A model generated the notes under the pieces. That model had not been told where the DNA came from. It saw nothing but the letters and a program-made list of their open reading frames with translations, and searched no databases. 64,000 bases of DNA from Eutreptiella sp. 'Long Island Sound 2002' (taxonomy: Eukaryota; Protista; Euglenida), in contig OZ038379.1 in the NCBI GenBank assembly GCA_964036045.1, positions 41,664,001 to 41,728,000 of the forward strand, given 5' to 3'. Positions 1 to 64,000 of this stretch are shown one piece after another. The position numbers were made by a program, and so were the translations under genes. How positions within the stretch are numbered: position 1 is the first letter of the stretch; the number at the start of each line of letters is the position of its first letter.

Positions 1-891
1 CAAGTAGGAAAGCAAGAGAAAGGAGGAAGCAGCGGAGCAAGAAGAAGAGGAGGAAGAAGAGGAGGAGGAGCCTGCGCAAAAAAAGGAGAAAGTGCTCCAG
101 GGGACCCAGATGGAGGACACGGACAGTGGCAAGCGCACCACGGCACTGGTGACTGCCCTGTGGCGTGCGGCGTGGATCTTGCGCTGGTTTGTGCAGCCCG
201 CCATTGTCTGGTATGGGGACGCCAGACCGCGCAACCCCCCACACCGACATCCCCCCCCACTGCGCGCACACTCCGGTGGTGGTGGCGGGCCCGCCGGTGT
301 GTGGTGGTGGGACCACGGCCAATTTTGGGGAAGCGACGTGCGCCATGGGGTGGTTCCCGTGTTGTGGCACCGGGAACGACAGCGGGAGGACACAGGTGCA
401 GATGAGAACCGCAGGGGGCATGGGAACCAGAGAAGCAAAAGAAGCGGCGATGTCAGGGCGATGCAAGCGCGATGCAAGGGCGCCACACCGGCGATGTGCG
501 GATGACCCAGTGGGCCCTACCCTGACAGCCACACGGATCAGGAGCTGACCCGGGGTGCAAAGGGAGGAGGGAGGCGGAGAACAAAGCGCCTGTGCAGCAT
601 AACCAACTACTGCACATGACAGGGCTGGCTCACTAGGACAAAGTACGCACAGGGAGGCAAACAGCCCAAGTGACCGTGACTGTGACCCACAACAGGGAGG
701 AAAGGAGGCGAGATGGGTAGCAGCGAGAAGCGGAGGCAACAGAGAAGAGGGAGGATAGAGGGACCAGAGGGAGGAGGGCAAGACGGGAGGGAGGGGGCAG
801 GCCCGCCGCCAACGACAGAGGGTGGAGAAGATGGTGGACAGAGGGACCACAGGGAAGGGGGCAGGGGGAATGGCGGCGGGCTGGGGGGTTG

Positions 892-972
892 GGAACCCGG
901 TGCTCCGTGAGTGTGCCCCGCTATCGGGGGCATGTGATTGGCCACGCGTGGCCATGGTAGCCGGGGCGGCCT
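892..972. promoter_or_regulatory. Dispersed ~80-bp promoter-like module, copy 1
   Basis: GGAACCCGG(T/C)GCTCCGTGAGT...GATTGGCCACG...GCCATGGTAGCCGGGGC recurs at 2632-2712 and 33878-33958. It contains an inverted CCAAT box and GC-box-like sequence. The repeat is seen; the regulatory role is inferred. Confidence 0.45.
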
Positions 973-1069
973 TCACAGGAGTTCATTGCAGTTTCTGTGG
1001 AGGTGGCGGAGCAGGGGGGAGGGGTGGGGTGCACGTCGTGCATATCGTCCATGTGTGCTGTGGAAGCTG

Positions 1070-2270
1070 TCTGCAGGTATCAAGATTTTGTGGACGATCT
1101 CTGAATGGCCCTGAAGACGGGCAAAAAGCAGGTGTGTTGTGATTGCGATACTTTGCAGGTTTGGAGGATGATGCGTGAAGGAGTGCCCAAGCTGATCCGC
1201 AAGTGGGCAATGCAACAAGAAGGGCAGTGCATATCTGGAAGGCGCCGAAGACAAGCAAAAAACAGGTGTGTTGTGCATGTGAATTCGCGACGGGTTTCAA
1301 GGATGATCCGTTAAGAAGTGCCCAAGCTGATCTTCTAGTGGGCAAGGCAACAAGAAGGCCAGGGCATATCTGAATGGCACTGAATATAGGCAAAAAATAG
1401 GTGTGCTGTGCATGCCATTTCTCCGTAGGTATCAAGGCACAATTCAGAAGAAAGGCGGATACAACTGCGGCAAGGTTGCGCGCCAGTCAAAGAGCGTGCG
1501 CGACCACCAGCTCGCATCTTCGCATGGCGCTGAAGACAGGCGTTTCAAAAAAGAAGGTGTGTTGGCGCCCCAGCACACGTGCCACCTTTCTGCAGGTATC
1601 AAGAATTTATGGAGCAACAAGAAGACCTTGGACCTCAAGTTGAGAATGGCCGCATCATGGGCAGCGCATCTCTGGATGGTGCCGAAGACAGGCAAAAAAC
1701 AGGTGTGATGTGCATGCCACTTCTCTGCAGGTATCCAGATTTTGTGGAGCAACACCAAGACACTGACTCGCACGCTGACAATGGCCGCATCATGGGCAGC
1801 GCATCTCTTGATGGCGCTGAAGAGAGGCAAAAACAGGTGTTTTTTGCTTCCCACCGTTCTGTAGGTATCAAGATTTTGTGGAGCAACACCAAGACCCTGA
1901 CCCTCAAGTTGACAATGGCCGCATCATGGGCAGCGCATCTCTGGATGGTGCTGAAGACAAGCAAAAAACAGGTGTGATGTGCATGCCACTTTTCTGCAGG
2001 TATCCAGATTTTGTGGAGCAACACCAAGACACTGACTCGCAAGCTGACAATGGCCGCATCATGGGCAGCGCATCTCTTGATGGCGCTGAAGACAGGCAAA
2101 AAACAGGTGTTTTTTGCTTCCCACCGTTCTGTAGGTATCAAGATTTTGTGGAGCAACACCAAGACCCTGACCCTCAAGTTGACAATGGCCGCGTCATGGG
2201 CAGCACATCTCTGGATGGCAGCGAAGACAAGCAAAAAACAGGTGTCTTGTGCATGCCACTTTTCTGCGGG
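1070..2270. repeat. 135-bp tandem repeat array with alternating A/B units (~270-bp dimer), degenerate on the left
   Basis: The unit landmark GTATC lies at 1596, 1731, 1865, 2000 and 2135 (spacing 134-135 bp), with decayed units at 1077 and 1429. The ORFs here are peptide repeats (YQDFVEQHQD...NGRIMGSASLDGAED). Confidence 0.9.
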
Positions 2271-2631
2271 CCCCTCGGTATTCTGCACTTGTGAATCGCC
2301 GTGAAAAGCTCAAGTCCAGCACCGGTGCCGACAACCAAGGGTGTTGCGACCACCAGACGGCATCTTCGCATGGCGCTGAAGCCAGGCATTCAACAAAAGC
2401 AGGTGTGTTGGCGCCGCGGCACAGTGTGTGCAGGATGCAAGTCACAAGCCTTTCGCTTGCGAGTACTGAGTGCGACGCAGTGCCGAAGGGTGCAGTTCCC
2501 TTCTACGCTTTTGCACATTGAGCCGGGGCCGTAGTCTCTTCTCTTTGAGAGAGCCATGGTGTCTAAAGATCAATGTGCTCCTGTACATACGCATGTGAAC
2601 AATCCATCCGACAGTTGGTGCTATTGTGCTT

Positions 2632-2712
2632 GGAACCCGGCACTCAGTGAGTCGGCCCTAGGATCGGGGGCATGCGATTGGCCACGCCTGCCCATGGTGG
2701 GCGGGGCAGCCT
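2632..2712. promoter_or_regulatory. Dispersed ~80-bp promoter-like module, copy 2
   Basis: Direct-orientation homolog of 892-972, with GATTGG and GGGCGGGG, followed by a G-rich tract. Confidence 0.45.
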
Positions 2713-3087
2713 CCAAAAAATTCTTTGGAGGCGGCGGGGCAAGGGGGGTGAGGTGGGGGTGGGGGGGCTAAAGAGGGAGGGGGGGGGGGGGCAACTGAGG
2801 GGGGGGCTCTGGGGGGGGTTTGTGGGCCCGGTGGGGACAACGGGGGGTTAGGGTAAAAAAAGTCCCCCGCAGGTAGATTTTTTTGGATACGGGGTTGGTG
2901 TGGGACAAGTGTCGCGGTTCAAAAACAAAACTTCGCCTCTTGGGGGAATTTTTCTTCCGCCCTCCTCCTGGCTGTATGCTCAGACAACGTCATCCGCGCC
3001 CTGCTCGTTGAGTCTCGGGATGGAGTGTACTTGGGGCTGCTGCACGCCCTCTAGCAAGCGGAGGCGGGCACGCCCACATTCCTAAAC

Positions 3088-5046
3088 GTGACGGTGCACA
3101 ACGGCCCATACAAGGGCAAACCGGCAAAGCTCTTGCCCCGCCACCTAGCGCAATCATATAGGCCAATGGACGTGCAATCGGCGCATTCAGGCACCCTCTG
3201 CGGCATCGCGTCCGAGCGCTTGGCCACCAACATGGAGATCCAAGGCGCGTACACGCCGCTCGTGTTCTCCTATCGCACAAGACACAACGCCCAGTTCCAG
3301 GTTTTGGTAGGGCCAGCGCCCATCTACCGCACCCTCCTAGAACACCGGCCGTGCGCCCCCGGCCATGTACTCACGTTGGCCCTCGGAGTAAACTGGTCCA
3401 CAGCGGTGCCACTCCAGCTGCCGGGCCGGCGGCATACCTACCCGCCACCATCTTGGTGTACAACAACGACCGCAGGTACGTACACCCCACCCTACAAGGC
3501 GTCGCGGCACAATCGGACGCATGCTGCGACGCGTCGCGACGGGCGGGACGCATCGTGCACCCGAAAAAGCTGGAGTTCTTCCACATGTGCCTCGTACGCC
3601 ACGGCATCTCGCAAGACCGGGCCCCGGTCCCCAATTTTGCGGACCTCACGTCCACCGACCCCCCCCGAACTGGTGGGCGTCCCGCTCCTGCCGGAACTTG
3701 CGTTGCACAAGGCCACCAACAAGGCCCTTCGGGCACTGAGGTCCGTGCACAAAGGCATAGCACGCGGCCCAGCTAGCCCCATTCTATGCCTAGGGACCGT
3801 ATACTCCTTTGGCCTCTCGGCCTTCAACTACTTGTCAGGCGGAGTCTTGGTCGGGGCAACGGATCTTCGAACCCACGAGCGCATAACCGACACCGTGCAC
3901 TTGACGGCCTACTATCTCCCCCCATGGACGCATAGGTCCCTACTGCGCCTTGACCTCGCTCCAGGCGGCTTCGGCTCCCCCGATCTGTCAGATCCCTGCT
4001 ATAGCCCCTCGTCACCTACCTCCGCGCCTCGTGGGGAACCAAACGGCTAGCGGTGTCAATGGCTTACCACTTCCCGTGACTCCAATAAAGGGGTGACCGG
4101 CAGCCCGAGGGCCACCGCATGAAGGACGCCCGTCAGCCGCTGCACGTTACACAGCATCTTTGCCTCACCGCGGCCATACGGGATGCCGCCCATTACACTG
4201 ACGGCAATCTCGACATTTTGCACGGTGATTCCTTCGTGATCGCCGCCACAGCTGGGAGCAAAGCCGCACACGAAGTTGGCGCCGGTCTCGTCCTCTGGCA
4301 CCCGGCTCACGGCGCCTTCTATGGCCATTGGTTCGGAGTCGAAGTTTGCGCTAGTGACTCCACAGACGCGAAATGGCTAGCCAAAATGATCTTGATGCTC
4401 GTGGTGGGGAACAGGCTGTGGTGGGGCACTGTCCACTTGGCCTCCGACTCCACGGCGTCCATGATGGCCAATGTCACCAAGTCCCTGCCAACGGCATCCC
4501 GCCTCTCCTTCCTGTTCTTAGTCGCCATCATCCAATTGCACACCCGACCCTCCGAAACCTGGCTCCCCGCCCAACCTGACATAGGCGCGGCCACCCTTCT
4601 CGCCGCCCTCAACGCCATCTCTGATGAGCTAGCGGATAGGGTTGCCCGATCCGCTGAGCCAAACACCCTGCCCTAGCTGCACCTCTGCCAAGGGCGGGCG
4701 CTGGCCGTGCACCAAGGGCACAGTTGCACCCGAGGAATGCTGCGACTGTGATAATTCCGCAGCACCAGGCCACTTTCTATGAGCAGCACTATGTCCCGCG
4801 CGACAGCTCCTGGTTCTCCATATCATCCTCCCTCAGCGACACCACAGAGTCCGCCACCATTTGAACACGCGCCATCCACGTCATCATGGCCCACTGCTTG
4901 CTCTACGTACAGTCACATTCTCCTAGCTATGGTGGTGTCGCCTAGCCTTACTGCCACCTACCCCCCAGCGACATCACCAATCACTTGATGCGTTGTTGCC
5001 CGCAGTTTTACCTCCAGCAAGTCTACTTGGCGTGGCACATGCTGCG
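3088..5046 (+). mobile_element. Degenerate non-LTR retrotransposon (LINE): RT, RNase H and C-terminal Cys/His knuckle
   Basis: Frameshifted ORFs give KGKPAK...SYRP (RT start), LVYNNDRRY (decayed YxDD), HPKKLEF and GGFGSPDL (thumb). ORF 4119-4676 has the RNase H pattern IAATAGSK / DSTDAKWLA / LASDSTA / WLPAQPD / LNAISDELA. YCHLPPSDITNHLMRCCP follows at ~4950-5000. Confidence 0.75.
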
Positions 5047-6064
5047 GAGGTATGTAGAGCAAGAAGAGGAGGCCACCCAACCAGAGGAAGAGGACGGTGA
5101 GTCCCAGAAACCCCCCCCCCCCCAAGTCAACCGGCAAGCACGGGGACGGCACACCCGCCAAGGCCAAAAAATCAAAGGCTAGAGCAAGCGCCTCACAGCA
5201 GAGCCCCAAGCCTGGAGCAAAGCCTCCACCCACGAAGGCGCTGGGCACGTTTGCAGCCCACTTCACACCGTCCCAGCAGACACAGAATGGACGTGGCGCC
5301 ACTGGTAGTGCTAACAGCGAGATGACTGGTGTCCGGGCACCACAAGCAAATGGTGGACACCTTACTGGTAACGGTGCCAAACCAAAGGCACCTGGCCTGA
5401 GGAAGCGGCGATAGAGTGACAGTGGTGTGTGCTTTGACTGCCGTGTTGTATGTTTTCCCTGTTACACGTCACAATGCCGTTTGGCGTTGTCTCTGCAAAT
5501 GCTATTGACGTTTTGCGCACTATTTTTTTTGTGTTTTACCAAAGCTGGAAGAAATTTCGCCCAGGTTCAGGTATTTCCCGGAATACAGGGTTCGTTTTTA
5601 CATTTTTGTAAAGCTGGAAGAAATTTCGCCCAAAGGTCTCATTAATGGCAAATAGAGACCTCGATTATCATGCATGAATTTGAGTGACTGTCAATCGACA
5701 GTTTTTGGGCACACACAGGGTGCATCAACCTTTGCCAAGTGTGTGCTACCCTATTTCTTGCACTGCATCGCCTCAGTGGATGATACATTTGTGTGTAACA
5801 CTGGAAAGGTTTGTTGTATTCTAGAAACCTTCTTTCTTCCTCTGCTTTTGCAGTATGCATGCATGCTTATTGTGTTTTGACAACTGGGGTGTGGTTACAT
5901 GAGAATGGCATTTTAGATAAATAGAGACACTCGTTGTTTCCTACTAGGTGCAAGGGGTCCCCTAGGTGCAGAATTCATACCCTGCTTTTTTTTGGGGGGG
6001 GTACAGTATGGCCCCGAGGAGCCCAGCCTGTGGGTAGTGGGGTGGGCAGTTAGCGTGGCCTAAG
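5047..6064 (+). mobile_element. Right-end fragment (~1 kb) of a family-C DNA transposon, interrupting the LINE
   Basis: Direct homolog of 43985-44960. It ends in the same terminus GTTAGCGTGGCCTAAG at 6064 and carries two family-C palindromes (5545, 5614). Confidence 0.85.
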
Positions 6065-6700
6065 AAATGCGGATGCCGGAAAGGGTGTTTGCACTCCGCA
6101 AGCAGGGGTGGGCCACACAGCTGTTGCGATTGTTGCACCCGGTGCTCCCTGACTTGCCATCCGCCTCATCCCCGCCCCAAAGGCGATAGGCTCTTTGTCG
6201 GGCGACATGTCTTCCCACGGGATGGGGAGGAAGAAGGCGGATATCTACAAGGTCCACCCATCAACCAACCCCCCCCCCCTCCCGCCCCCCCCCCCCGGGA
6301 AATGGACATGGTTGCCCTGAATGAGTATTTCTTTGCTGCCGGGCCGCAAAGAAGGCATTCCACGCTACCGTTTCATTGGCAATCCACTACCCACTCGTGG
6401 TGGGTCCATTTGGGAATCCTCTTGTTGCACCCTGAGATGCTCCCCCTCCACGACATCCCGAATATGACATTGCCCATGCTTCACTAGATGCGTGGACCCG
6501 GTTGGTATTGGTGATGCGTAGACCCCCCAGTTCATGTCCGTGGAACCCCCTTGGAAACGGCTCCCCTCCCCGACCCCTCCGCCCCTCTCTGCCACCTCGA
6601 ACCCTTCTATTCTCCCTACCCTCCCTGCCCCCAACCCCCCTCATGGTCATGAACTTTGTTGACGGCCTAGGGCACATAGTCTACAAGGACATTGTCATCT
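6065..6700 (+). mobile_element. Probable 3' continuation of the interrupted LINE
   Basis: The reading ...YLAWHM before 5047 plausibly resumes as RMPERVFALRKQGWATQLLRLLHP after 6064. TGCGGA occurs at both junctions (5043, 6068). A pyrimidine-rich tail follows. Confidence 0.4.
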
Positions 6701-8120
6701 CTTAGCACTACACAACCACTTGGGCGAGGGTGGACAAAATGGGGTTGGGGTGGTAACAAAGTACCCCAACTTTTTGGTACAATCTTCAATACGAAGAAGA
6801 GAGAGCATCAAAGGCGCGACCTCGGACTCCCCAAAAGATACCAGTCCAAACCCACCAAGACGGAGGGTCGGGTTGGTCCTTTTTTTCAGAATTTTGTGAC
6901 CAAGTCGCCCGACAGTGTTCCATACCCCTATGATGCTATTTTTGAGATGTTCCCCGGCCCGGTCATTGTCTGAGCGAGCACCTCCGTTGACCAGTTGCCC
7001 CACAGACGTGGCCACACACCCCACCATCCTCCCCCCCTCCGACCGTGCCACAGTGAGTGCCACCTCTCCACTTCTTTACGCCTCTCACCCGGCCACTTCT
7101 TGAATATTCAAGCGGGAACAACTCTCGCTGAGTCCTACATAGAGAGGTGGGACGAGGGCACCCTCACCCAAGGTGAAGTCCTCGTCTTAGTGAGCACCAC
7201 CCGTTCACGGCCGCACCATGTAGGGTGCACCTAATTCTCGCGACACAACCTCCCACAACGACTTGAGTTCTCGTGGCCTGTGTTCCTTGACTCGATATGG
7301 ACAAAGGCATTTGTCACCCTGTCTCTGCTACCATAGGGCATGACACTGGAAAGACGATGGTGAAAAGCATGAGCGGACAGTGCAAGCCATTCCCAAAATG
7401 TGCAACGTAAGGTCTCAGGGAATGCGCAGCACATCTTAAGCGCAACCGCACATTGAAGTGCAACAAAGCGAAATCAACCATGCAAATACACCCGAAAATA
7501 GTATGAAGATCACGTAGAATTCGCGAGCAGGGTCAATTAAGAAAGTTTGGCAAAAGTTGTGCATGAGCCCCAAGGTCACAATGGGTGGCTTACAAAGAGG
7601 TCATGAATGTACAAACCGCATAAGCAAAAGCGCGGTGAGGCCTTGGCTCACAGTGTTGTCTACCCAAGGCGACATAGGGGGAGAAGCCATCTCAAAGCAC
7701 AAGTTACATGCATCTTGGACGATTGTTTCCACCACCGCTCAGCCACCTAGGCACCAGAGAAGATGGGTGGTAGAGGCAAGCTTGGGGTGCACTATTCGCA
7801 AGGTTGCCGGGAGTGCTTTGCGCGCGCGACAGGTTTTTTCATGTTTTTCCTTGCACAATGGTCCGTGACCCCCTGTTTTGCATCCTTCCCCCGTTCTCTG
7901 GCACATTTTTACGGTTGAAGCGCCATAAAATGTTTGTCTCTGCAGGCGGAAACAACGCGGCAGCAGAATGAAGTACAAGACTTGAAACGGCTATGTTGTG
8001 TGTGTGTGTGGGTTGATGGCACAGGAAATGTACAAAGGTGGTGCAAGGCAGCAGGCACCTATGAATTGAAAGACTCAGAAGAAAAGGGTCAAAAGGGTCA
8101 AAACGGTCAATGGTTAGACA

Positions 8121-8465
8121 AGGAAGGGTGGGAACGTGCTGTTTTCCCGCATGTCGTTCGGAAGGATGAACGAGAAACCTCTCATGTCCCCAGTGTCCCA
8201 AAGTGATTTATTTGTCTTGGAATGCCCCACCGTTTCCTCGATGAATTTGCTGGTTGATGATTGTCACGTGACAGTCACTGCTGTGGATGGAAACTCCTCC
8301 TCAACTCCCCAGCAAGGATTCGCATGGGGAGTTGATCCAGGAGGCGGCAAAAAGTAGAAACGTGCGGGCAAACGTTTCTGCTGGGGGGAAACCAGCCCAC
8401 CCGCGCAGACCAACGACGTTAGGACAGACAAGCCCCACCTTAGGCGGCGGCTACACATGCATCCG
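8121..8465. repeat. Inverted homolog of 42288-42635 (transposase 5' region fragment)
   Basis: Alignable by eye to the reverse complement of 42288-42635, e.g. GATGAATTTGCTGGTTGATGATTGTCACGTGACA and GGGGAGTTGATCCAGGAGGCGG. Confidence 0.9.
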
Positions 8466-8969
8466 GTCCGGCCACGGCGCTTGCAGTGGTTGAGCGTGGG
8501 CTCTCACTGTAGGTGGTCGCGAAAGCACACCCCCCAGACCTCAAGCAATGCCTCAGGCTGTTTCTGAAGATGATCCACCCTTACTCTGCCCCGCCTGGCA
8601 GTTGGGTGAGTGGGGCATCGTGGTGTCGTGCGGCCACACCTTGGACAAAGGACAACAAAACTCAAGGGCTTTCATCAGGCCCACAACTTTAGGCGTAGGT
8701 GGGAAACTTGGGGACGGGGCAGCCACATTGTGCCGTGCACCAGATGGTTAGTTCGACATGGGTAGGATTCCTATTATATATGTCTTATTGGCACGGTAAG
8801 ACTTATAAGGTATGTTTTGTTTTTTCATGTTGGTTTGGTATAGGTCCCTTTTTCATGGGGCGTTTTTGATGTTCCGGAAACAAACTAGGGTTGGCGTTGG
8901 GTTGGAAACCCTGAGGGTCAACAATACCTAGCGGCTCTGGTTTCTTCCACCCAGAAACGTGTTCTTTTT

Positions 8970-11232
8970 TTACGGCTCCGGCGCCGTAAACTTAAGAACG
9001 CATTCCTTTTCTTCGCATGTCCAGGAAATCGGAGATGTCCGAAGCGTTTCGCTTCGCAGGCGGACGTACCACAGGCTGCTGTACAAATTCGGTGGTGGTT
9101 GGGGACCCGGTTTAGGTTTGGGTTTCGGCTTAGGAAGGCCATGTGCAGCCTTAGGCTTAGGCTTAGGCTCGGGCTTAGGCTTCGGCAAATTGTTCAGACG
9201 CTTTTCATCATTGCAAGCCAACAGTCTTTGAGACTGTATGGTTAAGGCTTCGATATTAGGTGAGGGTACAACACCAAAAACATCCTGCGCCTGTTGCACA
9301 GCCTCGGGAATGGTACTGCCATCTCTAACTTCAGTTGGAGCCGAGTAGGTTACGCATCAGCTGCACCGCCTGAACCTTTACTGTTAGGTCAGGAAGATGG
9401 ACCCATAGCCGGTCGGGAAAGGTGAACCCTGGTGGCCACGCAGTATACGACCTACCCTGAGACATGGGTTCGGAGGTTAACGGCATCTAGGGTAAAGTAG
9501 CAGCTAAAATATCGGTAATCAGCCGTGTGGTTCTATATTGTACACGGGCGGTAAAGCTACGTGCCAAGTGGGGCTCCGTTAGATCCCGGGGCTCATTAGG
9601 TTTCCGAGTAAGGTACCGGTAATGGTTTGCATATCCCCCAAATGTGATAATGGTTGGGGCCTCTTCTTTAGCTTGTTGAAGTTCACTCAGAGTGGACTCC
9701 AAATTTTCTTCACAGAAGGATGCACAAGGCAGAGCTTCCAGATATGGCTCCCACTGCAGCAAAGCCAATAGTGTAGCATCCAGGTATTGCTGGCGACCCT
9801 GAGTGTCTCTTGGGGCCATCAACATGACAGTTGTGAATTGCAACACCTCATGTGCATCAGCACGTGACGAGGCATCGTGTTGCCTCTAGTGAAGGGTACG
9901 CACCCTGTACCCGAGATAAAATAGTTGAGGCACATAGTCCCGAATCAGGTACAATAGAGCCTGTAAGCGCTCCTTTTTTACGGTGCTAGCGCCACAAATT
10001 GCCTGAGGCCCGTCAACAGAGGCCAGTGCACCTCGTATATGGGGTGTTACTCTTCCAGAGATTAGGAAAGCACTTAGTACCATCTGCTCCATCATTCCCA
10101 CATGGAAGTGGGTGCGAATGGTTACCGATGTAGGATTGTCCACGAAACCCGGGTGTTCAAGGGTTGTCCAGAACGTTAGAAACTTGCGGTAACACATAGT
10201 CAAACAATATTTATAGGCATACCACAATCCAAAAAGGAGCGGTGTGTTTTGCAAAAACGTACTTGTATACACAGCAACGTATGTTGTGCTGTGATGCAGT
10301 TTGTGTATTCTAAAGTACAGATCCACATCACATAGCACGGGACTGTACTAGTGGTTAGTTCTCTGGCGCCATTCTATTAGGTTACAGCATACTTGCAGTA
10401 GCCCCTGCCGGGCTGATACGTTGCATGGTAGGACATTGCCGTCCATCATGGAGCCATAGTCACTCCATGTCGGCGGATGTCCAGTTGCGTCCGCACCGAC
10501 TCATAGTTCAGGTGGTGTGACCTTAATGTGTCTATCCTTGACCGAAATAGTTGGCTGGCTTCTCTTAGTTTTTGAGGCAAGATTTGTGCAGCCCGTAGTA
10601 GATCGGGAATGGACAAAGCCCCTCTCCGTGGTGGGAACCCACCATCAGGTTGTGGCACAGGGAGGACTGCAACACATGTTGCGTTGATGGACATGTCCTT
10701 TACGACATACGTTCCGATTGTAGCGCCACTTGTTGTAGTTATCAATCCAAAGCACAGTACAATGCTTTGTGACCAAATCCACAATTGTACGTGCAAACTC
10801 CATGGCTGCCTGCGCAATATTTTGCTTGCGGGGTACCACAAGACCAGTACCAGCAACAACTGCAGCCTTCGATCGGCTTAGGTCCTCTAGCCGCCGGTCC
10901 ACCATGGTTGCTGCACAGGAGCTTTTCCCCAGTACACCAGTGCTCCATCTTTTCATGGACGTGAAACAGGTCCAAAGACTTTGGGCAAAACTTGTCACCC
11001 ATCGGCCACCACGTCTAGGCGGGTCTTCCACCAGGTTCGTCCACACCTTTTGACACCTTTTGTCCCGGCAGGTCAAACTGAGGAACCACAGCACAAACGT
11101 TCTGCACGGACCACACACCAGGGCGTCCTCAACAATGGCTTGCACAGAGGTATACCCTTTGAGGGAACACAGCCCCTGTATGTAGTCGCCCGGGAGGTAT
11201 AGGTCATCAACACCACTGTGAGTGGTACTGCA
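8970..11232 (-). pseudogene. Disrupted DDE-transposase-like gene of element A (Academ/DUF6589-like motif order)
   Basis: Consecutive minus-strand ORFs give VLWIDNY, VRTQLD, LCDVDLY, PLLFGLWYAYKY and FCEENLESTLSEL, then a PK-rich tail. Each block aligns with ORFs at 41077-42285. Superfamily assignment is by motif memory only. Confidence 0.65.
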
Positions 11233-11915
11233 AAGCTTCCTTCGCCGTTTCGCGGCCCCTCCCCGGGAAAATTTTACGGCTGAAGCGCCGTAAGTTTGAC
11301 CATAGTCTGTGTTTTGTCTGTCAGACCATCATGAGGCATTGATGTCCTCACTGGCGAGAATGTAAATGTGACACGGACACCTGTAGAAGTGTAGAATCGG
11401 TTACCATTAGACAATTGAAAAACCTCTTTTTCAGGTGGTATGCCATAACCCCAGTTACGGACATGAAATGTGTTTTAATCACATCTACAATACACACCTA
11501 CCTGGCAGTTACTGGCACTCAGACAGTTGGCGCCAAATACGATCTTGACTCACCAAAATGGAGCACAGACAATTGCGGCTTTGTTGGTGTCGCATTTCAG
11601 CTGTGTGCGTTCTTGCCAATTTTAGTTTGTTGCAGGTATGCGATATTTTGCAGGAAAATACCACCGTTCGTAGTTGTACTTTGTTCCCAGGACCTTGACC
11701 AAGGGGTCTGTTTACTGGCAGTGTGCCACTCTGTGTAGATGCGAATGTGGCCACGAGTGCTAGACAGGGGGCAAACCGCCATGCATTTCTGTTTCTTTCC
11801 CCGAATAGGGTGTGCACTGCAACCTGCCAGAAGGGGTTACAGAGGTGCTGCAACTTGGTACACCGAGAGTGAAATTGCACCCTCCACATTGTTGCAGACA
11901 CAAAACTAGCATAAG

Positions 11916-14900
11916 ATGGCACCCCGTGGTGGCAAACGGGCCCCGCCAGCAGCAGTAGGCGAACAACCTCGAAACGAAGACGACAGTAGTGCCGGTGACG
12001 GAAGGGCCTCATACTTGGGTACAACAATGTACACGGCGTCCCTTGACGGTCACACCGAACAGGAGTCCCCTTCTGGGCCCCTTGGTGACATACCGCATCT
12101 GGGCGGTGATCTACAGTCCAGTGGAGACGAACTGACGACGGAAATGTGGACGACTACGAACCCGAATATGTTGGGATACCCAAAGGCGAGGAGGACCAGG
12201 AGGCCTCGGAGGATGAGGAATACCAGGACGTAGACCTGAGGCGTGTGCTGCAACAGAGCAAGTCGCAACTGCGACAAACAGCACTGCCACGGTACGCCAT
12301 CCCTACCCAGGGGGAGGGGCAGCGAGTTCTGGAGACCAGTGCTCGACACACTAACACTACCGACAAGCAACTCAGAGATGTACAGCAAGCTTTTGGCTAC
12401 GACATCAGCCAGTACATTATAAGTACTGCAACAGACGTCAGTGTTGACGACATTGACTTTGATACCGAGAGGATGTTTGGGCAATGTCGTATACACGACG
12501 ACAGTTTAGTCGAGCGATACGTAGATGGATTTGGTTGAGCGATACGTAGATTGATTAGCTCAAAGCGATCCCTTGAGTGGCATAAGCATTGTGCTAAAGG
12601 ACTGTGCAGGTATTTTAGTTGTTTACTGCTACTATCGTTGTCGTATACGGCGTAAAATTTTTACCTGGCTTCAGCCGTAAAAATTTTACGCCTGAAGCGC
12701 CGTAAATTGTGTCCGTTTCAGTACAAACTCGGATCACATCACTGACTCTGTGTACCGGCTTACATACCTGGTCATAGGGAGCAAACCAATATGCATTGGT
12801 GGCCAACATAATACCAAGGCCTGCAAGACTCGACGCAACTACCTGGTGGACACTGGCGTACCCGTGCATCGCATATGCCGGCATCTCCAAGTTATGTCGG
12901 CCACCATTTTTGCCTCGGACACCCCCCTCCATATTCTGGAGGAGGCACGGCATATCGGAAAGCCGGACTGCCGACTTGGTGGATTTTCTCCTTAGGAGAA
13001 TTAGGAGGCAAAATGCCGGTGGGCTAGGCATACACCTGAGCCCAGATAAGTTATTTGCAACCATACTAGCGTCTGGGGTACGTTTGATGGACATTGGGAG
13101 TACTGAGGAACAGAAAACTAGGTCACCTCAACAACAGAAGGAGATGCTGGACAAACGGGTATGTTCCTAGTATCTTGTCAACGTCTTTCGTATACACGTA
13201 TTTATTTCTGCTTATCTATGTGCTCCATTTAGAGGGGTGACGCTATTAGGCGCTTTGCTGGTTTGGGTTACCGCGTCGTACGACGACACCTTTCGAAGGC
13301 GGTTTGGTCAATCAACGAACGTTTCGAGGCTCCCTATGAGCCAATCAAAGCAGCAACGTTCCGTGACTACAGCAGTGGCCTGGCCATCTCCGATGTACAG
13401 GCTTTAGTGCAGTGGCCGTCTGACCGGCCGTTGAGTGTTATAGTAAACAAGTTGAGCGAGTTTTTGCGGTTTCTGAAAACCAGACGCAACATTATTTGGA
13501 ATCTACGTCACCCCAAGAATACACTAGTGGCGCCAGAGAACAATATGTTCTTTCTAGTCCCCTTACTTCGTAGTACTAGTATACGCCATTCCGCCTTTTA
13601 GTTGTTGTACCGCTTACGGCGCTAGCGCCGTAAATTGTTACTTGTCTGCTCCTGCGCATCACAGAGTCCCTTGAGATGTGTACGAGGCTGGCGGAAGTGA
13701 TGGCCCAAAAGCACAGCGACAAGTGGCTGCCAAAAGGTGGCCTTGGCGGAAGGGCGTATGCGGAGCTGAGGGCACGCGGTGCAGGCTGGCCTGAGTGGAC
13801 GGCTCTTCTAAAGAGCCCAATCTGGACGGATGCATCCTGTGCGGAACTCTGTTCCAGGTTGCAGAATCCTTCTGGGAACGCGAGCGTGACGTCGGCCAAA
13901 GGGCCTACTGGTACTGGCGCCCTCGTTCGGGCGGAACCGGAATTTGGGGATTGGAAGAAAGCTATTGTGGCAGGACCCACTATTGGGTCGGTGGTTGGTG
14001 CTCGTGGTACGTAGTGCGTCTACGTGGAGGCGACTAAGGATGATATTCTCCACGGCCACGACATCATCCAAATCGCCAACTGATGTACACCAGTTATTGT
14101 ACAGGGCCGCGGCAACGTCGTCCAAGATCGGGTAGACCAAAATTGTACTGACGGTGCCTCGCAGGCTAACAATTTGTGGACTGTAAGTACTATTTACTTG
14201 GGGTCAGCTGAGGAACGGCGGTTGTTCCTCCCTGACCCAAAGCAGACAGGTCTTGCAGGTTCCCTGGTGATGGCCATTTTGAGCCCTAAGGCTATGGTCC
14301 TCCCTAGTTACATTGGGAGTTACATTAGGTTTACAGGCCACTGCCATGCCCTTCCCCATGTTGAAACTGGGCTTGAAGCCCGATCTTAATCAGGGGAATT
14401 TTCGCTGCCTGGCAGTGGCCTTGAACCCAGGGCGAAAAGATGGTATGCTTTTGACTGCCAGTTTGGCAGATGAGTTTCCCCGTTAGCAGATTTCTGTGGT
14501 CACCGAGCCATATAATTTGTCACTTTTTGACAAGGATCTGGCAACTGCCACATCCAAGTATTATGGGACCGTGTCAGCAGACCTGGCCCATGAGGTAACA
14601 CTTTTGTGCAAGGGCCAAGTTCTGGATGACCAGAACATTGCTGTTCTTAGTGTGGAGGAGAGGGCAGCGTAGCGTAGGCGTGTTGGCGAACTGGTCACCC
14701 AGCATAAGAGGGAGCAGAAGACAAAGGCCCAAAAGGAAAAGGCTGAGACCAAGAAGGCGGTAAAAACCGCCCTGCAGGAACAAAAAACAGAGAAGGCTGC
14801 CCAGAGCAGTGCGGCAGCCTTGGAGACAGCTGCAGTTGCAGACCCATCAGATGAAACAGGTATCCTGGGCAACAGTGCCCAAACTCCAACTAAAGCAGCA

Positions 14901-15140
14901 GCAGCTAGGCAGGATGCAGCTGATATTGTCGCTGCAAAGGCAGGTACCCCTGCCAAGGCAGGGACCAGTACGGGGAGCGGTACCGCCTCCCCAAGCAGCA
15001 AGAAGAGGCCAGCCAGGGCCCCAGGGCTTCGGTCTAAGAGGCCTAAGCTTCCAGCAACTGCCGAGCCGGCTGCACATGGGGATAGGGCTGAGGTTCTTGG
15101 TACCACTGAGTTGGAGGCCCTCTTTGTCGGGCTGCCGTAG
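11916..15140 (+). pseudogene. Multi-exon gene with ParB/Srx (DGQHR-like) motifs, divergent from the transposase of element A
   Basis: DVSVDDIDFDTERMFGQCR (12146-12538), ICIGGQHNTKA and SDTPLHI (12750-12995), RRFAGLGYRVV (~13245-13275). All align with the element C gene at 39366-40301. The 3' boundary is uncertain. Confidence 0.55.
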
Positions 15141-18100
15141 TGTACATTACGGTGATACATTACATTGACTACACTACGGTGATTGTGTTCATACTCCATT
15201 ACCAGCAGTTGTGCGTTATGCTTATCCTCCGTTTTTGGGAGCGATCAAACTGTATGAACACATGGGGTGCACAGATTTAACTATTTTTCTACCTATTGCT
15301 TGACCGTTTCTTCTTGGTGTGTTCCATTTTGTACGGCTCAAGCGCCGTAGATTTTTTAGGGCGCTTCAGCCGTAAACAGCATGCGTCAATGACATGGAAG
15401 ATGAAACAGTTCCGTTGGCATTCCATTACAGAATTTGGTGAAATTTCATAATTTTTCCACAGTGAGATGCTACGTGGATTGCATACATCAGAAAGTGGTG
15501 CAGGATAAATAGGTAATAGCTTCATAATTAGCAGCTGGCGTGACATGTTTTTTCACTCCCTGCTAATACACGTGAAATGGAAAGGTGACTCTTTTTCACA
15601 CAAAGTGGTATGTGCTAGTTGGATACCGCAAGCCACGTGCAAGCACGGGGATCTGCACATCAATGCTCAGCAAGGATCTTTGTCACCCCCCTTTTCTGTA
15701 GAATTTTTGTTGTATTTTGTGTTGCATTGTGACATAACTTGGGGCACGTTTGTTTTAGGGTACATTTTTTTACGGCTCCGGAGCCGGAAATTTTCGCAAA
15801 CAAGGGAATATGCTGCAAACCCCCATGTTTTCACGATGGGCCCGCGTTTTCGTACGTTTTTGGGTAATTTACGGCGCCTGCATTTTGGGGGGGACTGCCG
15901 GCAACCTTGCGAATAGTGCACCCCAAGGCAAGGCCCCTGGGGCGGAAACCATGCGGGGGTTGACCCTTTGGACCTTGCGGGGCTGGCCCGGCCACCCCTT
16001 GGAGTGTCGGAACCTGCCACACCCCTCATGACCCTCCAGTTGCCTTTGAGACACCCCAGCAGACAACGTCGTCGCCGTCTCCCTCTACAAGCTCCAACCC
16101 CAACACCCTAGAGTGCAAGCGTGTCTCCCTGTTGCACATCAGTCTCCACACGTGGTCGTGCTGCCCTTGCACAAGCACCCCCTGGCCCCGGTGACCCCGA
16201 GCACCCCCCACTCACCAACTCAGGTGCACCAGCTGACCTCGAGGCAGAGAGGCAAAAAAGCCCGGGCGACGGAGACACATCCCGCCAACACCATTGACAC
16301 GTTGACCCACCTCCCCACTCCAAGTTAAGCTGGCGAGCACCTCGGCGACCCTCCACTTGCACCGAGTACCAAGCATAGGCAACTCACCACCATGAGGCCT
16401 CAGGACACACGCACACTGCACAAAGAAAGCTACGCCCAATCTAGCCCTACACCAGCGCACCAAGGCTGCAGGGCACCACCCCCAGCCGACACAAACAAGG
16501 CGAGCAAGAAGACATGACTCAAGGGCACCAACTCACCCGGCACCGGAACTGTGCCCTCCATCGCACATGCATGTCACCGGGGAACGCCTGCCATTGACGC
16601 CCAAAAGGGACACCTACGCCCTGATAAGAAAGTTACGCGAAAAAAACGGCGAGTGGGACCACACGCACCACATTGCCTAAGGCACTACAATCAGGTGGAG
16701 ACCACTCATCCCGGCAACATGGCCGCCATGAAGAAAGCGTTGGGACGTGGGACACACCAAATACCATATCTCTGATTGGAAAATAGGGGACGGGGAACGA
16801 GGGGAGCACAGAAGCCACCCCACCAAACCGTGCCCCACCCACGCACAATCAGAAGTAGACACCCCGCCGCACGATCCAAGGCGGTCTGCACCACGGGTCC
16901 CCGAACCACAAGCCATAACAGCCCAGCGGCGGACAGATCACCGACAAGATAACTTGCAGGCCAACAAGGACCACATCACGGAGTTTAGAGGCCCACCTAC
17001 AACCCGCACCCCATGCACTACGCCTGCAATCTAACCCCTCCCGGGACCCCATGGGGACGGCCCACGGGGGCACCGAGTGTACATACTTGAGAAGAAAACA
17101 TTTTGAAGGATACCAAGGTGTCAGCTCAAAGACAATGGAAATGACCTTCGCGCCTTGCCAACCGCCTTCATTCAAGGGAGGGACGGTTTGATAAATGGTA
17201 CCCGTGTATCCCTAATGACATTTGACCTTGCTGCTGGATAATGAATGTTTTAAAATTTGTCCCACCTCCAGTCTGGTCATTGGGTGAGGGACCTTGAATC
17301 CTCCAAATGCACCCCCTATCACCAACTACCTACCCATCTATGAAATTGTTTGCCAATTTGTGTGAAGATTACAATTCAGTTCACTAGACAGTCTTTCAGA
17401 CTTGGTCAACTGGTTTTTGATGTGAGTAGCTCCTTGCAAGAGCCGGATGCTCTCTACATTGTCAATTGGCAAGGTGACTAAAATAGCTTGCTGGAGGTAC
17501 TTTTGTTCAAGACAGTGGGGTCCTATGTAGGGTACAAACATCACATGGTAACATGGAAGAGGAACATGACCCCCCAGAGAAAAGCTTGTGCAGTGTTGAC
17601 AAGCTGCCATCAAGGAAGAGGAAGCACCACATAAAACATTGGGATTTTGAGTCCGACGAGGACTTGACAAAACCCCGTAGTGTGGGTAAGCTCTTCAAAC
17701 ACCTTGGTCACTTGGATGATTTTCAGCTAAAACCAAGGCCACAAAGAAAAAGTAGCCGCCGTTCCATCGTTCCATTCCATTGCTCTGTGCCCCAAAATAG
17801 GCGAACCAATACAGCCCCACCACACAAAATGCAGGTGGTCAAAATATGATCATGCACATGATAATAATCGGTGGAGGGTTTTAGCCTTCTCCATCAGTGA
17901 GCATCTTAGAACACTTTGTAGAGTGTTCATTTCCTGCATTTCCCACATTTAGCGACCATAGTTGGCTTGTTGACACCTGTGTCGTGTATGCACCTTTTAA
18001 CGTGTAATCTTCACCAGGCCCCCTTGTCTAATGGGTGCTGTCCTACAGCTGAGCATGAACTGATTCTTTCGACAGCTTTGAGAGAGTGGCGTTAGTCTCC

Positions 18101-18295
18101 CGACCCATTCTGCTTGGGCACAGATGGTGGGTTTTAGTCAGAAGCATGCTTCTTGAAGCAGGACAGTGGTGGACACAATGGTGTTGAGAAATTACATTAG
18201 AAATCCACCACTCATTGCACTAATACATTGAAGACTGTTTGTTTTTCGGAAGGCGATTGTAGTGGATTGTGGTGTGATGTCCTGTACCTTGCCTC

Positions 18296-18590
18296 CTGTG
18301 CTGTGCTGTGCTGTGCTGTGCTGTTGTCTTGCTGTGCTGCTTTTTTGCTGTGATTCGCTGTGCATTGCAATGTAATGCCGGATTGATGTGCTGCAATGCT
18401 TGCAGTGTGTTGTTGTCTGCTATGCTTAGCGGTTGTGTGCAGTGCTGTGGTATGTGTGCAGCTGTGCAGTGTTGTGGTGCATTGTGCTGCACTGTGCTGT
18501 GCCATGCTCCTCCGTCTGATTTTTTTCCCGCTGAAGCGCACCCACACACACACACTCTCTCTCTCTCTTTCCCTCCCTCTCTGTGTGTCT
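18296..18590. repeat. Microsatellite tract: (GCTGT)n decaying into (CA)n(CT)n
   Basis: Seen directly. Confidence 0.9.
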
Positions 18591-18769
18591 CTTGTTCTCA
18601 CTGCCACTACCAATCCCAGCGATTCCAACTCCCACTGTAGTTCTCATTCGAATTCATTCCCACAAAGGTTCTCTCACACCCACTTCTATTATCACTACCA
18701 CTTGACTCCCACTACTGTTCAAATCTTACATTACCTCCTCATCCCATTCTCGCTTTGACATGAAGGTGC

Positions 18770-18987
18770 TGCATTTTGTCCCGATCGGCTATAACATCCG
18801 CCTGCTGGAGGCCATGTTCCATGAGCTCTATGATGCGGTGGACTACTTTGTGCTGTACGAGACGGACGCGACGCAGATCGGCGTTAGGAAGGAAATGTTC
18901 TACGACAAGACGAAGGAGCGTTGGGCTAAATTCCATGACAAAATCATCCATTTGACTGACCACATTGACGACAGCATGGCCAATTCG
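18770..18987 (+). CDS. Exon of a glycosyltransferase family 17 (GnT-III/MGAT3-like) gene
   Basis: HELYDAVDYFVLYETDATQIGVRKEMFYDKTKERWAKFHDKIIHL matches the GT17 N-terminal pattern (ELY.VVDYFV..E...T..G..K...F...K.RF..F..KI). An AG precedes 18770 and a GT donor lies at 18988 (phase 0). Confidence 0.72.
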
Positions 18988-20389
18988 GTTTGCACCCATT
19001 CCGTTGAACGCCCCTTTTCGAGGTGGTGCTGGCCCATGACACGGCCCATCTTTTATTATGCCCAATGCACACCCCCGACTCTTGCTCCATTTGCCCATTG
19101 GACCTCATGCTTTTGCCCTGGTCGATGCCTCAATCTATGGATACCTAAGCCGTCACCTACCTAGTGTACAAGCACATTCCATGGCATGGGTAAGGTAGGG
19201 CCCACCCAAACGCCTAGGCGGCTAAGTGGGTCGGAGGGCAGGCGGGAAAAAACAATTGTGCCCCAGTGCCCATGGGAAAAAACAGTTTCAGGCTTCAAAC
19301 GCATGTTTAGCATGTTTAGCGTTGCCTTGAGGTGGAACTCCGTCGTTGGTTCAAATACCAGATGTTTTGCAGATGTTTCATCTGTCGCAAACAGGGCCGC
19401 GTGTATTCTGGGCCACAGCTCCAACACTGTCGTACCCAACTTTCTTCACCCCGTGCTCAGTATGGCAGGCCGTGTCATACATTTTGTGGGATGGCAGGCC
19501 GCTTCAGTGCACCAAATGTCACGTGCTAAAACACTGGTGGTTGAAGAAAATAGCTGCTGGGCTGCGCATAGGGAAATGGGAGGGGCGGGCGTCCGGTCGA
19601 TATAAGCTCAAGGGGATAGGTAGGGCATATCTTCAGAACCCTTCAGAACTCTAATGGGGCACGAGGATGAGGCCCAAGCCTCGGCCCACCCAGCGCTCCA
19701 CTGTGGTCAACTGCCGGAGGGTCGCTACCAGCCAGCGTCAGTTGACCACCAAACGCTGTCGGTTAACCATCACCTACGGCCGTGCATCTCCTCATCGTGG
19801 TGTGCTGGTGAACCCAGGCATGGGCTACGGACCCGCTCCACAGGGAGGAAGGTGGACCCAGCAGGCTACAAACGCTGCACCAGTAGCCACTTACTGAGGT
19901 CCGGGGAATGCCGATGGTGGGCATGTCCCACCTCCACAATCTCCTCCTAACTCCTCTACTCTGCAACCGCCTCCTCCTCACCCTCGGATTGCTGGACTGC
20001 TGGCTAGCTGTGTCCCTGTCGGCGACCCTCTGCTCAGTCGATCACAGCCACCCTCAATGGGATACTTGGGTTCAGGACTCAGAGCCCAAAACTGACTCCC
20101 GGGTGCGCTCCCAACTGGCTGACAGCGGCGGGGCCTGTTGTACAGTGTTATTGAGGTGGGGCTCTGGGAGTCTAATAGTCAAATAGCAGGTCAACGATCA
20201 GGGGAATGCGGGTAGTTGGCGTGTCTCAGCTCCAACCTCCAACCTTTGCCCCCCACCACCCCCCTGCCACGGCAACGCATTTAAGAATGATGGTTTTGGG
20301 TTTCTGGGATTGTGCTCTTGTATGTGTGTTGTCTTTAGCATCAAGACATTGCCAATATTCATGCTGCTGCTTCCGTAAAAGAAATGGTA

Positions 20390-20700
20390 ACCTCCAAAAA
20401 ACATCCAGAACAAACAGCATTCATGCTCCTGCCTCTATACAAGAAACAAAGACCTCCAAGAAACATCCAGGAATGAACAGCATTTGTACCTTCATGCCTG
20501 TGCCTCCAGAAATGAGTAGTGACCTCCTAAACAAATCCAGCAATTGACGACATTCATGCATATGTCTCAAAAAAATCAAACAGGAACCTCCAGAACGCAT
20601 CCAGGGTGAACAGCATTCATGCAGATGTCTCCAGAAAAAAAAAACAGCAATATCCAAAACACATCCAGAAATTAATAGCTTCATGCAAATCTCCAAGAAT
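20390..20700. repeat. Degenerate ~65-bp tandem repeat (about 5 units)
   Basis: ACCTCCARAAACATCCAG...CAGCATTCATGC variants at ~20395, 20451, 20518, 20586 and 20655. Confidence 0.6.
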
Positions 20701-20949
20701 TGTCTGTAGTGCCAAACATCCTCCAAAAGGGAACCCCCCCCCCCCTTTTGCCTTGCCCCCCTTCTTTTTTGGGGAGGGAGGTTGCCAATGGTATGGGTGC
20801 AATAAAGCTCCCAGAAATTGCAATAAAGACACAAAAAAGCTAAAACAAAAAGGATGGGCGTTTGGCACATCCCTGCAAAAGGCAGTTGCACAGAAACCAA
20901 GTGTGTGGCACCGCACACAAGTTGTATGACACGGTACCAGCCTCTATGG

Positions 20950-21540
20950 AACACGCAATTCCACATCTTGTACTCTTGATGCATCATGGCAGAACTATGG
21001 GACTCCTCTTCAGCAAACCTCTGACCAGGCGGACGACTGACCCCCGTCCACAATGTTGTACAGGGGAGTCTGGAAACAGGCTTTTTGGACAGATTCTCAA
21101 CCGGCAGTCCAGGGACCAGAAAAGGGCTTGCAAATTGACCAAACGGCACTGCGTCATACATGCCTCAAAACGGTGAATGCACATGGAGATCAGTTTGCGG
21201 AAACGATGTTGGAATGCCCGGGAGTCACTCCTTCTGTGAAGGTGCCCACTCACTGGAGGGCAAGCAACAGGGCCCGATGACGCATGCACCACGGGAATTG
21301 ATACGACACAGGCCATACTACCAACGTCTGTCATGGGCTACTTCATAGATATTGGTCACTGGACAACATCCTGTGCACCGCTCCTGTCTCCCCTAGCTTC
21401 CCTTTTCGTGCGTGCTACCGGGTGCCTTTGCTGACAATGACCCTGACCCCGCTGGGGTCTGTAAACCAAGTGGGGGTCCATGGACTGAGGCTTTGGAGCC
21501 TTCCTTTCGGAAGGGTTAGAAGCGCTGATGGTCACCACCA
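20950..21540 (-). pseudogene. Decayed Ty3/Gypsy-like integrase remnant within the GT17 intron
   Basis: Mixed frames give SMDPHLV, a P.HSNIVS segment (decayed IVSD) and SPF..GLPVENLSK, in integrase-core order. Many stops and frameshifts. Confidence 0.4.
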
Positions 21541-21636
21541 ATCGCCGTCAGCTCGATGCCAACCACAGTCGGTCGAATAGCACCACCTTTTGGGCCAACC
21601 GCCGTCGGTGACCTGGAATGCCATCGCTCACTGCAG

Positions 21637-21905
21637 GTGCTTCAGGCCTCATGTCGCCGGGAGAATTGGCAGCTGGAGCACCGGATGCGGTCGCGGCCAG
21701 TGCAGAAGTTCCGGGAGATCATGGATCAGTACAATTTAGGGGACCCAAAGGACGTGCTGGTGCTGGGCTCCGACGCCGACGAAATCGCAAAAGGGGAGGC
21801 AGTGTGGGCACTGTCGCACTGCCACATCAAGAACGACCCCGATCTTGAGCAGTCCATTGTTTACTTTGGAACGCTTCTTGGCACTGGGACCCTCACTGCC
21901 CTCCG
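21637..21905 (+). CDS. Second GT17 exon containing the DxD-type motif
   Basis: RENWQLEHRMR...DVLVLGSDADEIAKGEAVWALSHC matches GT17 D..i.sD.DEI.......L..C. Acceptor CTGCAG at 21631-21636 is phase 0, compatible with the exon at 18770-18987. The donor at 21906 is tentative. Confidence 0.7.
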
Positions 21906-24848
21906 GTACCTTGGAGACGGGGTCTGCTCCGCAGACGGGCAGGGGCCGCAGGAGCTGGCACGAGCAGTGTGGGGGGCAGGACCGGTGGTGAAGACTTTGA
22001 GCAGGGTATGTTTAGTCCCCCAGGGGAAGTGGGGGATGGCCGGGGCCGGTCCTTGGGTGCGGCCCCCTCAGCCCCCCCTGGTTTGGATAGATAGTGATGT
22101 AGGGCCATGGAGCCAACAGCACTATGGCAGGGGGGTTTGCCCACTTGTGTATACGCAAAATGCTCACGATTCCAGGTGGAGTTCAAACATGACAGAAAAA
22201 CACGTCTGAATCACACGTCACATTTCCACAAGTACATTCTAAATTCAAAGTTGCTGAGTCGGTCTGTGTAGGTCTAGGGCCAGCCAGCTCCCTCCCCTTT
22301 CACGCCAATTTAGAAGCCCTCTCTCAGACAACTATCCACCACAAGATAGAAGTGTAGCCAGCTCATCCTTATCTGGCAAGCTTCACCACTTGGCGCTCAA
22401 AGAGGATCGAAGGTTGCCCAGGGCTCTCCAATAAATGAGGCACCAACCCCATGAGCACATAAAGATTTGCATTCCGTCGTGCCTGTTGGTAGTTCAACAT
22501 GCCAGACGTCCTCATTTTCGATAGTTCGCAGCAGGACCGATTCCACCCCCCCCCCCCTTGTGTTTGGTGCCACCATCTGTGTGGTGCCCACACCGATGCC
22601 CAACCTCTGCTGCGAACCCTTGGCCTTGCTGTAGGTTTTTGATGGGCCACTCATTTTCTGTCATTGTCCGTTCAAAATGTCGTTCTTCCCTAGAGGATTT
22701 TTTTCCGGTTGGGTGGGTGGTTTGGCCTGGGTGGTTCCCCAGATCCCCTCCCCCTCCAGTGGTTCAGCAAAACCCTGGCCTGCATGCTTCTTGTGCCAGT
22801 ACGGCATGGGCTGCTGCAGAGAATCGAAACTCTACAGGGTACAGGTACAGGTACAGGGTACAGGGGATATTGCTTGGTGACACCCATTCCAATGGGTGTC
22901 ACCATTGCGTAAGGGCTTAGGGTGCCATCCCTCTCCCATTTCACCATGGGCAGAGGAGACGCAACTTGTCCACCCCTGCACACAGCATCTTTGCCCGCCT
23001 GTATCCTTTTGCTCATTGCCTGCCTGCATCTTTTTGCTCATGGTCAGGGCGGGGGGGGGGGTGCGGCAGCGGTTCTCGTGGAGGAACCAAAAAACCTTTT
23101 CCGTAAAGTTTGTAGGCGCTCGGTGGGTGGTTGACAATCATTTTGGGACAACGGACACTACACTGAAAGCCTTGGCACCCGCAACCCTGAACAGTCACCA
23201 GTTGTTTGTTCCGGAGTGCGAGATGGATGGGACCCACTGACACGTATCAGAGGGGAAGCAGCCACACAAAGGTGGGGGAATGGGTGTGCAGTGCAGGCTA
23301 TTGCACAGGCCGACTTACTGGGCTACCCTCCGCTCCAGCTATCAGTCTGGGAACACGCCCCTCCACCATAGTGTGTCACATCTTTTGAAAAAATGGTATT
23401 TGCATTGTCTCTGGGAGACATCTGTTTGGTCACCACCACACGTCCCTACATCCTTCTCCTTGGCACTCACCCACCCAACGAATCGCAGGAGTGCACAAGG
23501 GTTTCAGCAACAGCTTAACACCTTAAACTTTAATTTAGACCCCTTTCCCACTCCTCGGTCGTTTTTTTTTGGGGGGGGAGGCGGCGGAAGTACAGCAGCC
23601 TTCCCCTTTAGGGGTTCTGAATTGATGCGCGTTAATGCGCATTAATGCGTGTTGTTGCTTGCACAGAGCTGGGAGAAGAGGGACAAGGACAAGGCGGGAC
23701 ACCAACCCACCATTGGAACGGGACGTGAATCGCGAAAGACTAGTGGATGAAGAAGGTGTGAGGTGGGTATCCACAACAAAGGAAGTATCTTATTGCTCAG
23801 TGTGCACCCCGCGCGCGACCGTTTGAGGGCAGCACGGGAGGTGAGCCGCCTGGACATTGTTTATAAGGAATTGATGGCAAAGAGGGGGGTTCTGGGTGGG
23901 TGCCCACGCGTGGATGGGTGGGGTCAAACATTTGGGAACCTCCCCCTTCTTATAGTTATGCCCTGGGTGGGTGGGCTTGTAGTCTAGGACACCCCCCTTC
24001 ATGTTAATTTGGGTATCCCTATGTGCTGGCATCTTGTCTTGCCCACCTCACGCTTTCGTTTTGTTTTGATGTGCAACAATCTGGTCTGTACCACTGTGGG
24101 TGTGGACTACTCATTTCTAATGTGCGCAAGGCTGAGCTTGAGCACTACAAAAGTTATCAACACCAAAAACCAAAGTCAGCAAGCCACAATTATGCTTTTA
24201 GCTTTTTTTGTGAACAACGATAAACTTGTTGGAAGTAGCCACACCAGTACCAACAGCAGCAGTGGTGGTAGCAAGAATAATACTAGTATTAGCAATAATA
24301 CCAACAGGAGCAGCAACCACAACAACAACAACACAGATTGTAGCAAACAAAGTAGCAATCCGCCCACTACCATATGTGCACCCTCAGCATAGTCCACATG
24401 TACTACTGCCGCATCACAACCACTAGGACAAGTAGCACTTCACGTCCCATTTCCAGCTGCACCTACACAACCAATAGGACAAGCGGCAACTCAAGTCCCG
24501 TCCCCAAGTACAAGTACAACCATAGCACACCGGTAGAGTCTTAGGAAGTGAAGATCCATCCCTAACGACAACTACATTGCCGAAAGCATGCAAGACACCC
24601 ACAAACCCTTGGCGAGGGGAAAATTGGCTTGTGCGCGGGGGGGGGGGGGGGGCGTCGTGGGAGCCCCCGGAAGTAGGGGGGGGGGGATCTGGCAATGGGG
24701 CTCCTCTGACCGAACCCTTGGCAAAGTGCCAATCACGTCGAAGAGAGGTTGTTAGATCAAGCGCAGGCGCGGGCGTCGTGCACCCCCCTTTTTTGAGGTC
24801 AGTTGCGTAGCATACCCCAAGGCATGATATAATAATTTGTAATCAGAA

Positions 24849-25085
24849 GGCTCCAACCGCCGACCGAAAAATCTGCCGTCGGCTGCGCTACCATTTGACC
24901 GTGGGTTGTTACGACAGGAATGTGCATCCCCACTAGTTGATTCGAATCCTTGCCGGTCGACTGCCATCGGCGCCGCCGCCACCATGCCATGTGTGCCCGA
25001 CCGGGGTTCGAACCGCCGACCAAAAAGTCTGCGGACGGCTGCATTACCATTCGGCCGCTGGTTACTCGGGATACACTTGCCCTCC
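24849..25085 (-). repeat. tRNA-derived composite repeat (SINE-like, 2-3 tRNA-like units)
   Basis: The minus strand shows A-box-like GGCCGAATGG and GGTCAAATGG, B-box-like GGTTCGAACC, GATTCGAATC and GGTTGGAGCC, and GCAGA in anticodon position (Cys-like). The stems are decayed. Confidence 0.45.
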
Positions 25086-26049
25086 CTACTGCTTGGAGCC
25101 AAGTCTGCCATAGACAAAAACCCAAGCTGTGTGTGTCTGTTTGACCGGGGATAAATACCACCACTGCTGCCCCCCCTCTGGAAGTTCAAATTTATTTACC
25201 GCCATCTATGACCTTTTTCAAGGCCCTGTCACGGGAGCCAACGAGGGGGGGGTCTGGGAAAGGGGCTCCAACGACCCCCCCCCCCCCTCGCAAGTCAATT
25301 TTTCCCTACCCCTTGAAAATTCCGACTTTATTTTCTTGCTTCAAAGTTTGCGCACACCGTTTGGCCTGTCAAGTACCATCCCAGACAAAGCGCACCGCCG
25401 GGCCCCTTTTGAGCTTAGGTACAAGCAACCGGCCCAAGGTGGCAATTTCACACATTTTTACGAGTAGTATGCAGGCAAACTAAGCCACCCGCGACCTGTT
25501 GGTGCCGCAGTACGTATTAGCCTTGATCATGCTTAGGGAGATGGCCCGGGATTGCACCAGGGTCCATCGTAGTCCCGGACTAGTTAGCAACCCTAGCATA
25601 TGATGCATTTTGCACTGGTGCTCATCGTTGTTTAGATTGCGAATACGGATGGCCACATACCACCCTCCCAAGATGGTGCTTGATGCAGTCAACCTTCTTA
25701 GGTGTGTGCTGGGGTTGTGATGTTGCAGCGATAACAACAACCTATTTCGCGTGATGTGCTCCATTGTACGGAGCCCAAACGAGCCACTCTATTGTGTTGA
25801 GCTTCGGGAAGTAGTGCATTGTTGTGCCCGTGGCATTGTTTTTTAGGGAGCGGTACTGCGTGGCGGTGAACCGTGGTCACAATCAACGAAAGCACGCCTT
25901 GATGTCATGCTTCCACGTGTGCCGTCTCCTAAGAGGCGGAAGGGGGCGCATGATTGCCCCGATGGGTAGATCAGCAACATGCTTCCACTACATGCATTCC
26001 CTATATTAGATGCAGAGATCCACAAGCAAGGCAACAAAGAGTCATACGT

Positions 26050-26900
26050 GGTCGGCACCATGGACACGCATGCCGGAATGGCAATTAGTGGCCTGCCTCT
26101 TTGGCTGATGTTGTATGTGTGTCAGCCACGTCACACTCTCATGTGTTGGGCGCATAATACCCAAAAGCAATCGAAGGGTCCCAAAAGGATAAATGCCCTC
26201 GGAGAACTAGTTGATCTCCGCACCGAAGATGGGAATGCAGGTGACAACTGCTGCGGAGGGCATCGCTTTGAGACGTGGTACGTAAGACGGCCGGGGCCAC
26301 GCTTTGGGGTTTAGGATTTGCACGAGTGGTGCAATGGTTGTCGATGTAACTAACAAGCATTGGTTGCGATGTTGCAAGTGAGGCTCTGCGTCATGAAAGA
26401 GGCGCTTGTATTGGTCAAGCCACTTTACAAATCATCTTGCTGCTTGCAGGGGTCACAATTCGACAACGTGGCGACCCGCAGCGCGGGCGTGTTGCCCGCG
26501 GCAATTGCGCGAACGAAGTAGGCAATTGCGAACCACAATGTGGCATTGTCACCGGGTAACGATTTGAAACTCCAGATGCAATCTTCTGGCAACATCCTTG
26601 TCCGTGCCAGTGTGCTAAGCACCATGATCTTGGCCATAGCGTGTGGTACAATGTGTTTGCCATGTACCATGCAACATCGGGGGTTGCCGCATCCCGTGGA
26701 GCTCAAGGCATGCTTAGCGCCCCTAATGTGCGCCCTCCTAAGTGGACGGTGTTGCCTACTGTGCTTGTTGCAGCTGGTATTGGCTCGCCTAAGCAGACAA
26801 AGCTCCAAGCATGGCTTCAACACCATGAAAGCCAACACCCATGCCAATAATACTCTTTGCAATCCCCACTACTATTGTCTTTGTATTGGTTCGTAGTTTT
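26050..26900 (+). pseudogene. Heavily decayed LINE reverse transcriptase remnant
   Basis: INALGELVDLRT (post-YxDD helix pattern) and HRGLPHPVE (GGLGLP-like thumb motif). Fragmented. Confidence 0.33.
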
Positions 26901-27899
26901 TTCCCCTGGGCTGATGGAATAGATGAACCCAGGGGCTACTATCAACGAGCACTAGCTACAAGTTTGGACTGCTCTGTGTGGTTGTCACTTCCTCCAACCC
27001 ACGCCTACTCCCAACTGTCATGTGCCGTACTAGAGGACATGTGCCACATTGCACAACAGTGCCACGGGCCACACAGTTGTTGGTTGTGCACATCGCCGGC
27101 TCACGTCACGCACAGTTTGCCGCTCTTCATGGTTCACCTGTGACGCCACAAATCGTTGAATTTGCACGTTTTGATTTCGATAGTGCAACTTTGCGTGCCT
27201 CACCGATGCTTCCAAAACGCATTGGCCAATTTCAAGACCTTTTGAATGGAACACATACCGTTTTAACGAACTCCAACTCTGGTAACAGGTTGCTAGTGGC
27301 AGTCCTTGCGTTTTTGGGGAGATGGATTTTTGGAGAGTGTTCTCCATAAACTTGCCGTGTACACCGTTGTGTAGCACGATGCAACCCATGGTGCCCCAAA
27401 TTGCCATGCGTTGTGAGGTGCTGCCAAGGAAGGGTGTGCCAGGAACCACCCCGCCCCAAACAAATGAGGTGTTGCTGCGTGGCTAAAGTAGCGGACCACA
27501 ATTATGGGGACGGTTTATGGTGTCAAAATAGGTGTATAGGAAATATCACGAGCCCGGCGGGGGGGGGATAAGGGGATCAACTTTGTTAGGGGAGGAACCC
27601 CCCTAGGAACCCCTTCCTAAACCTTTTCTAGACCCTTCCTAGTCCCCTTCCTGCCCACGAACCCATCCCTTCTTGCCCAGAACCCCCCTTCCTATGACCC
27701 CTCCTGTGCATGTAAGGTGTTTGTGGTTGCACCATGTCGTGATGTCCTTTCTCCACTGGTTGGGTCAAGGCCGTCACAGGCCCCGCTGACACACGTGGGT
27801 GCTCCCATCCCCATCGCCAGGCCTTCCACAACACCGTCGCCCCCAATGCTACCGCCGTGACTTAGCCACCCGGCACCACCATTGGCCGGATGCGCATCA

Positions 27900-28613
27900 C
27901 CAAGTCTGTCCCCCGCGACCGGGACCCTTGCGTGCTATCCAACCTCATCTCGGAGACTGTGCGCTCAACGCCTTACGCATGTGTCGCACTCCCAAGGACT
28001 ATGGGTCCCTTGTTGATTTCCTGGCCATCCGCATGCCTAGCAACCATGACTACATCCACAACCACTACATAGCCGCCCATCCGGTGGATGCCGCCCCCCC
28101 AACAGCGTGCACTTCGCCTCCACCAAACCCCATCCCGCCACCTTCAACAAGGAGGTTCGACACAAGGACGCGGCCAAAAGGAAGTTGTTCCTCTTCGATC
28201 CCCGGCCATCCAGGGAGGAGATCCTCCCCATCTACTCTCTCCCCTCGTGTTTCCAACGGGAATGGGATGGGGACGAGCCAGTGTGGACGGTCCCCAGCGC
28301 GTACGCCGCCCAGGGCGTGCTTGCCCTATCTGTGACCACCACACCGCCGTCCGTCGCCCATGAGGATCGAAGTTTGGAGGTTGCAGCATGATTCCCCGTG
28401 AACACCGAGTGTACCCAACTTTCTACAGTGCAACACCTCCTGCAGCGCAACGTTTGCACGGAGGACGCCCACAAAGAGGCTTTGCGTATCGCACATCAAC
28501 GTTGGGCCCGCATCTTGAATCACAACCACGCCGCTGCTGGTCGAACCGAGGATCCACCGGACCGTAAGATGGTGCGGGGGATTACGGGTTTTCATGCTGA
28601 CCTCCCCTTGTAG
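27900..28613 (+). pseudogene. Possible LINE RNase H / C-terminal remnant
   Basis: HNHYIAAHP and FNKEVRHKDAAK resemble the RNase H H.kaH and N..vD..AK motifs. Frameshifted. Confidence 0.28.
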
Positions 28614-31274
28614 GTCCACAATGACATTGACAGGTGGTTGGAGAAGTACCGTAGGCGGCAAGAACAGGGTCAAATGGGTGGGTGATCGCACATCAAGAAG
28701 GAGCCTGGCACAAAGCAAAGCACCTACCTGACGCAACCATTTGAGCCACGGGAGTGCATTCCGCCAGATCAAGCAGAGCGGGTAGAGCGGGCACCGGTGC
28801 CGAAGCGTCCGGGTGTAGCGGCCAGGGCTGTGGAGTCTGTGTGAAGCATGGAGTGCACAATAGCCCCATTCGTGGTTCTCAGGATGCCTTGGATGCAACT
28901 GCCTTGGTTTCTCAATTGGCACCTGAGCTGAAGGATGTGCCGCGGTCAACAATGTGAGACATTGTACCGGATGTTGTTGAGAAAGCCATGGCCTGGGGCA
29001 GCAAGACGCGGGCAGAGCAGGCCTTGGAACAAGTAAACAAGAAGGAGCGGGGAGCAAGGGAGATCGTCCTGCAGCAGAAGGCAACTATTATTGGAGTGCG
29101 AGCACAAGTGGTTGAATTGCGAGAGCGGTTGAAGGCTATAGAGGAAGAGGGCAAGCCAGCAGTTGCAAACAAGGTGAGGTCAGAGGCTCTTTTGCAAGAG
29201 AAGTCTTCAGAGTGTGACGAGGTATTGAGCATCCTCAACCGGACGTATGGCCCGGCTAGTAGCCCCGCCAAATAAGCAGCATCACCACCATTGGAGATGA
29301 GGCGTCGTAATGCCGGGGGACACTTGAAAAGCGAGCTGTGTCCCGTTGGTTGTAGTGCAGGTGTGTTGTGACCAGGCCACTCCCCAGAGTAGCACGCATT
29401 TTGCATGTACATATTCGGCAATGCGCCGCGGTTCGCAAAAGGACAAGTTTCTTTGGTTTTGACGCTAGTGCTTCCGGGTATCGCCGTGCACAGGGTGCGA
29501 AAGGTGGGGTCACGAGTGGGTGGCTCCACGTTGCCTACCCCTTGCGGACACCACCGTGATTTGCATCCTACGCGCTGGCATGCATTCATGATGGGGGTCA
29601 CTATGTTGCAAGAATCCAAAATTTCGTGTGATTGTTGTGGCTGATAACTATTATCTTTGTGACGTAAGTCAAGTGGACGGGAGGGGTGGAAACATTTAAC
29701 ATTGGTGCCCCTTTACAACAGAAGTCGAGGATCCTAATGATGGGTTTTGCACAGAGCATCCCACAGCCTCTTCAAATGCCCCGCCGTTCGGTACCCCATA
29801 CCTAGAAGCCATCCACAGCCCTTCAAATGAACATGGTGTGTTGCGACCAGTATGAAACACTCAGGTCGCAATCATGCCATGTGCATTAGCCCCCTGGTAT
29901 GTAATGTGCTGTTTTTTAAGGTGCGTTTGTGAACTATTGTATCCCACATGCATTTCGAACAAATGGCTTACTAGGTGTAAACTTCGGGAGGTAGGGTTCC
30001 CCCAAAAGCATGCCACATTCATTGACTCGCTTCAAAAACATGTCATTTACGCATTTCGTGCACCACTCGGTACCCTCCTCCCCAGTTTGCTTGAAACAAC
30101 TCCCCCCCCCCACCCCCCCCACCCTTTTTTTTCTAAGAATTGGCACACTGGCCTTTCTCTGACACTTGTCGACACTTCTGCCCGTGGATTAGGCCAATTA
30201 AATTTTCCCCAAACCATGTGCCATGGCGCATTGTTTTGGGAAGCACTGCATAATAGTGTGTAGTGTGTCCAGCGGCGGCCATAAGAATGCACCCTGCACA
30301 TTCTTTTGGAAAATCTTGCCACCAATTGTCTACGTAGACGATTCCCCAATGGTGCACCACATCTTACTCCCGTGCTAACCATTCGGTGCCCTGTTGTGCG
30401 GGTATTCGGCGGCGAAGTGTAACGTGATGCAACATGATAGTCTCTTGAGTTTCATTTCAACCTATGAGGTTTTGCTCATTTCTCTGTGCAAAGCAAATGA
30501 AGTATCAGTAACCCACAACTACATGCAAGCAAGCAAGGCATACACGGGGGCACGAGTAGTGAGAGTACCTACGAATGGTATTGTTGTTGCATGGTGTACA
30601 AATACACATAGTGACTACATGGTGTCTTACACCCCTCGTTGAGGAAAGAGCCACATCTCATCTTTTTGGCGATTTTTTACCAGTGGTGGCACCAAAGAAT
30701 GCGCCATGGCTCAACCATTTTGTTTCTCCGTTTGAACAAGGGTCTTAGTATGTATTCAGTTTTGTTGTTTGGGTGTTCTCCGGGGCATTGTAGTTTGATG
30801 CCAAAATTCAGGAGAGTCCTTTTTCTTTGTTGCCAGAATGAGATTTGGCACATTACCTTCCGCAAGCCCCTTGGTGAACAGGAAGTACACACCCCATAGC
30901 CAAAAGGGCAGGGTAGGGATGTTCAATCTAGGGGGCTAGCGGGCTGGGGAAGGGCAATCTAGGGTAGGGCAGACTAGGGCTTGGCAAGGTAGGGCATGGC
31001 TGGTCTAGGTATGGCAAAGCAGGGCAATAAGGTTCAAGCACACAGAAACGAGTAAGGCATGCCCTTGGTACACGCTAGAAGACCCAATCTCGTTCTAGCC
31101 TAGAACACTCTAGCCTACATGTTCTAGCCTAGATTAGATCAATACTAGAACGATATAATGTCTACCCAGATGTGCCAATTTCTTCATTGTTACGCCGTGC
31201 ATGCTTGCTATTGTCCGTAGTGCATTGTTCCATGGTTCCTTCTTTCCCACTTAGATATTACACATTTCTTTGCA

Positions 31275-32870
31275 ATGAAACGCCCCGCCGCTTCCCCCTT
31301 TGCTCCCTCCTCAACCGGGAAGGACACTTCCCTCTTGTCTAAGGCACTACGGGAGTTGAGTGGGGCATCTAACCTCAAGGATGAGCGGGTGGGCCATTAT
31401 TTGGCCACGTGGGCGCTATCATGCCCCCTAGCACGGCGGCAATTCAACAATACCGTCCAATATGTCAACTCCGCCACTTCTAGCCATACCACGGGTGAGG
31501 CATGCAAGGCCGCCGTTGAGGCATACGCCGCCTCCTTTCTCCCCACCACCCGCCATGTGTGAACTAGTGCTCAACATGAGGGCACCCAAGTCCTCGTGGA
31601 GGACCCCCTTGGAGCTCTACACCCTCCGTAAGTTGGAGTATCACCGCACCGTCCCTAGTGGCCCCTACTCCCGTCCAATTTGTACCGAGCGGGCTTTCCC
31701 AGCCCGTTGGAAGGAGTTGGTCGCCCAGGTGCAATTGAATGACCCCGTTGCCACGGTGTTGCCCAAGGCCACCGGGATCTCATGGCCCTTCGCCTCATGG
31801 GTCACATACATCCTCTCCTGGCCGGGCTTGGTGCGGTCAATCAACCGCACCTTCCCGTTGACGTTCATCGTCCGGGGAGATGCCTACCCCGTGGCCGGGG
31901 GCAATTGGACCCAACTCACCATCTCCTTGGCCAACTTCGAGCGCTTGGCCCGTTGCGCGGCGGGCCTCTGGGTGTTGAGCATGGCCAATTGCGATGACAA
32001 GGCCATGGACACCCTTGGGACGTTGTGGAAGAGCAATTGGGAGGTACTCCTCTCACCTAGTGCCTTTTGCCTGTTCTAGTTTTGATCTAGTTGGCCTCGA
32101 ACACCGTTCGCTAGACGCTAGATTGGACTAGACTAGAACGAAATTAACCACCCCCCATGTCTCGTGTTTAGGTGATTCAAGATATCATCGACACGGGGCT
32201 GGTCCAATGCGGGGCCTCCACGGAGGAGGCGAAGGTGATCCTCGGGGGGGATCAACCGTGGACGCAAAGGGTGATCGGGGTGTCCACATGCCCCCAAGTG
32301 GGCTCCATGTTCAATGAGCGGATATGGAATGCCCAAGCGAAGACTTGGGAGGGTAGTGCTATCCCGCGGACCATGGAGGGTGATGACGCCAACTACACGG
32401 CTTTCCTCCTTGGGACGCCTTCCTTGCAAGCCGCCGGCTGCAGTACACATCGCATTTTGAAATTGCCACGTGCCTGGGTCGTCTTGTGCATTTTGCACTT
32501 GACAATGGCCATGGGCCGCTTGTTGGGGGAGTTTGTCGACTGGGAGGCTAGGTCGGTCACCCCTGCGCTCCGTCAAGACCTGCAAGTTATCCTGTCGGAG
32601 AGGCGTGCACGTTGGAGCGTTTATGGGTTGGCTTCCCCTGGACGGGGAAGAGACGGCCAATTCTTTTGACGCATGGCCGGATATTGCTAAGTGCCTCGGC
32701 ATTAGGCCGAGCACGGCCAAGTACAAGGCCATCGCGCACATGTGGGACCTGCTGCAGGCCCTCTATTGTACATATCAGGGCCCTAACCCATTGAATTGTG
32801 CTGCCCTGGGCCGCGATTTCCGGCACTACTGTACTGTCCAATCTGGACCTCTCGGTGTTGGAGGGTTTGG
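31275..32870 (+). pseudogene. Spliced Transib/RAG1-like DDE transposase (one intron, frameshifts near 31550 and 32640)
   Basis: FIVRGDAYP, ILGGDQPWTQRVIGV, VLCILHLTMAMGRLL and (D)GEETAN occur in the order of the RAG1/Transib D...D...LH motifs. ORF 31462 joins ORF 32172 in frame across a GT-AG intron (WE|VIQ). Confidence 0.58.
32044..32171 (+). other. 128-nt GT-AG intron with internal CTAG-rich inverted repeat
   Basis: GAG|GTACTCC...TGTTTAG|GTG, phase 0, restores the reading frame. Arms GTTCTAGT (32073) and ACTAGAAC (32132). A homolog lies at 38935-39029. Confidence 0.75.
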
Positions 32871-33194
32871 GTAGGTGGGGAGCGGGGAGGAGTGCGGGCG
32901 GCATGGACCCGCAGCGCAAGGGTTGGGTGAGGGTGCAGGACCGGGCGGGGGAGACCAGCAGCAACAGCAACAGCAGCACCAGCGGGGGGAGGACACCCCC
33001 CCCCCAAGGCCCCCAAACCCCCCCCCAAGCCCCCCAAGAAAAAAACGCCGCCACTTCGAGAGTAGCGACGAAGACCCCCCCCCCCCAAGCCAAGCAGAGC
33101 AAGCCCAAGGCCAAGGCCAAGCCCAAGCCCAAGGCCAAGCCCTAGGCCAAGGCCAAGGGTAAAGCCCCCCCCCCCAAAACCCCAAGGCCGCCCC

Positions 33195-33698
33195 TTGCAA
33201 GATAGGGGCCGGGACCCCTATGGGAATGTGCCGGGTTTTGGGGACACCCGGTATGTCCCTTGGAGGGAGGGGGGCAATGGGGGGACCGTCAGCCAAGTGA
33301 CGGTGTTGGGGGATTGGGATGAGGAGTTGGACCCGGGGGAGTGGTGGGTGGTGTCGCAGGGGTCCAATGGGGAGGGGGTGGGGGGGAAGAAGGGGAAGAA
33401 GGGGAAGAAGAGGAAGCAGGAGAAAGAGGGGGGCACCTTCCGGGTGCCGGGAGAGCTTCCCTTCCGCACCCGGGAGGAGGCGGAGGCCCACCTCCGGGAG
33501 GCCTTGGGGGCCGGGGACGAGGGGGACGACGGGGATCACGAGGGGGAGGAGGGTGGTGACAAGGGGGAGGGGGGTGACAAGGGGGGTGAGGTGGGGGGTG
33601 ACGAGGGGGGTGAGAAGGAAGGGGACACAGGGGGTAGGAAGGGGGGTGCCGGGAGCAAGGATGAGCCCCGGCAACCCCCCACCACGCAGGAAGGGTAA
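33195..33698 (+). CDS. Acidic/Gly-rich ORF of element B, unknown function
   Basis: RGRDPYGNVPGFGDTRYVP...W is homologous to RGKDPYGEIPYGGESRRVP...W at ~58930-59080, so the peptide is conserved between two copies. Confidence 0.4.
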   Translation: MQDRGRDPYGNVPGFGDTRYVPWREGGNGGTVSQVTVLGDWDEELDPGEWWVVSQGSNGEGVGGKKGKKGKKRKQEKEGGTFRVPGELPFRTREEAEAHLREALGAGDEGDDGDHEGEEGGDKGEGGDKGGEVGGDEGGEKEGDTGGRKGGAGSKDEPRQPPTTQEG

Positions 33699-33877
33699 CC
33701 TGCGTGTCGCGACTCGCGAATGGGGGCCTTCGGGGGCAAGGGGGCTAATCGGGCTAACCGGGCTAATCGGGCTAACCCACCACCAAGTGACACGGTGCCG
33801 GCCCGCCAAGAGACCTTCCAAGTGACCTATGGGGTGCGGTGGGGGGCTAACCGGGCTAACCGGGGGGTGGGGGGGGA

Positions 33878-33958
33878 GGAACCCGGCGCTCCGTGAGTCG
33901 GGTGCAGCATGGGTACCCTCTGATTGGCCACGGCTGGCCATGGTAGCCGGGGCAGCTT
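33878..33958. promoter_or_regulatory. Dispersed ~80-bp promoter-like module, copy 3 (inside element B)
   Basis: Homolog of 892-972, preceded by GGGCTAA(T/C)C 9-mers (33741-33778, 33844-33862). Confidence 0.45.
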
Positions 33959-36900
33959 CTCTTTGAGGAGTGGCGGAGCATCTATATATATTTTTCTAGC
34001 GGCGTTCTAGCGAACCGTTCTAGCGACGCTCGCTAGAACGTCGCTAGACCGCCGCTAGAACGAAAATTTTTGGACTCCAAAATCAGGTGAAAACAATGAA
34101 ATTGTGAAAAGTAAAAAGTATGGGCCCACGAGTATGGATAGGGTGGTCCAGGTTCGACACCTCATCCCCCCCCTCCTGCGGGGGGGGGGGGGGCATCCCC
34201 CTCTTTTTTCCTTCTAGCCGCTCTAGCCAGTTCTAGGCTAGAACGAGATTAGGTATTCTAGCGTGTGCCAAGGGTGGTAGCGCAAAGCTAGCAGAGCACC
34301 ACAAGACATGGGAGAGTAGAGCAGAGAAGGGCAATGTAGGGCGGAGTAGGGCAAGGCATGGCCGAGTAGGGAATGGCAGGACAGTGCTTGAGGGCCAAGC
34401 ACATACACAAACCCAAAACGCACCATTGCGTCGAAGCTTCCAAAACTCTCCGTGTCCAAGAAGACCATCCGCCTTTTGAAGAGGGCATTGAGGAACACCA
34501 CCGACATGACATCCCTATACATGCATACGTGCTACGGCGGGGTTGAAAAGTGCCATGTTGTCCAAAGTAGGATCCATGGTTCATTGTTTCGGCGGTATTC
34601 ACAAATACCGCGTTGTCTTTCTTGATTCGCCGAAAGAAACGAGCCATGGCTCCTTGTTTCATATCAATCTGCAAACAACACGTTTTGTTTCTGGGTTTGG
34701 CCCAAATAATCTGCCTTGGCTCGTTCTTACGGCACAACTTCTTGTGGATTAGCCACATGTAGCCTCGTTGGTAGGTCTAAGAGTGCGATTACGCCGTTTA
34801 ATGTCTGCATGGCCACCAAGGCTCAGTACGTTCTCTGATATGTGGGTGTGTTTGTGCTCTTCACAGTACGTTAATTCTAGGTTCGGCCACACGAATGGGC
34901 CATGGATCAATCATGTTCCCGCTTTCAGCTTTCCAACGATTGTGTACATCATGCCACCGCACTATGGTTTTGGTTTACAATCATGTAGTGTTGCTGCGGT
35001 GTTTGGCCTGCATGTAATGATCTGCCACTATCAAAAATATGAGTGCCCACATCGTTAAAATGAAAACAGAAAAGGAAATAATCACGGTACAGGGATTCAG
35101 ACCTGCTGAAAAAATATTTTCTCTTTGCACAACCATGCATTTGTGAGGCATCAAGGGGAACGGGTATATCAACCTCGAGCGAGGGGGGTACAAGTGAGTT
35201 TACAAATGTTTACAAGTTTACAAGTGAGTTTAGTTTGGAGGGGGAGGCCGGGGGGGGGGGCAAAAAAAAGCATGTCCCCGAAAGTTTGCTTTCCAAGATT
35301 ACTCTCTTTTTATGCAGTGTGACCAAAACAAAGAAAAGGTGGTGTAAATTCACGAAATCTTTTGTCGCGGAATGGGAAACCAAGGTCAATCAGAAAGTTG
35401 CACATCAAAGATTTTGGACAGCATGCACCCATTGTATGCATTTTTAGCGTTTTTTTTGTCTTTACTTTTGTAGTGCCCTTTTGACATAGATGACATCACA
35501 AAAGAAATCAATGTTGTTATTGTTTTTCGATGGTGATGTATGCTATCTCAACAATATGTCACCAACACGTGCATTCATGGTATACATACATAAGAGCAGC
35601 TTCTGTCCGGCATGTACAATAGGTGGTCTACACAACATAAGCGGGCGTGCATTGCAGCAGGGCTATCTAAGTGGGGTAGGAGCAGCGGAGCAACACACCA
35701 AGGAGCCATCCACGTATCCCCAGGCATAGGCACACACGTTGCAGCTGGCAGCATGGAGAAAGATGTGGGGTACACAAGGTCTTCAAGGCCGTTAGCGTGG
35801 GAGGACACCAGATGGGGCAACACGCCTTGGCCTAAAGGGAGGGCTATTTTTCGGGGATGTGCAACATGTACAGTTGCCACTGTGCTCTGCTTGGGCACCG
35901 GAAGCGCCTTGGGCCTTGCAACCTTTTGAGACCAAACATCGCATAAGCCAAGTTGCTTTGGGTGTAGTACACGTGCCACCATGGGGGATAAAGATGCCAC
36001 CACTCGGCTGCACCATGTGAGCGCCGAGATGTGGGTTGGGGAGGGCTCTACACCACATAGGCCCAGAACCAATGAAAGGCACCGTTTGTGGGATTGTGGC
36101 CTACCAACATCGCGAGCTCCAATCCAAGGTGGCACGGTCCGTGGCTTATGAGGGGTGGCTGGCAACGACGTGTCGTTGGCCAATTTTTTTATTTACGCAG
36201 GGACATGCTTTCCTGAGGGCTATTTCTCATATACCATGTGTGAGCGGATTGTCTTTGTGCCCAAGGCTACAAAGTTGGTCTCACAGCGCGCACCACGTTG
36301 GAATGATAGGCAAATCGACAATAATCTCAATGGGCAATTTGTAGAGGTGGTTGAGGCAAGGCTGTGTTGGCCGCCCAGCAAACCCGATGTCAACCATATG
36401 CAAGTGGTTCCGTACATAGCCCAGGGCGTATCATAGCGTTTAAACTTGTAGGCTTATCCCAAGTTACTAGTTCTGCCGTGTGCGTATGGCACACGTAGTG
36501 CATTGTGAAGGCTGTGCTGCAACACGCGCGCTCCCAACCCTCGGTGGCTTTCCCTACATAAGCAATGTATGGTGTCTATAGTAGAGTGCAGGGTGGAGGG
36601 AACAGCGTGGTGAGGCTTGAACAATGGGCGAAAGTACCCCGGGCCTCCAGGAGCTGGGAAAAACTATCCACGTCTCCTGTGCTCGCATGGTAGAGGCCTG
36701 AACCCTGTATGCCTACTCTCAACCCGCTTCACGTTACCTCCGTGATGACATGTTCAATTATGCAGCCACTAGGTGCACAAATAACTCACCCCAAGTTCGG
36801 CATACCGCCAATATTTCACCATTTTATGCACCTCTTCGCTGTCTATTGTCTGTTTTGCCCAATGACTTAGCTGGTCTCTCTACAATGCTCTGATTGTATT

Positions 36901-38444
36901 TGTCATTCTCAACTTATGCTCTTTACCTTTAGCATCCTACTTCTTAGCTTGTTCCTTCCTCCCCGTTGCTTACCTTTGTAGTCTCTTGTTGGCCCTCGAG
37001 GCGTTCCATGCTTTTGACCCTTTGCCACACTTTGTTGCCAGGGGATGTGTTGGGTGTTGTTGCCACTCACCCTTTATGATCTTTTGCGCCTATGGACACC
37101 TTGTACGTGAAGCCCTTACGAGCTCCATGGTGGCTTGTCACATTCAACAAACCACGTAGCCCGTTTACCACTGAGCGTTGTTTGGGAGCCCTCTGAGCAT
37201 TGGATGTTGTATCGATTGCACTACGCACGAGGTGTGTGTATTGCGTATAATGAACGTTTCATTCCGCACTCTATCGGCGGCTTCCTCCCACGCTTCAGAA
37301 TCCACTGCCACACCAACACTCGCGTGCCGCCGCAGCGTTGAATTCAGGAAACATGCTGTAAATGGATTTTGTGTCCACACAAGCATTCGGAACAAAGGGG
37401 ACAGTATACACATGATTGGTGTTGTGTTCCACCAAAATTGTTGTTTGCGGAATTTTCCAAAAGTGCCCAAAATCTTGACAGCTAGAAACCGACTGCCAAG
37501 GCTCAACTACCACAAAGTCAAAATCGGACTCAGTCCTTGTAAAGGGCATTGAAAAATTGTTCAACTATTATTTGCAATCTTGAGAAATTAAAATCATTCT
37601 TTTGTCTGGCGAAGGGTACAATTTGGCACACTTCTCGCAAGTCCGGAATGTTGGTCCTCAAGCTACCACAGTAGCGCTCACAGGTCCAATGGCGTAGGTT
37701 CAACAATCATTTTGCAAGCAAGCTCTAAGGGTCCTCGAAAAAAATCGGCTTCTCCGAACCCCATGGCCTTGGGGTTCATTGTGCGCACGCATGGAGCCAT
37801 AAATGTACCGTGCACATCGGATATCTCCATTCCTCCATTCACAGAAGTGGGGTGGTATGCAATTTGGCCTAGTTCTCTTAGGCCACGCTAACTACCCGCC
37901 CCTTACGACCCAAACATGTGCACTTTGTGGCCTTTTCTGTGTCTTGTTTTTGTGCCTATGTTTTCCATGTGTGGCCTGTACTGTAATAGGTGGTGATGAA
38001 TAGCTGTACATTTATTGCGTGTACTATGCATACACACTTTGACACTCAAATTCACTGTCTCTATTTGCCAATTTAGCAAGACCTGGGCGAAATTTCCCCT
38101 AGCCTCCCCGGATAGCAAAAAAGGTATACATATTTTGATGTCTTGATGACCCTGGGCAAAATTTCGCCCAACTCTGCCTGTTTTGCAAAATATATAGCTT
38201 AAAAACACCAATCAGTGATCCTGGCCGAAATTTCATCCAGCCCCCCCGTGTTGCTTATTTCCTTGTGCTGTGCATGATATGTTGCCCTCTGCCTACCTAT
38301 CGCTTGGGCCTACCAATCGATAAAGTTGAACCTGGGCGAAATTTCTTCCAGCTTGCCTTGACACCCTTTACCTACAGGGTGGTACCTCTGTTGGGTTCTG
38401 TTCACGGGCTCTTAGGGTTGCTTCTGCCAATGTGGCTATGAGAC

Positions 38445-38951
38445 ATGATTGATGTGCGCTTTCTTCAAACAGCCGTGGGGGGTACTCGCGTTCGTACCCC
38501 GAAGGCTCTAATGCGGGTGGCATTGAACAAAGGGAGAACACTCCCGCTGCTGCAGCTGGCACTGGATTTTCGTCACAATAGAAAGACTAGACGTAATGTT
38601 GGGCATGTGCGGGCTGCCTTCAGTTCTCGTCGTGTACCAAGATGGTTGTTGGTCCTGCAGAAGCAAGTTTTCTCACTCTATAACATTGTGCGAGTGCCGA
38701 CATACCCCCGTGCTGAGAGAGCCACTGGAGCCTCGTATCGTGGTACAATGACCCAGTCCATCCGTCGTAAGCTGGCAATGGAAGAGGAATGCACTATCAA
38801 TGCCCCTACTATCTCGGCCCAGGCCAGTGTTCAAGCTCCCCACCTGTGGGATTCACTTGAGAGACATCAAATTACCCTGTGGTTCGACAATTACCGTCGC
38901 TACATCAATGGGGTCGACCCTCATAGCCTCAGAGATACTCCTCTCACCTAG
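38445..38951 (+). pseudogene. N-terminal fragment of the same transposase family
   Basis: HQITLWFDNYRRYINGVDP matches VLWIDNYNKWRY at ~10700. The ORF ends inside the intron-like sequence starting at 38935. Confidence 0.55.
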
Positions 38952-39029
38952 TGCCTTCCACTCGTTCTAGTTTGGTTCTAGTTAGCCTCGGACACCGCTC
39001 GCTAGAAGGTAGGCTAGGCTAGACTAGAA

Positions 39030-39365
39030 CTTGGGGTGCACTATTCGCAAGGTTGCCGGGAGTGCTTTGCGCGCGAGGAACGCTTTTTCGTGTTTTTTCT
39101 TGCACTTCTTCCGTGACCCCTTGTTTTGCATCCTGCCCCTGTCCTTTGACACATTTTTACGGCTGAAGCGCCGTAAAATGTTTGTCCGTGCAGGCGGAAA
39201 CAACACGGCAGCAGAATGAAATACAAGACCTGAAACAGCTATGTTGTGTCTGTGCGTGGGTTAATGGCACGGGACATGTACAAAGGTGGTGCAAGGCATC
39301 AGGCACCTATGAATTGAAAGAATGAGAAGAAAAGGGTCAAAAGGGTCAAAATGGTCAATGGTTAT
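39030..39365 (+). mobile_element. Nested left end of a family-A element
   Basis: Direct copy of 7781-8118, beginning with the intact TIR CTTGGGGTGCACTATTCGCAAGGTTGCCGG. No matching right end was found downstream. Confidence 0.9.
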
Positions 39366-40301
39366 AGATTGCGTCAACAGCAGGCTGCCCAATGAATTTG
39401 ACAAGCTTGCCCAACCCTGCCCCACGCCTGGATACAGTGACCTTCAGACACCAAGAGACAGGTAAAAATAGAGGCCTACAATAAGGTATAACGGATACAG
39501 TTGAAACGTTGAACGCAGCACGTTGCCTTCATCAATTGTAATACCAATTTCAGGCAACATGTTCTGAGTATGGGTGAGCAGGGGGTCCTCTGGATCCTCC
39601 GCAATATGCTCTAGTAAGAGTGCCGTCTGCTCACTGGTTGTTGACACACTACTGCTTGTGGTCTGCACTTGATGAAGCCCTGCTACCTTTCTCCGTATGG
39701 GCAAAGGAGTGTCTCTTCTAACCTCAAAGCCTTCAAACTCTCTGGTCCATGTAGGCAGGGGGTGATTTTTGGCTTCCTTTTCCTTGCGATGTTGCATGGG
39801 AGCCGTGAGGATGTGCTGGCCCCCAATGGCATACCAAAACCCAGCTGTACATGAGGTGAGAGGTAGTACAGAGTAAAATCAAATGGCACCGAAGATCGAG
39901 TAAAATCGAAACAAGATTGGGTAGAACATACGCACACCGGGTACCAACAGTAAATCATCAATACAATCAGGAGGTGGTGCCCGTAATAAATCATCAGAGC
40001 GGGCCTGGACTCGCTCGGGGTTCAGCGCACGAACTTGGCCTTCAGAGCGATCTCTATCAATCAGGATGTGATCCCATCGGACACGAATGCATTTTGTGGA
40101 AGTGAGGTAATCTGCCAGATTGATGTCTCCCTTTTCTTTCGGTTTGGGCTTTGGCTTCGGTTTGGCGGCCAGTTTGGGCTGTGGTTCTGCTGTAGGGGCT
40201 TCAACAGCAGAAGTTCCCTCAGTTCCACTGAGATGATCTTCATCATTGGCCAGGTTTTCGGGCGGTGTACCAACATTTTGACCGATTTCCATAGAAGACA
40301 T
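39366..40301 (-). pseudogene. ParB/Srx-like gene of element C, 5' half (inside the inverted block)
   Basis: From ATG 40301: IRVRWDHILIDRDRSEGQVRALNPERVQ. A GT-AG intron at 39845-39937 gives VP-A-GFWYAIGGQHILTA, then RRDTPLPIRRKVAG and RRGAGLGKLV up to ~39366. Confidence 0.62.
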
Positions 40302-41076
40302 TGCTTGGAAGGTAACAAAATAGCAGGTGCACAGTGCAGACATGGTGATATCCAGGTGCTGAGACACAGATATTAGCCAAATCAGATCAAATTTATAGAA
40401 CCAAGGTTCAAAAACACGAAATGTGTCCAGCAGGGATAAGACAGTGCTGAAGGATGCCAAATTTACAGTGACAGGAAAGCTGGGCGAAATCTCGCCCAGC
40501 TTTGGTAGGAACAAATAACAACAGGCTGAAAATCATGAAAGTCGGGGGCCTGGGCGAAATTTCGCCCAGTCGGAAGCACAATAGCAAATAAAGCAGGCAA
40601 ATCAGTCCCAACTCTGTGTACTCCGTCCCAACTCCTCTTCCTCATCCAGCACTTTCAGGGCCGAGTCACTGCGCACCTCTTCTGGGCCCTCACCGCCACC
40701 ATCAACATAATTGAAATCATCTAGCACCGGTACAGCAGCAGGCATGGCGTGGAGGGCGGGGGGTTTTGGGGGGGGGGGTCTGGGAAGGGGGGGGGGGTGC
40801 TGGGGGGACGACCACCGGCACACCGCGCGCTGCGGGTTTGACGGCTGGTTTTGCAGCTGGTTTTGGAGGTGTGTTGATACTCTGGTAGTGTGCACTGCGT
40901 TGCCTCTGATCAACATTGGAGCGCTTCTGACTATATGCATTTAGAAAATCCTCAACACCATTGGGTATTTTGGTCTTGGCAATGAGACACCGTAGGCTAT
41001 GCCGAACAAGGCTCAAAAATTGCTGATTCGTAACCCTTGTACGCGACAACACTCCCGGAAATTGCATGCGGGGGGC

Positions 41077-42500
41077 TTAATCAAGACGCTTGACCACATA
41101 CTTATCCTGTTGTAGGACAGCAATGGGGAACCAAGCATGTGAGATGTTCTGAATGAACAAATGCACGTGCTTTGTGTACTTGTCCACGGACTTCTGCGTC
41201 AGGACACCCTGGCATCTTTTCTCTCCTGGAAGTCTGGGGGGGAGAGTTAAAAAAATATCAGTTGTCTGCTGCACCGACTTCGCATTACCAACCTCCCTTG
41301 ACCGCATGAGTAGGCGACTAAGCATTGCTTCGCCGTACTCCTCAGAAAACAGGCAACCAAGTGCCCGGGTGTGCCAGTCGGACCAGAAAAGCAGTGCTAC
41401 AGTATTGGTACGCAGGTATACAGTGCTCAGCCACTTTTCAAAAGGTATGATATTCATCATCAAGACAGTACTCATTTCAATGCTTTCTTTTGCAGCTACA
41501 ATGGAATTCAGAGAGCGACCGTTCCAGTTACATTCACGCACAAGAACCCCTAGTGCCAGAAGTGCTGGGCAGTACAAATACAACAGGGCCTTCAGGGCTA
41601 ACAGACATTTCAGACCTAGTCTTTAAATATCAGACAACTCAGCAAGATTACCCATAAGGACCAGGGTAGTACCATCAAGCCGTGCTTTGTTAGCAGCTGT
41701 AGCCAGGAACAAACCAACAATGGTTTTTTCCACATGACGAAGTTTGACTTTCATGGGCACCACAGCTCCAGCCTTCGGGTCCCAACCCTGCTCAAGAAAT
41801 TTAATAATAGGGGCAAATGCCTTGTAGGTTATTTCCACAGAATACTTATACGGGTGCCAGACACCGTAAAGCAAGGGGTGTCCCAACAGGAACTGGTCTA
41901 CGTGCCAGGGGGCATAGCTTGCTCCGAACGACATTTTCGGGAGTGCGTAAAAGATCTTCATGTCAATCAGAAATGGCACAGTCCGTCTCGTCTTTACGTG
42001 CAAGCATTCCAGCCCCTTGACAGACTCCAGTAACTCAACATGACTTCCGCATTTCAGGTGTGATAACAGAAAGGGCATTCAGTTGAGGGATACCACAACA
42101 TTGCCAGCATAGTCCAGAGGTGCACGAACCCAAGTCTGCAATATAGGCCCATCTGGGACGTTACTTCTTTGCAACAGCAATTCAACACAGCGAACTAGGT
42201 AGTCGACAACCCCGGGTATACATTGTGCAACAGCATCCAAACCGGACAGACCGTGGTACTGGGGCAACTCAGTAGTGTGCAACACACCGCATGCATGTGT
42301 AGCCGCAGCCTAAGGCGGGGTGTGTTTGTCCTAAAAGTCCTTGGTTTGCGCGTGTGGGCTGTTTTCCCCCAAGCAGAAACGTTCCCCCGCACGTTTCTAC
42401 TTTTTACCGCCGCCTCCTGGATCAACTCCCCATGGCAATCCTTGCAGGGGAGTTGAGGAGGGGTTTCCATCCACAACACGGATTGTCACGTGACAATCAT
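41077..42500 (-). pseudogene. DDE-transposase-like gene within element C
   Basis: VRAPLD, PFLIDMKIFY, PLLYGVWHPYKY, YCPALLALGVLVR and FSEEYGEAMLSRL are colinear with the element A gene at 9487-10859. Confidence 0.68.
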
Positions 42501-42637
42501 CAACCAGCAAATTCATCGACAAAACAGCTCCGCATCCCGAGCCAAATAAATCACTTTGGTAGACCGCGGGAACTAAGAGGTTTCTCATTTAACCTCTCGA
42601 ACGACATGCGGGAACACAGCAGGTTCCAGCCCTTGGG

Positions 42638-44360
42638 ATGCCGAAGCGAGATGTTGAACCGGCGCTAGGGGTTTTCAAAGAGTGCGAAGGATTGATGCCA
42701 GACAGACTGTCAGGCATTGTCCTCTACATGTCGGGTACTAAAAGCTCAGTACTGGGTATCAAACATGAAATAAAGTTGGCCAGAGTTGAGCAGTTGTGGA
42801 GCCGGCATGTGCTCCTTCCGGATGCAGTCACAGAGGGGTTTGTGCACGAGTCCAAGGGTATGCCGACTTTTTCTGCATTATTTTGCACTGTCAGTGGTAG
42901 TTATTTCCACCTGTTTGTTTCGTTGTTGTCGCTGAGCTGGGCTAAATTTCGCCTAGGTCCCTCGATTCTCGTTCATAAGCATACCATTTTTGAACTGTCT
43001 CATTTGTGTCCTGTGTATACCCTCTGCAGCAAATTTGGGTACTGTGACCATGTGCAAAGAACAATGTCGTATTATGGCCCATATCCGGGTCCTGTATGGC
43101 TGCTGGGTGTGGAGTACCGAGTCACCTTGGCCACCGTGGGCTTCTGTTGTCAAGGCAGTTTTTTGGACCTCCAACCTTGACCAAGGGTTACGTGACAGGC
43201 TTCGCAAGCCCCGTGTGACACCAAATATTGAAAAGGCTCACGGTGGGCATATGAGTCTTAAGTTGGGTGACACCATTATTGAGACAGACTCAGGGAAAGT
43301 TCTAAAGGAGGAGGGTAGAGTTGAGCAACTCCCTTTGTGGGCAGGCTGCCCTGTTCCCAGCTTTATTAGTGCACTGCCATTTGTTTGCATCCTGATTGAG
43401 GTCCCACGTGTGTGGACGTTGGCACTGCACAATTTTGTGGCACAATTTGTGTTGAATGGTATTTTGGTGGCAGTCACCGGTGAGACTGATGATGTTCGGG
43501 CCTGTGTTGGCAACCTCAAAGCTGCCTGTGCTGAGGAATTTTTCCATGCTGATGTCTGTGTGTACAACCTGTCCAAACCATCAGCACTGTTCAGCACTGG
43601 ACAGACTGCTCTTGCATTGTGTAGTCTGCATCAATTTTCGGCACGCCTACCTCAATCCCTCTCTTATATACAGGGCCCACTTACGACTGCCATTCGTGTC
43701 GAAGTGTTGTGTTATTTGCTGTATGCTTTGGATTTGATTCAGCAGAATAGTACATGGGTAATGGTCTGCACACAGCAGCCAAATTTTTCTGCATCCCTGT
43801 CCATTCAGAGCATGTTTCCTGTCAACATTGCTATTGCATACCTGTCTGAGGAGAAGTCTATTCCTAAGTCATTTGTCACTGATTTGAGGGCTGCTGTGTC
43901 GAAGTCCGATACTGTGGCACCAATCCAGTGGGACCGAGTGTATGAAGACCTTGCCCATGGGTTTCCAGTAGATTGTACGGGAAGGAGGTATGTAGAGCAA
44001 GAAGAGGAGGCCACCCAACCAGAGGAAGAGGACGGTGAATCCCAGAAGCCCCCCCCCCCCCCCCCGCAAAAGGCAACCGGCAAGCAAGCGGACGGCACCC
44101 CGGCCAAGGCTAAAAAATCAAAGGCTGGAGCAAGCTCCTCACAGCAGAGCCCCAAGCCTGGTGCAAAGCCTCCACCCAACAAGGCGCTGGGCACGTTTGC
44201 AGCCCATTTCACACCGTCCCAGCAGACACAGAATGGACGTGGTGCCACTGGTAGCGCTAACAGTGAGATGTCTGGTGACCAGGCAGGACAGGCAAATTGT
44301 GGGCAGTTTCCTGGTAAGGGTGCCAAACCAAAGGCACCTGGCCTGAGGAAGCGGCGATAG
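42638..44360 (+). pseudogene. 3' half of the ParB-like gene, ending in an acidic/Pro-Lys-rich tail
   Basis: ORFs 42638-43180 and 42990-44360. DVEPALGVFKECEGL weakly aligns with YEPIKAATFRDYSSGL downstream of RRFAGLG in element A. The last ~375 nt are shared with 5047-5414. Confidence 0.5.
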
Positions 44361-47229
44361 AGTGACAGTGGTGTGTGCTGTGACTGCTGTGTTGTATGTT
44401 TTCCCTGTTACACGTCACAATGGGGTTGTGCGCTGTCTCTGCTGATACCATCGACGTCTTGAGGACTGTTTTTTGGTGTTTTACTAAAGCTGGAAGAAAT
44501 TTCGCCCAGGTTCGGGTATTCCACACAGGGTTGCCGCACCCTGTGTGTGCCCAAAAAACTGTCAATTGACAGTCACTCAAATTCATGCATCATAATCAAG
44601 GTCTCTACTTGCCATTAATGAGACCTCTGGGCGAAATTTAGTCCAGCTTTGCAAAAATGTAAAAACGAACCGTGTTGATACATTTGTGTGTAATACAGAA
44701 AGGTTTGTTGTATTGCTGAAACGTGCATTCTTCCTCTGCTTTTCCAGTATGCATACATGCTTATTGTGTTTTAACAACTACGATGTGGTTACATGACAAT
44801 GGCATTTTAGGTAAATAGCGATACTCATTTTTTCCTCTCAAGAGGGAAGGGCTCCCCTAGGGGGAAAATTCATACCTTGTTTTTTTTGGGGGGGGGTTAC
44901 AGGATGGCCCCGTGGAGCCCAGCCTGTGGGTAGGGGGGTGGGAAGTTAGCGTGGCCTAAGGTTCTAACGCAAATGTTCAGGGCAGCAAGGCCGTAAGCGT
45001 TCGTGGCGCCAGTGCCGCAAAGCGGCGGGGGTAGTAGAGGGGAAGCAGTTCCGTGTCAAGAAGACTTGAACCCCCCCCCCCCCCCAACGTGACAGGAACA
45101 GAGGCTCCACCCGCTTTTCTTGTCCTTATTTGACAACATGAAAGGAACAACATGACCAAATGGCATGACGGTATGACTGTAATACCCAAGTTGAGGTAGG
45201 CTACATTATTTTCCGGGTTGTCTGTACGGTCCGGCATACCTTCAAGAATGGAGCATTTTGAGTAGGCATGGGGAAACCGCATCCGCCACTAGGTAAAGGA
45301 ACACACTAGGGAGGGGGAAGGCAATGGGTCGGCGGAAGGGGTGGTGCGTTGCCGTGCTGTCTGAGTAGTAGACAGGCATCTCCCGTCGGTGCTACGTTCA
45401 AGAGGCTCTGACAAAATTCTTCTTTCTGGCGGTGACATTTGGAGAATCGTTGATAGGAAGAAGTTCATGCAATCGTTCATTGGAGCAAGTTTATGAATGG
45501 GAATTGGTGGGGTTTGCTTATCTTCAATTGAACGCCTGCCTCAATTGATTTTCTCGTCACCTTGTGGTGGTCATGAGTTTCCGTTCGCTAAGCTGGTCGA
45601 AAATTAATACATATGACGGGCGGGGGGGGGGGTTCCTATGAGGGAAAATCCGCTCAACGCAAATACCAAGGAGTGGCCGGCTCCATCTCTCTTTGGACCG
45701 ACATGACCCCTAGGAAACCACCGGGGTGTTCAAACATGCTCCGTTCAAAATGCTTGCAATTTTCAGCATCGTGGCTTGGTTGTTGTTCCCAGAGGCCTCC
45801 CCTAAGTTCCTAGGCAAGGAGCTTTTGCGGAATCGGAAGGGGACACCCCTCTCCTGTGCCGCTCTTGGTAGGTCGGGCACTAGGGTGTTCATGGTGCTGT
45901 GCCGCCACCCCAACCATACCACAACGCCAAGCTCAAGGACCAAACATTAGGTCCACCAACGGCACAAAGTTGAGAGACACGGGAGCGGTGCAACGTCTTT
46001 ACATCGTGCCGGTAGGTGATTTAATGTGCTACTGGGGACGTATGATTTTTGCTAGCACAGTGAACACTCATTATATTAAGTTAGGTAAACTTGATTGGTG
46101 TGGTTGGTATTGTCTCCTATCTACACCAAACAAATAATCTAGTGTTAGCACACAGAGGGGGGAGGCAAACTCTGCTGGTGGACGGATGTCACTAGCTCTC
46201 TTTTGTTTCGCCGAAACTCTTTTGGGGTTGGAATTTCATTTGAAATACTTGATATCTCTTCGGCCGAATGGTACCTTGGTCCACTGCATCCATGAGGCTA
46301 TTCGAACGTGCCCATGGTTGCCATCCTTGACGCACTGTTTTTTGCCGCCAAAAATTATATTTGTGGGGTTACAACATAATGAAACAACCCAGGTCGATGT
46401 TGAAATGGAATCCGTTCTTTGTCAACAAAAACCAGCGCCCTTGCTTTGGTTCACTTTGTGCCGCGAAGGTAGTTTATTAACAATCGTCTTCCTCGTCATA
46501 TGCACAAAAATTGGTATATTGGAGGCTGGTTCTTTGGTCCAGAGTGAGGAGTCCCGCAATTTTGGTACTAGTGATGGGAGCTTTTGTGATGCCCTCAGGT
46601 TTGCAAGCAAAGCTGCTTCAGGGCTCCTAGGCAACGGTACACCGGCTGCTTGTGGATTGGGTTTAGCCGTGCTTTTCAGCCTAAGCTTAGGATATGGCCG
46701 TTTGGCCCCTTCTACTTGCAACTGCGAATCTTGTGGAATCTTTGCATCTCGGAGAGTTAGGGGTTGGGTCACGGATGTGGTAGCAAAGGGATTGTCGTTT
46801 GTGGGTCATGGTCCAAACATGGTGTGGCTCTTTTTGCCACTTCTAGTGAAAAATTTTGGGACAGTGTGTGTCCGCACCATTTTTATTGCAAGAACTCTCA
46901 TAGCAGTGTTAGTAGGCATCTCGTAGCCATGCCGGGAAGGCCCAGTTCCGCAACCTCTCTCTTGCAAGTAGCCCCACACGGGGCACCGAGGTGCAGCCCC
47001 TGACCCAACCCCCCAACCCCCTGCCGCCCTCTTTGGGGGCCATTTTGTTTGAGAGGTCCCCACCATCGTACAAGGCAGTATGGAGGTATTCGTTGACGTT
47101 GAGAATGCCCGAACATTTTGGTCCCGGGTATGAATGGGCCGGGAGAACGGTCACTCCATGTGTTAATATTGAAAGTGCTCATTTTCTTTCTCGCCATTTC
47201 CCCTCGAACTGCAACAAGGTATAAATCGG

Positions 47230-47560
47230 GCATCCACGTGTGACATTGTCTCCATATGGATCTTTCCCTGTTTGGGGATATGCCTCAACAATCCATGCAC
47301 CTCAGCGCATGGTCCCTTGGGTGTGGGCCGCTACAACCATCATGACAGTGGTAAGGAGGGTGAGTGGACACCTTGGTTGTTGTATGTTGACCCTTCACGC
47401 CACCGCTTCCCTAACACCTTGTTCACAGCAAGGTTTTTGAGAAGCAACATTAGTGGAGATCATTATGAGACGATCCGCAAGGTTGCTTTTGGTTTGGGTG
47501 GACCGGCACTTGGCTACAAGTGGTGCACCACCGTGGGTGAAAGGAGGGTTTTTTTTGTCC
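47230..47560 (-). pseudogene. Possible retroviral-type (rve) integrase remnant
   Basis: LLLKNLAVNKV...GSTYNN...PTPKGPCAEVHGLLR loosely fits PLKNK...D.GSEF.N...P...G.AE. Many stops. Confidence 0.28.
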
Positions 47561-47899
47561 TAGGTGGTTCTTCTCCTCCTCCTCCGCCCCCCCCCCTTTC
47601 CAGAGGAGGGCGCAGTTGTGTGCCTTACAGGTCCCCTTGACTACCGCGAAAATGCGCTGCATCTGGGAACCTTTCCGGGCAGGAAAGTGGGCAAGGAACC
47701 GCCGGGCGCACCCAAAGACCCCTCCAACTGTTGGGTGCGCCGCTGGAAGCGCTCCACTGGAAACCCCCCCCCCTCCTAGGACACTCGGTGGGTGCGGGCT
47801 GCCATTCTACGTCTTCTCGGTTGAGAAATGTTTTGTTCCTAGTGTTTGTTGCTGTAGGAAACAACGTGTACCACTGCCCGCTTGCTTGATTTAAAATGG

Positions 47900-48070
47900 G
47901 TTCAAAAGTGTTGGAACCCCAGCGGAACCCCTTCCAGCACTTCGCTGGAAGGGGGCTTCAGCGCTAGAAGGGGGAGGTTCCAGCGGTTGAAGGGGGTGCC
48001 AGCGGGGGTGCCAGCAAGGGTTCCAACGCTGGAAGGGGGTCCCAGCAGGGTTCTAGCAGGGGTTTCCAAC
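47900..48070. repeat. GC-rich short-repeat cluster (GCTGGAA-GGGGG-TTCCAGC family)
   Basis: Multiple GGAAGGGGG/GGTTCCAGC variants. Related clusters lie at 49640-49770 and 51520-51610, and loosely (inverted) at 27590-27690. Confidence 0.7.
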
Positions 48071-48265
48071 ACGTGTTCTACCTCCACATGCGCTACTCTC
48101 CGCTCACGTTTCTCACACTATTGTGCCATCTTTTCACCTTGATCATGGACCGCTGAAATTGTCCGGTTCTTGGATCATCGCTTGACAAGGCTAATGCCGT
48201 TGTTGGGACTCGTGGATATGCAGCCCGTGTTGGTTGTGAACTCGAAGCCCTGACATCTCAAACCA

Positions 48266-49327
48266 ATGGTGCTGCAGATGTCCATCATGCATGATCGTAC
48301 CCCTCGTGCGGTGAGGGATTTCTTCATCGATATTATGGACAAAAACCCCCTCGTTCCCATTTTTCTATTCTCCCTTCATCCCAAAGAGGCGGAGGATTTG
48401 CACCTGAGCATCACCTCTAGGCTCCTCACCGACTCCATAGGCACCGTGAAGCTGCATGCGGCGCACAACCAGACCGGTGCCGTCCTCTTTACCTGGAGGC
48501 GCCCCGGAAGCAAGCATTTGGCCAAGGACAACTATTTACCCCCCCAACCCACAACTCACACACTCCGCTTCCTCGCCCTCAAAGACGCGCACATACATAT
48601 TCCCATCGACTCGTTGCCCATGTGCAGCCAGTTACACGGGAGACCTGACGACTGCTATGGCCTTACCACCCCCACCATGATGTCCACTACCGACGAGGAG
48701 CCCTTTGTTCGTTGTCCTGTGTGCCACACCCTTCCATTGATTGGCAGTAACGAGGAGGTCTTCTATGGCCCTGCACTTGGCACAGCCACCAATGCGAATC
48801 CCAATGCCAGCGCCAGCTTTGGGCTTTGCCGTTACCGGGGTATCTTTGCCGACTCCCCGGCCCACAACGCCACCGAGGACGAGTGCATCACCATTACGGG
48901 TCACAAGTGGGGGTCCGTCTGCAACGACAATGTGCCGGCTCCAGGTCGTCAAGGAGACAACCCTGGCCGAACTGCCTGCTACAACCGCTTGGGACTACCA
49001 CTACTGGATGACGAGGGGACGGAGTTGCCCGCCTTGGATGCCTTTGCGAAGGAAGCACACTTTGAGTTGCAAAAAGTGAATGAGTTTGAGGATGCCGTGG
49101 TTGTCCGGGGCGGTTTTATCCGCGCAACCAATGACGGGCGGCAACAATGGAACCGGGGTGACACCTTGATACACAAGACTCAAAGCAAAGCCCTCTCAAT
49201 ATTTGGCCCTGCAACGTGTTTATTCTCGCAGATGCCTCTTGCGGTTGATATGTGCCCATGTCCCATGAGGATGTGCCGAAGCCCTCGTACGAATACCCGC
49301 TGGACATGGTCTTCACATCGGAGTTGA
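48266..49327 (+). CDS. 353-aa ORF of unknown function (weak SET-like pattern), possibly continuing by frameshift into a C2H2-like motif at ~49540-49600
   Basis: Long stop-free ORF of ordinary amino-acid composition with GLCRYRGIF, GHKWGSVCND and FIRATND. CFACQKVPLGPRAMQHLPQQH lies downstream. Confidence 0.4.
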   Translation: MVLQMSIMHDRTPRAVRDFFIDIMDKNPLVPIFLFSLHPKEAEDLHLSITSRLLTDSIGTVKLHAAHNQTGAVLFTWRRPGSKHLAKDNYLPPQPTTHTLRFLALKDAHIHIPIDSLPMCSQLHGRPDDCYGLTTPTMMSTTDEEPFVRCPVCHTLPLIGSNEEVFYGPALGTATNANPNASASFGLCRYRGIFADSPAHNATEDECITITGHKWGSVCNDNVPAPGRQGDNPGRTACYNRLGLPLLDDEGTELPALDAFAKEAHFELQKVNEFEDAVVVRGGFIRATNDGRQQWNRGDTLIHKTQSKALSIFGPATCLFSQMPLAVDMCPCPMRMCRSPRTNTRWTWSSHRS

Positions 49328-52300
49328 TCCACTGTGGTGGCGCCGTTCTGTTTGGACAACCAGCAGGCACTCCTTGAGTCATTGCCTTCATTGCGCTCGC
49401 CAATTACAATTTGCAGTACAACCGCACCCTGCCGAAATCCCCCCACCGTGGGCGTATGCCGAAGCGCACGTACTAACATCGACGGAGAAATGTGGGCGCA
49501 ATGGATGCCGCAAGAAGGTCGCACGGCTCCGCCCGTATGCTTCGCGTGCCAGAAGGTCCCACTTGGGCCGCGTGCGATGCAACACTTACCGCAACAACAC
49601 GCAAACACTTCGAAGCGCATGCTCCGGTCGCTGGCGGTTCCAAAGATGGAATGGGGGGGGGGGTTCCAATGCTAGAAGCGGGGGCGTCTAGCGATGGAAG
49701 GGGGTTCCAGCAACTGTTCTAGCGGGGGTTCCAAAGCAGGAAGGGGGTTCCAACGGGGCTTCGAGCGCCCATTCCTAGTCTCTAGGTGTCTTCAATGGAC
49801 AAGGTTGTGGCGCTTTTTACGCAATCAGTGCCCCCCCCCTAGCGGCCTAGTTGCAACTCAAGGACCGTGCACGACGTGAGGGGCGTTTGCACATCGCCAC
49901 AGTCCCAGTAGCTCTTCTCGCGGAGGGCACACCACTAGTTGAAGAAACTCCAGATGGGCTTTTCGTCCGTAGCCGCATGGACATTGAGGGGGGGGGATAG
50001 CCAGGCCTATCGGGCGGCAATTCACGTGTGGAAGTACACCGTGGAGTCCAGCCTCTCAATCAAGCAAACATCGAGGTTACCACGGCCATGCACGCAACGC
50101 AACCTTCGCAACACGCGGACACCATCCACGGCGAAAACAATGACTGTCCGTGGCGCGTCCGTGCACCACAGGAGTGAAGTTGTGACGTAGTTGAAGGACG
50201 TCATGGTAAACCAAGTTCAAATAGTGATGGCCTAGGGGAATTATAAACCTAATTGGACTGAAAAATGCATCCTAGTGGTTGTGGTGCCCGATGCAATTCC
50301 TTTGTGGAAAACGAGTGTTTCAAAAGCGGATGTGTTTGTGCATGTTTTGGGGGAGGGCGTGAAAGCTGCTGGACGCATTTGCGGTTGGGCAATGTGGCGG
50401 TGCATCAACAGGCCGGATGATGTTGGCCGTCTTGGATGTTTGATGACATAGGCCAACTGAAAGAACAAGCGGTTCCGTTGTTCTGGGACACCATAGTTTT
50501 CATTGATGCCGAGGCTTGGCGGTTCGTGGTGTTCCTCTCTTGGGATGGCAATTGTTGATGTCCGTAACCAACGGCGGGATAAAATGTTCGTGTTGTGATT
50601 ATGTTACGATTTTACGTCCATTGGACCATGTCCCTGAACATGTTCGTTGGGGCTGCTTCTTGCGGAGTATCAAAGCGGACTGTCGCGTCGGAAACGTGTC
50701 CCATGGTGCTTGCCGTGTGACAAATGCTGTCAAGAAGCGATTATCTCATGATATTGCTTGGTGGTTGGTTGGGCTAGTTGGCCAACGTGCCATGGCCCGT
50801 GAATTTCATGAAATTTCGCCTGCCTTATTGCATCAGGCTCGCTCTATTCTCGCCGCGGAGCCAAGAGACCTTGTGCCTCGAAAGGTAAAGGAGGGAACAT
50901 TTGACATTAGCACGGCCCACCTTTTTGTGGGACCGATCCGCATTTCAACAATGACTCATGTTAGCCCTCCAAATGGACTTTCTAACTATTATTTGCACCG
51001 GTGTATATATGCATGTTCTCGTTGCCGTTTTCTTGCGCGATTTTGGTGCACTTCAAAGACAATGGCGTAAAAAAGAACTCTTACTGATGTCTAGGTGGCC
51101 TGTGCCAAAGCTTTGTGTGCAAGCATTGGCACATGTTGGGAGAAATTGGGGTGGAAGGCTGCTCCATGGGTCCATTGGACTGTCACCCACTCCCACTATT
51201 TCCTTACCAAATATTGCACTTTATATATATTCTTCAGTGTACCCGCAGAACACTGGCACCGCCGATTTAAGATGCAGGTGAAACACTCAATGCGTGGATG
51301 GTGGCTCCAAAAGCGACGCGTGTCGAAACGAGGCTTGCGCCATGTGCTCGACCTGGAGACTGTAGAAATAGGCTTGCGGCACTGCATTGCGCGCAAGGGC
51401 CGTGCACTATTGAAAAGACGTTGCCGTTGATGTACAAGGACATTGTGGTGCAGCGGTGAGTTGAGGTGTAATCGGTTTTTGCGACCGGTGCGCGGTTTGG
51501 TGAAGTTGGGATGTGTGGCGGAAGGGGGGGTTTCGGCGCTAGAGCCCCCGTTGGAAACTCCTTGCAACGCTCCAAGGGTTCGTTGGAATGGGTTTTCAGC
51601 GGGGGATCCAGAGCCTGAAGGGGGCCCAAGAAGTTGCCGCATGCCGGCAAGAAGGGGATTCTACCACAATTTCGAGCACTTTTTGCGTGCCCAAGTGCTC
51701 CGCGACGACGGGGTGAACCCAAACACCCAAGACTTGTACTATCAAGGGGGTCATTTGTGGTCCAGACATCGGGGTGAAGGCAACTACTTTTGCATGGGGA
51801 GCTGGGATCTGCTAAAATTTTGTGCTAGAAGGCGGCGGGGGGTCCAGCGGAGCGCTTCCAGCGGCGCGCCCCATACCGCAGGCACCCAAGGCCGCGGGAG
51901 TGAGGGACTCAGCCGGTATTGCAGCGCCAGTGCCCCTCTCCGGGCAGTCAAGGAGCGCAGGTCCCCTCTAGTCGCCCCTGGCGTACAACCTTCTCGGGGC
52001 ATACTGAGTTGTTGGACGGTCCTGTAGCATGTCCCTCTAATCAGGAGGATGCGATGGTCCCGCCCAGCACTCCGTGGTGTGCTGCACATGTAGCTTGGAG
52101 GCTAGCACCTAACGTAGTCGCACTATGCAGTGCACTCATAGTATTTCCTCTCGAGTTTTCTTTGTCGCTCTGTTTGGGTGCCACGTAACATGGCCCAACA
52201 GGGGGGGGAATTTTTTTTTATGGCCCCTTCGAGCCCGGAAGTTTTTGGGTCAATTTTCTCCTCCAAAGGTGCCTCCGACGTGGGGTCCGACTCCCGGGCC

Positions 52301-53635
52301 AATCAAGCGGCCACACGGAGCCCGGAAAACGCTGCTTGGTGCACCCGATGTGAATTTTCGTGAATTTTCATTTTACTTTTTATGACTAGTTGACCGAACA
52401 TATCAATAGATATTGATGATGTCCGGCATGCCTCCTTTTCCAAACGGCTTGCGTCACCACTTCCCAAACATGTTTCCCTATCTGGACATTGAAACCACCC
52501 CCCTCCCCCCGACCCCCAAACTCAGTGGCGCACGAAGAAGAATTCTTTTTTCTCCTTTTTTCTACTTTTGGCATGTCGCCACCCACTCCCATCCCCCTTT
52601 GATAAAGTAATTTGTGGAGTCCCGGGCTGCCCAACTAACACCCGGGATGCGAGTGGGGATGAGCGATGCACGGATTCAGCTGGCCTGTCCGGGGCATGGT
52701 CGATAGTTGCTTTTTGTTAAAAGGAACTAGTATCTTTTTCAGCCAATCCTTCACCATTATCTTTGTTGCAGCCGTTGCTCGTTGAATATACTGGGTGTGA
52801 ACGGGGTTTGGGTCATAAGCCACTTCTCTTTGTAGCACACCATGTCTGAGACAGGGCCTACTTGGCGCACTCCCGGCCCCCCTCCGGCCCGGCTCGAGTA
52901 CGAATACCGGGGTCCCGGCCCACCGAGGCCGCCCGAGTAGCAAGTCACCGAGGCGGTCGTGGGCGGCCCATGTGGCAGTTGGAGGATTGTTCCCCGACCA
53001 CTTGTCCGTCTCATCATGCCGTCGCATGAAGCACCCAACAACCAGTGGGTGCACCGCTGCTTTGCCTCTCCACCCCTCCTGTGTATGAACTTTTTTGCTC
53101 GCCAATCGTCTCAGGGGAACAATGGCGGAAAATGTTTGGCCTCTATTACAAGCATTGCCTTTTTCACCTTTGCCCCCCCCCCCCCCCCGCAATAGGCTGC
53201 CTTAGTTGCTACTCCATGGCGCTCAGGGGTACCAGTCACCGTGGGACCATGGCGCCGCAAAGTGCCTTGCACATGTGCCTTCGCGTCAACCGCCAATCCC
53301 CCCCCCCCCTCGCCGCCCACACCGGCATCTCCCCCAGCACCATCCTATAGTCCATCCTCACACCGAAATGCCCCATCATCATGCTACACCCGCCCCCCCC
53401 CCCCCTCCAAAGATGCTCCCAACCCAACAGGAACCCTCCCCCCTCGCCGCGGCCACCGACCCCATCACTTCGAGGATTCAACAGTGGCTGGCACAACCCC
53501 TTGCCACCCTATATGGCTTGTTCGATCTTGGCTAGATGCGGTACCGGTTTACCTTGGGGAGGCGGGGGCAAGTAGCTTTGTGGGCGGGCGGAGGGCCGGT
53601 GTCTAGGTTGCTCTTCCTCGACCAAAGCCTCGAGG

Positions 53636-53939
53636 CTCTCATTGCCACTCCTTTAAATGGTATTCGCCTCTATCCTTTCACAGCCACCACTGTAAATGCT
53701 ATGCGCCTCCCATGAAGAGCTGCGGATGGGCGCACTACAAGAGTCCTCTCCTTGACACTACTTTACATATTGTACGCCTGCAAGAAAAATTGCGGACGGT
53801 CGCGCCAAGCTACTCCTGTGGATTGCCATTAGTTTAAATGTTCTTTGCCTCTAATGGAAAAATTGGGGATAGTCGCATCACAGGAGTCCTCCAATTGCGA
53901 CTACTTTATATGTTGTGCCCCTCTACTGCAAAACTGCGG
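53636..53939 (-). repeat. Inverted ~4-unit copy of the 71-bp satellite
   Basis: Reverse complement specifically of 55112-55419, sharing the diagnostic variants GGTGGCTGTGAAAGGAT and GGCGCGACCGTCCGCA. Confidence 0.88.
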
Positions 53940-54032
53940 CATGGAAAACATAGACACAAAAAGAAGACACAGAAAAGGCGACAAAGTGCACATGTTTGGG
54001 TCGTAACGGGCGGGTAGTTAGCGTGGCCTAAG
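53940..54032 (-). mobile_element. Isolated left end of a family-C element
   Basis: Reverse complement of 37877-37969, including the TIR. Confidence 0.88.
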
Positions 54033-54049
54033 TGGATGGGGTACTATCT

Positions 54050-57000
54050 GCGCCATGGTGAGCCAGGACTCTTGTGGTGCAACTATCCGCAATTTCAGAT
54101 TAGAGGCGCATACCACTTACAGTAGTTGGAACGAGAGGACTGTTGTGGTGTGACAATCTGCAGTATTTCATTAGAGGCGCACATCATTTAAAGTATTGCC
54201 AATGAGAGGACTCTTGTGGTGCGACTGTCCGCAGTTTTACATTTGAGGCACACAACATTTCAAGTAGTGGCCAAGTGAGGACTGGTGTGGTGTGATTGTC
54301 TGCACTTTTTCATTAGAGGGGCACATTATTGAAACTAATTGCAATGAGAGGCCAATTGTGGTGCAACCATCCGCCATTGTACATTAGAGGGCCACAACAT
54401 TTTAAGTATTGGCAATGAGAGGATTCTTGTGGTGCGACCATCTGCAATTTTTCATTAGAGGCGCAAAGCAATTAAAGTAGTGTCAAGGAGAGGACTGTTG
54501 TGATGCAGTAATGGCAATCAGAGGACTCTTGTCGTGCGACCATCCACAGCTCTTCATTGAAGGCGCACCGCATTTAAATTAGGGACAATGAGAGGACTGT
54601 TGTAGTGGGACAATTCGCAATTTTTCATTAGAGGCGCACAACATTTAAAGTAGTGGCAACGAGAGGAGTGTTGTGCTACCACCATCCGCAATTTTGCGAT
54701 GGAGCCGCATAGCATTTGAAGTAGTGGCAATGCCCAGACTCTTGTGTTTTGAGTATTCGCAGTTTTTCATCAGAAGCGCAAAACATTTACATTGCCTTCA
54801 ATGAGCGGACTCTTGTAGCACGAGCATCCGCGGTGTTTCATTAGAGGCACACAACATTTAAAGTAGTGGCAATCAGACGACTCTTGTCGTGCGACCATCG
54901 GCACCTCTTCATTAAAGGCGCACAACATTTGAAGTAGTGGCAATGAGTGGACTCTTGTAATGGGACCATCCGTAGCCTTTCATTAGAGGCGCACAACGTT
55001 TAAAGCAGTGGCAATGAGAGGACTCTTGTGGTGGGACCATCCGCAACTTTTCATCACAGCCGCACAGCATTTATACCGGTGGCAATGAGAGGACTGTTGT
55101 GGTGAGATCATCCGCAGTTTTGAATTAGAAGGACACAACATATAAAGTAGTCGCAATCAGAGGACTCTTGTGGTGCGAATATCCCCAATTTTTCCATTAG
55201 AGGCAAAGAACATTTAGAGTAATGGCAATGAGAGGAGTGGCTTGGCGCGACCGTCCGCATTTTTTCATTAGAGGCGTACAATATGTAAAGTAGTGTCAAG
55301 GAGAGGACTCTTGTGGTGCGCCCATGCATCCGCAGCTCTTCATGGGAGGCACATAGCATTTACAGTGGTGGCTGTGAAAGGATCGAGGCAAGTACCATGT
55401 AAAGGAGTGGCAATGAGAGGACTCTTGTGGTGCGACTATCTGCAGCTTCCGCACTATCCGCAGTAGCATTTACAGTAGTTGGAACGAGAGGTTTGTTGTG
55501 GTATGACAATCTGCAGTATTTTATTAGAGACACACATCATTTGCAATAGTGGCAATGCGAGGACCTTTGTGCTGGGACCATGTCCAATATTTCATTCGAG
55601 GCGCACATCATTTAAAGTATTGGCAATGAGATGACTCTTGTTGATGCGACTGTCCGCGGTTTTACATTTGAGGCACACACCATTTAAAGTACGGGCAAAG
55701 AGAGGATTGCTGTGGTGCGATTGTTTGCACTTTTTCATTAGAGGCGCACATTATTGAAAGTACTTGCAATGAGAGGCCAATTGTGGTGCTACCATGCGCA
55801 ATTGTACATTAGAGGGCCACAACATTTTAAGTATTGGCAATGAGAGGATTCTTGTGGTGCGACCATCCGCAATTTTTCATTAGAGGCGTAGAGCATTTAA
55901 AGTAGTGTCAAGGAGAGGACCGTTGTGCTGCAGCAATGGCAATCAGAGGACTCTTGTCGTGCGACCATCCGCAGCTTTTGATTGAAGGCGCACCGCATTA
56001 TAATTAGGGGCAATGAGAGGACTGTTGTAGCGGGACAATCCGCAATTTCACATTAGAGGCGCACGGCATTTAAAGTAGTACAAATGAGAGGACTCTTGTG
56101 GTGGGACCATCCGCCATTTTTCATCAGAGGCGCACAAAATTTATACTAGTGGCAATAAGACGACTCTAGTGGCGAGACCGTCGGCAAGTTTGAATTAGAA
56201 GGGCACTGCATATGAAATAGTGGCAATTAGAGGACTCTTGTTGTGCGACTATCCTTAGCTTTACATTAGAGTTAGGCAGCATTTAAAGTAGAGGCAACGA
56301 GAGGACTAGTGTGGTGCGGCCGTTCTCAGTTTTCGATTGGAGGCATACGATATTGAAAATAGTGGCACTCAAAGGATTTTGCTGGTGCAAACCTCCGCAG
56401 TGTTTCATTAGAGGCGCACATCATTTACAGTAGTGGCAATGAGAGGACTCTTGTTGTGCAACCGTCCGCACTTTTCATCAGAGGCACGCAACATTGAAAG
56501 TAGTGGCAACGAGAGGACTGTTGTGGTGCGACAATCTGCAGCATTTCATCACAGGCGCACATCATTTAAAGTAGGGGCAATGAGAGGACGTTTGTGGTGC
56601 CACCTTCCGCAGTATTTCATTCCAGGCGCACCGCATTTAAAGTATTGGCAATGAGATGACTCTTGTGGTGCGACCATCTGCAGTTTTACATTTGAGGCAC
56701 ACATCATCTAAAGTAGTGGCAAAGAGAGGATTGTTGTGGTGGGATTGTGTACCCTTTTTCATTAGAGGCGCACAACATTGAAAGTAATGGCAATGAGGGG
56801 ACTCTTGTGGTGCGACCATCCGCAATTGTACATCAGAGGCACACACCATTTTAAGTATTGGCAGTGAGGGGATTCTTGTTGTGCGACCATCCGCAACTTT
56901 TCATTAGAGGCGCAGGGCATTTAAAGTAATGGCAATGAGAGGAGTGTTGTGGTGTGATCCTCCGCAGTTTTCCGTTGGCGCCGCATGGTTTTTACAGTAC

Positions 57001-57925
57001 TTACACTGAGAGGATAGAGGCGCACGGCATTTACAGTTGTGGCAATGAGCGGACTCTTGTGTCGCGACCATTCGTAGTATTTCATTAGAGGCACACAACA
57101 TTTAAAGTAGTGGCAATCGGAGGACTCTTATGGTGGGACCATCCACAGCTCTTCATTAAAGGCGCACATCATTTAAATTAGTGGCAATGAGAGCACTCTT
57201 GTGGCGCCACCATCCGCAATTTTTCATTAGAGGTGCACAACATTCAAAGTAGTGGCAATGAGAGGACTCTTGTGGTGCGCTCACCCGCAGTTTTCCATTA
57301 GAGGCCACGACATTTATACTAGGCGCAACGAGAGGAGTCTTGTTGTGAGACCATGCGTAGTTTTGATTCAGAGGGACACAGTATGTAAAGTAGTGGCAAT
57401 CAGAGGACTCTTGTGGTGCAACTATCCGCAGTATTACATTAGAGGCAAACAACATTAGGAGTATTGGCAATGAGATGACTGTTGTAGTGCGACTGCCTGC
57501 GGTTTTGCATTGGAGGCGTGCAATATTTAAAGTAGTGGCAATGAGAGGACTCTGCTGGTGCGACCATCCGCAGCATTTATTAGAGGCGCACATCATTTAA
57601 AAAAGTGGCAAAGAGAGGACTCTTGTGGTGCGACCGTCCGCAACATTTCATTAGAGGCGCACATCATTTAAAGTAGTGGCAATGAGAGGGCTCCTGTTGT
57701 GCGACCATCCGTTTTTTTGCATTAGAGGCGCATAGCATTTAAAGTAGTGGCAATGAGAGGACTCTACTGGTGCGACCGTCCGCAGTATTTCATTAGAGGC
57801 GCACATCATTTAAAGTAGTGGCAATGAGAGGACTCCTGTGGTGCGACCATCCGCAATTTTTCATTACAGGGGCATGGCATTTAAAGTAGTGGCAACGTGA
57901 CGACTCTTGTGGTGCGACCTTCCGC
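54050..57925 (+). repeat. 71-bp satellite array (~55 diverged monomers)
   Basis: Consensus GTGGCAATGAGAGGACTCTTGTGGTGCGACCATCCGCAATTTTTCATTAGAGGCGCACAACATTTAAAGTA. Unit starts at 57535, 57605, 57676, 57747, 57818 and 57889. Confidence 0.95.
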
Positions 57926-58699
57926 GCATGTCCAAGCTCATCTTTTGCGCATCCGCGACGGCTGGGAGGGGGGGGGGGCGAGGAAATACTTGTTTCTTGC
58001 CCACATTTGGGGACTTTTGGGGCCGGGGAGGATTTTAATGGCAGGCAGGGGGGGGGGGGGGCACTGCAGCATGGGAGGCCGATCTGGTTCATATTTTAGG
58101 GGTTGGGTCAATATAACCCGGACACCGCCAACAAGGGAGCCTATGGGGTGAAAGTGACGGTGATGCCCCCGAGGGGGATGAAGGAACACAGTGCAAGGCA
58201 AGGGGCATAGAGGACTGCAAGGGGCGACAGCGCGACAATGGCAGCAGAGACTCTGCGGCAACAAGATGAGACAGGGAGAAACATGTGAGAGCGAGATGAG
58301 GGGCTGCAGACAGTAATCGGAGCCGTGGAGCCGTGAGCTGAGCACAGGACGACGGTGTTTTCTAATCCGGTTGTAAAGAATTCGTTCAAACGGCTTTGTA
58401 ACAAAACTAAAGGACCGTTGGTGTGCTTTTCGTTTGAACGCGATTAGAACACTTTTTATAGAATGCGATTGGAATGTTTGCTGTTGTCACAGGTTCACCA
58501 TGTGCAGCTGAATGTTGCGCATCCGGATGGGGTACGGGTTCTCTTTCGTTGACCCGAAGGCCATGTGACCGCTGTGCCTCTGGGGTCGCTCACGCGGCGC
58601 CCCCTTCCGGCTGTGGAGGTTTTTGGGGCGTTGGAGAGGTGGAACACTCTGGGGGGCGGGGGCTAGGGTTGGTTGGTTATGTGGGAGTTGGAACAGCAG

Positions 58700-59080
58700 G
58701 CAGCTGCAAAGCCCAGGGCCGAGGAAGCCCCGCACCCCAAACCCAGGGCAGAGCAGCCCCCCCCCCCAAGGCCAAACCCAAAACCGAGGCCCCCCCCTTC
58801 ACCCCGTGGGAGTCGGACGACACGTCGGACACCGCCATCCCCCGGCCCAAGAAGCAGCAGACTAAGCCCCCCATTTCAACCCCCCACCCCAAACCCACCC
58901 GCGCCTCCAAGCTGCACCCCATTCCCCCAAGGGGCAAAGACCCGTACGGTGAAATCCCCTATGGAGGTGAAAGTCGCCGGGTTCCGGGGGGGGGGGGGTC
59001 GGATGACGAGTGGGGTGTGAGTGAGGGGCTCGTTGTGCAGACGTGGGATGATGGGTTGGGTGCTCCTCCTGGGCCCCTCG
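58700..59080 (+). pseudogene. Fragment homologous to the element B ORF at 33000-33350
   Basis: PK-rich stretch followed by RGKDPYGEIPYGGESRRVP. Confidence 0.45.
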
Positions 59081-61543
59081 TTGCTGCTATACACGATAGG
59101 ATTTTGTGGCACCAACATGGCTGCCTTTGGCAAGATTGATTGAGGCAACTGGCTATACACAATTGATGGAATACGCAATTTTGCGAACAGGAGGATACAC
59201 TTGGCACTTGGATCACTCAAACCATTGGCGTGGCTCATTCCACCATTCTTGGAAGACTGTGCCAGACACATGGAGACCCCGCGAGCTACTGTTGCACGAC
59301 TGGCTAACGTGACACGTGAATGCCAAAGGGATATGCGATGGGGCCAGATTGTTTTGCATCCCGAACGTCCCGAGGAGTTGCTTCACCCAAACGGAAGTAT
59401 GTCATGCAGGCATTCTGAAAACTGCCGTTAAAGCGTCCAATTCTGTTCATTGTTGCGAAATTTCGTATATCCTTCACCATTATGTTGTGCACACCCAACT
59501 TTCGTTGCCAACAAGAAATACCTCCGCGATTGCTACAGTGTCATGGTATACAACATTGGTAGCTGTAGTCCCAATTTCACTATGATGCAATCAGTGATAT
59601 CAATCATCACGTTGACTGTGATTCCAAGAAAGGTACATTGCCCCTTGTAAATGATTCCCCGAAAGCACCGCAATCTCCGTTTCATGCAAATTTTCGCCAC
59701 TCCCGTCATTTTGTCTAATTTGTACCACTCATTTAGCTGCCGAACTACGTCACGTTCAGTGAAGGCTCGTTGCCTCGTATCTTGTGTCCTGAGGCTATTC
59801 AATGGGCTCCGGAGGTTTTGAAACTCCCAATGAATCTGACAAACTAACTGCTGGTCGGGTCTCAATCCTCGAATTTGGCTGTTCGGTTGCACATTTTTAT
59901 GATGTCTGAAATTTTAGTTGTATTTGGTTTGCTCAAAACTACGGTTGATGCACTACCAAAGGAATATCAAGGGGACTGATGCACTCAAGTTCTGCTGTGC
60001 AGACTGGGTGTATTTAGATGACTCGCCTATGCCTCCGTGGGACTTTGTGTGCCTGCAGTCCACTCATGAAAATCTGAGCGTCCGCCGATTCACCAGCAAC
60101 CGCTAATGGTTTCCCCAGTGAAACATGTCACAAAGCAAGAGGTGGTAGACCGGCTTTGCATGCACGTTCACCGTACCCTCCATGCAGTCCTGTTCGTCAG
60201 GGTCATCGGGTACATAGGCCATTCCAGTCCTGTCAACAGGCACACCCTTGTTCAGCTGCGGCAACACAAATTCCTAGTACATTGGGGCCAGAGAGTGAGC
60301 TTCTCTCAAAGTATCGGTTGTGAGCTCAATACACATCCTCAACATATGTACACTTCACGAGCCACCTGGCTAGACCGCGTAATTCCTTTGACATTGCTAG
60401 CTCCGAAGGGAATGTGGTCCACTTGAAGACAATTTCTGGTTCTCCTGCAGATGCTACTAGCGGTGAGTGCCCTTTTCAACTTTGTCTGCCGAATCCCACT
60501 ACCGTTTTAAATGCCACCGTTGTTGGGTTGCCGTTCATAGCTGCTGTCATTCAGATTCCAAAAGGCTGGTCCATCCAAGGCAAAGCCAGAGCCTAAGGCA
60601 GCTAAGCCAAAGCCCAAGAAGGTCGATGCAAGTGGCAGTACCGAACCTCAAGCAACACCTACGAAAAGGGCTCAATCACCGTGTGACGAGGCCCCGGCGG
60701 CGCATGGTGATGAGGAATAGAGAAAACAGAGAGTCAACAGTTGGTCACACCACACAAAGGAAATAGCAGTCCAACGTCGGATCCGAAAGGACAATCACCG
60801 TCACAAGAGGGATTGGACATCTTTGCAAATTTGGTGAGTGGTGGGACCTCACCAACAGCTAGCCACAACAGCAAACGTCGAAAGGAACTCGTTCCGGGCA
60901 CAAATGACGACAGTGATTTGGGAATAAGTGCTATGATGAGAAATTGCTGACAGCGGAAGCACCATCCTCTGAGCAGTTGACTTGAATTTTGATTTATGTC
61001 TCACTTTGTTTGATTTGTTATTCAAAGTCACCACTTCCCGGTGATGGCACATCGAACTGCCTTTTGTAAGCAGCAGTTGGTAGTTTGTGTGCTGTATGTT
61101 TGTGTATTGATTCATTATAAACACTTCCTTATGGTTTGATTCGTATTTTTCGCATGTTATGTGTCAATCTCATACTGTGGAAAGAGGTGAATGCGCTGAC
61201 AGAATTTGCTACCACATTATCCTAGATTTTGTCAAATGTGGCGAAACTTCGGGTGTCATTGCAATTCATTGAATAAGGGGGTGTGTTTCACCACGCATCG
61301 GGGCACCGTTTCACGGAGTGTCACGGGTACGCCACGGAAACCCTTCACTGGACAATGCAATTTGTCCTTCAGTGCTATTTCTTGTAATTTGGATGCCTCT
61401 TTTGGATGGTTTACAACTGTACTCAATTGCAGGCAAAAAGGGCAAAGGGGACGAAAAGGGGCATGATTTCAGTCGAAGACCTCACTCGTTGTGCGTTGTG
61501 TGCAATTGGGGGGTAGGAATTCGTCCTTTTTCTCATTCACCCC

Positions 61544-61909
61544 ATGAATGGCCTTCATTTCGAAGACCCCCACCCCCACCCCCCGGGCAGTTATGGCCTC
61601 CGCAGCCAAAGGGTGCATGCACCATGGGTTAACGTGTGGTGTGTCCTTGCGCTGCTGCGAATACATTGTCCTGCATACGCTGTTGTAGAGCGCGCCTTAT
61701 CATTTTCTGGGAGGTTCACCAGCAGTATGCAGGACCTTGACAAGACACATGTCCTTAGCATGTGCATGCTATTGCTATTTAACGTTCCCCCCTTACAGCA
61801 ATCGGCAAAGGGACAAGGAGTGGCAGTGGCACGGCACAAGGCTGCTCGTGCCCCTTTTGATGTGCGTCCACGGCAAAGGCAAAGGCTTTCACAGCAATTG
61901 GATGCATGA
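61544..61909 (+). pseudogene. hAT transposase C-terminal (dimerization) remnant
   Basis: LALLRIHCPAYAVVERALSFSGRFTS fits the hAT LA...L..P.S.A..ER.FS..G pattern. An LDASF (LDPxF-like) segment lies ~250 bp upstream. Confidence 0.42.
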
Positions 61910-63136
61910 TTATAAGTGGAAGCTACAATGCTGCAATGCTTGTAAGGCAATGAAGCAGTGGTTCATGATGGTGACATCCTGCGCGTTTTTGGAGGGGTGG
62001 ATCCATCGCTAGCCACGAATGCACCATTTGCAAAGGCTGCTGAATGACACAAGGTAGATGTGGTCACGGTTGTTGCACCACATGTTACTCTTGAGACACA
62101 TGTTTGCAACCATGACTTCTTCAAGTTTCGAAGAGGTATCGAGTGTGCCACCTGCAAGGAAATGTGCCCTCCGTGCAACACAAGTTTGGTTTGTCATGCC
62201 TGCTTTTCTGCAGACCCACGCCCTTGCATATATGCGGTAGTGAATGTTGCGGATGATGTGTGTGAGGATGGTCAAGACAACAGCGCTGATGAATTGGCTG
62301 CACCACTTAAGCCAAACAAGGGGTGTGTTATCGCGAGAATGCATGCAAAGTTGGTAATGCCGGCACAAAGCGGCAAGCTGCCGGATTGGTCAAGGATCAC
62401 ATTGTCCGATTGCCTGGATGTCCTTGGCGTGAGATTACGGAGTGGTAACAACCGCAGACAAGCAAGAGAGATTGCTATGCAGCATGCCTTGCCTTTGTTG
62501 GCACACTGGGATGCCTTTGTGCCCGACACGGACCGTGTAACCGTTTCACAACACCGCCTAGTAGCTCCCAACCATGCTGCCCCCGACTTGTGGATGAAAT
62601 TGATGGATTGATTCATAAACGCGAAGGTGGTGTCCTCATGTGTGCATGTACGTGCTTGCTTGTGTTTTGTCATTGCACATGATTTTTTTTAGGGTTTTTG
62701 AATGTGTTTCCCTATTGATCGCTATTGATTTTTGGTGGTGTTTCAATTTTGGAATTACCCAAGCTTTCCGATTTTCTTTCCATTCCCCCCCCTTTTTTGT
62801 ATAGCACATTTTGACGATTTCCCCATTGATCCCCATATGTTTTTGGTGATTCCGCTATTTTTCCATTTTCCATGGTCTCCCATTTCCACCATTTTCGCCT
62901 TTTTTGACATTACTCATCTTCACAAGCGTGCTTTTGTGTCTCTTTTTTCATTTTCATTGCTGAATTTTTTCCTCGTGCATTTTTCTAATGGCCCTGTTTC
63001 TTTTCTTTTCATAGGGGGGAGGGTTGGGTGGAGGTGCAGATTGGGGCCAATTTTCTCTCTAATCCCCCCTTCTACCAAGCAAGAAACCCGCATTCGATGT
63101 CAAACGTCTTCTTAGATACACAACAAACACAACATG

Positions 63137-63699
63137 CTACATCAGACATGAGCCATCAGTCCTTATACACCTACCTGGAGACCGGGCCGTCGCTTCCAGC
63201 TCCAAGGTGCGGTGGACGTCCACATTGACCCATGCCGCCGCACCCTCGTCCCACACACCCATATTGTAAATTGAGCCCACCATGGGCGACATGGAGATGC
63301 CAATAAGTCGCGGCACGAAGGGTTGGTCTCCCCCAGCAGCGAGCTCACTAGGTACCCACCATGTTGCCCAATAGAGCTTCTTGCAATCGTGAATGGAGTG
63401 CAATACCTACAAAGAAGAGGTGGGTTAATTTTTGCATGATCTCTTGGGTTGTTAATATTCAGTTACTTTTCTAGTTTCCATTAATATTTGGCAAATGTGA
63501 AACATTCTTGAGTGGAAATTAACGCAAAAATTAACCAACCGCAAAACGGCCACATACCTACAAACTCTTGGCCCATATGGCACCCAATGCGCCCATGTCC
63601 TTGTCCCCGCCTACGTCCATACCAATCACCCACAAATAGGCGAGTGAGCGCCTCCGTGAGCCATGGTGGAGGAGCCCAATAGATCGTTGGTGTACCCAC
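63137..63699 (-). pseudogene. Second, diverged copy of the element B-type transposase
   Basis: GGDQPFVPRLIGIS..PMVGSIYNMGVW aligns with GGDQPWTQRVIGVS..PQVGSMFNERIW, and LFVGDWY with IVRGDAY. A GT-AG intron lies at ~63410-63470. Confidence 0.6.
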
Positions 63700-64000
63700 T
63701 GTGAACGGAACTTTTGAATGAGTACGCTCACTTTGCTTTTTTTCAGCCCGTTTGGCCTGTTGTGCCCTGTCTTTGTGCCCGTTTGCGTGCTTACTTCACC
63801 TAAAATCCATGAAAATTCGGACCACGCAATTGGTAGCTTGAATAGGTCATGATGTAGCTTACATTCGCAAATAAAATTCGAATTCCCGTCCGCATTCGCA
63901 ACCTAAAGTCGCCACTAAATTCGCATTCATATGTGCCTTCACATTCGCGCAAACTCCGCGCGAACATCCTTTGCTTTTTGCGTCAGCATGTTGTTCTTGT

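Follow-up and report, generated by a model that had tools for sequence, protein, structure and literature searches.

Elements of the hAT superfamily usually carry termini of the CAG or TAG type, and P elements generate 8-bp target site duplications (TSDs) using a transposase whose insertion domain binds GTP. TSDs are 8 bp in Novosib, TTAA in Kolobok, 6–7 bp in Dada, 4 bp in Sola3 and 3 bp in Zator, and Pfam contains models for the KDZ and Plavaka transposases. As of 2017, Academ, Novosib, Kolobok, Dada, Sola3 and Zator were all without a Pfam model (PMC5751038). AcademX elements encode an XPG nuclease and have 3–4 bp TSDs, AcademH elements encode a helicase and have 9–10 bp TSDs, and Dada, Kolobok and hAT all have a C/DxxH motif placed after the second Asp and before the Glu (PMC10045372). 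The CACTA-Mirage-Chapaev-Transib clade is characterized by 5'-CA..TG-3' termini and 2–5 bp TSDs, and TSDs of 5 bp are also found in the hAT5 subgroup of hAT (PMC12730594). Some algal transposons encode ParB-like accessory proteins beside inverted-repeat arrays (PMC12477816; bioRxiv 10.1101/2025.02.11.637652). These proteins are about 1000 aa long with an N-terminal ParB-like domain, and are sometimes encoded on the strand opposite the transposase; the arrays within the element have been proposed as the accessory protein's binding sites.

Two elements in the window (the whole 64,000-nt stretch of DNA analyzed), A and C, are decayed copies belonging to two distantly related families of one transposon group. 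They are most likely eukaryotic cut-and-paste DDE transposons with CTTRG ends, a 5-bp TSD and a ParB-like partner, from a lineage that is probably unnamed. An earlier, sequence-only reading had described CTTRGG ends flanked by exact 5-bp repeats on both elements, and these were confirmed. The features of element A are:

7781–15927: element A, bounded by terminal inverted repeat (TIR) arms starting CTTRGG and by exact 5-bp flanking repeats
7776–7780, no strand: left TSD, GCAAG, identical to 15928–15932
15928–15932, no strand: right TSD, GCAAG, same letters as the left TSD
7781–7814, plus strand: left TIR, starting CTTGGGGTGCAC, 34 nt, 97% complementary to 15894–15927
15894–15927, minus strand: right TIR, pairing with 7781–7814
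9264–11260, minus strand: decayed transposase gene, with at least three frame changes and an in-frame TAG
10738–10749, minus strand: first catalytic Asp, in WIDN (motif match)
about 10327–10329, minus strand: second catalytic Asp, in CDVD
10207–10242, minus strand: motif PLLFGLWYAYKY (motif match), with GLWY in place of the family's GxWH
9679–9711, minus strand: Glu motif, EENLESTLSEL
12110–15200, plus strand: accessory-gene remnant, intron-containing, divergent from the transposase gene
12299–12535 (DxDxxxGQxR motif) and 12778–13167, plus strand: ParB/Srx-like domain pieces within the accessory-gene remnant
8969–15790, no strand: family-specific palindrome of about 22 bp, TTTACGGCGC..GCGCCGTAAA, eight copies

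For the TIR sequence of A, the observed match count was reached in 0 of 100 shuffles of the window, and likewise for that of C. The in-frame TAG in the transposase gene of element A lies at 9886–9888, where relatives read TGG, and the stops in this gene are private TGG-to-TAG mutations. Copies of the element A palindrome start at 8969, 9977, 11273, 12685, 13613, 15330, 15355 and 15769, with none outside A-type DNA. Element C has a more complex organization:

37877–44960: element C, bounded by TIRs starting CTTRGG and by exact 5-bp flanking repeats
37872–37876, no strand: left TSD, GTTCT, repeated at 44961–44965
44961–44965, no strand: right TSD, GTTCT
37877–37902, plus strand: left TIR, starting CTTAGGCCACGC, 26 nt, 92% complementary to 44935–44960
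44935–44960, minus strand: right TIR, pairing with 37877–37902
38442–39029, plus strand: transposase N-terminal part, to the first catalytic Asp, where an A-type fragment cuts the gene
38880–38891, plus strand: WFDN, first catalytic Asp (motif match)
39030–39364, plus strand: A-type left end inside element C, 90% identical to A 7781–8116
39365–42285, minus strand: part of the inverted segment (39365–42634 overall, relative to the intact copy L006)
41976 to 41080, minus strand: transposase segment spanning the second Asp through the Glu motif, within the inverted segment
41962–41973, minus strand: FLID (motif match)
41842–41877, minus strand: motif PLLYGVWHPYKY (motif match)
41311–41343, minus strand: Glu motif, EEYGEAMLSRL (motif match)
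41076 to 40605, minus strand: transposase C-terminal part, within the inverted segment
40532 to 39447, minus strand: accessory-gene ParB-like domain, within the inverted segment
42286–42634, minus strand: A-type fragment, continued, in inverted orientation, 85% identical to A 8124–8467
42593–44357, plus strand: accessory-gene C-terminal part, of low conservation, with a 467-aa open frame at 42957–44357
38083–44646, no strand: element C's own 20-bp palindrome, CTGGGCGAAATTTCGCCCAG, nine copies

The inversion in element C is 3.3 kb in size, and the A-type piece at 42286–42634 marks its other breakpoint. The palindrome of element C, found only inside the element, starts at 38083, 38152, 38221, 38332, 40480, 40550, 42937, 44490 and 44627. 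Both copies are dead and unable to move by themselves: the transposase gene of A is broken by frameshifts and a stop, and C carries the A-type fragment and the inversion. The rearrangement of C and the decay of both copies had been missed in the sequence-only reading.

Additional evidence for the termini and the TSD came from relatives of A and C. Perfect 5-bp TSDs flank L003 (TTGAA), L002 (CTTAC) and L004 (TCAAA), and the flanks of L006 agree at four of five positions (TGGAA/TGAAA), all four being complete elements in the same long-read assembly as the window. The 5-bp duplication recurs in independent copies, with five perfect cases across the group (A, C, L002, L003 and L004) plus the one 4/5 match, where the random expectation for a single perfect 5-bp flank match is about 1/1024. 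CTTRG..CYAAG ends are present in eight complete transposase-bearing elements (A, C, L002, L004, L006, L009, L010 and L015), and also on the deleted derivative L007 and on element B; the exception is L003, whose right end is CCAGG. L009, L010 and L015, which have CTTGG termini, come from three other metagenomes. In the long-read data, neither L007 nor element B shows a TSD, and none was seen at L009, L010 and L015, which lie on short metagenome contigs whose flanks are possibly chimeric. Two of these three contigs bear names in the style of short-read assemblers. No empty insertion site for these elements was found.

The transposases of A and C are true homologues, as had been proposed from their open reading frames, and the relationship is a distant one, with 24% identity over 104 aa (E=8e-9). 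The motifs WxDN, FLxD, PLLxGxWxxYKY and EExxExxLSxL were all found, FLxD being located in C (FLID), but the claim that they occur in the same order holds for C only after the inversion is undone; as the sequence stands, WFDN is on the plus strand and the rest are on the minus strand. A profile search with the transposase (E<=1e-3) recovered 948 protein clusters at 50% identity, a large number of which are intact, and all 20 family members whose source was traced are from metagenomes. The gene has no introns, intact proteins are 650–840 aa long, the reading frame is unbroken from the first Asp to past the second in L004, L006 and L007, and the motif order WxDN, D, GxWH, E is conserved family-wide.

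A Pfam scan of 41 family members at E<=1 found no recurrent Pfam family. At that threshold, none of the 41 matched the hAT dimerization domain or the other hAT, P, MULE and RAG1 models, nor was there any match to THAP, Tnp_P_element, Transposase_21, Plavaka or KDZ. Sequence searches of the PDB with two family profiles, A3 and A5, retrieved no transposase, the Hermes, P-element and RAG1 chains included, and no named protein was matched by the family. Given this lack of matches to Pfam, to solved structures by sequence and to named proteins, the new lineage proposed in the sequence-only reading is plausible, although its placement near Academ is unsupported. The lineage is probably unnamed in the literature consulted, its separation from Academ, Novosib, Kolobok, Dada, Sola3 and Zator being judged by the described features of these superfamilies. 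A prokaryotic insertion sequence family was rejected: a back-translated PxLxGVWHxYK pattern gave three matches in 185,579 species genomes, and in this one-motif test no bacterial or archaeal match had extended similarity.

Structure prediction gave an AlphaFold model of the transposase with a pLDDT of 88 and a pTM of 0.83. The predicted RNase H-like core has one Asp on strand 1 (WxDN) and another after strand 4 (PLLxDxN), with GxWH after strand 5 followed by an all-helical insertion domain and then the Glu helix (EExxEAxLS). The putative catalytic residues are D147, D283 and E486 in P0126 numbering. This predicted architecture is that of the hAT, P-element, Transib/RAG1 and Mutator/IS256 enzymes, and the model places the elements in the hAT/P-like structural class of DDE transposons. 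The best folds in Foldseek are Hermes (probability 0.84–0.94) and the P-element transposase (6p5a), followed by RAG1 and ISCth4. Hermes is the top match (E=6e-3, TM-score 0.21–0.34), and the P element scores equally well, with the highest probability (0.97) and a TM-score of up to 0.35 on the target. These Foldseek matches have weak E-values (6e-3 to 3e-1) and low TM-scores (0.2–0.35) and do not settle which superfamily is nearest.

A second gene of about 3 kb is conserved across families of the group. In every element, even those with an intact transposase gene, its coding sequence is divided among separate open frames, and the breaks are read as introns. A model of its conserved domain, built from 23 sequences, has a pLDDT of 79, and the top 47 Foldseek matches are all ParB/Noc/KorB/Srx/SbnI/PadC relatives (probability 0.94–1.00; top E=2e-5). 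The domain has a conserved GGQH loop, corresponding to the Gly-x-x-His/Arg loop of ParB, and its predicted fold is the ParB/sulfiredoxin fold; Pfam gave no match to it. Each family carries many copies of its own palindrome of about 20 bp in subterminal, intergenic and intronic (non-coding) parts, and the palindromes differ in sequence from family to family.

An intact element of the group is thus about 6–8 kb long, with short TIRs that start 5'-CTTRG, an intronless gene for a 650–840 aa DDE transposase and an intron-containing second gene of about 3 kb. In the proposed mechanism, the transposase would cut the element out at its CTTRG ends, and the excised element would be joined to the two target strands with a 5-bp stagger, repair of which would produce the 5-bp duplication. 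Either the ParB-like protein or the N-terminal domain of the transposase may bind the family-specific palindromes, which would mark or assemble the ends of the element. A broader proposal, which we advance tentatively, is that the group is an unnamed DDE lineage at the level of a superfamily, with CTTRG ends, a 5-bp TSD, a GxWH hAT/P-like transposase and a ParB-like partner recognizing parS-like palindromes, so far from uncultured eukaryotes only.

In 2022, the number of eukaryotic DNA transposon superfamilies in Repbase stood at only 23 (PMC10045372), so that a further one, if true, would be a real addition to transposable element classification. It would also help to annotate repeats in the genomes of protists and algae, many of which are still labelled "unknown"; the family is large, with 948 clusters, yet those checked are from environmental assemblies only, and it is probably missing from current libraries. 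With the ParB-like partner and the family-specific palindromes, it becomes possible to test whether a eukaryotic transposon uses a bacterial-style ParB/parS recognition module, which extends what has recently been reported for brown and red algae. Transposases of about 700 aa that are intact, lack introns and come with defined ends are also candidate genetic tools.

There are parallels with Sola1-1_Ec32 from Ectocarpus and Plavaka PAG3 from Bostrychia, which also combine a ParB-like accessory protein with inverted repeats in the element. The ParB domain of those elements forms a fusion with a DNA methylase or a 2OG oxygenase, neither of which was detected here. Sola1 and Sola2 were rejected as a placement, having 4-bp TSDs and AACCG (Sola1) or GGCGG ends in the curated Ectocarpus families, as opposed to 5 bp and CTTRG. 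A motif search of Ectocarpus transposable element proteins, including Sola, which is a weak test, found neither WxDN nor GxWH in context. KDZ and Plavaka were also rejected, with no Pfam match and with TSDs of 7–8 bp (KDZ) or 2–3 bp (Plavaka; PMC12730594).

One alternative, which we regard as rather unlikely, is that the group is a divergent branch of a superfamily that already has a name, either one without a Pfam model or one whose model the branch has diverged too far to match, the likeliest candidate being a far relative of hAT (compare hAT5), and otherwise Novosib, Kolobok or Dada. hAT transposases are the best, though weak, structural matches in both the PDB and viral libraries, the predicted RNase H-like core resembling that of Hermes in having a large all-helical domain inserted ahead of the Glu helix, and hAT elements have a similar layout, in which short TIRs are accompanied by numerous short subterminal repeats. 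His319 of the transposase lies where the C/DxxH histidine is expected (PMC10045372), and in 2017 Pfam lacked models for several superfamilies (PMC5751038). The 5-bp TSD fits the hAT5 subgroup only, other hAT TSDs being 8 bp; the sequence-only reading, which compared this length with Transib/RAG, had overlooked hAT5 (PMC12730594). Set against a hAT relationship are the absence of hAT Pfam matches at E<=1 and of Hermes sequence matches to the two family profiles, with GxWH in place of the CxxH of hAT and a ParB-like second gene. The CTTRG ends also differ from the usual hAT type, and the TSDs of Kolobok, Novosib and Dada, like those of Sola3 and Zator, differ from 5 bp. P elements share a DDE core with an insertion domain, but have an 8-bp TSD, and the THAP and Tnp_P_element models gave no match.

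The sequence-only reading had favored an Academ-like (DUF6589-type) transposase, and an Academ-type lineage with unusual ends and TSD length now seems improbable. The motif order given for Academ in that reading (WxDN, D, GxxH, E) is indeed conserved across the family, and both groups are two-gene DDE transposons. DUF6589 (PF20231), in contrast, matched none of 20 ORF pieces at E<=0.1, none of six longer pieces at E<=10, none of 10 full-length homologues and none of 41 family members at E<=1. The "Academ-like" label is unsupported because no family sequence matches DUF6589 or another Pfam family, while the negative scan would be indecisive if DUF6589 is not Academ, which had no Pfam model in 2017. 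Academ transposase proteins are larger than the 650–840 aa seen here, and the proposed check with AlphaFold and Foldseek led to Hermes and the P-element transposase. The partner gene is ParB-like, with no Pfam match to an XPG nuclease or helicase in the accessory ORFs, and the TSD is 5 bp, as opposed to the XPG/3–4 bp or helicase/9–10 bp combinations of Academ (PMC10045372).

A relationship to Transib/RAG, or to the wider CACTA-Mirage-Chapaev-Transib clade, to which the classic transposons with 5-bp TSDs belong, is highly improbable: the 5-bp TSD, the two-gene organization, the broad structural class and a fold match to RAG1 (6dbr, probability 0.51) are shared, but that score is below those of Hermes and the P element, the RAG1, Transposase_21 and Plavaka Pfam models gave no matches, and the clade has CA..TG termini (PMC12730594) as opposed to CTTRG. 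Among viral proteins, the top fold match to the transposase is a Pandoravirus hAT protein (probability 0.41).

Elements A and C, two copies in the window, belong to a group of DDE cut-and-paste transposons with a modelled hAT/P-like fold, CTTRG ends, a 5-bp target-site duplication (TSD), a predicted ParB-like partner protein and family-specific palindromes, and this group is widespread in environmental eukaryote assemblies. The sequence-only reading had described terminal inverted repeats (TIRs) and exact 5-bp flanking repeats in both elements; this anatomy is confirmed, and it extends to further copies. In shuffled windows, the observed match counts of the A and C terminal sequences were never reached. 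The elements and fragments in the window are:

7781-15927: element A, with a 34-nt TIR, 97% complementary, that starts CTTGGGGTGCACTATTCGC
7776-7780 and 15928-15932: GCAAG, the TSD of element A, directly outside both ends
37877-44960: element C, with a 26-nt inverted repeat (92%) that starts CTTAGGCCACGCTAAC, and with its TSD, GTTCT, outside each end
31064-34272: element B, a third element of the same kind, whose inverted repeat is 52 nt long and opens with (CC)CTTGGTACACGC
5046-6064: partial C-type copy, a truncated right end with 86-92% identity to 43984-44960, left end missing
53940-54032: C-type terminus of 93 bp, with 96% identity to 37877-37969, reversed

Additional evidence for the duplication came from relatives in one ENA assembly, ERZ25074135. 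One ORF piece from A retrieved five related ORFs and one from C retrieved 113; the ORFs that were followed to their contigs all lie on megabase-sized contigs of this assembly, from which eight 20-kb loci were taken. Copies with their flanks are:

L003: full copy with 89% identity to A, TTGAA at both flanks
L002: 8.7-kb relative, CTTAC at both flanks
L004: 11.9-kb relative, TCAAA at both flanks
L006: C-type copy without the rearrangement seen in the window, flanks TGGAA and TGAAA
L007: C-type copy with an internal deletion, flanks not matching

When inverted repeats of the form CTTRG...CYAAG were sought de novo, this element set came up again, together with element B. In these loci, the check on other genomic copies that had been proposed from the sequence found the 5-bp duplication perfect in L003, L002 and L004. 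Since five perfect 5-bp matches, each with a chance of about 1/1024, are beyond chance, the 5-bp TSD is genuine. When shifted element boundaries were tried, no consistent duplication of any other length was found. The flanks of L009, L010 and L015, which are short metagenome contigs, showed no matching TSD; we assume that these flanks are unreliable and do not treat them as counter-evidence.

The transposase gene is intronless. Introns were considered and ruled out by continuous open frames in metagenome homologues and in L004, L006 and L007, where one frame stays open from the first catalytic Asp to beyond the second. A 418-position profile (alignment A3), built from window and locus translations, was searched against 1.84 billion representative proteins and matched 948 of them at E ≤ 1e-3; at E ≤ 1e-10 the number was 593. 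Many of the matched proteins are 650-840 aa long, and the profile spans about residues 145-580. All 20 family proteins sampled came from ENA, Logan or JGI metagenome contigs and bore no name beyond “hypothetical protein”, and a separate word-based search matched metagenome proteins only. Pfam recognized no domain in the ORF pieces, in ten full-length transposase members or in the large window ORFs, and no recurring family at E ≤ 1 across 41 members. Sequence searches of the PDB with profiles A3, A5 and A7 gave chance matches only. When the genomes of 185,579 prokaryotic species were scanned for a back-translated motif, there were three matches, all chance. A search for the dinoflagellate spliced leader was negative.

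Evidence for the structural class came from an AlphaFold2 model of P0126, an intact full-length homologue (92-sequence alignment; mean pLDDT 88, pTM 0.83). Numbered as in P0126, the residues that the family conserves are W145-x-D147-N148, R228-V-P-L-D232-x-x-R235, D283, G316-x-W318-H319-x-Y321-K, E363 and E485-E486-x-x-E489-A490. The model places D147 in the first core strand (142-151) and D283 after the fourth (280-282); the helix after the fifth strand begins with W318-H319, an all-helical region covers about 333-483, and E485, E486 and E489 are found where helix 486-501 begins. This arrangement in the model is the RNase H-like DDE layout, interrupted by a helical domain, and GxWH apparently stands at the place of the C/DxxH motif that hAT, Kolobok and Dada have between the second Asp and the Glu (PMC10045372). 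Core strands 2 and 3 are separated by an unusual insert of some 65 residues (176-242; model m0221703932f8), in which lie a long helix and RVPLDxxR, a nearly invariant motif whose D232 is a third conserved Asp. In Foldseek searches of the PDB, Hermes (hAT) and the Drosophila P-element transposase came out on top (probability 0.84-0.97), followed by RAG1 (0.51) and the IS256-family ISCth4 transposase (0.41); among viral models, a Pandoravirus hAT-family protein ranked first. These scores are weak, with E-values of 6e-3 and worse and TM-scores of 0.2-0.35, so the structural class is claimed and hAT membership is not. The usual hAT TSD is 8 bp. That of the hAT5 group is 5 bp (PMC12730594). Because hAT is the best fold match and hAT5 duplications are also 5 bp, the main rival reading is that the group is a very divergent hAT relative.

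Besides the transposase gene, every family has a further conserved coding region, about 3 kb long. This accessory gene lies upstream of the transposase and divergent from it in A-type elements (plus strand in A) and in the relatives at L009, L010 and L014. In C-type elements and L015 it lies downstream of the transposase and shares its strand. Even beside an intact transposase it is broken into several open frames, and the break that separates its two motif blocks has one shared position in several A-type copies. The breaks are read as putative introns, which would argue for a eukaryotic host. The conserved part of the protein carries D-x-D-x-x-x-G-Q-x-R, followed about 45-50 residues on by G-G-Q-H, and this domain is not recognized by Pfam. 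It was modelled from the sole contiguous version (L009:3864-4433, minus strand), with a pLDDT of 79 that exceeds 90 across most of the first 120 residues. The fold matches are ParB, Noc, KorB, sulfiredoxin and SbnI, and the first 47 hits are all ParB-fold proteins (probability 0.94-1.00; best E=2e-5). The model points to a ParB-like partner protein. Conservation is low in the rest of the protein, and no domain could be detected there; neither a methylase nor an oxygenase domain was found.

Each family also has a palindrome of about 20 bp of its own, present in many copies and confined to its own elements:

A-type: TTTACGGCGC..GCGCCGTAAA, found eight times in A and once in the A-type fragment within C
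C-type: CTGGGCGAAATTTCGCCCAG, found nine times in C and twice in the partial copy 5046-6064
L009: TTTCGTAACTGTTACGAAA
L010: CAACGGGATCGATCCCGTTG
L014: TCTATCGAAATCGATAGA
L015: CACGCGGACNTCCGCGTG

The palindromes are concentrated towards the element ends, in the intergenic region and in the accessory-gene breaks read as introns. Palindromic parS sites are the targets of ParB. ParB-like accessory proteins of algal transposons, such as Sola1 in Ectocarpus and Plavaka in Bostrychia, have been proposed to bind inverted-repeat arrays of their own element (PMC12477816; bioRxiv 10.1101/2025.02.11.637652). The ParB-like protein would fit as a candidate binder of the element's own palindromes; the helical N-terminal domain of the transposase is an equally valid candidate.

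The Transib clade has TSDs of 2-5 bp but CA..TG rather than CTTRG ends, and the Kyakuja TSD is 7 bp (PMC12730594). Ectocarpus Sola1 and Sola2 differ in having AACCG and GGCGG ends, respectively, and 4-bp duplications, and none of the curated Ectocarpus TE proteins has the motifs of the transposase family. The label “Academ-like” is not supported: DUF6589 never matches, and neither the TSDs of AcademX (3-4 bp) and AcademH (9-10 bp) nor their partner genes, an XPG nuclease or helicase (PMC10045372), fit the present elements. The group is absent from the annotated resources queried. The earlier proposal of an undescribed lineage is plausible but unproven, and we hold it tentatively. Several superfamilies, namely Academ, Novosib, Kolobok, Dada, Sola and Zator, had no Pfam model in 2017 (PMC5751038).

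Elements A and C are both dead. The transposase of A has at least three reading-frame changes, a TAG at 9886-9888 where L001, L002 and L005 have TGG, and Tyr in place of the family-conserved His (GLWYAYKY). A variant genetic code, suggested by an in-frame stop recurring at one position in several copies, was ruled out: three copies read TGG there, and the TAG or TGA of two others is an ordinary nonsense mutation. Element C contains an A-type left end, 687 bp in two pieces (39030-39364 and, inverted, 42286-42634), and 3.3 kb (39365-42634) is inverted as a whole relative to L006. The protein motifs quoted from the sequence all occur in A and C; their common order holds for C once the inversion is undone, which restores first Asp, second Asp, GxWH and Glu, whereas C as it stands has WFDN on its plus strand and the three remaining motifs on the minus strand. 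The split insert and inversion could be a trace of aberrant or intramolecular transposition, or of later rearrangement. The right end of the insert is gone. A small internal inversion is also found in the partial copy at 5046-6064, where 5585-5730 matches 44675-44529.

Element B has palindromes of its own (GTTCTAG-C-CTAGAAC), a GC-rich, low-complexity interior and a fragment (32041-32139) that resembles the first-Asp region of the C-type transposase (83% match to 38932-39030). Its flanks, ATGCC and GGTGG, show no duplication, and a 15-bp minisatellite surrounds it (30934-31018 and 34311-34380). The C-type terminus at 53940-54032 adjoins a 3.9-kb array of a 71-bp satellite (54065-57925), with an inverted satellite-like stretch on its other side (53636-53939). 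One 71-bp monomer matches the A-type TIR at 19/21 bases with one gap, but an origin of the satellite from the TIR is unproven: the score of about 27, counted by hand, is no higher than the best among 300 shuffles (27) and is not significant, and the consensus unit gave nothing at a score ≥24. A 135/269-bp tandem repeat array at 1100-2267 (85-94% matches) is not related to the elements. Within the 11.9-kb A-type relative, L004 13255-15196 is open for 1.9 kb in all three forward frames, with 630-645 aa in each. This stretch, probably a tandem repeat that lacks stops and not a gene, accounts for the element's extra length. Outside the A-type element at L005, 14703-15107 (minus strand) resembles the accessory ORF of C-type elements (31% identity, 140 aa), which suggests another related element nearby. 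L002 18692-19764, 1.07 kb between CTTGGCCCTAGCGTC inverted repeats (18/20) with 5-bp flanks that do not match, may be a non-autonomous relative.

Follow-up and report, generated by a model that had tools for sequence, protein, structure and literature searches.

Decayed DNA transposons of Eutreptiella carrying a predicted ParB/Srx-fold fusion gene and arrays of palindromes

Two loci, A and C, of a 64,000-nucleotide stretch of DNA from Eutreptiella sp. 'Long Island Sound 2002' (hereafter, the window) are best read as two decayed elements belonging to a single group of cut-and-paste DNA transposons with short GT-AG introns, in which a ParB-like protein would target the element that encodes it. 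Taken jointly, these two statements are probable rather than certain. Both window copies are non-functional, as judged from their sequence, and related copies occur at different loci of one assembly (L001 to L007). Five copies (A, C, L004, L006 and L007), which represent three lineages, feature terminal inverted repeats (TIRs) and 5-bp target duplications, in agreement with a preliminary description that had regarded the elements as TIR-bounded eukaryotic transposons. The TIRs begin with CTTRGG, and the homologues found are not mainly host genes located outside TIR-bounded elements.

Element C (37877-44960) is a rearranged, dead DNA transposon. Its imperfect TIRs, about 26 nt in length (CTTAGGCCACGCTAACT...), are located at 37877 and, reverse-complemented, end at 44960, and are flanked by the target duplication GTTCT (37872-37876 and 44961-44965). 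The ends were set by comparison with L001, L004 and L005, and then by direct reading; L004 has the same TIRs and the target duplication CCGGT. The N-terminal part of a first gene, called X, maps to the forward strand (38442-38948) and corresponds to residues 5-163 of the intact 736-residue X of L006 (E 2.4e-27). The remainder (40605-42309; residues ~172-736, pieces with E values from 4e-11 to 1e-53) is found on the reverse strand because of an inversion. Gene X is spread over several frames in this element, and is thus a pseudogene. A nested A-type fragment is split into two halves. One (39030-39364, forward strand) begins with an A-type TIR and matches 7781-8116 at 89.9%, while the other (42286-42634, reverse strand), located at the other inversion junction, matches 8124-8467 reversed at 85%. 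The arrangement of the two halves indicates that the fragment inserted into gene X and that the 39364-42634 region was inverted afterwards. A partial C-type copy (5046-6064, forward strand) retains the 3' end of exon 4 of the second gene, two palindromes and the right TIR, which ends at 6064.

The second gene of element C had been described as a separate gene ending at 39366. It is instead the 5' half of a gene encoding ~800 residues, which is cut at 39364 by the inversion, an interruption that marks the element as dead, resumes at 42635 on the forward strand and is joined in frame to a 456-aa ORF. Exon 1 (39932-40301, reverse strand) encodes a Lys/Pro-rich N-terminus, the first predicted ParB/Srx strands and the GQVR motif, and ends in phase 1. 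Intron 1 (39845-39931, reverse strand; 87 nt, GT..AG, phase 1) contains an in-frame stop in this copy. Exon 2 (39522-39844, reverse strand; profile E 7.8e-54) encodes the GGQH strand and helix, DTPL and RRxxAGLHQ; its 3' boundary is approximate (donor AAC^GTGCTG, ^ marking the splice site). The first part of exon 3 (VTVSRRGAGLGKLVKFIGQPAVDAIY; 39364-39441, reverse strand) stops after a Tyr codon, where the inversion breakpoint (39364) interrupts it, and the second part (42635-42857), now on the opposite, forward strand, ends with K plus G^GTATGC in phase 1 and is similar to exon 3 of L006 (E 1.2e-21). In the intact copy L001, exon 3 reads uninterrupted into GMEKRDVEPALGVFKECEGL. Intron 3 (42858-43029, forward strand; 172 nt) hosts a palindrome copy at 42940-42953, and is followed by exon 4 (43030-44360, forward strand), which had been taken for a separate 'partner' ORF of 456 aa.

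Comparison of the copies shows that, at the level of sequence, the ParB-fold region and the downstream ORF form a single four-exon gene. Conserved phase-1 splice sites appear to join exon 3 to the 456-aa ORF in frame in three lineages (window, L005 and L006), the intron-3 donor (K/R plus G^GTATG) and acceptor (YAG^C) being phase-compatible with the downstream ORF in all of them. The peptide A-N/T-LGT upstream of the Met of the ORF is conserved, and L005 has no Met there; together with the compatible splice phase, this argues for one gene. The two halves are adjacent at every locus seen (window A and C, and L001-L007). In L002, exon 3 is situated beyond the stop of P0063, an intronless homologue.

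The GT-AG introns reported at both loci are present, but the donor of intron 1 in C lies 6 nt downstream of the site proposed at 39937. The donor is C^GTATGT, so that exon 1 ends at 39932 and the intron spans 39931-39845. The former position lacks a GT in L001, L004 and L005; the new donor is conserved as GTAYGT in four copies (the GTATGT of L006 was read by eye). Unlike the conserved exons, the interior of intron 1 diverges between lineages, and P0063/L002 has no intron 1, the flanking peptides being only 9 nt apart. The dN/dS ratio is 0.19 for C versus the divergent copy L005, and ranges from 0.8 to 1.5 between close copies, a pattern of sequence change that shows purifying selection between lineages. 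In the young copies L006 and L007, the acceptor of intron 1 is mutated, and L006 additionally has an altered loop (GGHH), yet the family has multiplied. This suggests that, in the L006/L007 family, the fusion protein is either supplied in trans or dispensable.

Element A (7781-15927) is a transposon from a distant lineage and measures 8.15 kb. The TIRs of this element (34 nt, 97% complementary; CTTGGGGTGCACTATTCGCAAGG..., inverted repeat I1) are bordered by the target duplication GCAAG (7776-7780 and 15928-15932). A ParB-fold fusion pseudogene is located on the forward strand (12146-14386). It includes exon 1 (12146 to 12609), intron 1 (12610-12777; GT..AG, phase 1), an exon 2 piece featuring IGGQHN and DTPL (12778-12992), further pieces (12982-13167 and 13233-13546), an acceptor (13662-13663) and an exon-4-like region extending from 13664 to at least 14386. 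A 25-bp tandem duplication (12505-12554) shifts the frame, and further frame changes are also present. Gene X, which is degenerate and divergent from the ParB-fold gene, maps to the reverse strand (9889-11328) and is recognized through two colinear pieces, 9889-10347 (E 1.8e-11, X residues 278-424) and 10648-11328 (E 0.004). A third, very degenerate remnant of the fusion gene is found at 59144-60593 on the forward strand; it consists of an exon-3-like piece (59144-59428; E 3.5e-7) and exon-4-like pieces (59918-60593; E 0.09 to 0.67), and a search of this remnant detected no ParB-domain piece.

The preliminary description had recognized alignable peptides at A and C, along with little obvious DNA similarity, and both observations hold. 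Self-blastn finds no similarity between the two genes, and all four peptide motifs are found at both loci by three-frame translation: DYLTSTKCIRVRWDHILIDRDRSEGQVR in C and QYIISTATDVSVDDIDFDTERMFGQCR in A; AIGGQHILTA and CIGGQHNTKA; DTPLPI and DTPLHI; and RRGAGLGKLV and RRQNAGGLG, respectively. Pairwise BLASTP of A and C pieces gives no significant match (E 1.2 and 3.0), so establishing homology required a family profile. The profile was built from database homologues, excluding A, was trimmed to the intronless member, and was run against 2037 six-frame pieces covering the whole window; the exon-1 homologue set comprised 40 homologues. Two A pieces rank third and fourth, right behind two C pieces. 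They are found on the same strand and are colinear: 12110-12535 matches profile positions 9-47 (E 0.0015) and 12696-12992 matches positions 70-119 (E 0.032). With the untrimmed profile, the A matches are weaker (E 0.032 and 2.4). Intron 1 is common to A and C, being located at the same site, in phase 1, immediately 5' of the GGQH strand. Homologues of both gene X (E 1.8e-11) and the downstream domain (E 0.02) flank the two ParB-fold genes. These sequence comparisons confirm that the A and C genes are homologous.

The fold of the front half of the gene was assessed on P0063, which is 36% identical to C, rather than on the broken window copies. In the AlphaFold2 model, a single one obtained from a shallow alignment of 37 rows, pLDDT values are mostly 85-95 over residues ~61-190, with a dip to 68 at residues 111-120. 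The top 18 Foldseek matches in the PDB are all ParB, Noc or KorB proteins, the best being 7bnr_A (E 3.6e-5); sulfiredoxin, SbnI, PadC and similar ParB/Srx-fold entries follow. Probabilities are nearly all 0.85-1.00 (1.0 for the top matches), and the rmsd of the N-domain versus the PDB matches is 2.2-5 A over ~100 residues. In BFVD, top matches are likewise ParB/Srx-fold proteins at probability 1.0, and phage ParB is among the top matches of the two libraries. The structure searches thus return the fold that had been proposed from motifs. At the sequence level, no match was found between the ParB domain (pieces and full homologues) and Pfam, ParBc included, or NCBIfam ParB models at E values up to 1-10. 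Pfam gives no match for six exon pieces, ten large window ORFs and the database homologues, NCBIfam gives low-complexity matches only, single-sequence and profile searches of PDB sequences with the ParB family are empty, and a word-indexed search with P0063 returned only P0063. The model supports a ParB/Srx fold for the front half of the gene, one which sequence profiles miss. The model is helical over residues 176-293, but Foldseek alignments with ParB, Noc and KorB of ~220-260 columns have an rmsd of 12-15 A, which makes a helix-turn-helix assignment insecure.

The absence of Arg after GGQH, previously noted in A and C, is verified in both, but is a trait of the whole family rather than a consequence of decay in these copies. 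The loop reads (I/L)(G/S/N/R)GQH, and the next residue is V, S, L, Q, I or T, never Arg. The GERRxR arginine patch, which binds CTP in ParB, Noc and KorB, is absent and is replaced by GGQH and a non-Arg residue, so that CTP-clamp behaviour cannot be assumed. A suggested likeness to DndB/DGQHR proteins does not extend to membership in that group, as the full motif is absent and there is no match to Pfam or NCBIfam.

Exon 4 encodes a conserved globular domain of ~330 residues, for which 42 homologues were collected, followed by a Lys/Pro/Ala-rich tail ending in GLRKRR. The basic tail looks, by composition, like a nuclear localisation signal. Exon 4 of C matches the ORF downstream of P0063 in L002 (E 1e-38), and one 90% cluster of the domain includes 175 members. 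The AlphaFold2 model of the domain, obtained from a 12-row alignment, has a pLDDT of just 41, and its weak top Foldseek matches are beta-class DNA adenine methyltransferases (M1.HpyAVI, CcrM). These matches are a hint only that the modelled domain may be methyltransferase-like. WPP(W/L) occupies the site of the catalytic (D/N/S)PP(Y/F/W) motif. Neither a Pfam PF01555 match in the family proteins nor a match of the domain to PDB sequences, in single-sequence and profile searches, was detected, and a His-x-Asp...His pattern is absent among the conserved columns.

The intact element L006 is 6.5 kb long and contains two genes, X and the four-exon fusion gene. Two young copies are 97.9% identical across 6.5 kb. 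The X ORF, intact or nearly intact, encodes 736 residues in L006 and 696 in L007. The 4-kb copy L005 retains TIRs and the fusion gene; gene X was not detected in either L002 or L005. X had been called a transposase in the preliminary description, but the 736-residue protein matches nothing in Pfam, NCBIfam or PDB sequences, and is treated as an orphan and a candidate transposase. A possible identity of X as a Mutator-like DDE enzyme, considered on the basis of the motifs WFDN and L(I/V)D(V/M)...GxWHxYK, is not demonstrable, since the His residues are missing from A and L006 has Ala in place of one Asp. We know of no transposon superfamily matching the combination of CTTRGG termini and a 5-bp duplication. 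A ParA-type ATPase partner is absent, as the intact element holds just X and the fusion gene, neither of which has a P-loop family match.

Each lineage features its own 16-22-bp palindrome, located at subterminal, intergenic and intronic sites. The best-preserved C-type copy is CTGGGCGAAATTTCGCCCAG (40550-40569). Other copies are at 38086, 38155, 38335, 40483, 42940, 44493 and 44630, two more lie within the partial C-type element at 5548 and 5617, and an eleventh copy of the core (GAAATTTC) starts at 38227. Ten matches were found in the window versus 0.18 expected, a number reached in none of 100 shuffles, and pairs are spaced ~69-70 bp apart. The A-type palindrome (13609-13637) includes the perfect 20-mer TTACGGCGCTAGCGCCGTAA at 13614-13633, at a site that corresponds to intron 3. 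The motif TTTACGGC-N4-GCCGTAAA recurs in eight other copies, at 7904, 8965, 9973, 11269, 12681, 15326, 15351 and 15765, and another is found at 12648 in intron 1 (6 matches versus 0.01 expected; repeat family D1 has 9 copies). The A palindrome is unrelated to the C-group forms, whose outer arms covary between lineages around a fixed core (CTGGGCG..CGCCCAG, CTGGCCG..CGGCCAG and GACCCG..CGGGTC). In the 21-kb L006 locus, all 11 palindromes are located within the element. Five are upstream of X at a spacing of 69-71 bp, and arrays lie near both ends (5729-6028 and 11309-11561). L002 features nine perfect palindromes, while L005 has three degenerate core copies and no perfect one. The persistence of palindromes where X is not detected points to an association with the ParB gene rather than with X, although the subterminal copies could equally be sites for X. 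A derivation of the 71-bp satellite at 54065-57925 from the ~70-bp palindrome arrays was also considered and rejected, as the palindrome does not occur in the satellite consensus and the solo TIR found there is simply an insertion. Searches for tRNAs and against Rfam gave no match for the window.

We favour, as the probable reading, that the fusion protein is a self-targeting accessory factor of two-gene cut-and-paste transposons, as proposed for PAG3. Its layout includes a Lys/Pro-rich N-terminus, the predicted ParB/Srx domain, helices as in ParB, Noc and KorB, the exon-3 linker, and the C-terminal domain with its basic tail. The ParB-fold and helical parts would dimerise on the 16-22-bp palindromes of the element, putative targets that recur at intervals of ~70 bp close to the ends, in the intergenic space and within introns of the gene itself. 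Binding would bring the C-terminal domain onto element DNA or chromatin, and the protein would modify or protect the element, or regulate promoters as KorB does on plasmid RK2. DNA binding, nucleotide use and biological effect are inferred for this protein.

That the ParB-like fold is a modelling artefact, or that A and C are unrelated and share motifs by chance, is very improbable. The lack of a significant pairwise match, the lack of Pfam and NCBIfam matches and the marginal scores of A with the untrimmed profile would fit such a view, but the curated profile places both A pieces directly behind C in colinear order, intron position and phase are common to the two genes, homologues of X and of the C-terminal domain flank both, and the top structural matches in two libraries are all ParB/Srx proteins. 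A role in the transposition machinery, in which the ParB-fold protein would bind subterminal palindromes and pair or bend the ends or, in the extreme case, supply DNA cleavage in place of X, is unlikely. En/Spm TnpA and other architectural cofactors pair or bend transposon ends, and some ParB/Srx proteins nick DNA. The concentration of palindromes near both ends of L006, the retention of TIRs and the ParB-fold gene in L005, where X is not detected, and the lack of a recognisable transposase domain in X are consistent with this role. However, palindromes also occur in introns and between genes, well away from the ends; L005 is just one old copy, while in L006 and L007, the two sampled copies of the multiplying family, the X ORF is intact or nearly so; nuclease residues were not identified; and the fold occurs in no known eukaryotic transposase.

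Less likely still, the protein could be a KorB-like regulator that binds palindromic operators upstream of each unit and sets the expression of X and of its own gene, with a non-enzymatic C-terminal domain. The structural matches include KorB and Noc, and in both L006 and C palindromes precede X, precede the ParB-fold gene and follow its last exon. Yet a conserved 330-residue domain (E 1e-38, window versus L002) is unexpected in a pure repressor, and the arginine patch used by KorB and ParB for CTP clamping is absent. We regard as comparably doubtful the idea that the elements constitute an undescribed superfamily of eukaryotic DNA transposons with CTTRGG termini and 5-bp duplications, in which the orphan X and the ParB-fold fusion protein would be the only conserved proteins, and the ParB-fold protein and palindromes would be integral to mobility instead of optional. 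In that case, these might serve to pair the two ends, or else to partition or retain excised DNA, like plasmid ParB-parS.

A self-targeting accessory factor would be of interest in several respects. Few transposons encode a protein that targets the DNA of the element itself, and those that do bear on how elements escape from, or shape, host silencing. With two genes in 6.5 kb, the present family is unusually compact; many young copies of it are found in a single genome, and the carrier elements appear unclassified. Since each protein lineage is paired with a different palindrome, the proposed recognition is directly testable. The family also makes it possible to ask what a ParB fold does without the CTP-binding arginines.

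Among known proteins, sulfiredoxin and DndB have the same fold as the model, and the GGQH loop recalls FGGCHR and DGQHR, respectively. In the window family, however, the catalytic Cys of sulfiredoxin is replaced by Gln (His in L006) and the Arg is absent, as are the Asp and Arg of DGQHR, and neither a dnd operon, a peroxiredoxin context nor a profile match is found. ParB, Noc and KorB are more similar in organization, as the modelled N-terminal ParB/Srx fold is followed by a helical region, a Q-x-R motif is present (GQVR here, QPR in those proteins), and palindromes of the 16-bp class, putative sites here, cluster near the gene as do parS and KorB operators. In contrast, the window gene is eukaryotic, intron-containing, fused to a large C-terminal domain and devoid of a ParA partner; it has GGQH and a non-Arg residue instead of GERRxR, and no sequence-level match to these proteins.

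Algal transposon proteins combining a ParB domain and an N6/N4 DNA methyltransferase, such as Ectocarpus Sola1-1_Ec32, are described in a passage of PMC12477816 (citing Iyer, Abhiman and Aravind 2011, and Petroll et al.), where they are proposed to bind and modify the DNA of their own element, as we propose here. The weak C-terminal model of the window family also matches DNA adenine methyltransferases (M1.HpyAVI, CcrM). PF01555 is readily detected in those proteins, whereas it was undetected here; they have the catalytic (D/N/S)PP(Y/F/W) where the window family has WPP(W/L), and the carrier superfamily differs.

The closest known system is Plavaka-associated gene 3 (PAG3) found in transposons and repeats of red algae (Petroll et al. 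2025, bioRxiv 10.1101/2025.02.11.637652; Curr Biol 2025), the likeness being one of features and description. The carriers differ. The listed carriers of PAG3 are Plavaka/EnSpm (2-bp duplication) and MuDR (9 bp) elements, TLH repeats and Fanzor elements of 11-52 kb, while the window elements are 4-8 kb long, with 5-bp duplications and CTTRGG termini, and PAG1, PAG2 and a recognisable transposase were not seen in them. Short repeats whose class is unknown also carry PAG3 (SAT-1N_CCri, 3.6 kb, and REP-2_CCri, 4.8 kb; Petroll et al. 2025). The C-terminal domain of PAG3 is called a putative 2OG oxygenase (HHpred E 0.016), whereas the low-confidence model of the window family resembles SAM methyltransferases. 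The two agree in several respects. Both are accessory genes carried by transposons; both have an N-terminus that is ParB-like by remote detection only (best HHpred match 7BNR_B for PAG3, best Foldseek match 7bnr_A here) and a second domain at the C-terminus; neither InterPro nor Pfam returns a match for PAG3, as Pfam finds nothing here; and inverted-repeat arrays adjoin PAG3 as palindrome arrays adjoin the window gene. Even the gene models are split in the same manner, 'two predicted proteins ... likely single protein' being noted for PAG3. The association of a ParB-fold gene with matching palindromes in DNA transposons is thus one already described for PAG3.

Elements of the A, C and L006/L007 types are genuine DNA transposons, present in multiple copies and bounded by 5-bp duplications. 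The limits of C (37877-44960), set by comparison with three related copies from one assembly (L001, L004 and L005), enclose imperfect terminal inverted repeats (TIRs; CTTAGGCCACGCTAACT...) and are flanked by the duplication GTTCT. The same TIRs are found in L004, along with the duplication CCGGT. Element A (7781-15927) has 34-nt TIRs showing 97% complementarity and the duplication GCAAG. A third, young lineage is formed by L006 and L007, which are 97.9% identical over 6.5 kb, feature TIRs of the sequence CTTAGGCGTCACAAG... and are flanked by the duplications AGGCA and CATCC; their C-terminal-domain ORF falls in a 90% cluster of 175 members. TIRs and 5-bp duplications on A, C, L004, L006 and L007 thus bear out the transposon context proposed in the preliminary description.

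The ParB-like peptides listed in that description were found at both loci by three-frame translation. In C, a minus-strand ORF whose start is rich in Lys and Pro holds DYLTSTK..VRWDHILIDRDRSEGQVR...LLLVP; beyond a stop-containing stretch lie GFWYAIGGQHILTA...DTPLPIRRKVAGLHQ and then, in a different frame, VSRRGAGLGKLVKFIGQPAVDAIY. The plus strand of A contains the same series in shifting frames (QYIISTATDVSVDDIDFDTERMFGQCR, CIGGQHNTKA, DTPLHI and RRQNAGGLG). Comparison of the window with itself revealed no DNA similarity between the two ParB-fold genes, and pairwise BLASTP of the peptides gave no significant match; the observation was therefore at first a pattern, not a statistic. A word-indexed search with the exon-1 ORF of C retrieved 40 close relatives (57-89% identity), all ORF fragments from megabase contigs of ENA assemblies. 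Exhaustive phmmer analysis of exon 2 over 1.84 billion cluster representatives yielded only 42 proteins, including the distant, longer P0063, P0070, P0077, P0076 and P0074. P0063 (313 aa, 36% identity) is intronless, and its columns were used to trim a family profile built from database homologues, A excluded. Among 2037 six-frame pieces representing the entire window, two A pieces ranked directly behind two C pieces, with E values of 0.0015 (profile positions 9-47) and 0.032 (positions 70-119), on one strand and in the correct order; a cruder profile gave 0.032 and 2.4. Moreover, a phase-1 intron directly preceding the GGQH strand is located identically in A and C, and the other coding regions next to each are homologous between the two. 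The family profile, intron position and flanking genes establish that A and C are homologous, A being very divergent, and the reported protein conservation without DNA similarity holds.

At each locus, a further ORF of 420-460 aa lies downstream of the ParB-fold ORFs and shares their strand. In the window, this downstream ORF has 42 database homologues and matches that of the metagenome contig L002 with an E value of 1e-38. The end of exon 3 reads Lys/Arg + G|GTATG (phase 1), and a YAG|C acceptor in the frame-keeping phase is located just upstream of the downstream ORF in the window, L005 and L006. Conservation extends to the residues that separate this acceptor from the supposed start (A-(N/T)-L-G-T-(V/I)...); the Met of that start is replaced by Thr in L005. 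The arrangement is the same in A, where CACAG|AG precedes ..SLEMCTRLAEVMAQ (versus ..GTVTMCKEQCRIMAH). On sequence grounds, the simplest reading is that the ParB-fold and downstream ORFs form one four-exon gene. Its predicted product of about 800 aa would combine a ParB/Srx domain and additional helices with a linker and a globular C-terminal domain, the tail of which is Lys/Pro/Ala-rich and ends in GLRKRR. Hence the earlier scheme of a transposase plus a ParB-like accessory module stands as to its transposon context, but its gene structure was incomplete, as the “second gene” would be part of a larger one. Low-complexity Lys/Pro/Ala-rich stretches (KPKPKP, PPPPKP) occur in X (the other gene of these elements), the ParB-fold N-terminus and the C-terminal tail (6101-8311 in L006; 40605-41067, 40116-40301 and 44000-44357 in the window), and cause spurious cross-matches among the three in profile searches.

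ParB-fold pieces and full homologues matched nothing in Pfam, NCBIfam or PDB-sequence profiles. An AlphaFold2 model of P0063, obtained from a 37-row alignment, has a mean pLDDT of 76.8, with values mostly of 85-95 over residues about 61-190 and a dip to 68 at 111-120. In a Foldseek search of the PDB, the top 18 matches were all ParB, Noc or KorB, including CTP-/CDP-bound ParB of Myxococcus and Caulobacter (7bnr_A, E 3.6e-5); sulfiredoxin, SbnI, PadC and a few ParB/Srx-fold hypothetical proteins came next. Probabilities were mostly 0.95-1.00. The N-domain alone superposes at 2.2-5 Å over about 100 residues, and only phage and giant-virus ParB/Srx proteins were retrieved from a viral library. 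The model thus supports, at the structure level only, the ParB/Srx fold previously suggested for the N-terminal part.

The family GQVR is the counterpart of the ParB Q-P-R box. At the equivalent loop, ParB has GERRxR, sulfiredoxin FGGCHR and DndB DGQHR; every family member has (G/S/N/R)GQH there, and the next residue is V, S, L, Q, I or T. The arginine after GGQH is indeed absent in A and C, but no member carries it, so that its absence characterises the whole family and does not reflect decay of A and C. Assignment to CTPase clamps, DndB or sulfiredoxins fails in each case on the defining residues of the loop across all members. The model of the C-terminal domain (pLDDT 41) is not a reliable fold. 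Its Foldseek matches are SAM-dependent methyltransferases (E about 1e-3, low TM-scores), with the DNA adenine methyltransferases M1.HpyAVI and CcrM at the top; sequence profiles returned nothing for this domain, and the would-be catalytic motif reads WPP(W/L). The methyltransferase likeness of the modelled domain is only a hint.

In the intact L006 element, X, a 736-aa ORF, precedes the ParB-fold gene. X is also found in C and A; searches did not detect it in L005 (a 4-kb copy), L002 or L003 (both metagenome contigs). By sequence, X matched no known protein family and no solved structure; that it may be the transposase is a reasonable guess. The same point of X (junction 8026/8055 in L001) holds foreign DNA in two copies. 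In the window, an A-type end fragment and a 100-bp piece, followed by an inversion, occupy 38929-39364 and 42286-42634; in L004 (2599-8027), the insert is 5.4 kb long and related to window 31062-34274. This coincidence points to a preferred target site, or else to an older insertion common to both copies and rearranged later.

Both window copies are dead. A fragment starting with an A-type TIR lies inside X of C (39030-39364), its other half inverted at 42286-42634: the fragment was inserted into X, and segment 39364-42634 was inverted afterwards. In exon 3, one of the breakpoints separates exactly the Tyr codon from the Gly codon, so that the minus-strand part of the C gene (40301 to 39364) continues on the plus strand from 42635; the genes first noticed are confirmed, but their boundaries are corrected. 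X of C is also split and frameshifted, and the A gene is broken by a 25-bp tandem duplication (12505-12554) and further frame changes. The dN/dS ratios between copies, proposed earlier as a check, are about 0.8-1.5 for close copies, values that read as neutral decay. The ratio of 0.19 between C and the divergent L005 (dS 0.89) argues that the ParB-fold gene was under purifying selection while lineages diversified.

The two young copies sampled, L006 (8652-9482) and L007 (same coordinates), have in common a mutated intron-1 acceptor, ACATCC, versus the ACAGCC implied by other family-2 proteins. L006 also carries GGHH in place of GGQH and Ala at a conserved Asp of X. Even so, their downstream ORF falls in the cluster of 175 near-identical members, which suggests that copies multiply with proteins supplied in trans.

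Nested repeats appear to make up most of the window, in which no host gene, tRNA or Rfam RNA was recognised. A third, very degenerate fusion-gene remnant (59144-60593) features an exon-3-like piece (E 3.5e-7) and weak exon-4-like pieces; neither a ParB-domain piece nor a TIR was detected in it. A partial C-type copy (5046-6064) retains the exon 4 end, two palindromes and the right TIR, with a small internal inversion relative to C (5585-5730 versus 44675-44529). A 3.9-kb satellite (54065-57925) is made of about 55 copies of 71-bp units, 70-77% alike, with higher-order periods of 142 and 213 bp and inverted units at 53636-53939; at its edge is a solo 93-bp TIR, the left one of a C-type element (53940-54032 on the minus strand; 95.7% to 37877-37969). 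Tandem repeats of 135 and 269 bp (1100-2267; up to 94% matches) are unrelated to the elements studied. Other large ORFs in 31062-34274 and 46186-49327, such as those at 32826-33941 (371 aa) and 48266-49327 (353 aa), gave no Pfam hit; L004 contains a repeat of the 31-34 kb region.

Allowing up to two mismatches, the palindrome GGCGAAATTTCGCC occurs 10 times in the window (0.18 expected), always in C or in the partial copy at 5046-6064, and often in pairs 69-70 bp apart. The L006 element contains eleven perfect 18-22-bp copies of CTGGCCGAAATTTCGGCCAG, none being present in 15 kb of its flanks. From the left TIR to X, five copies recur at 69-71-bp intervals; the region separating X from the ParB-fold gene has two, introns 2 and 3 have one each, and two more follow the last exon. 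L002 has nine perfect copies of GACCCGAAATTTCGGGTC, mostly intronic. Among these lineage forms, the outer arms therefore vary jointly on both sides and the core is fixed. The palindrome of A is unrelated (TTTACGGC-N4-GCCGTAAA, nine copies, family D1) and occupies equivalent places, including intron 1 and the junction before exon 4, with a perfect 20-mer at 13614-13633. Such a pattern would be expected for sites read by a dimeric element-encoded protein. Palindromes are kept in L002, where X was not detected; in L005, also with X undetected, perfect palindromes are missing and three degenerate core copies are all that is left. The obvious candidate for the putative reader of these sites is the ParB-fold protein.

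ParB-fold accessory proteins of transposons are already known as a concept, published in 2025. PAG3 (Plavaka-associated gene 3), found in red-algal Plavaka, MuDR, TLH and unclassified repeats, has no InterPro domain; by HHpred, its N-terminal domain is ParB-like (7BNR_B, E 0.29), and its C-terminal domain is a putative 2OG oxygenase (E 0.016). The gene adjoins tandem inverted-repeat arrays, and its product was proposed to bind and modify its own element; one tabulated model has two predicted proteins, probably one (Petroll et al. 2025, 10.1101/2025.02.11.637652). A ParB-plus-methyltransferase protein has also been reported in the Ectocarpus Sola1 element (PMC12477816). Judged by the published description of PAG3, the A/C family agrees with it in architecture and in its best structural match. 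In contrast, its carriers are 4-8 kb long, with 5-bp duplications, CTTRGG termini and the orphan X, and lack PAG1 and PAG2. That they represent an undescribed transposon superfamily, with the ParB-fold protein as part of the mobility mechanism, is an unlikely reading that we hold as a minority possibility. Compact elements, lineage-specific palindromes and an arginine-less ParB loop make this family a good experimental system.
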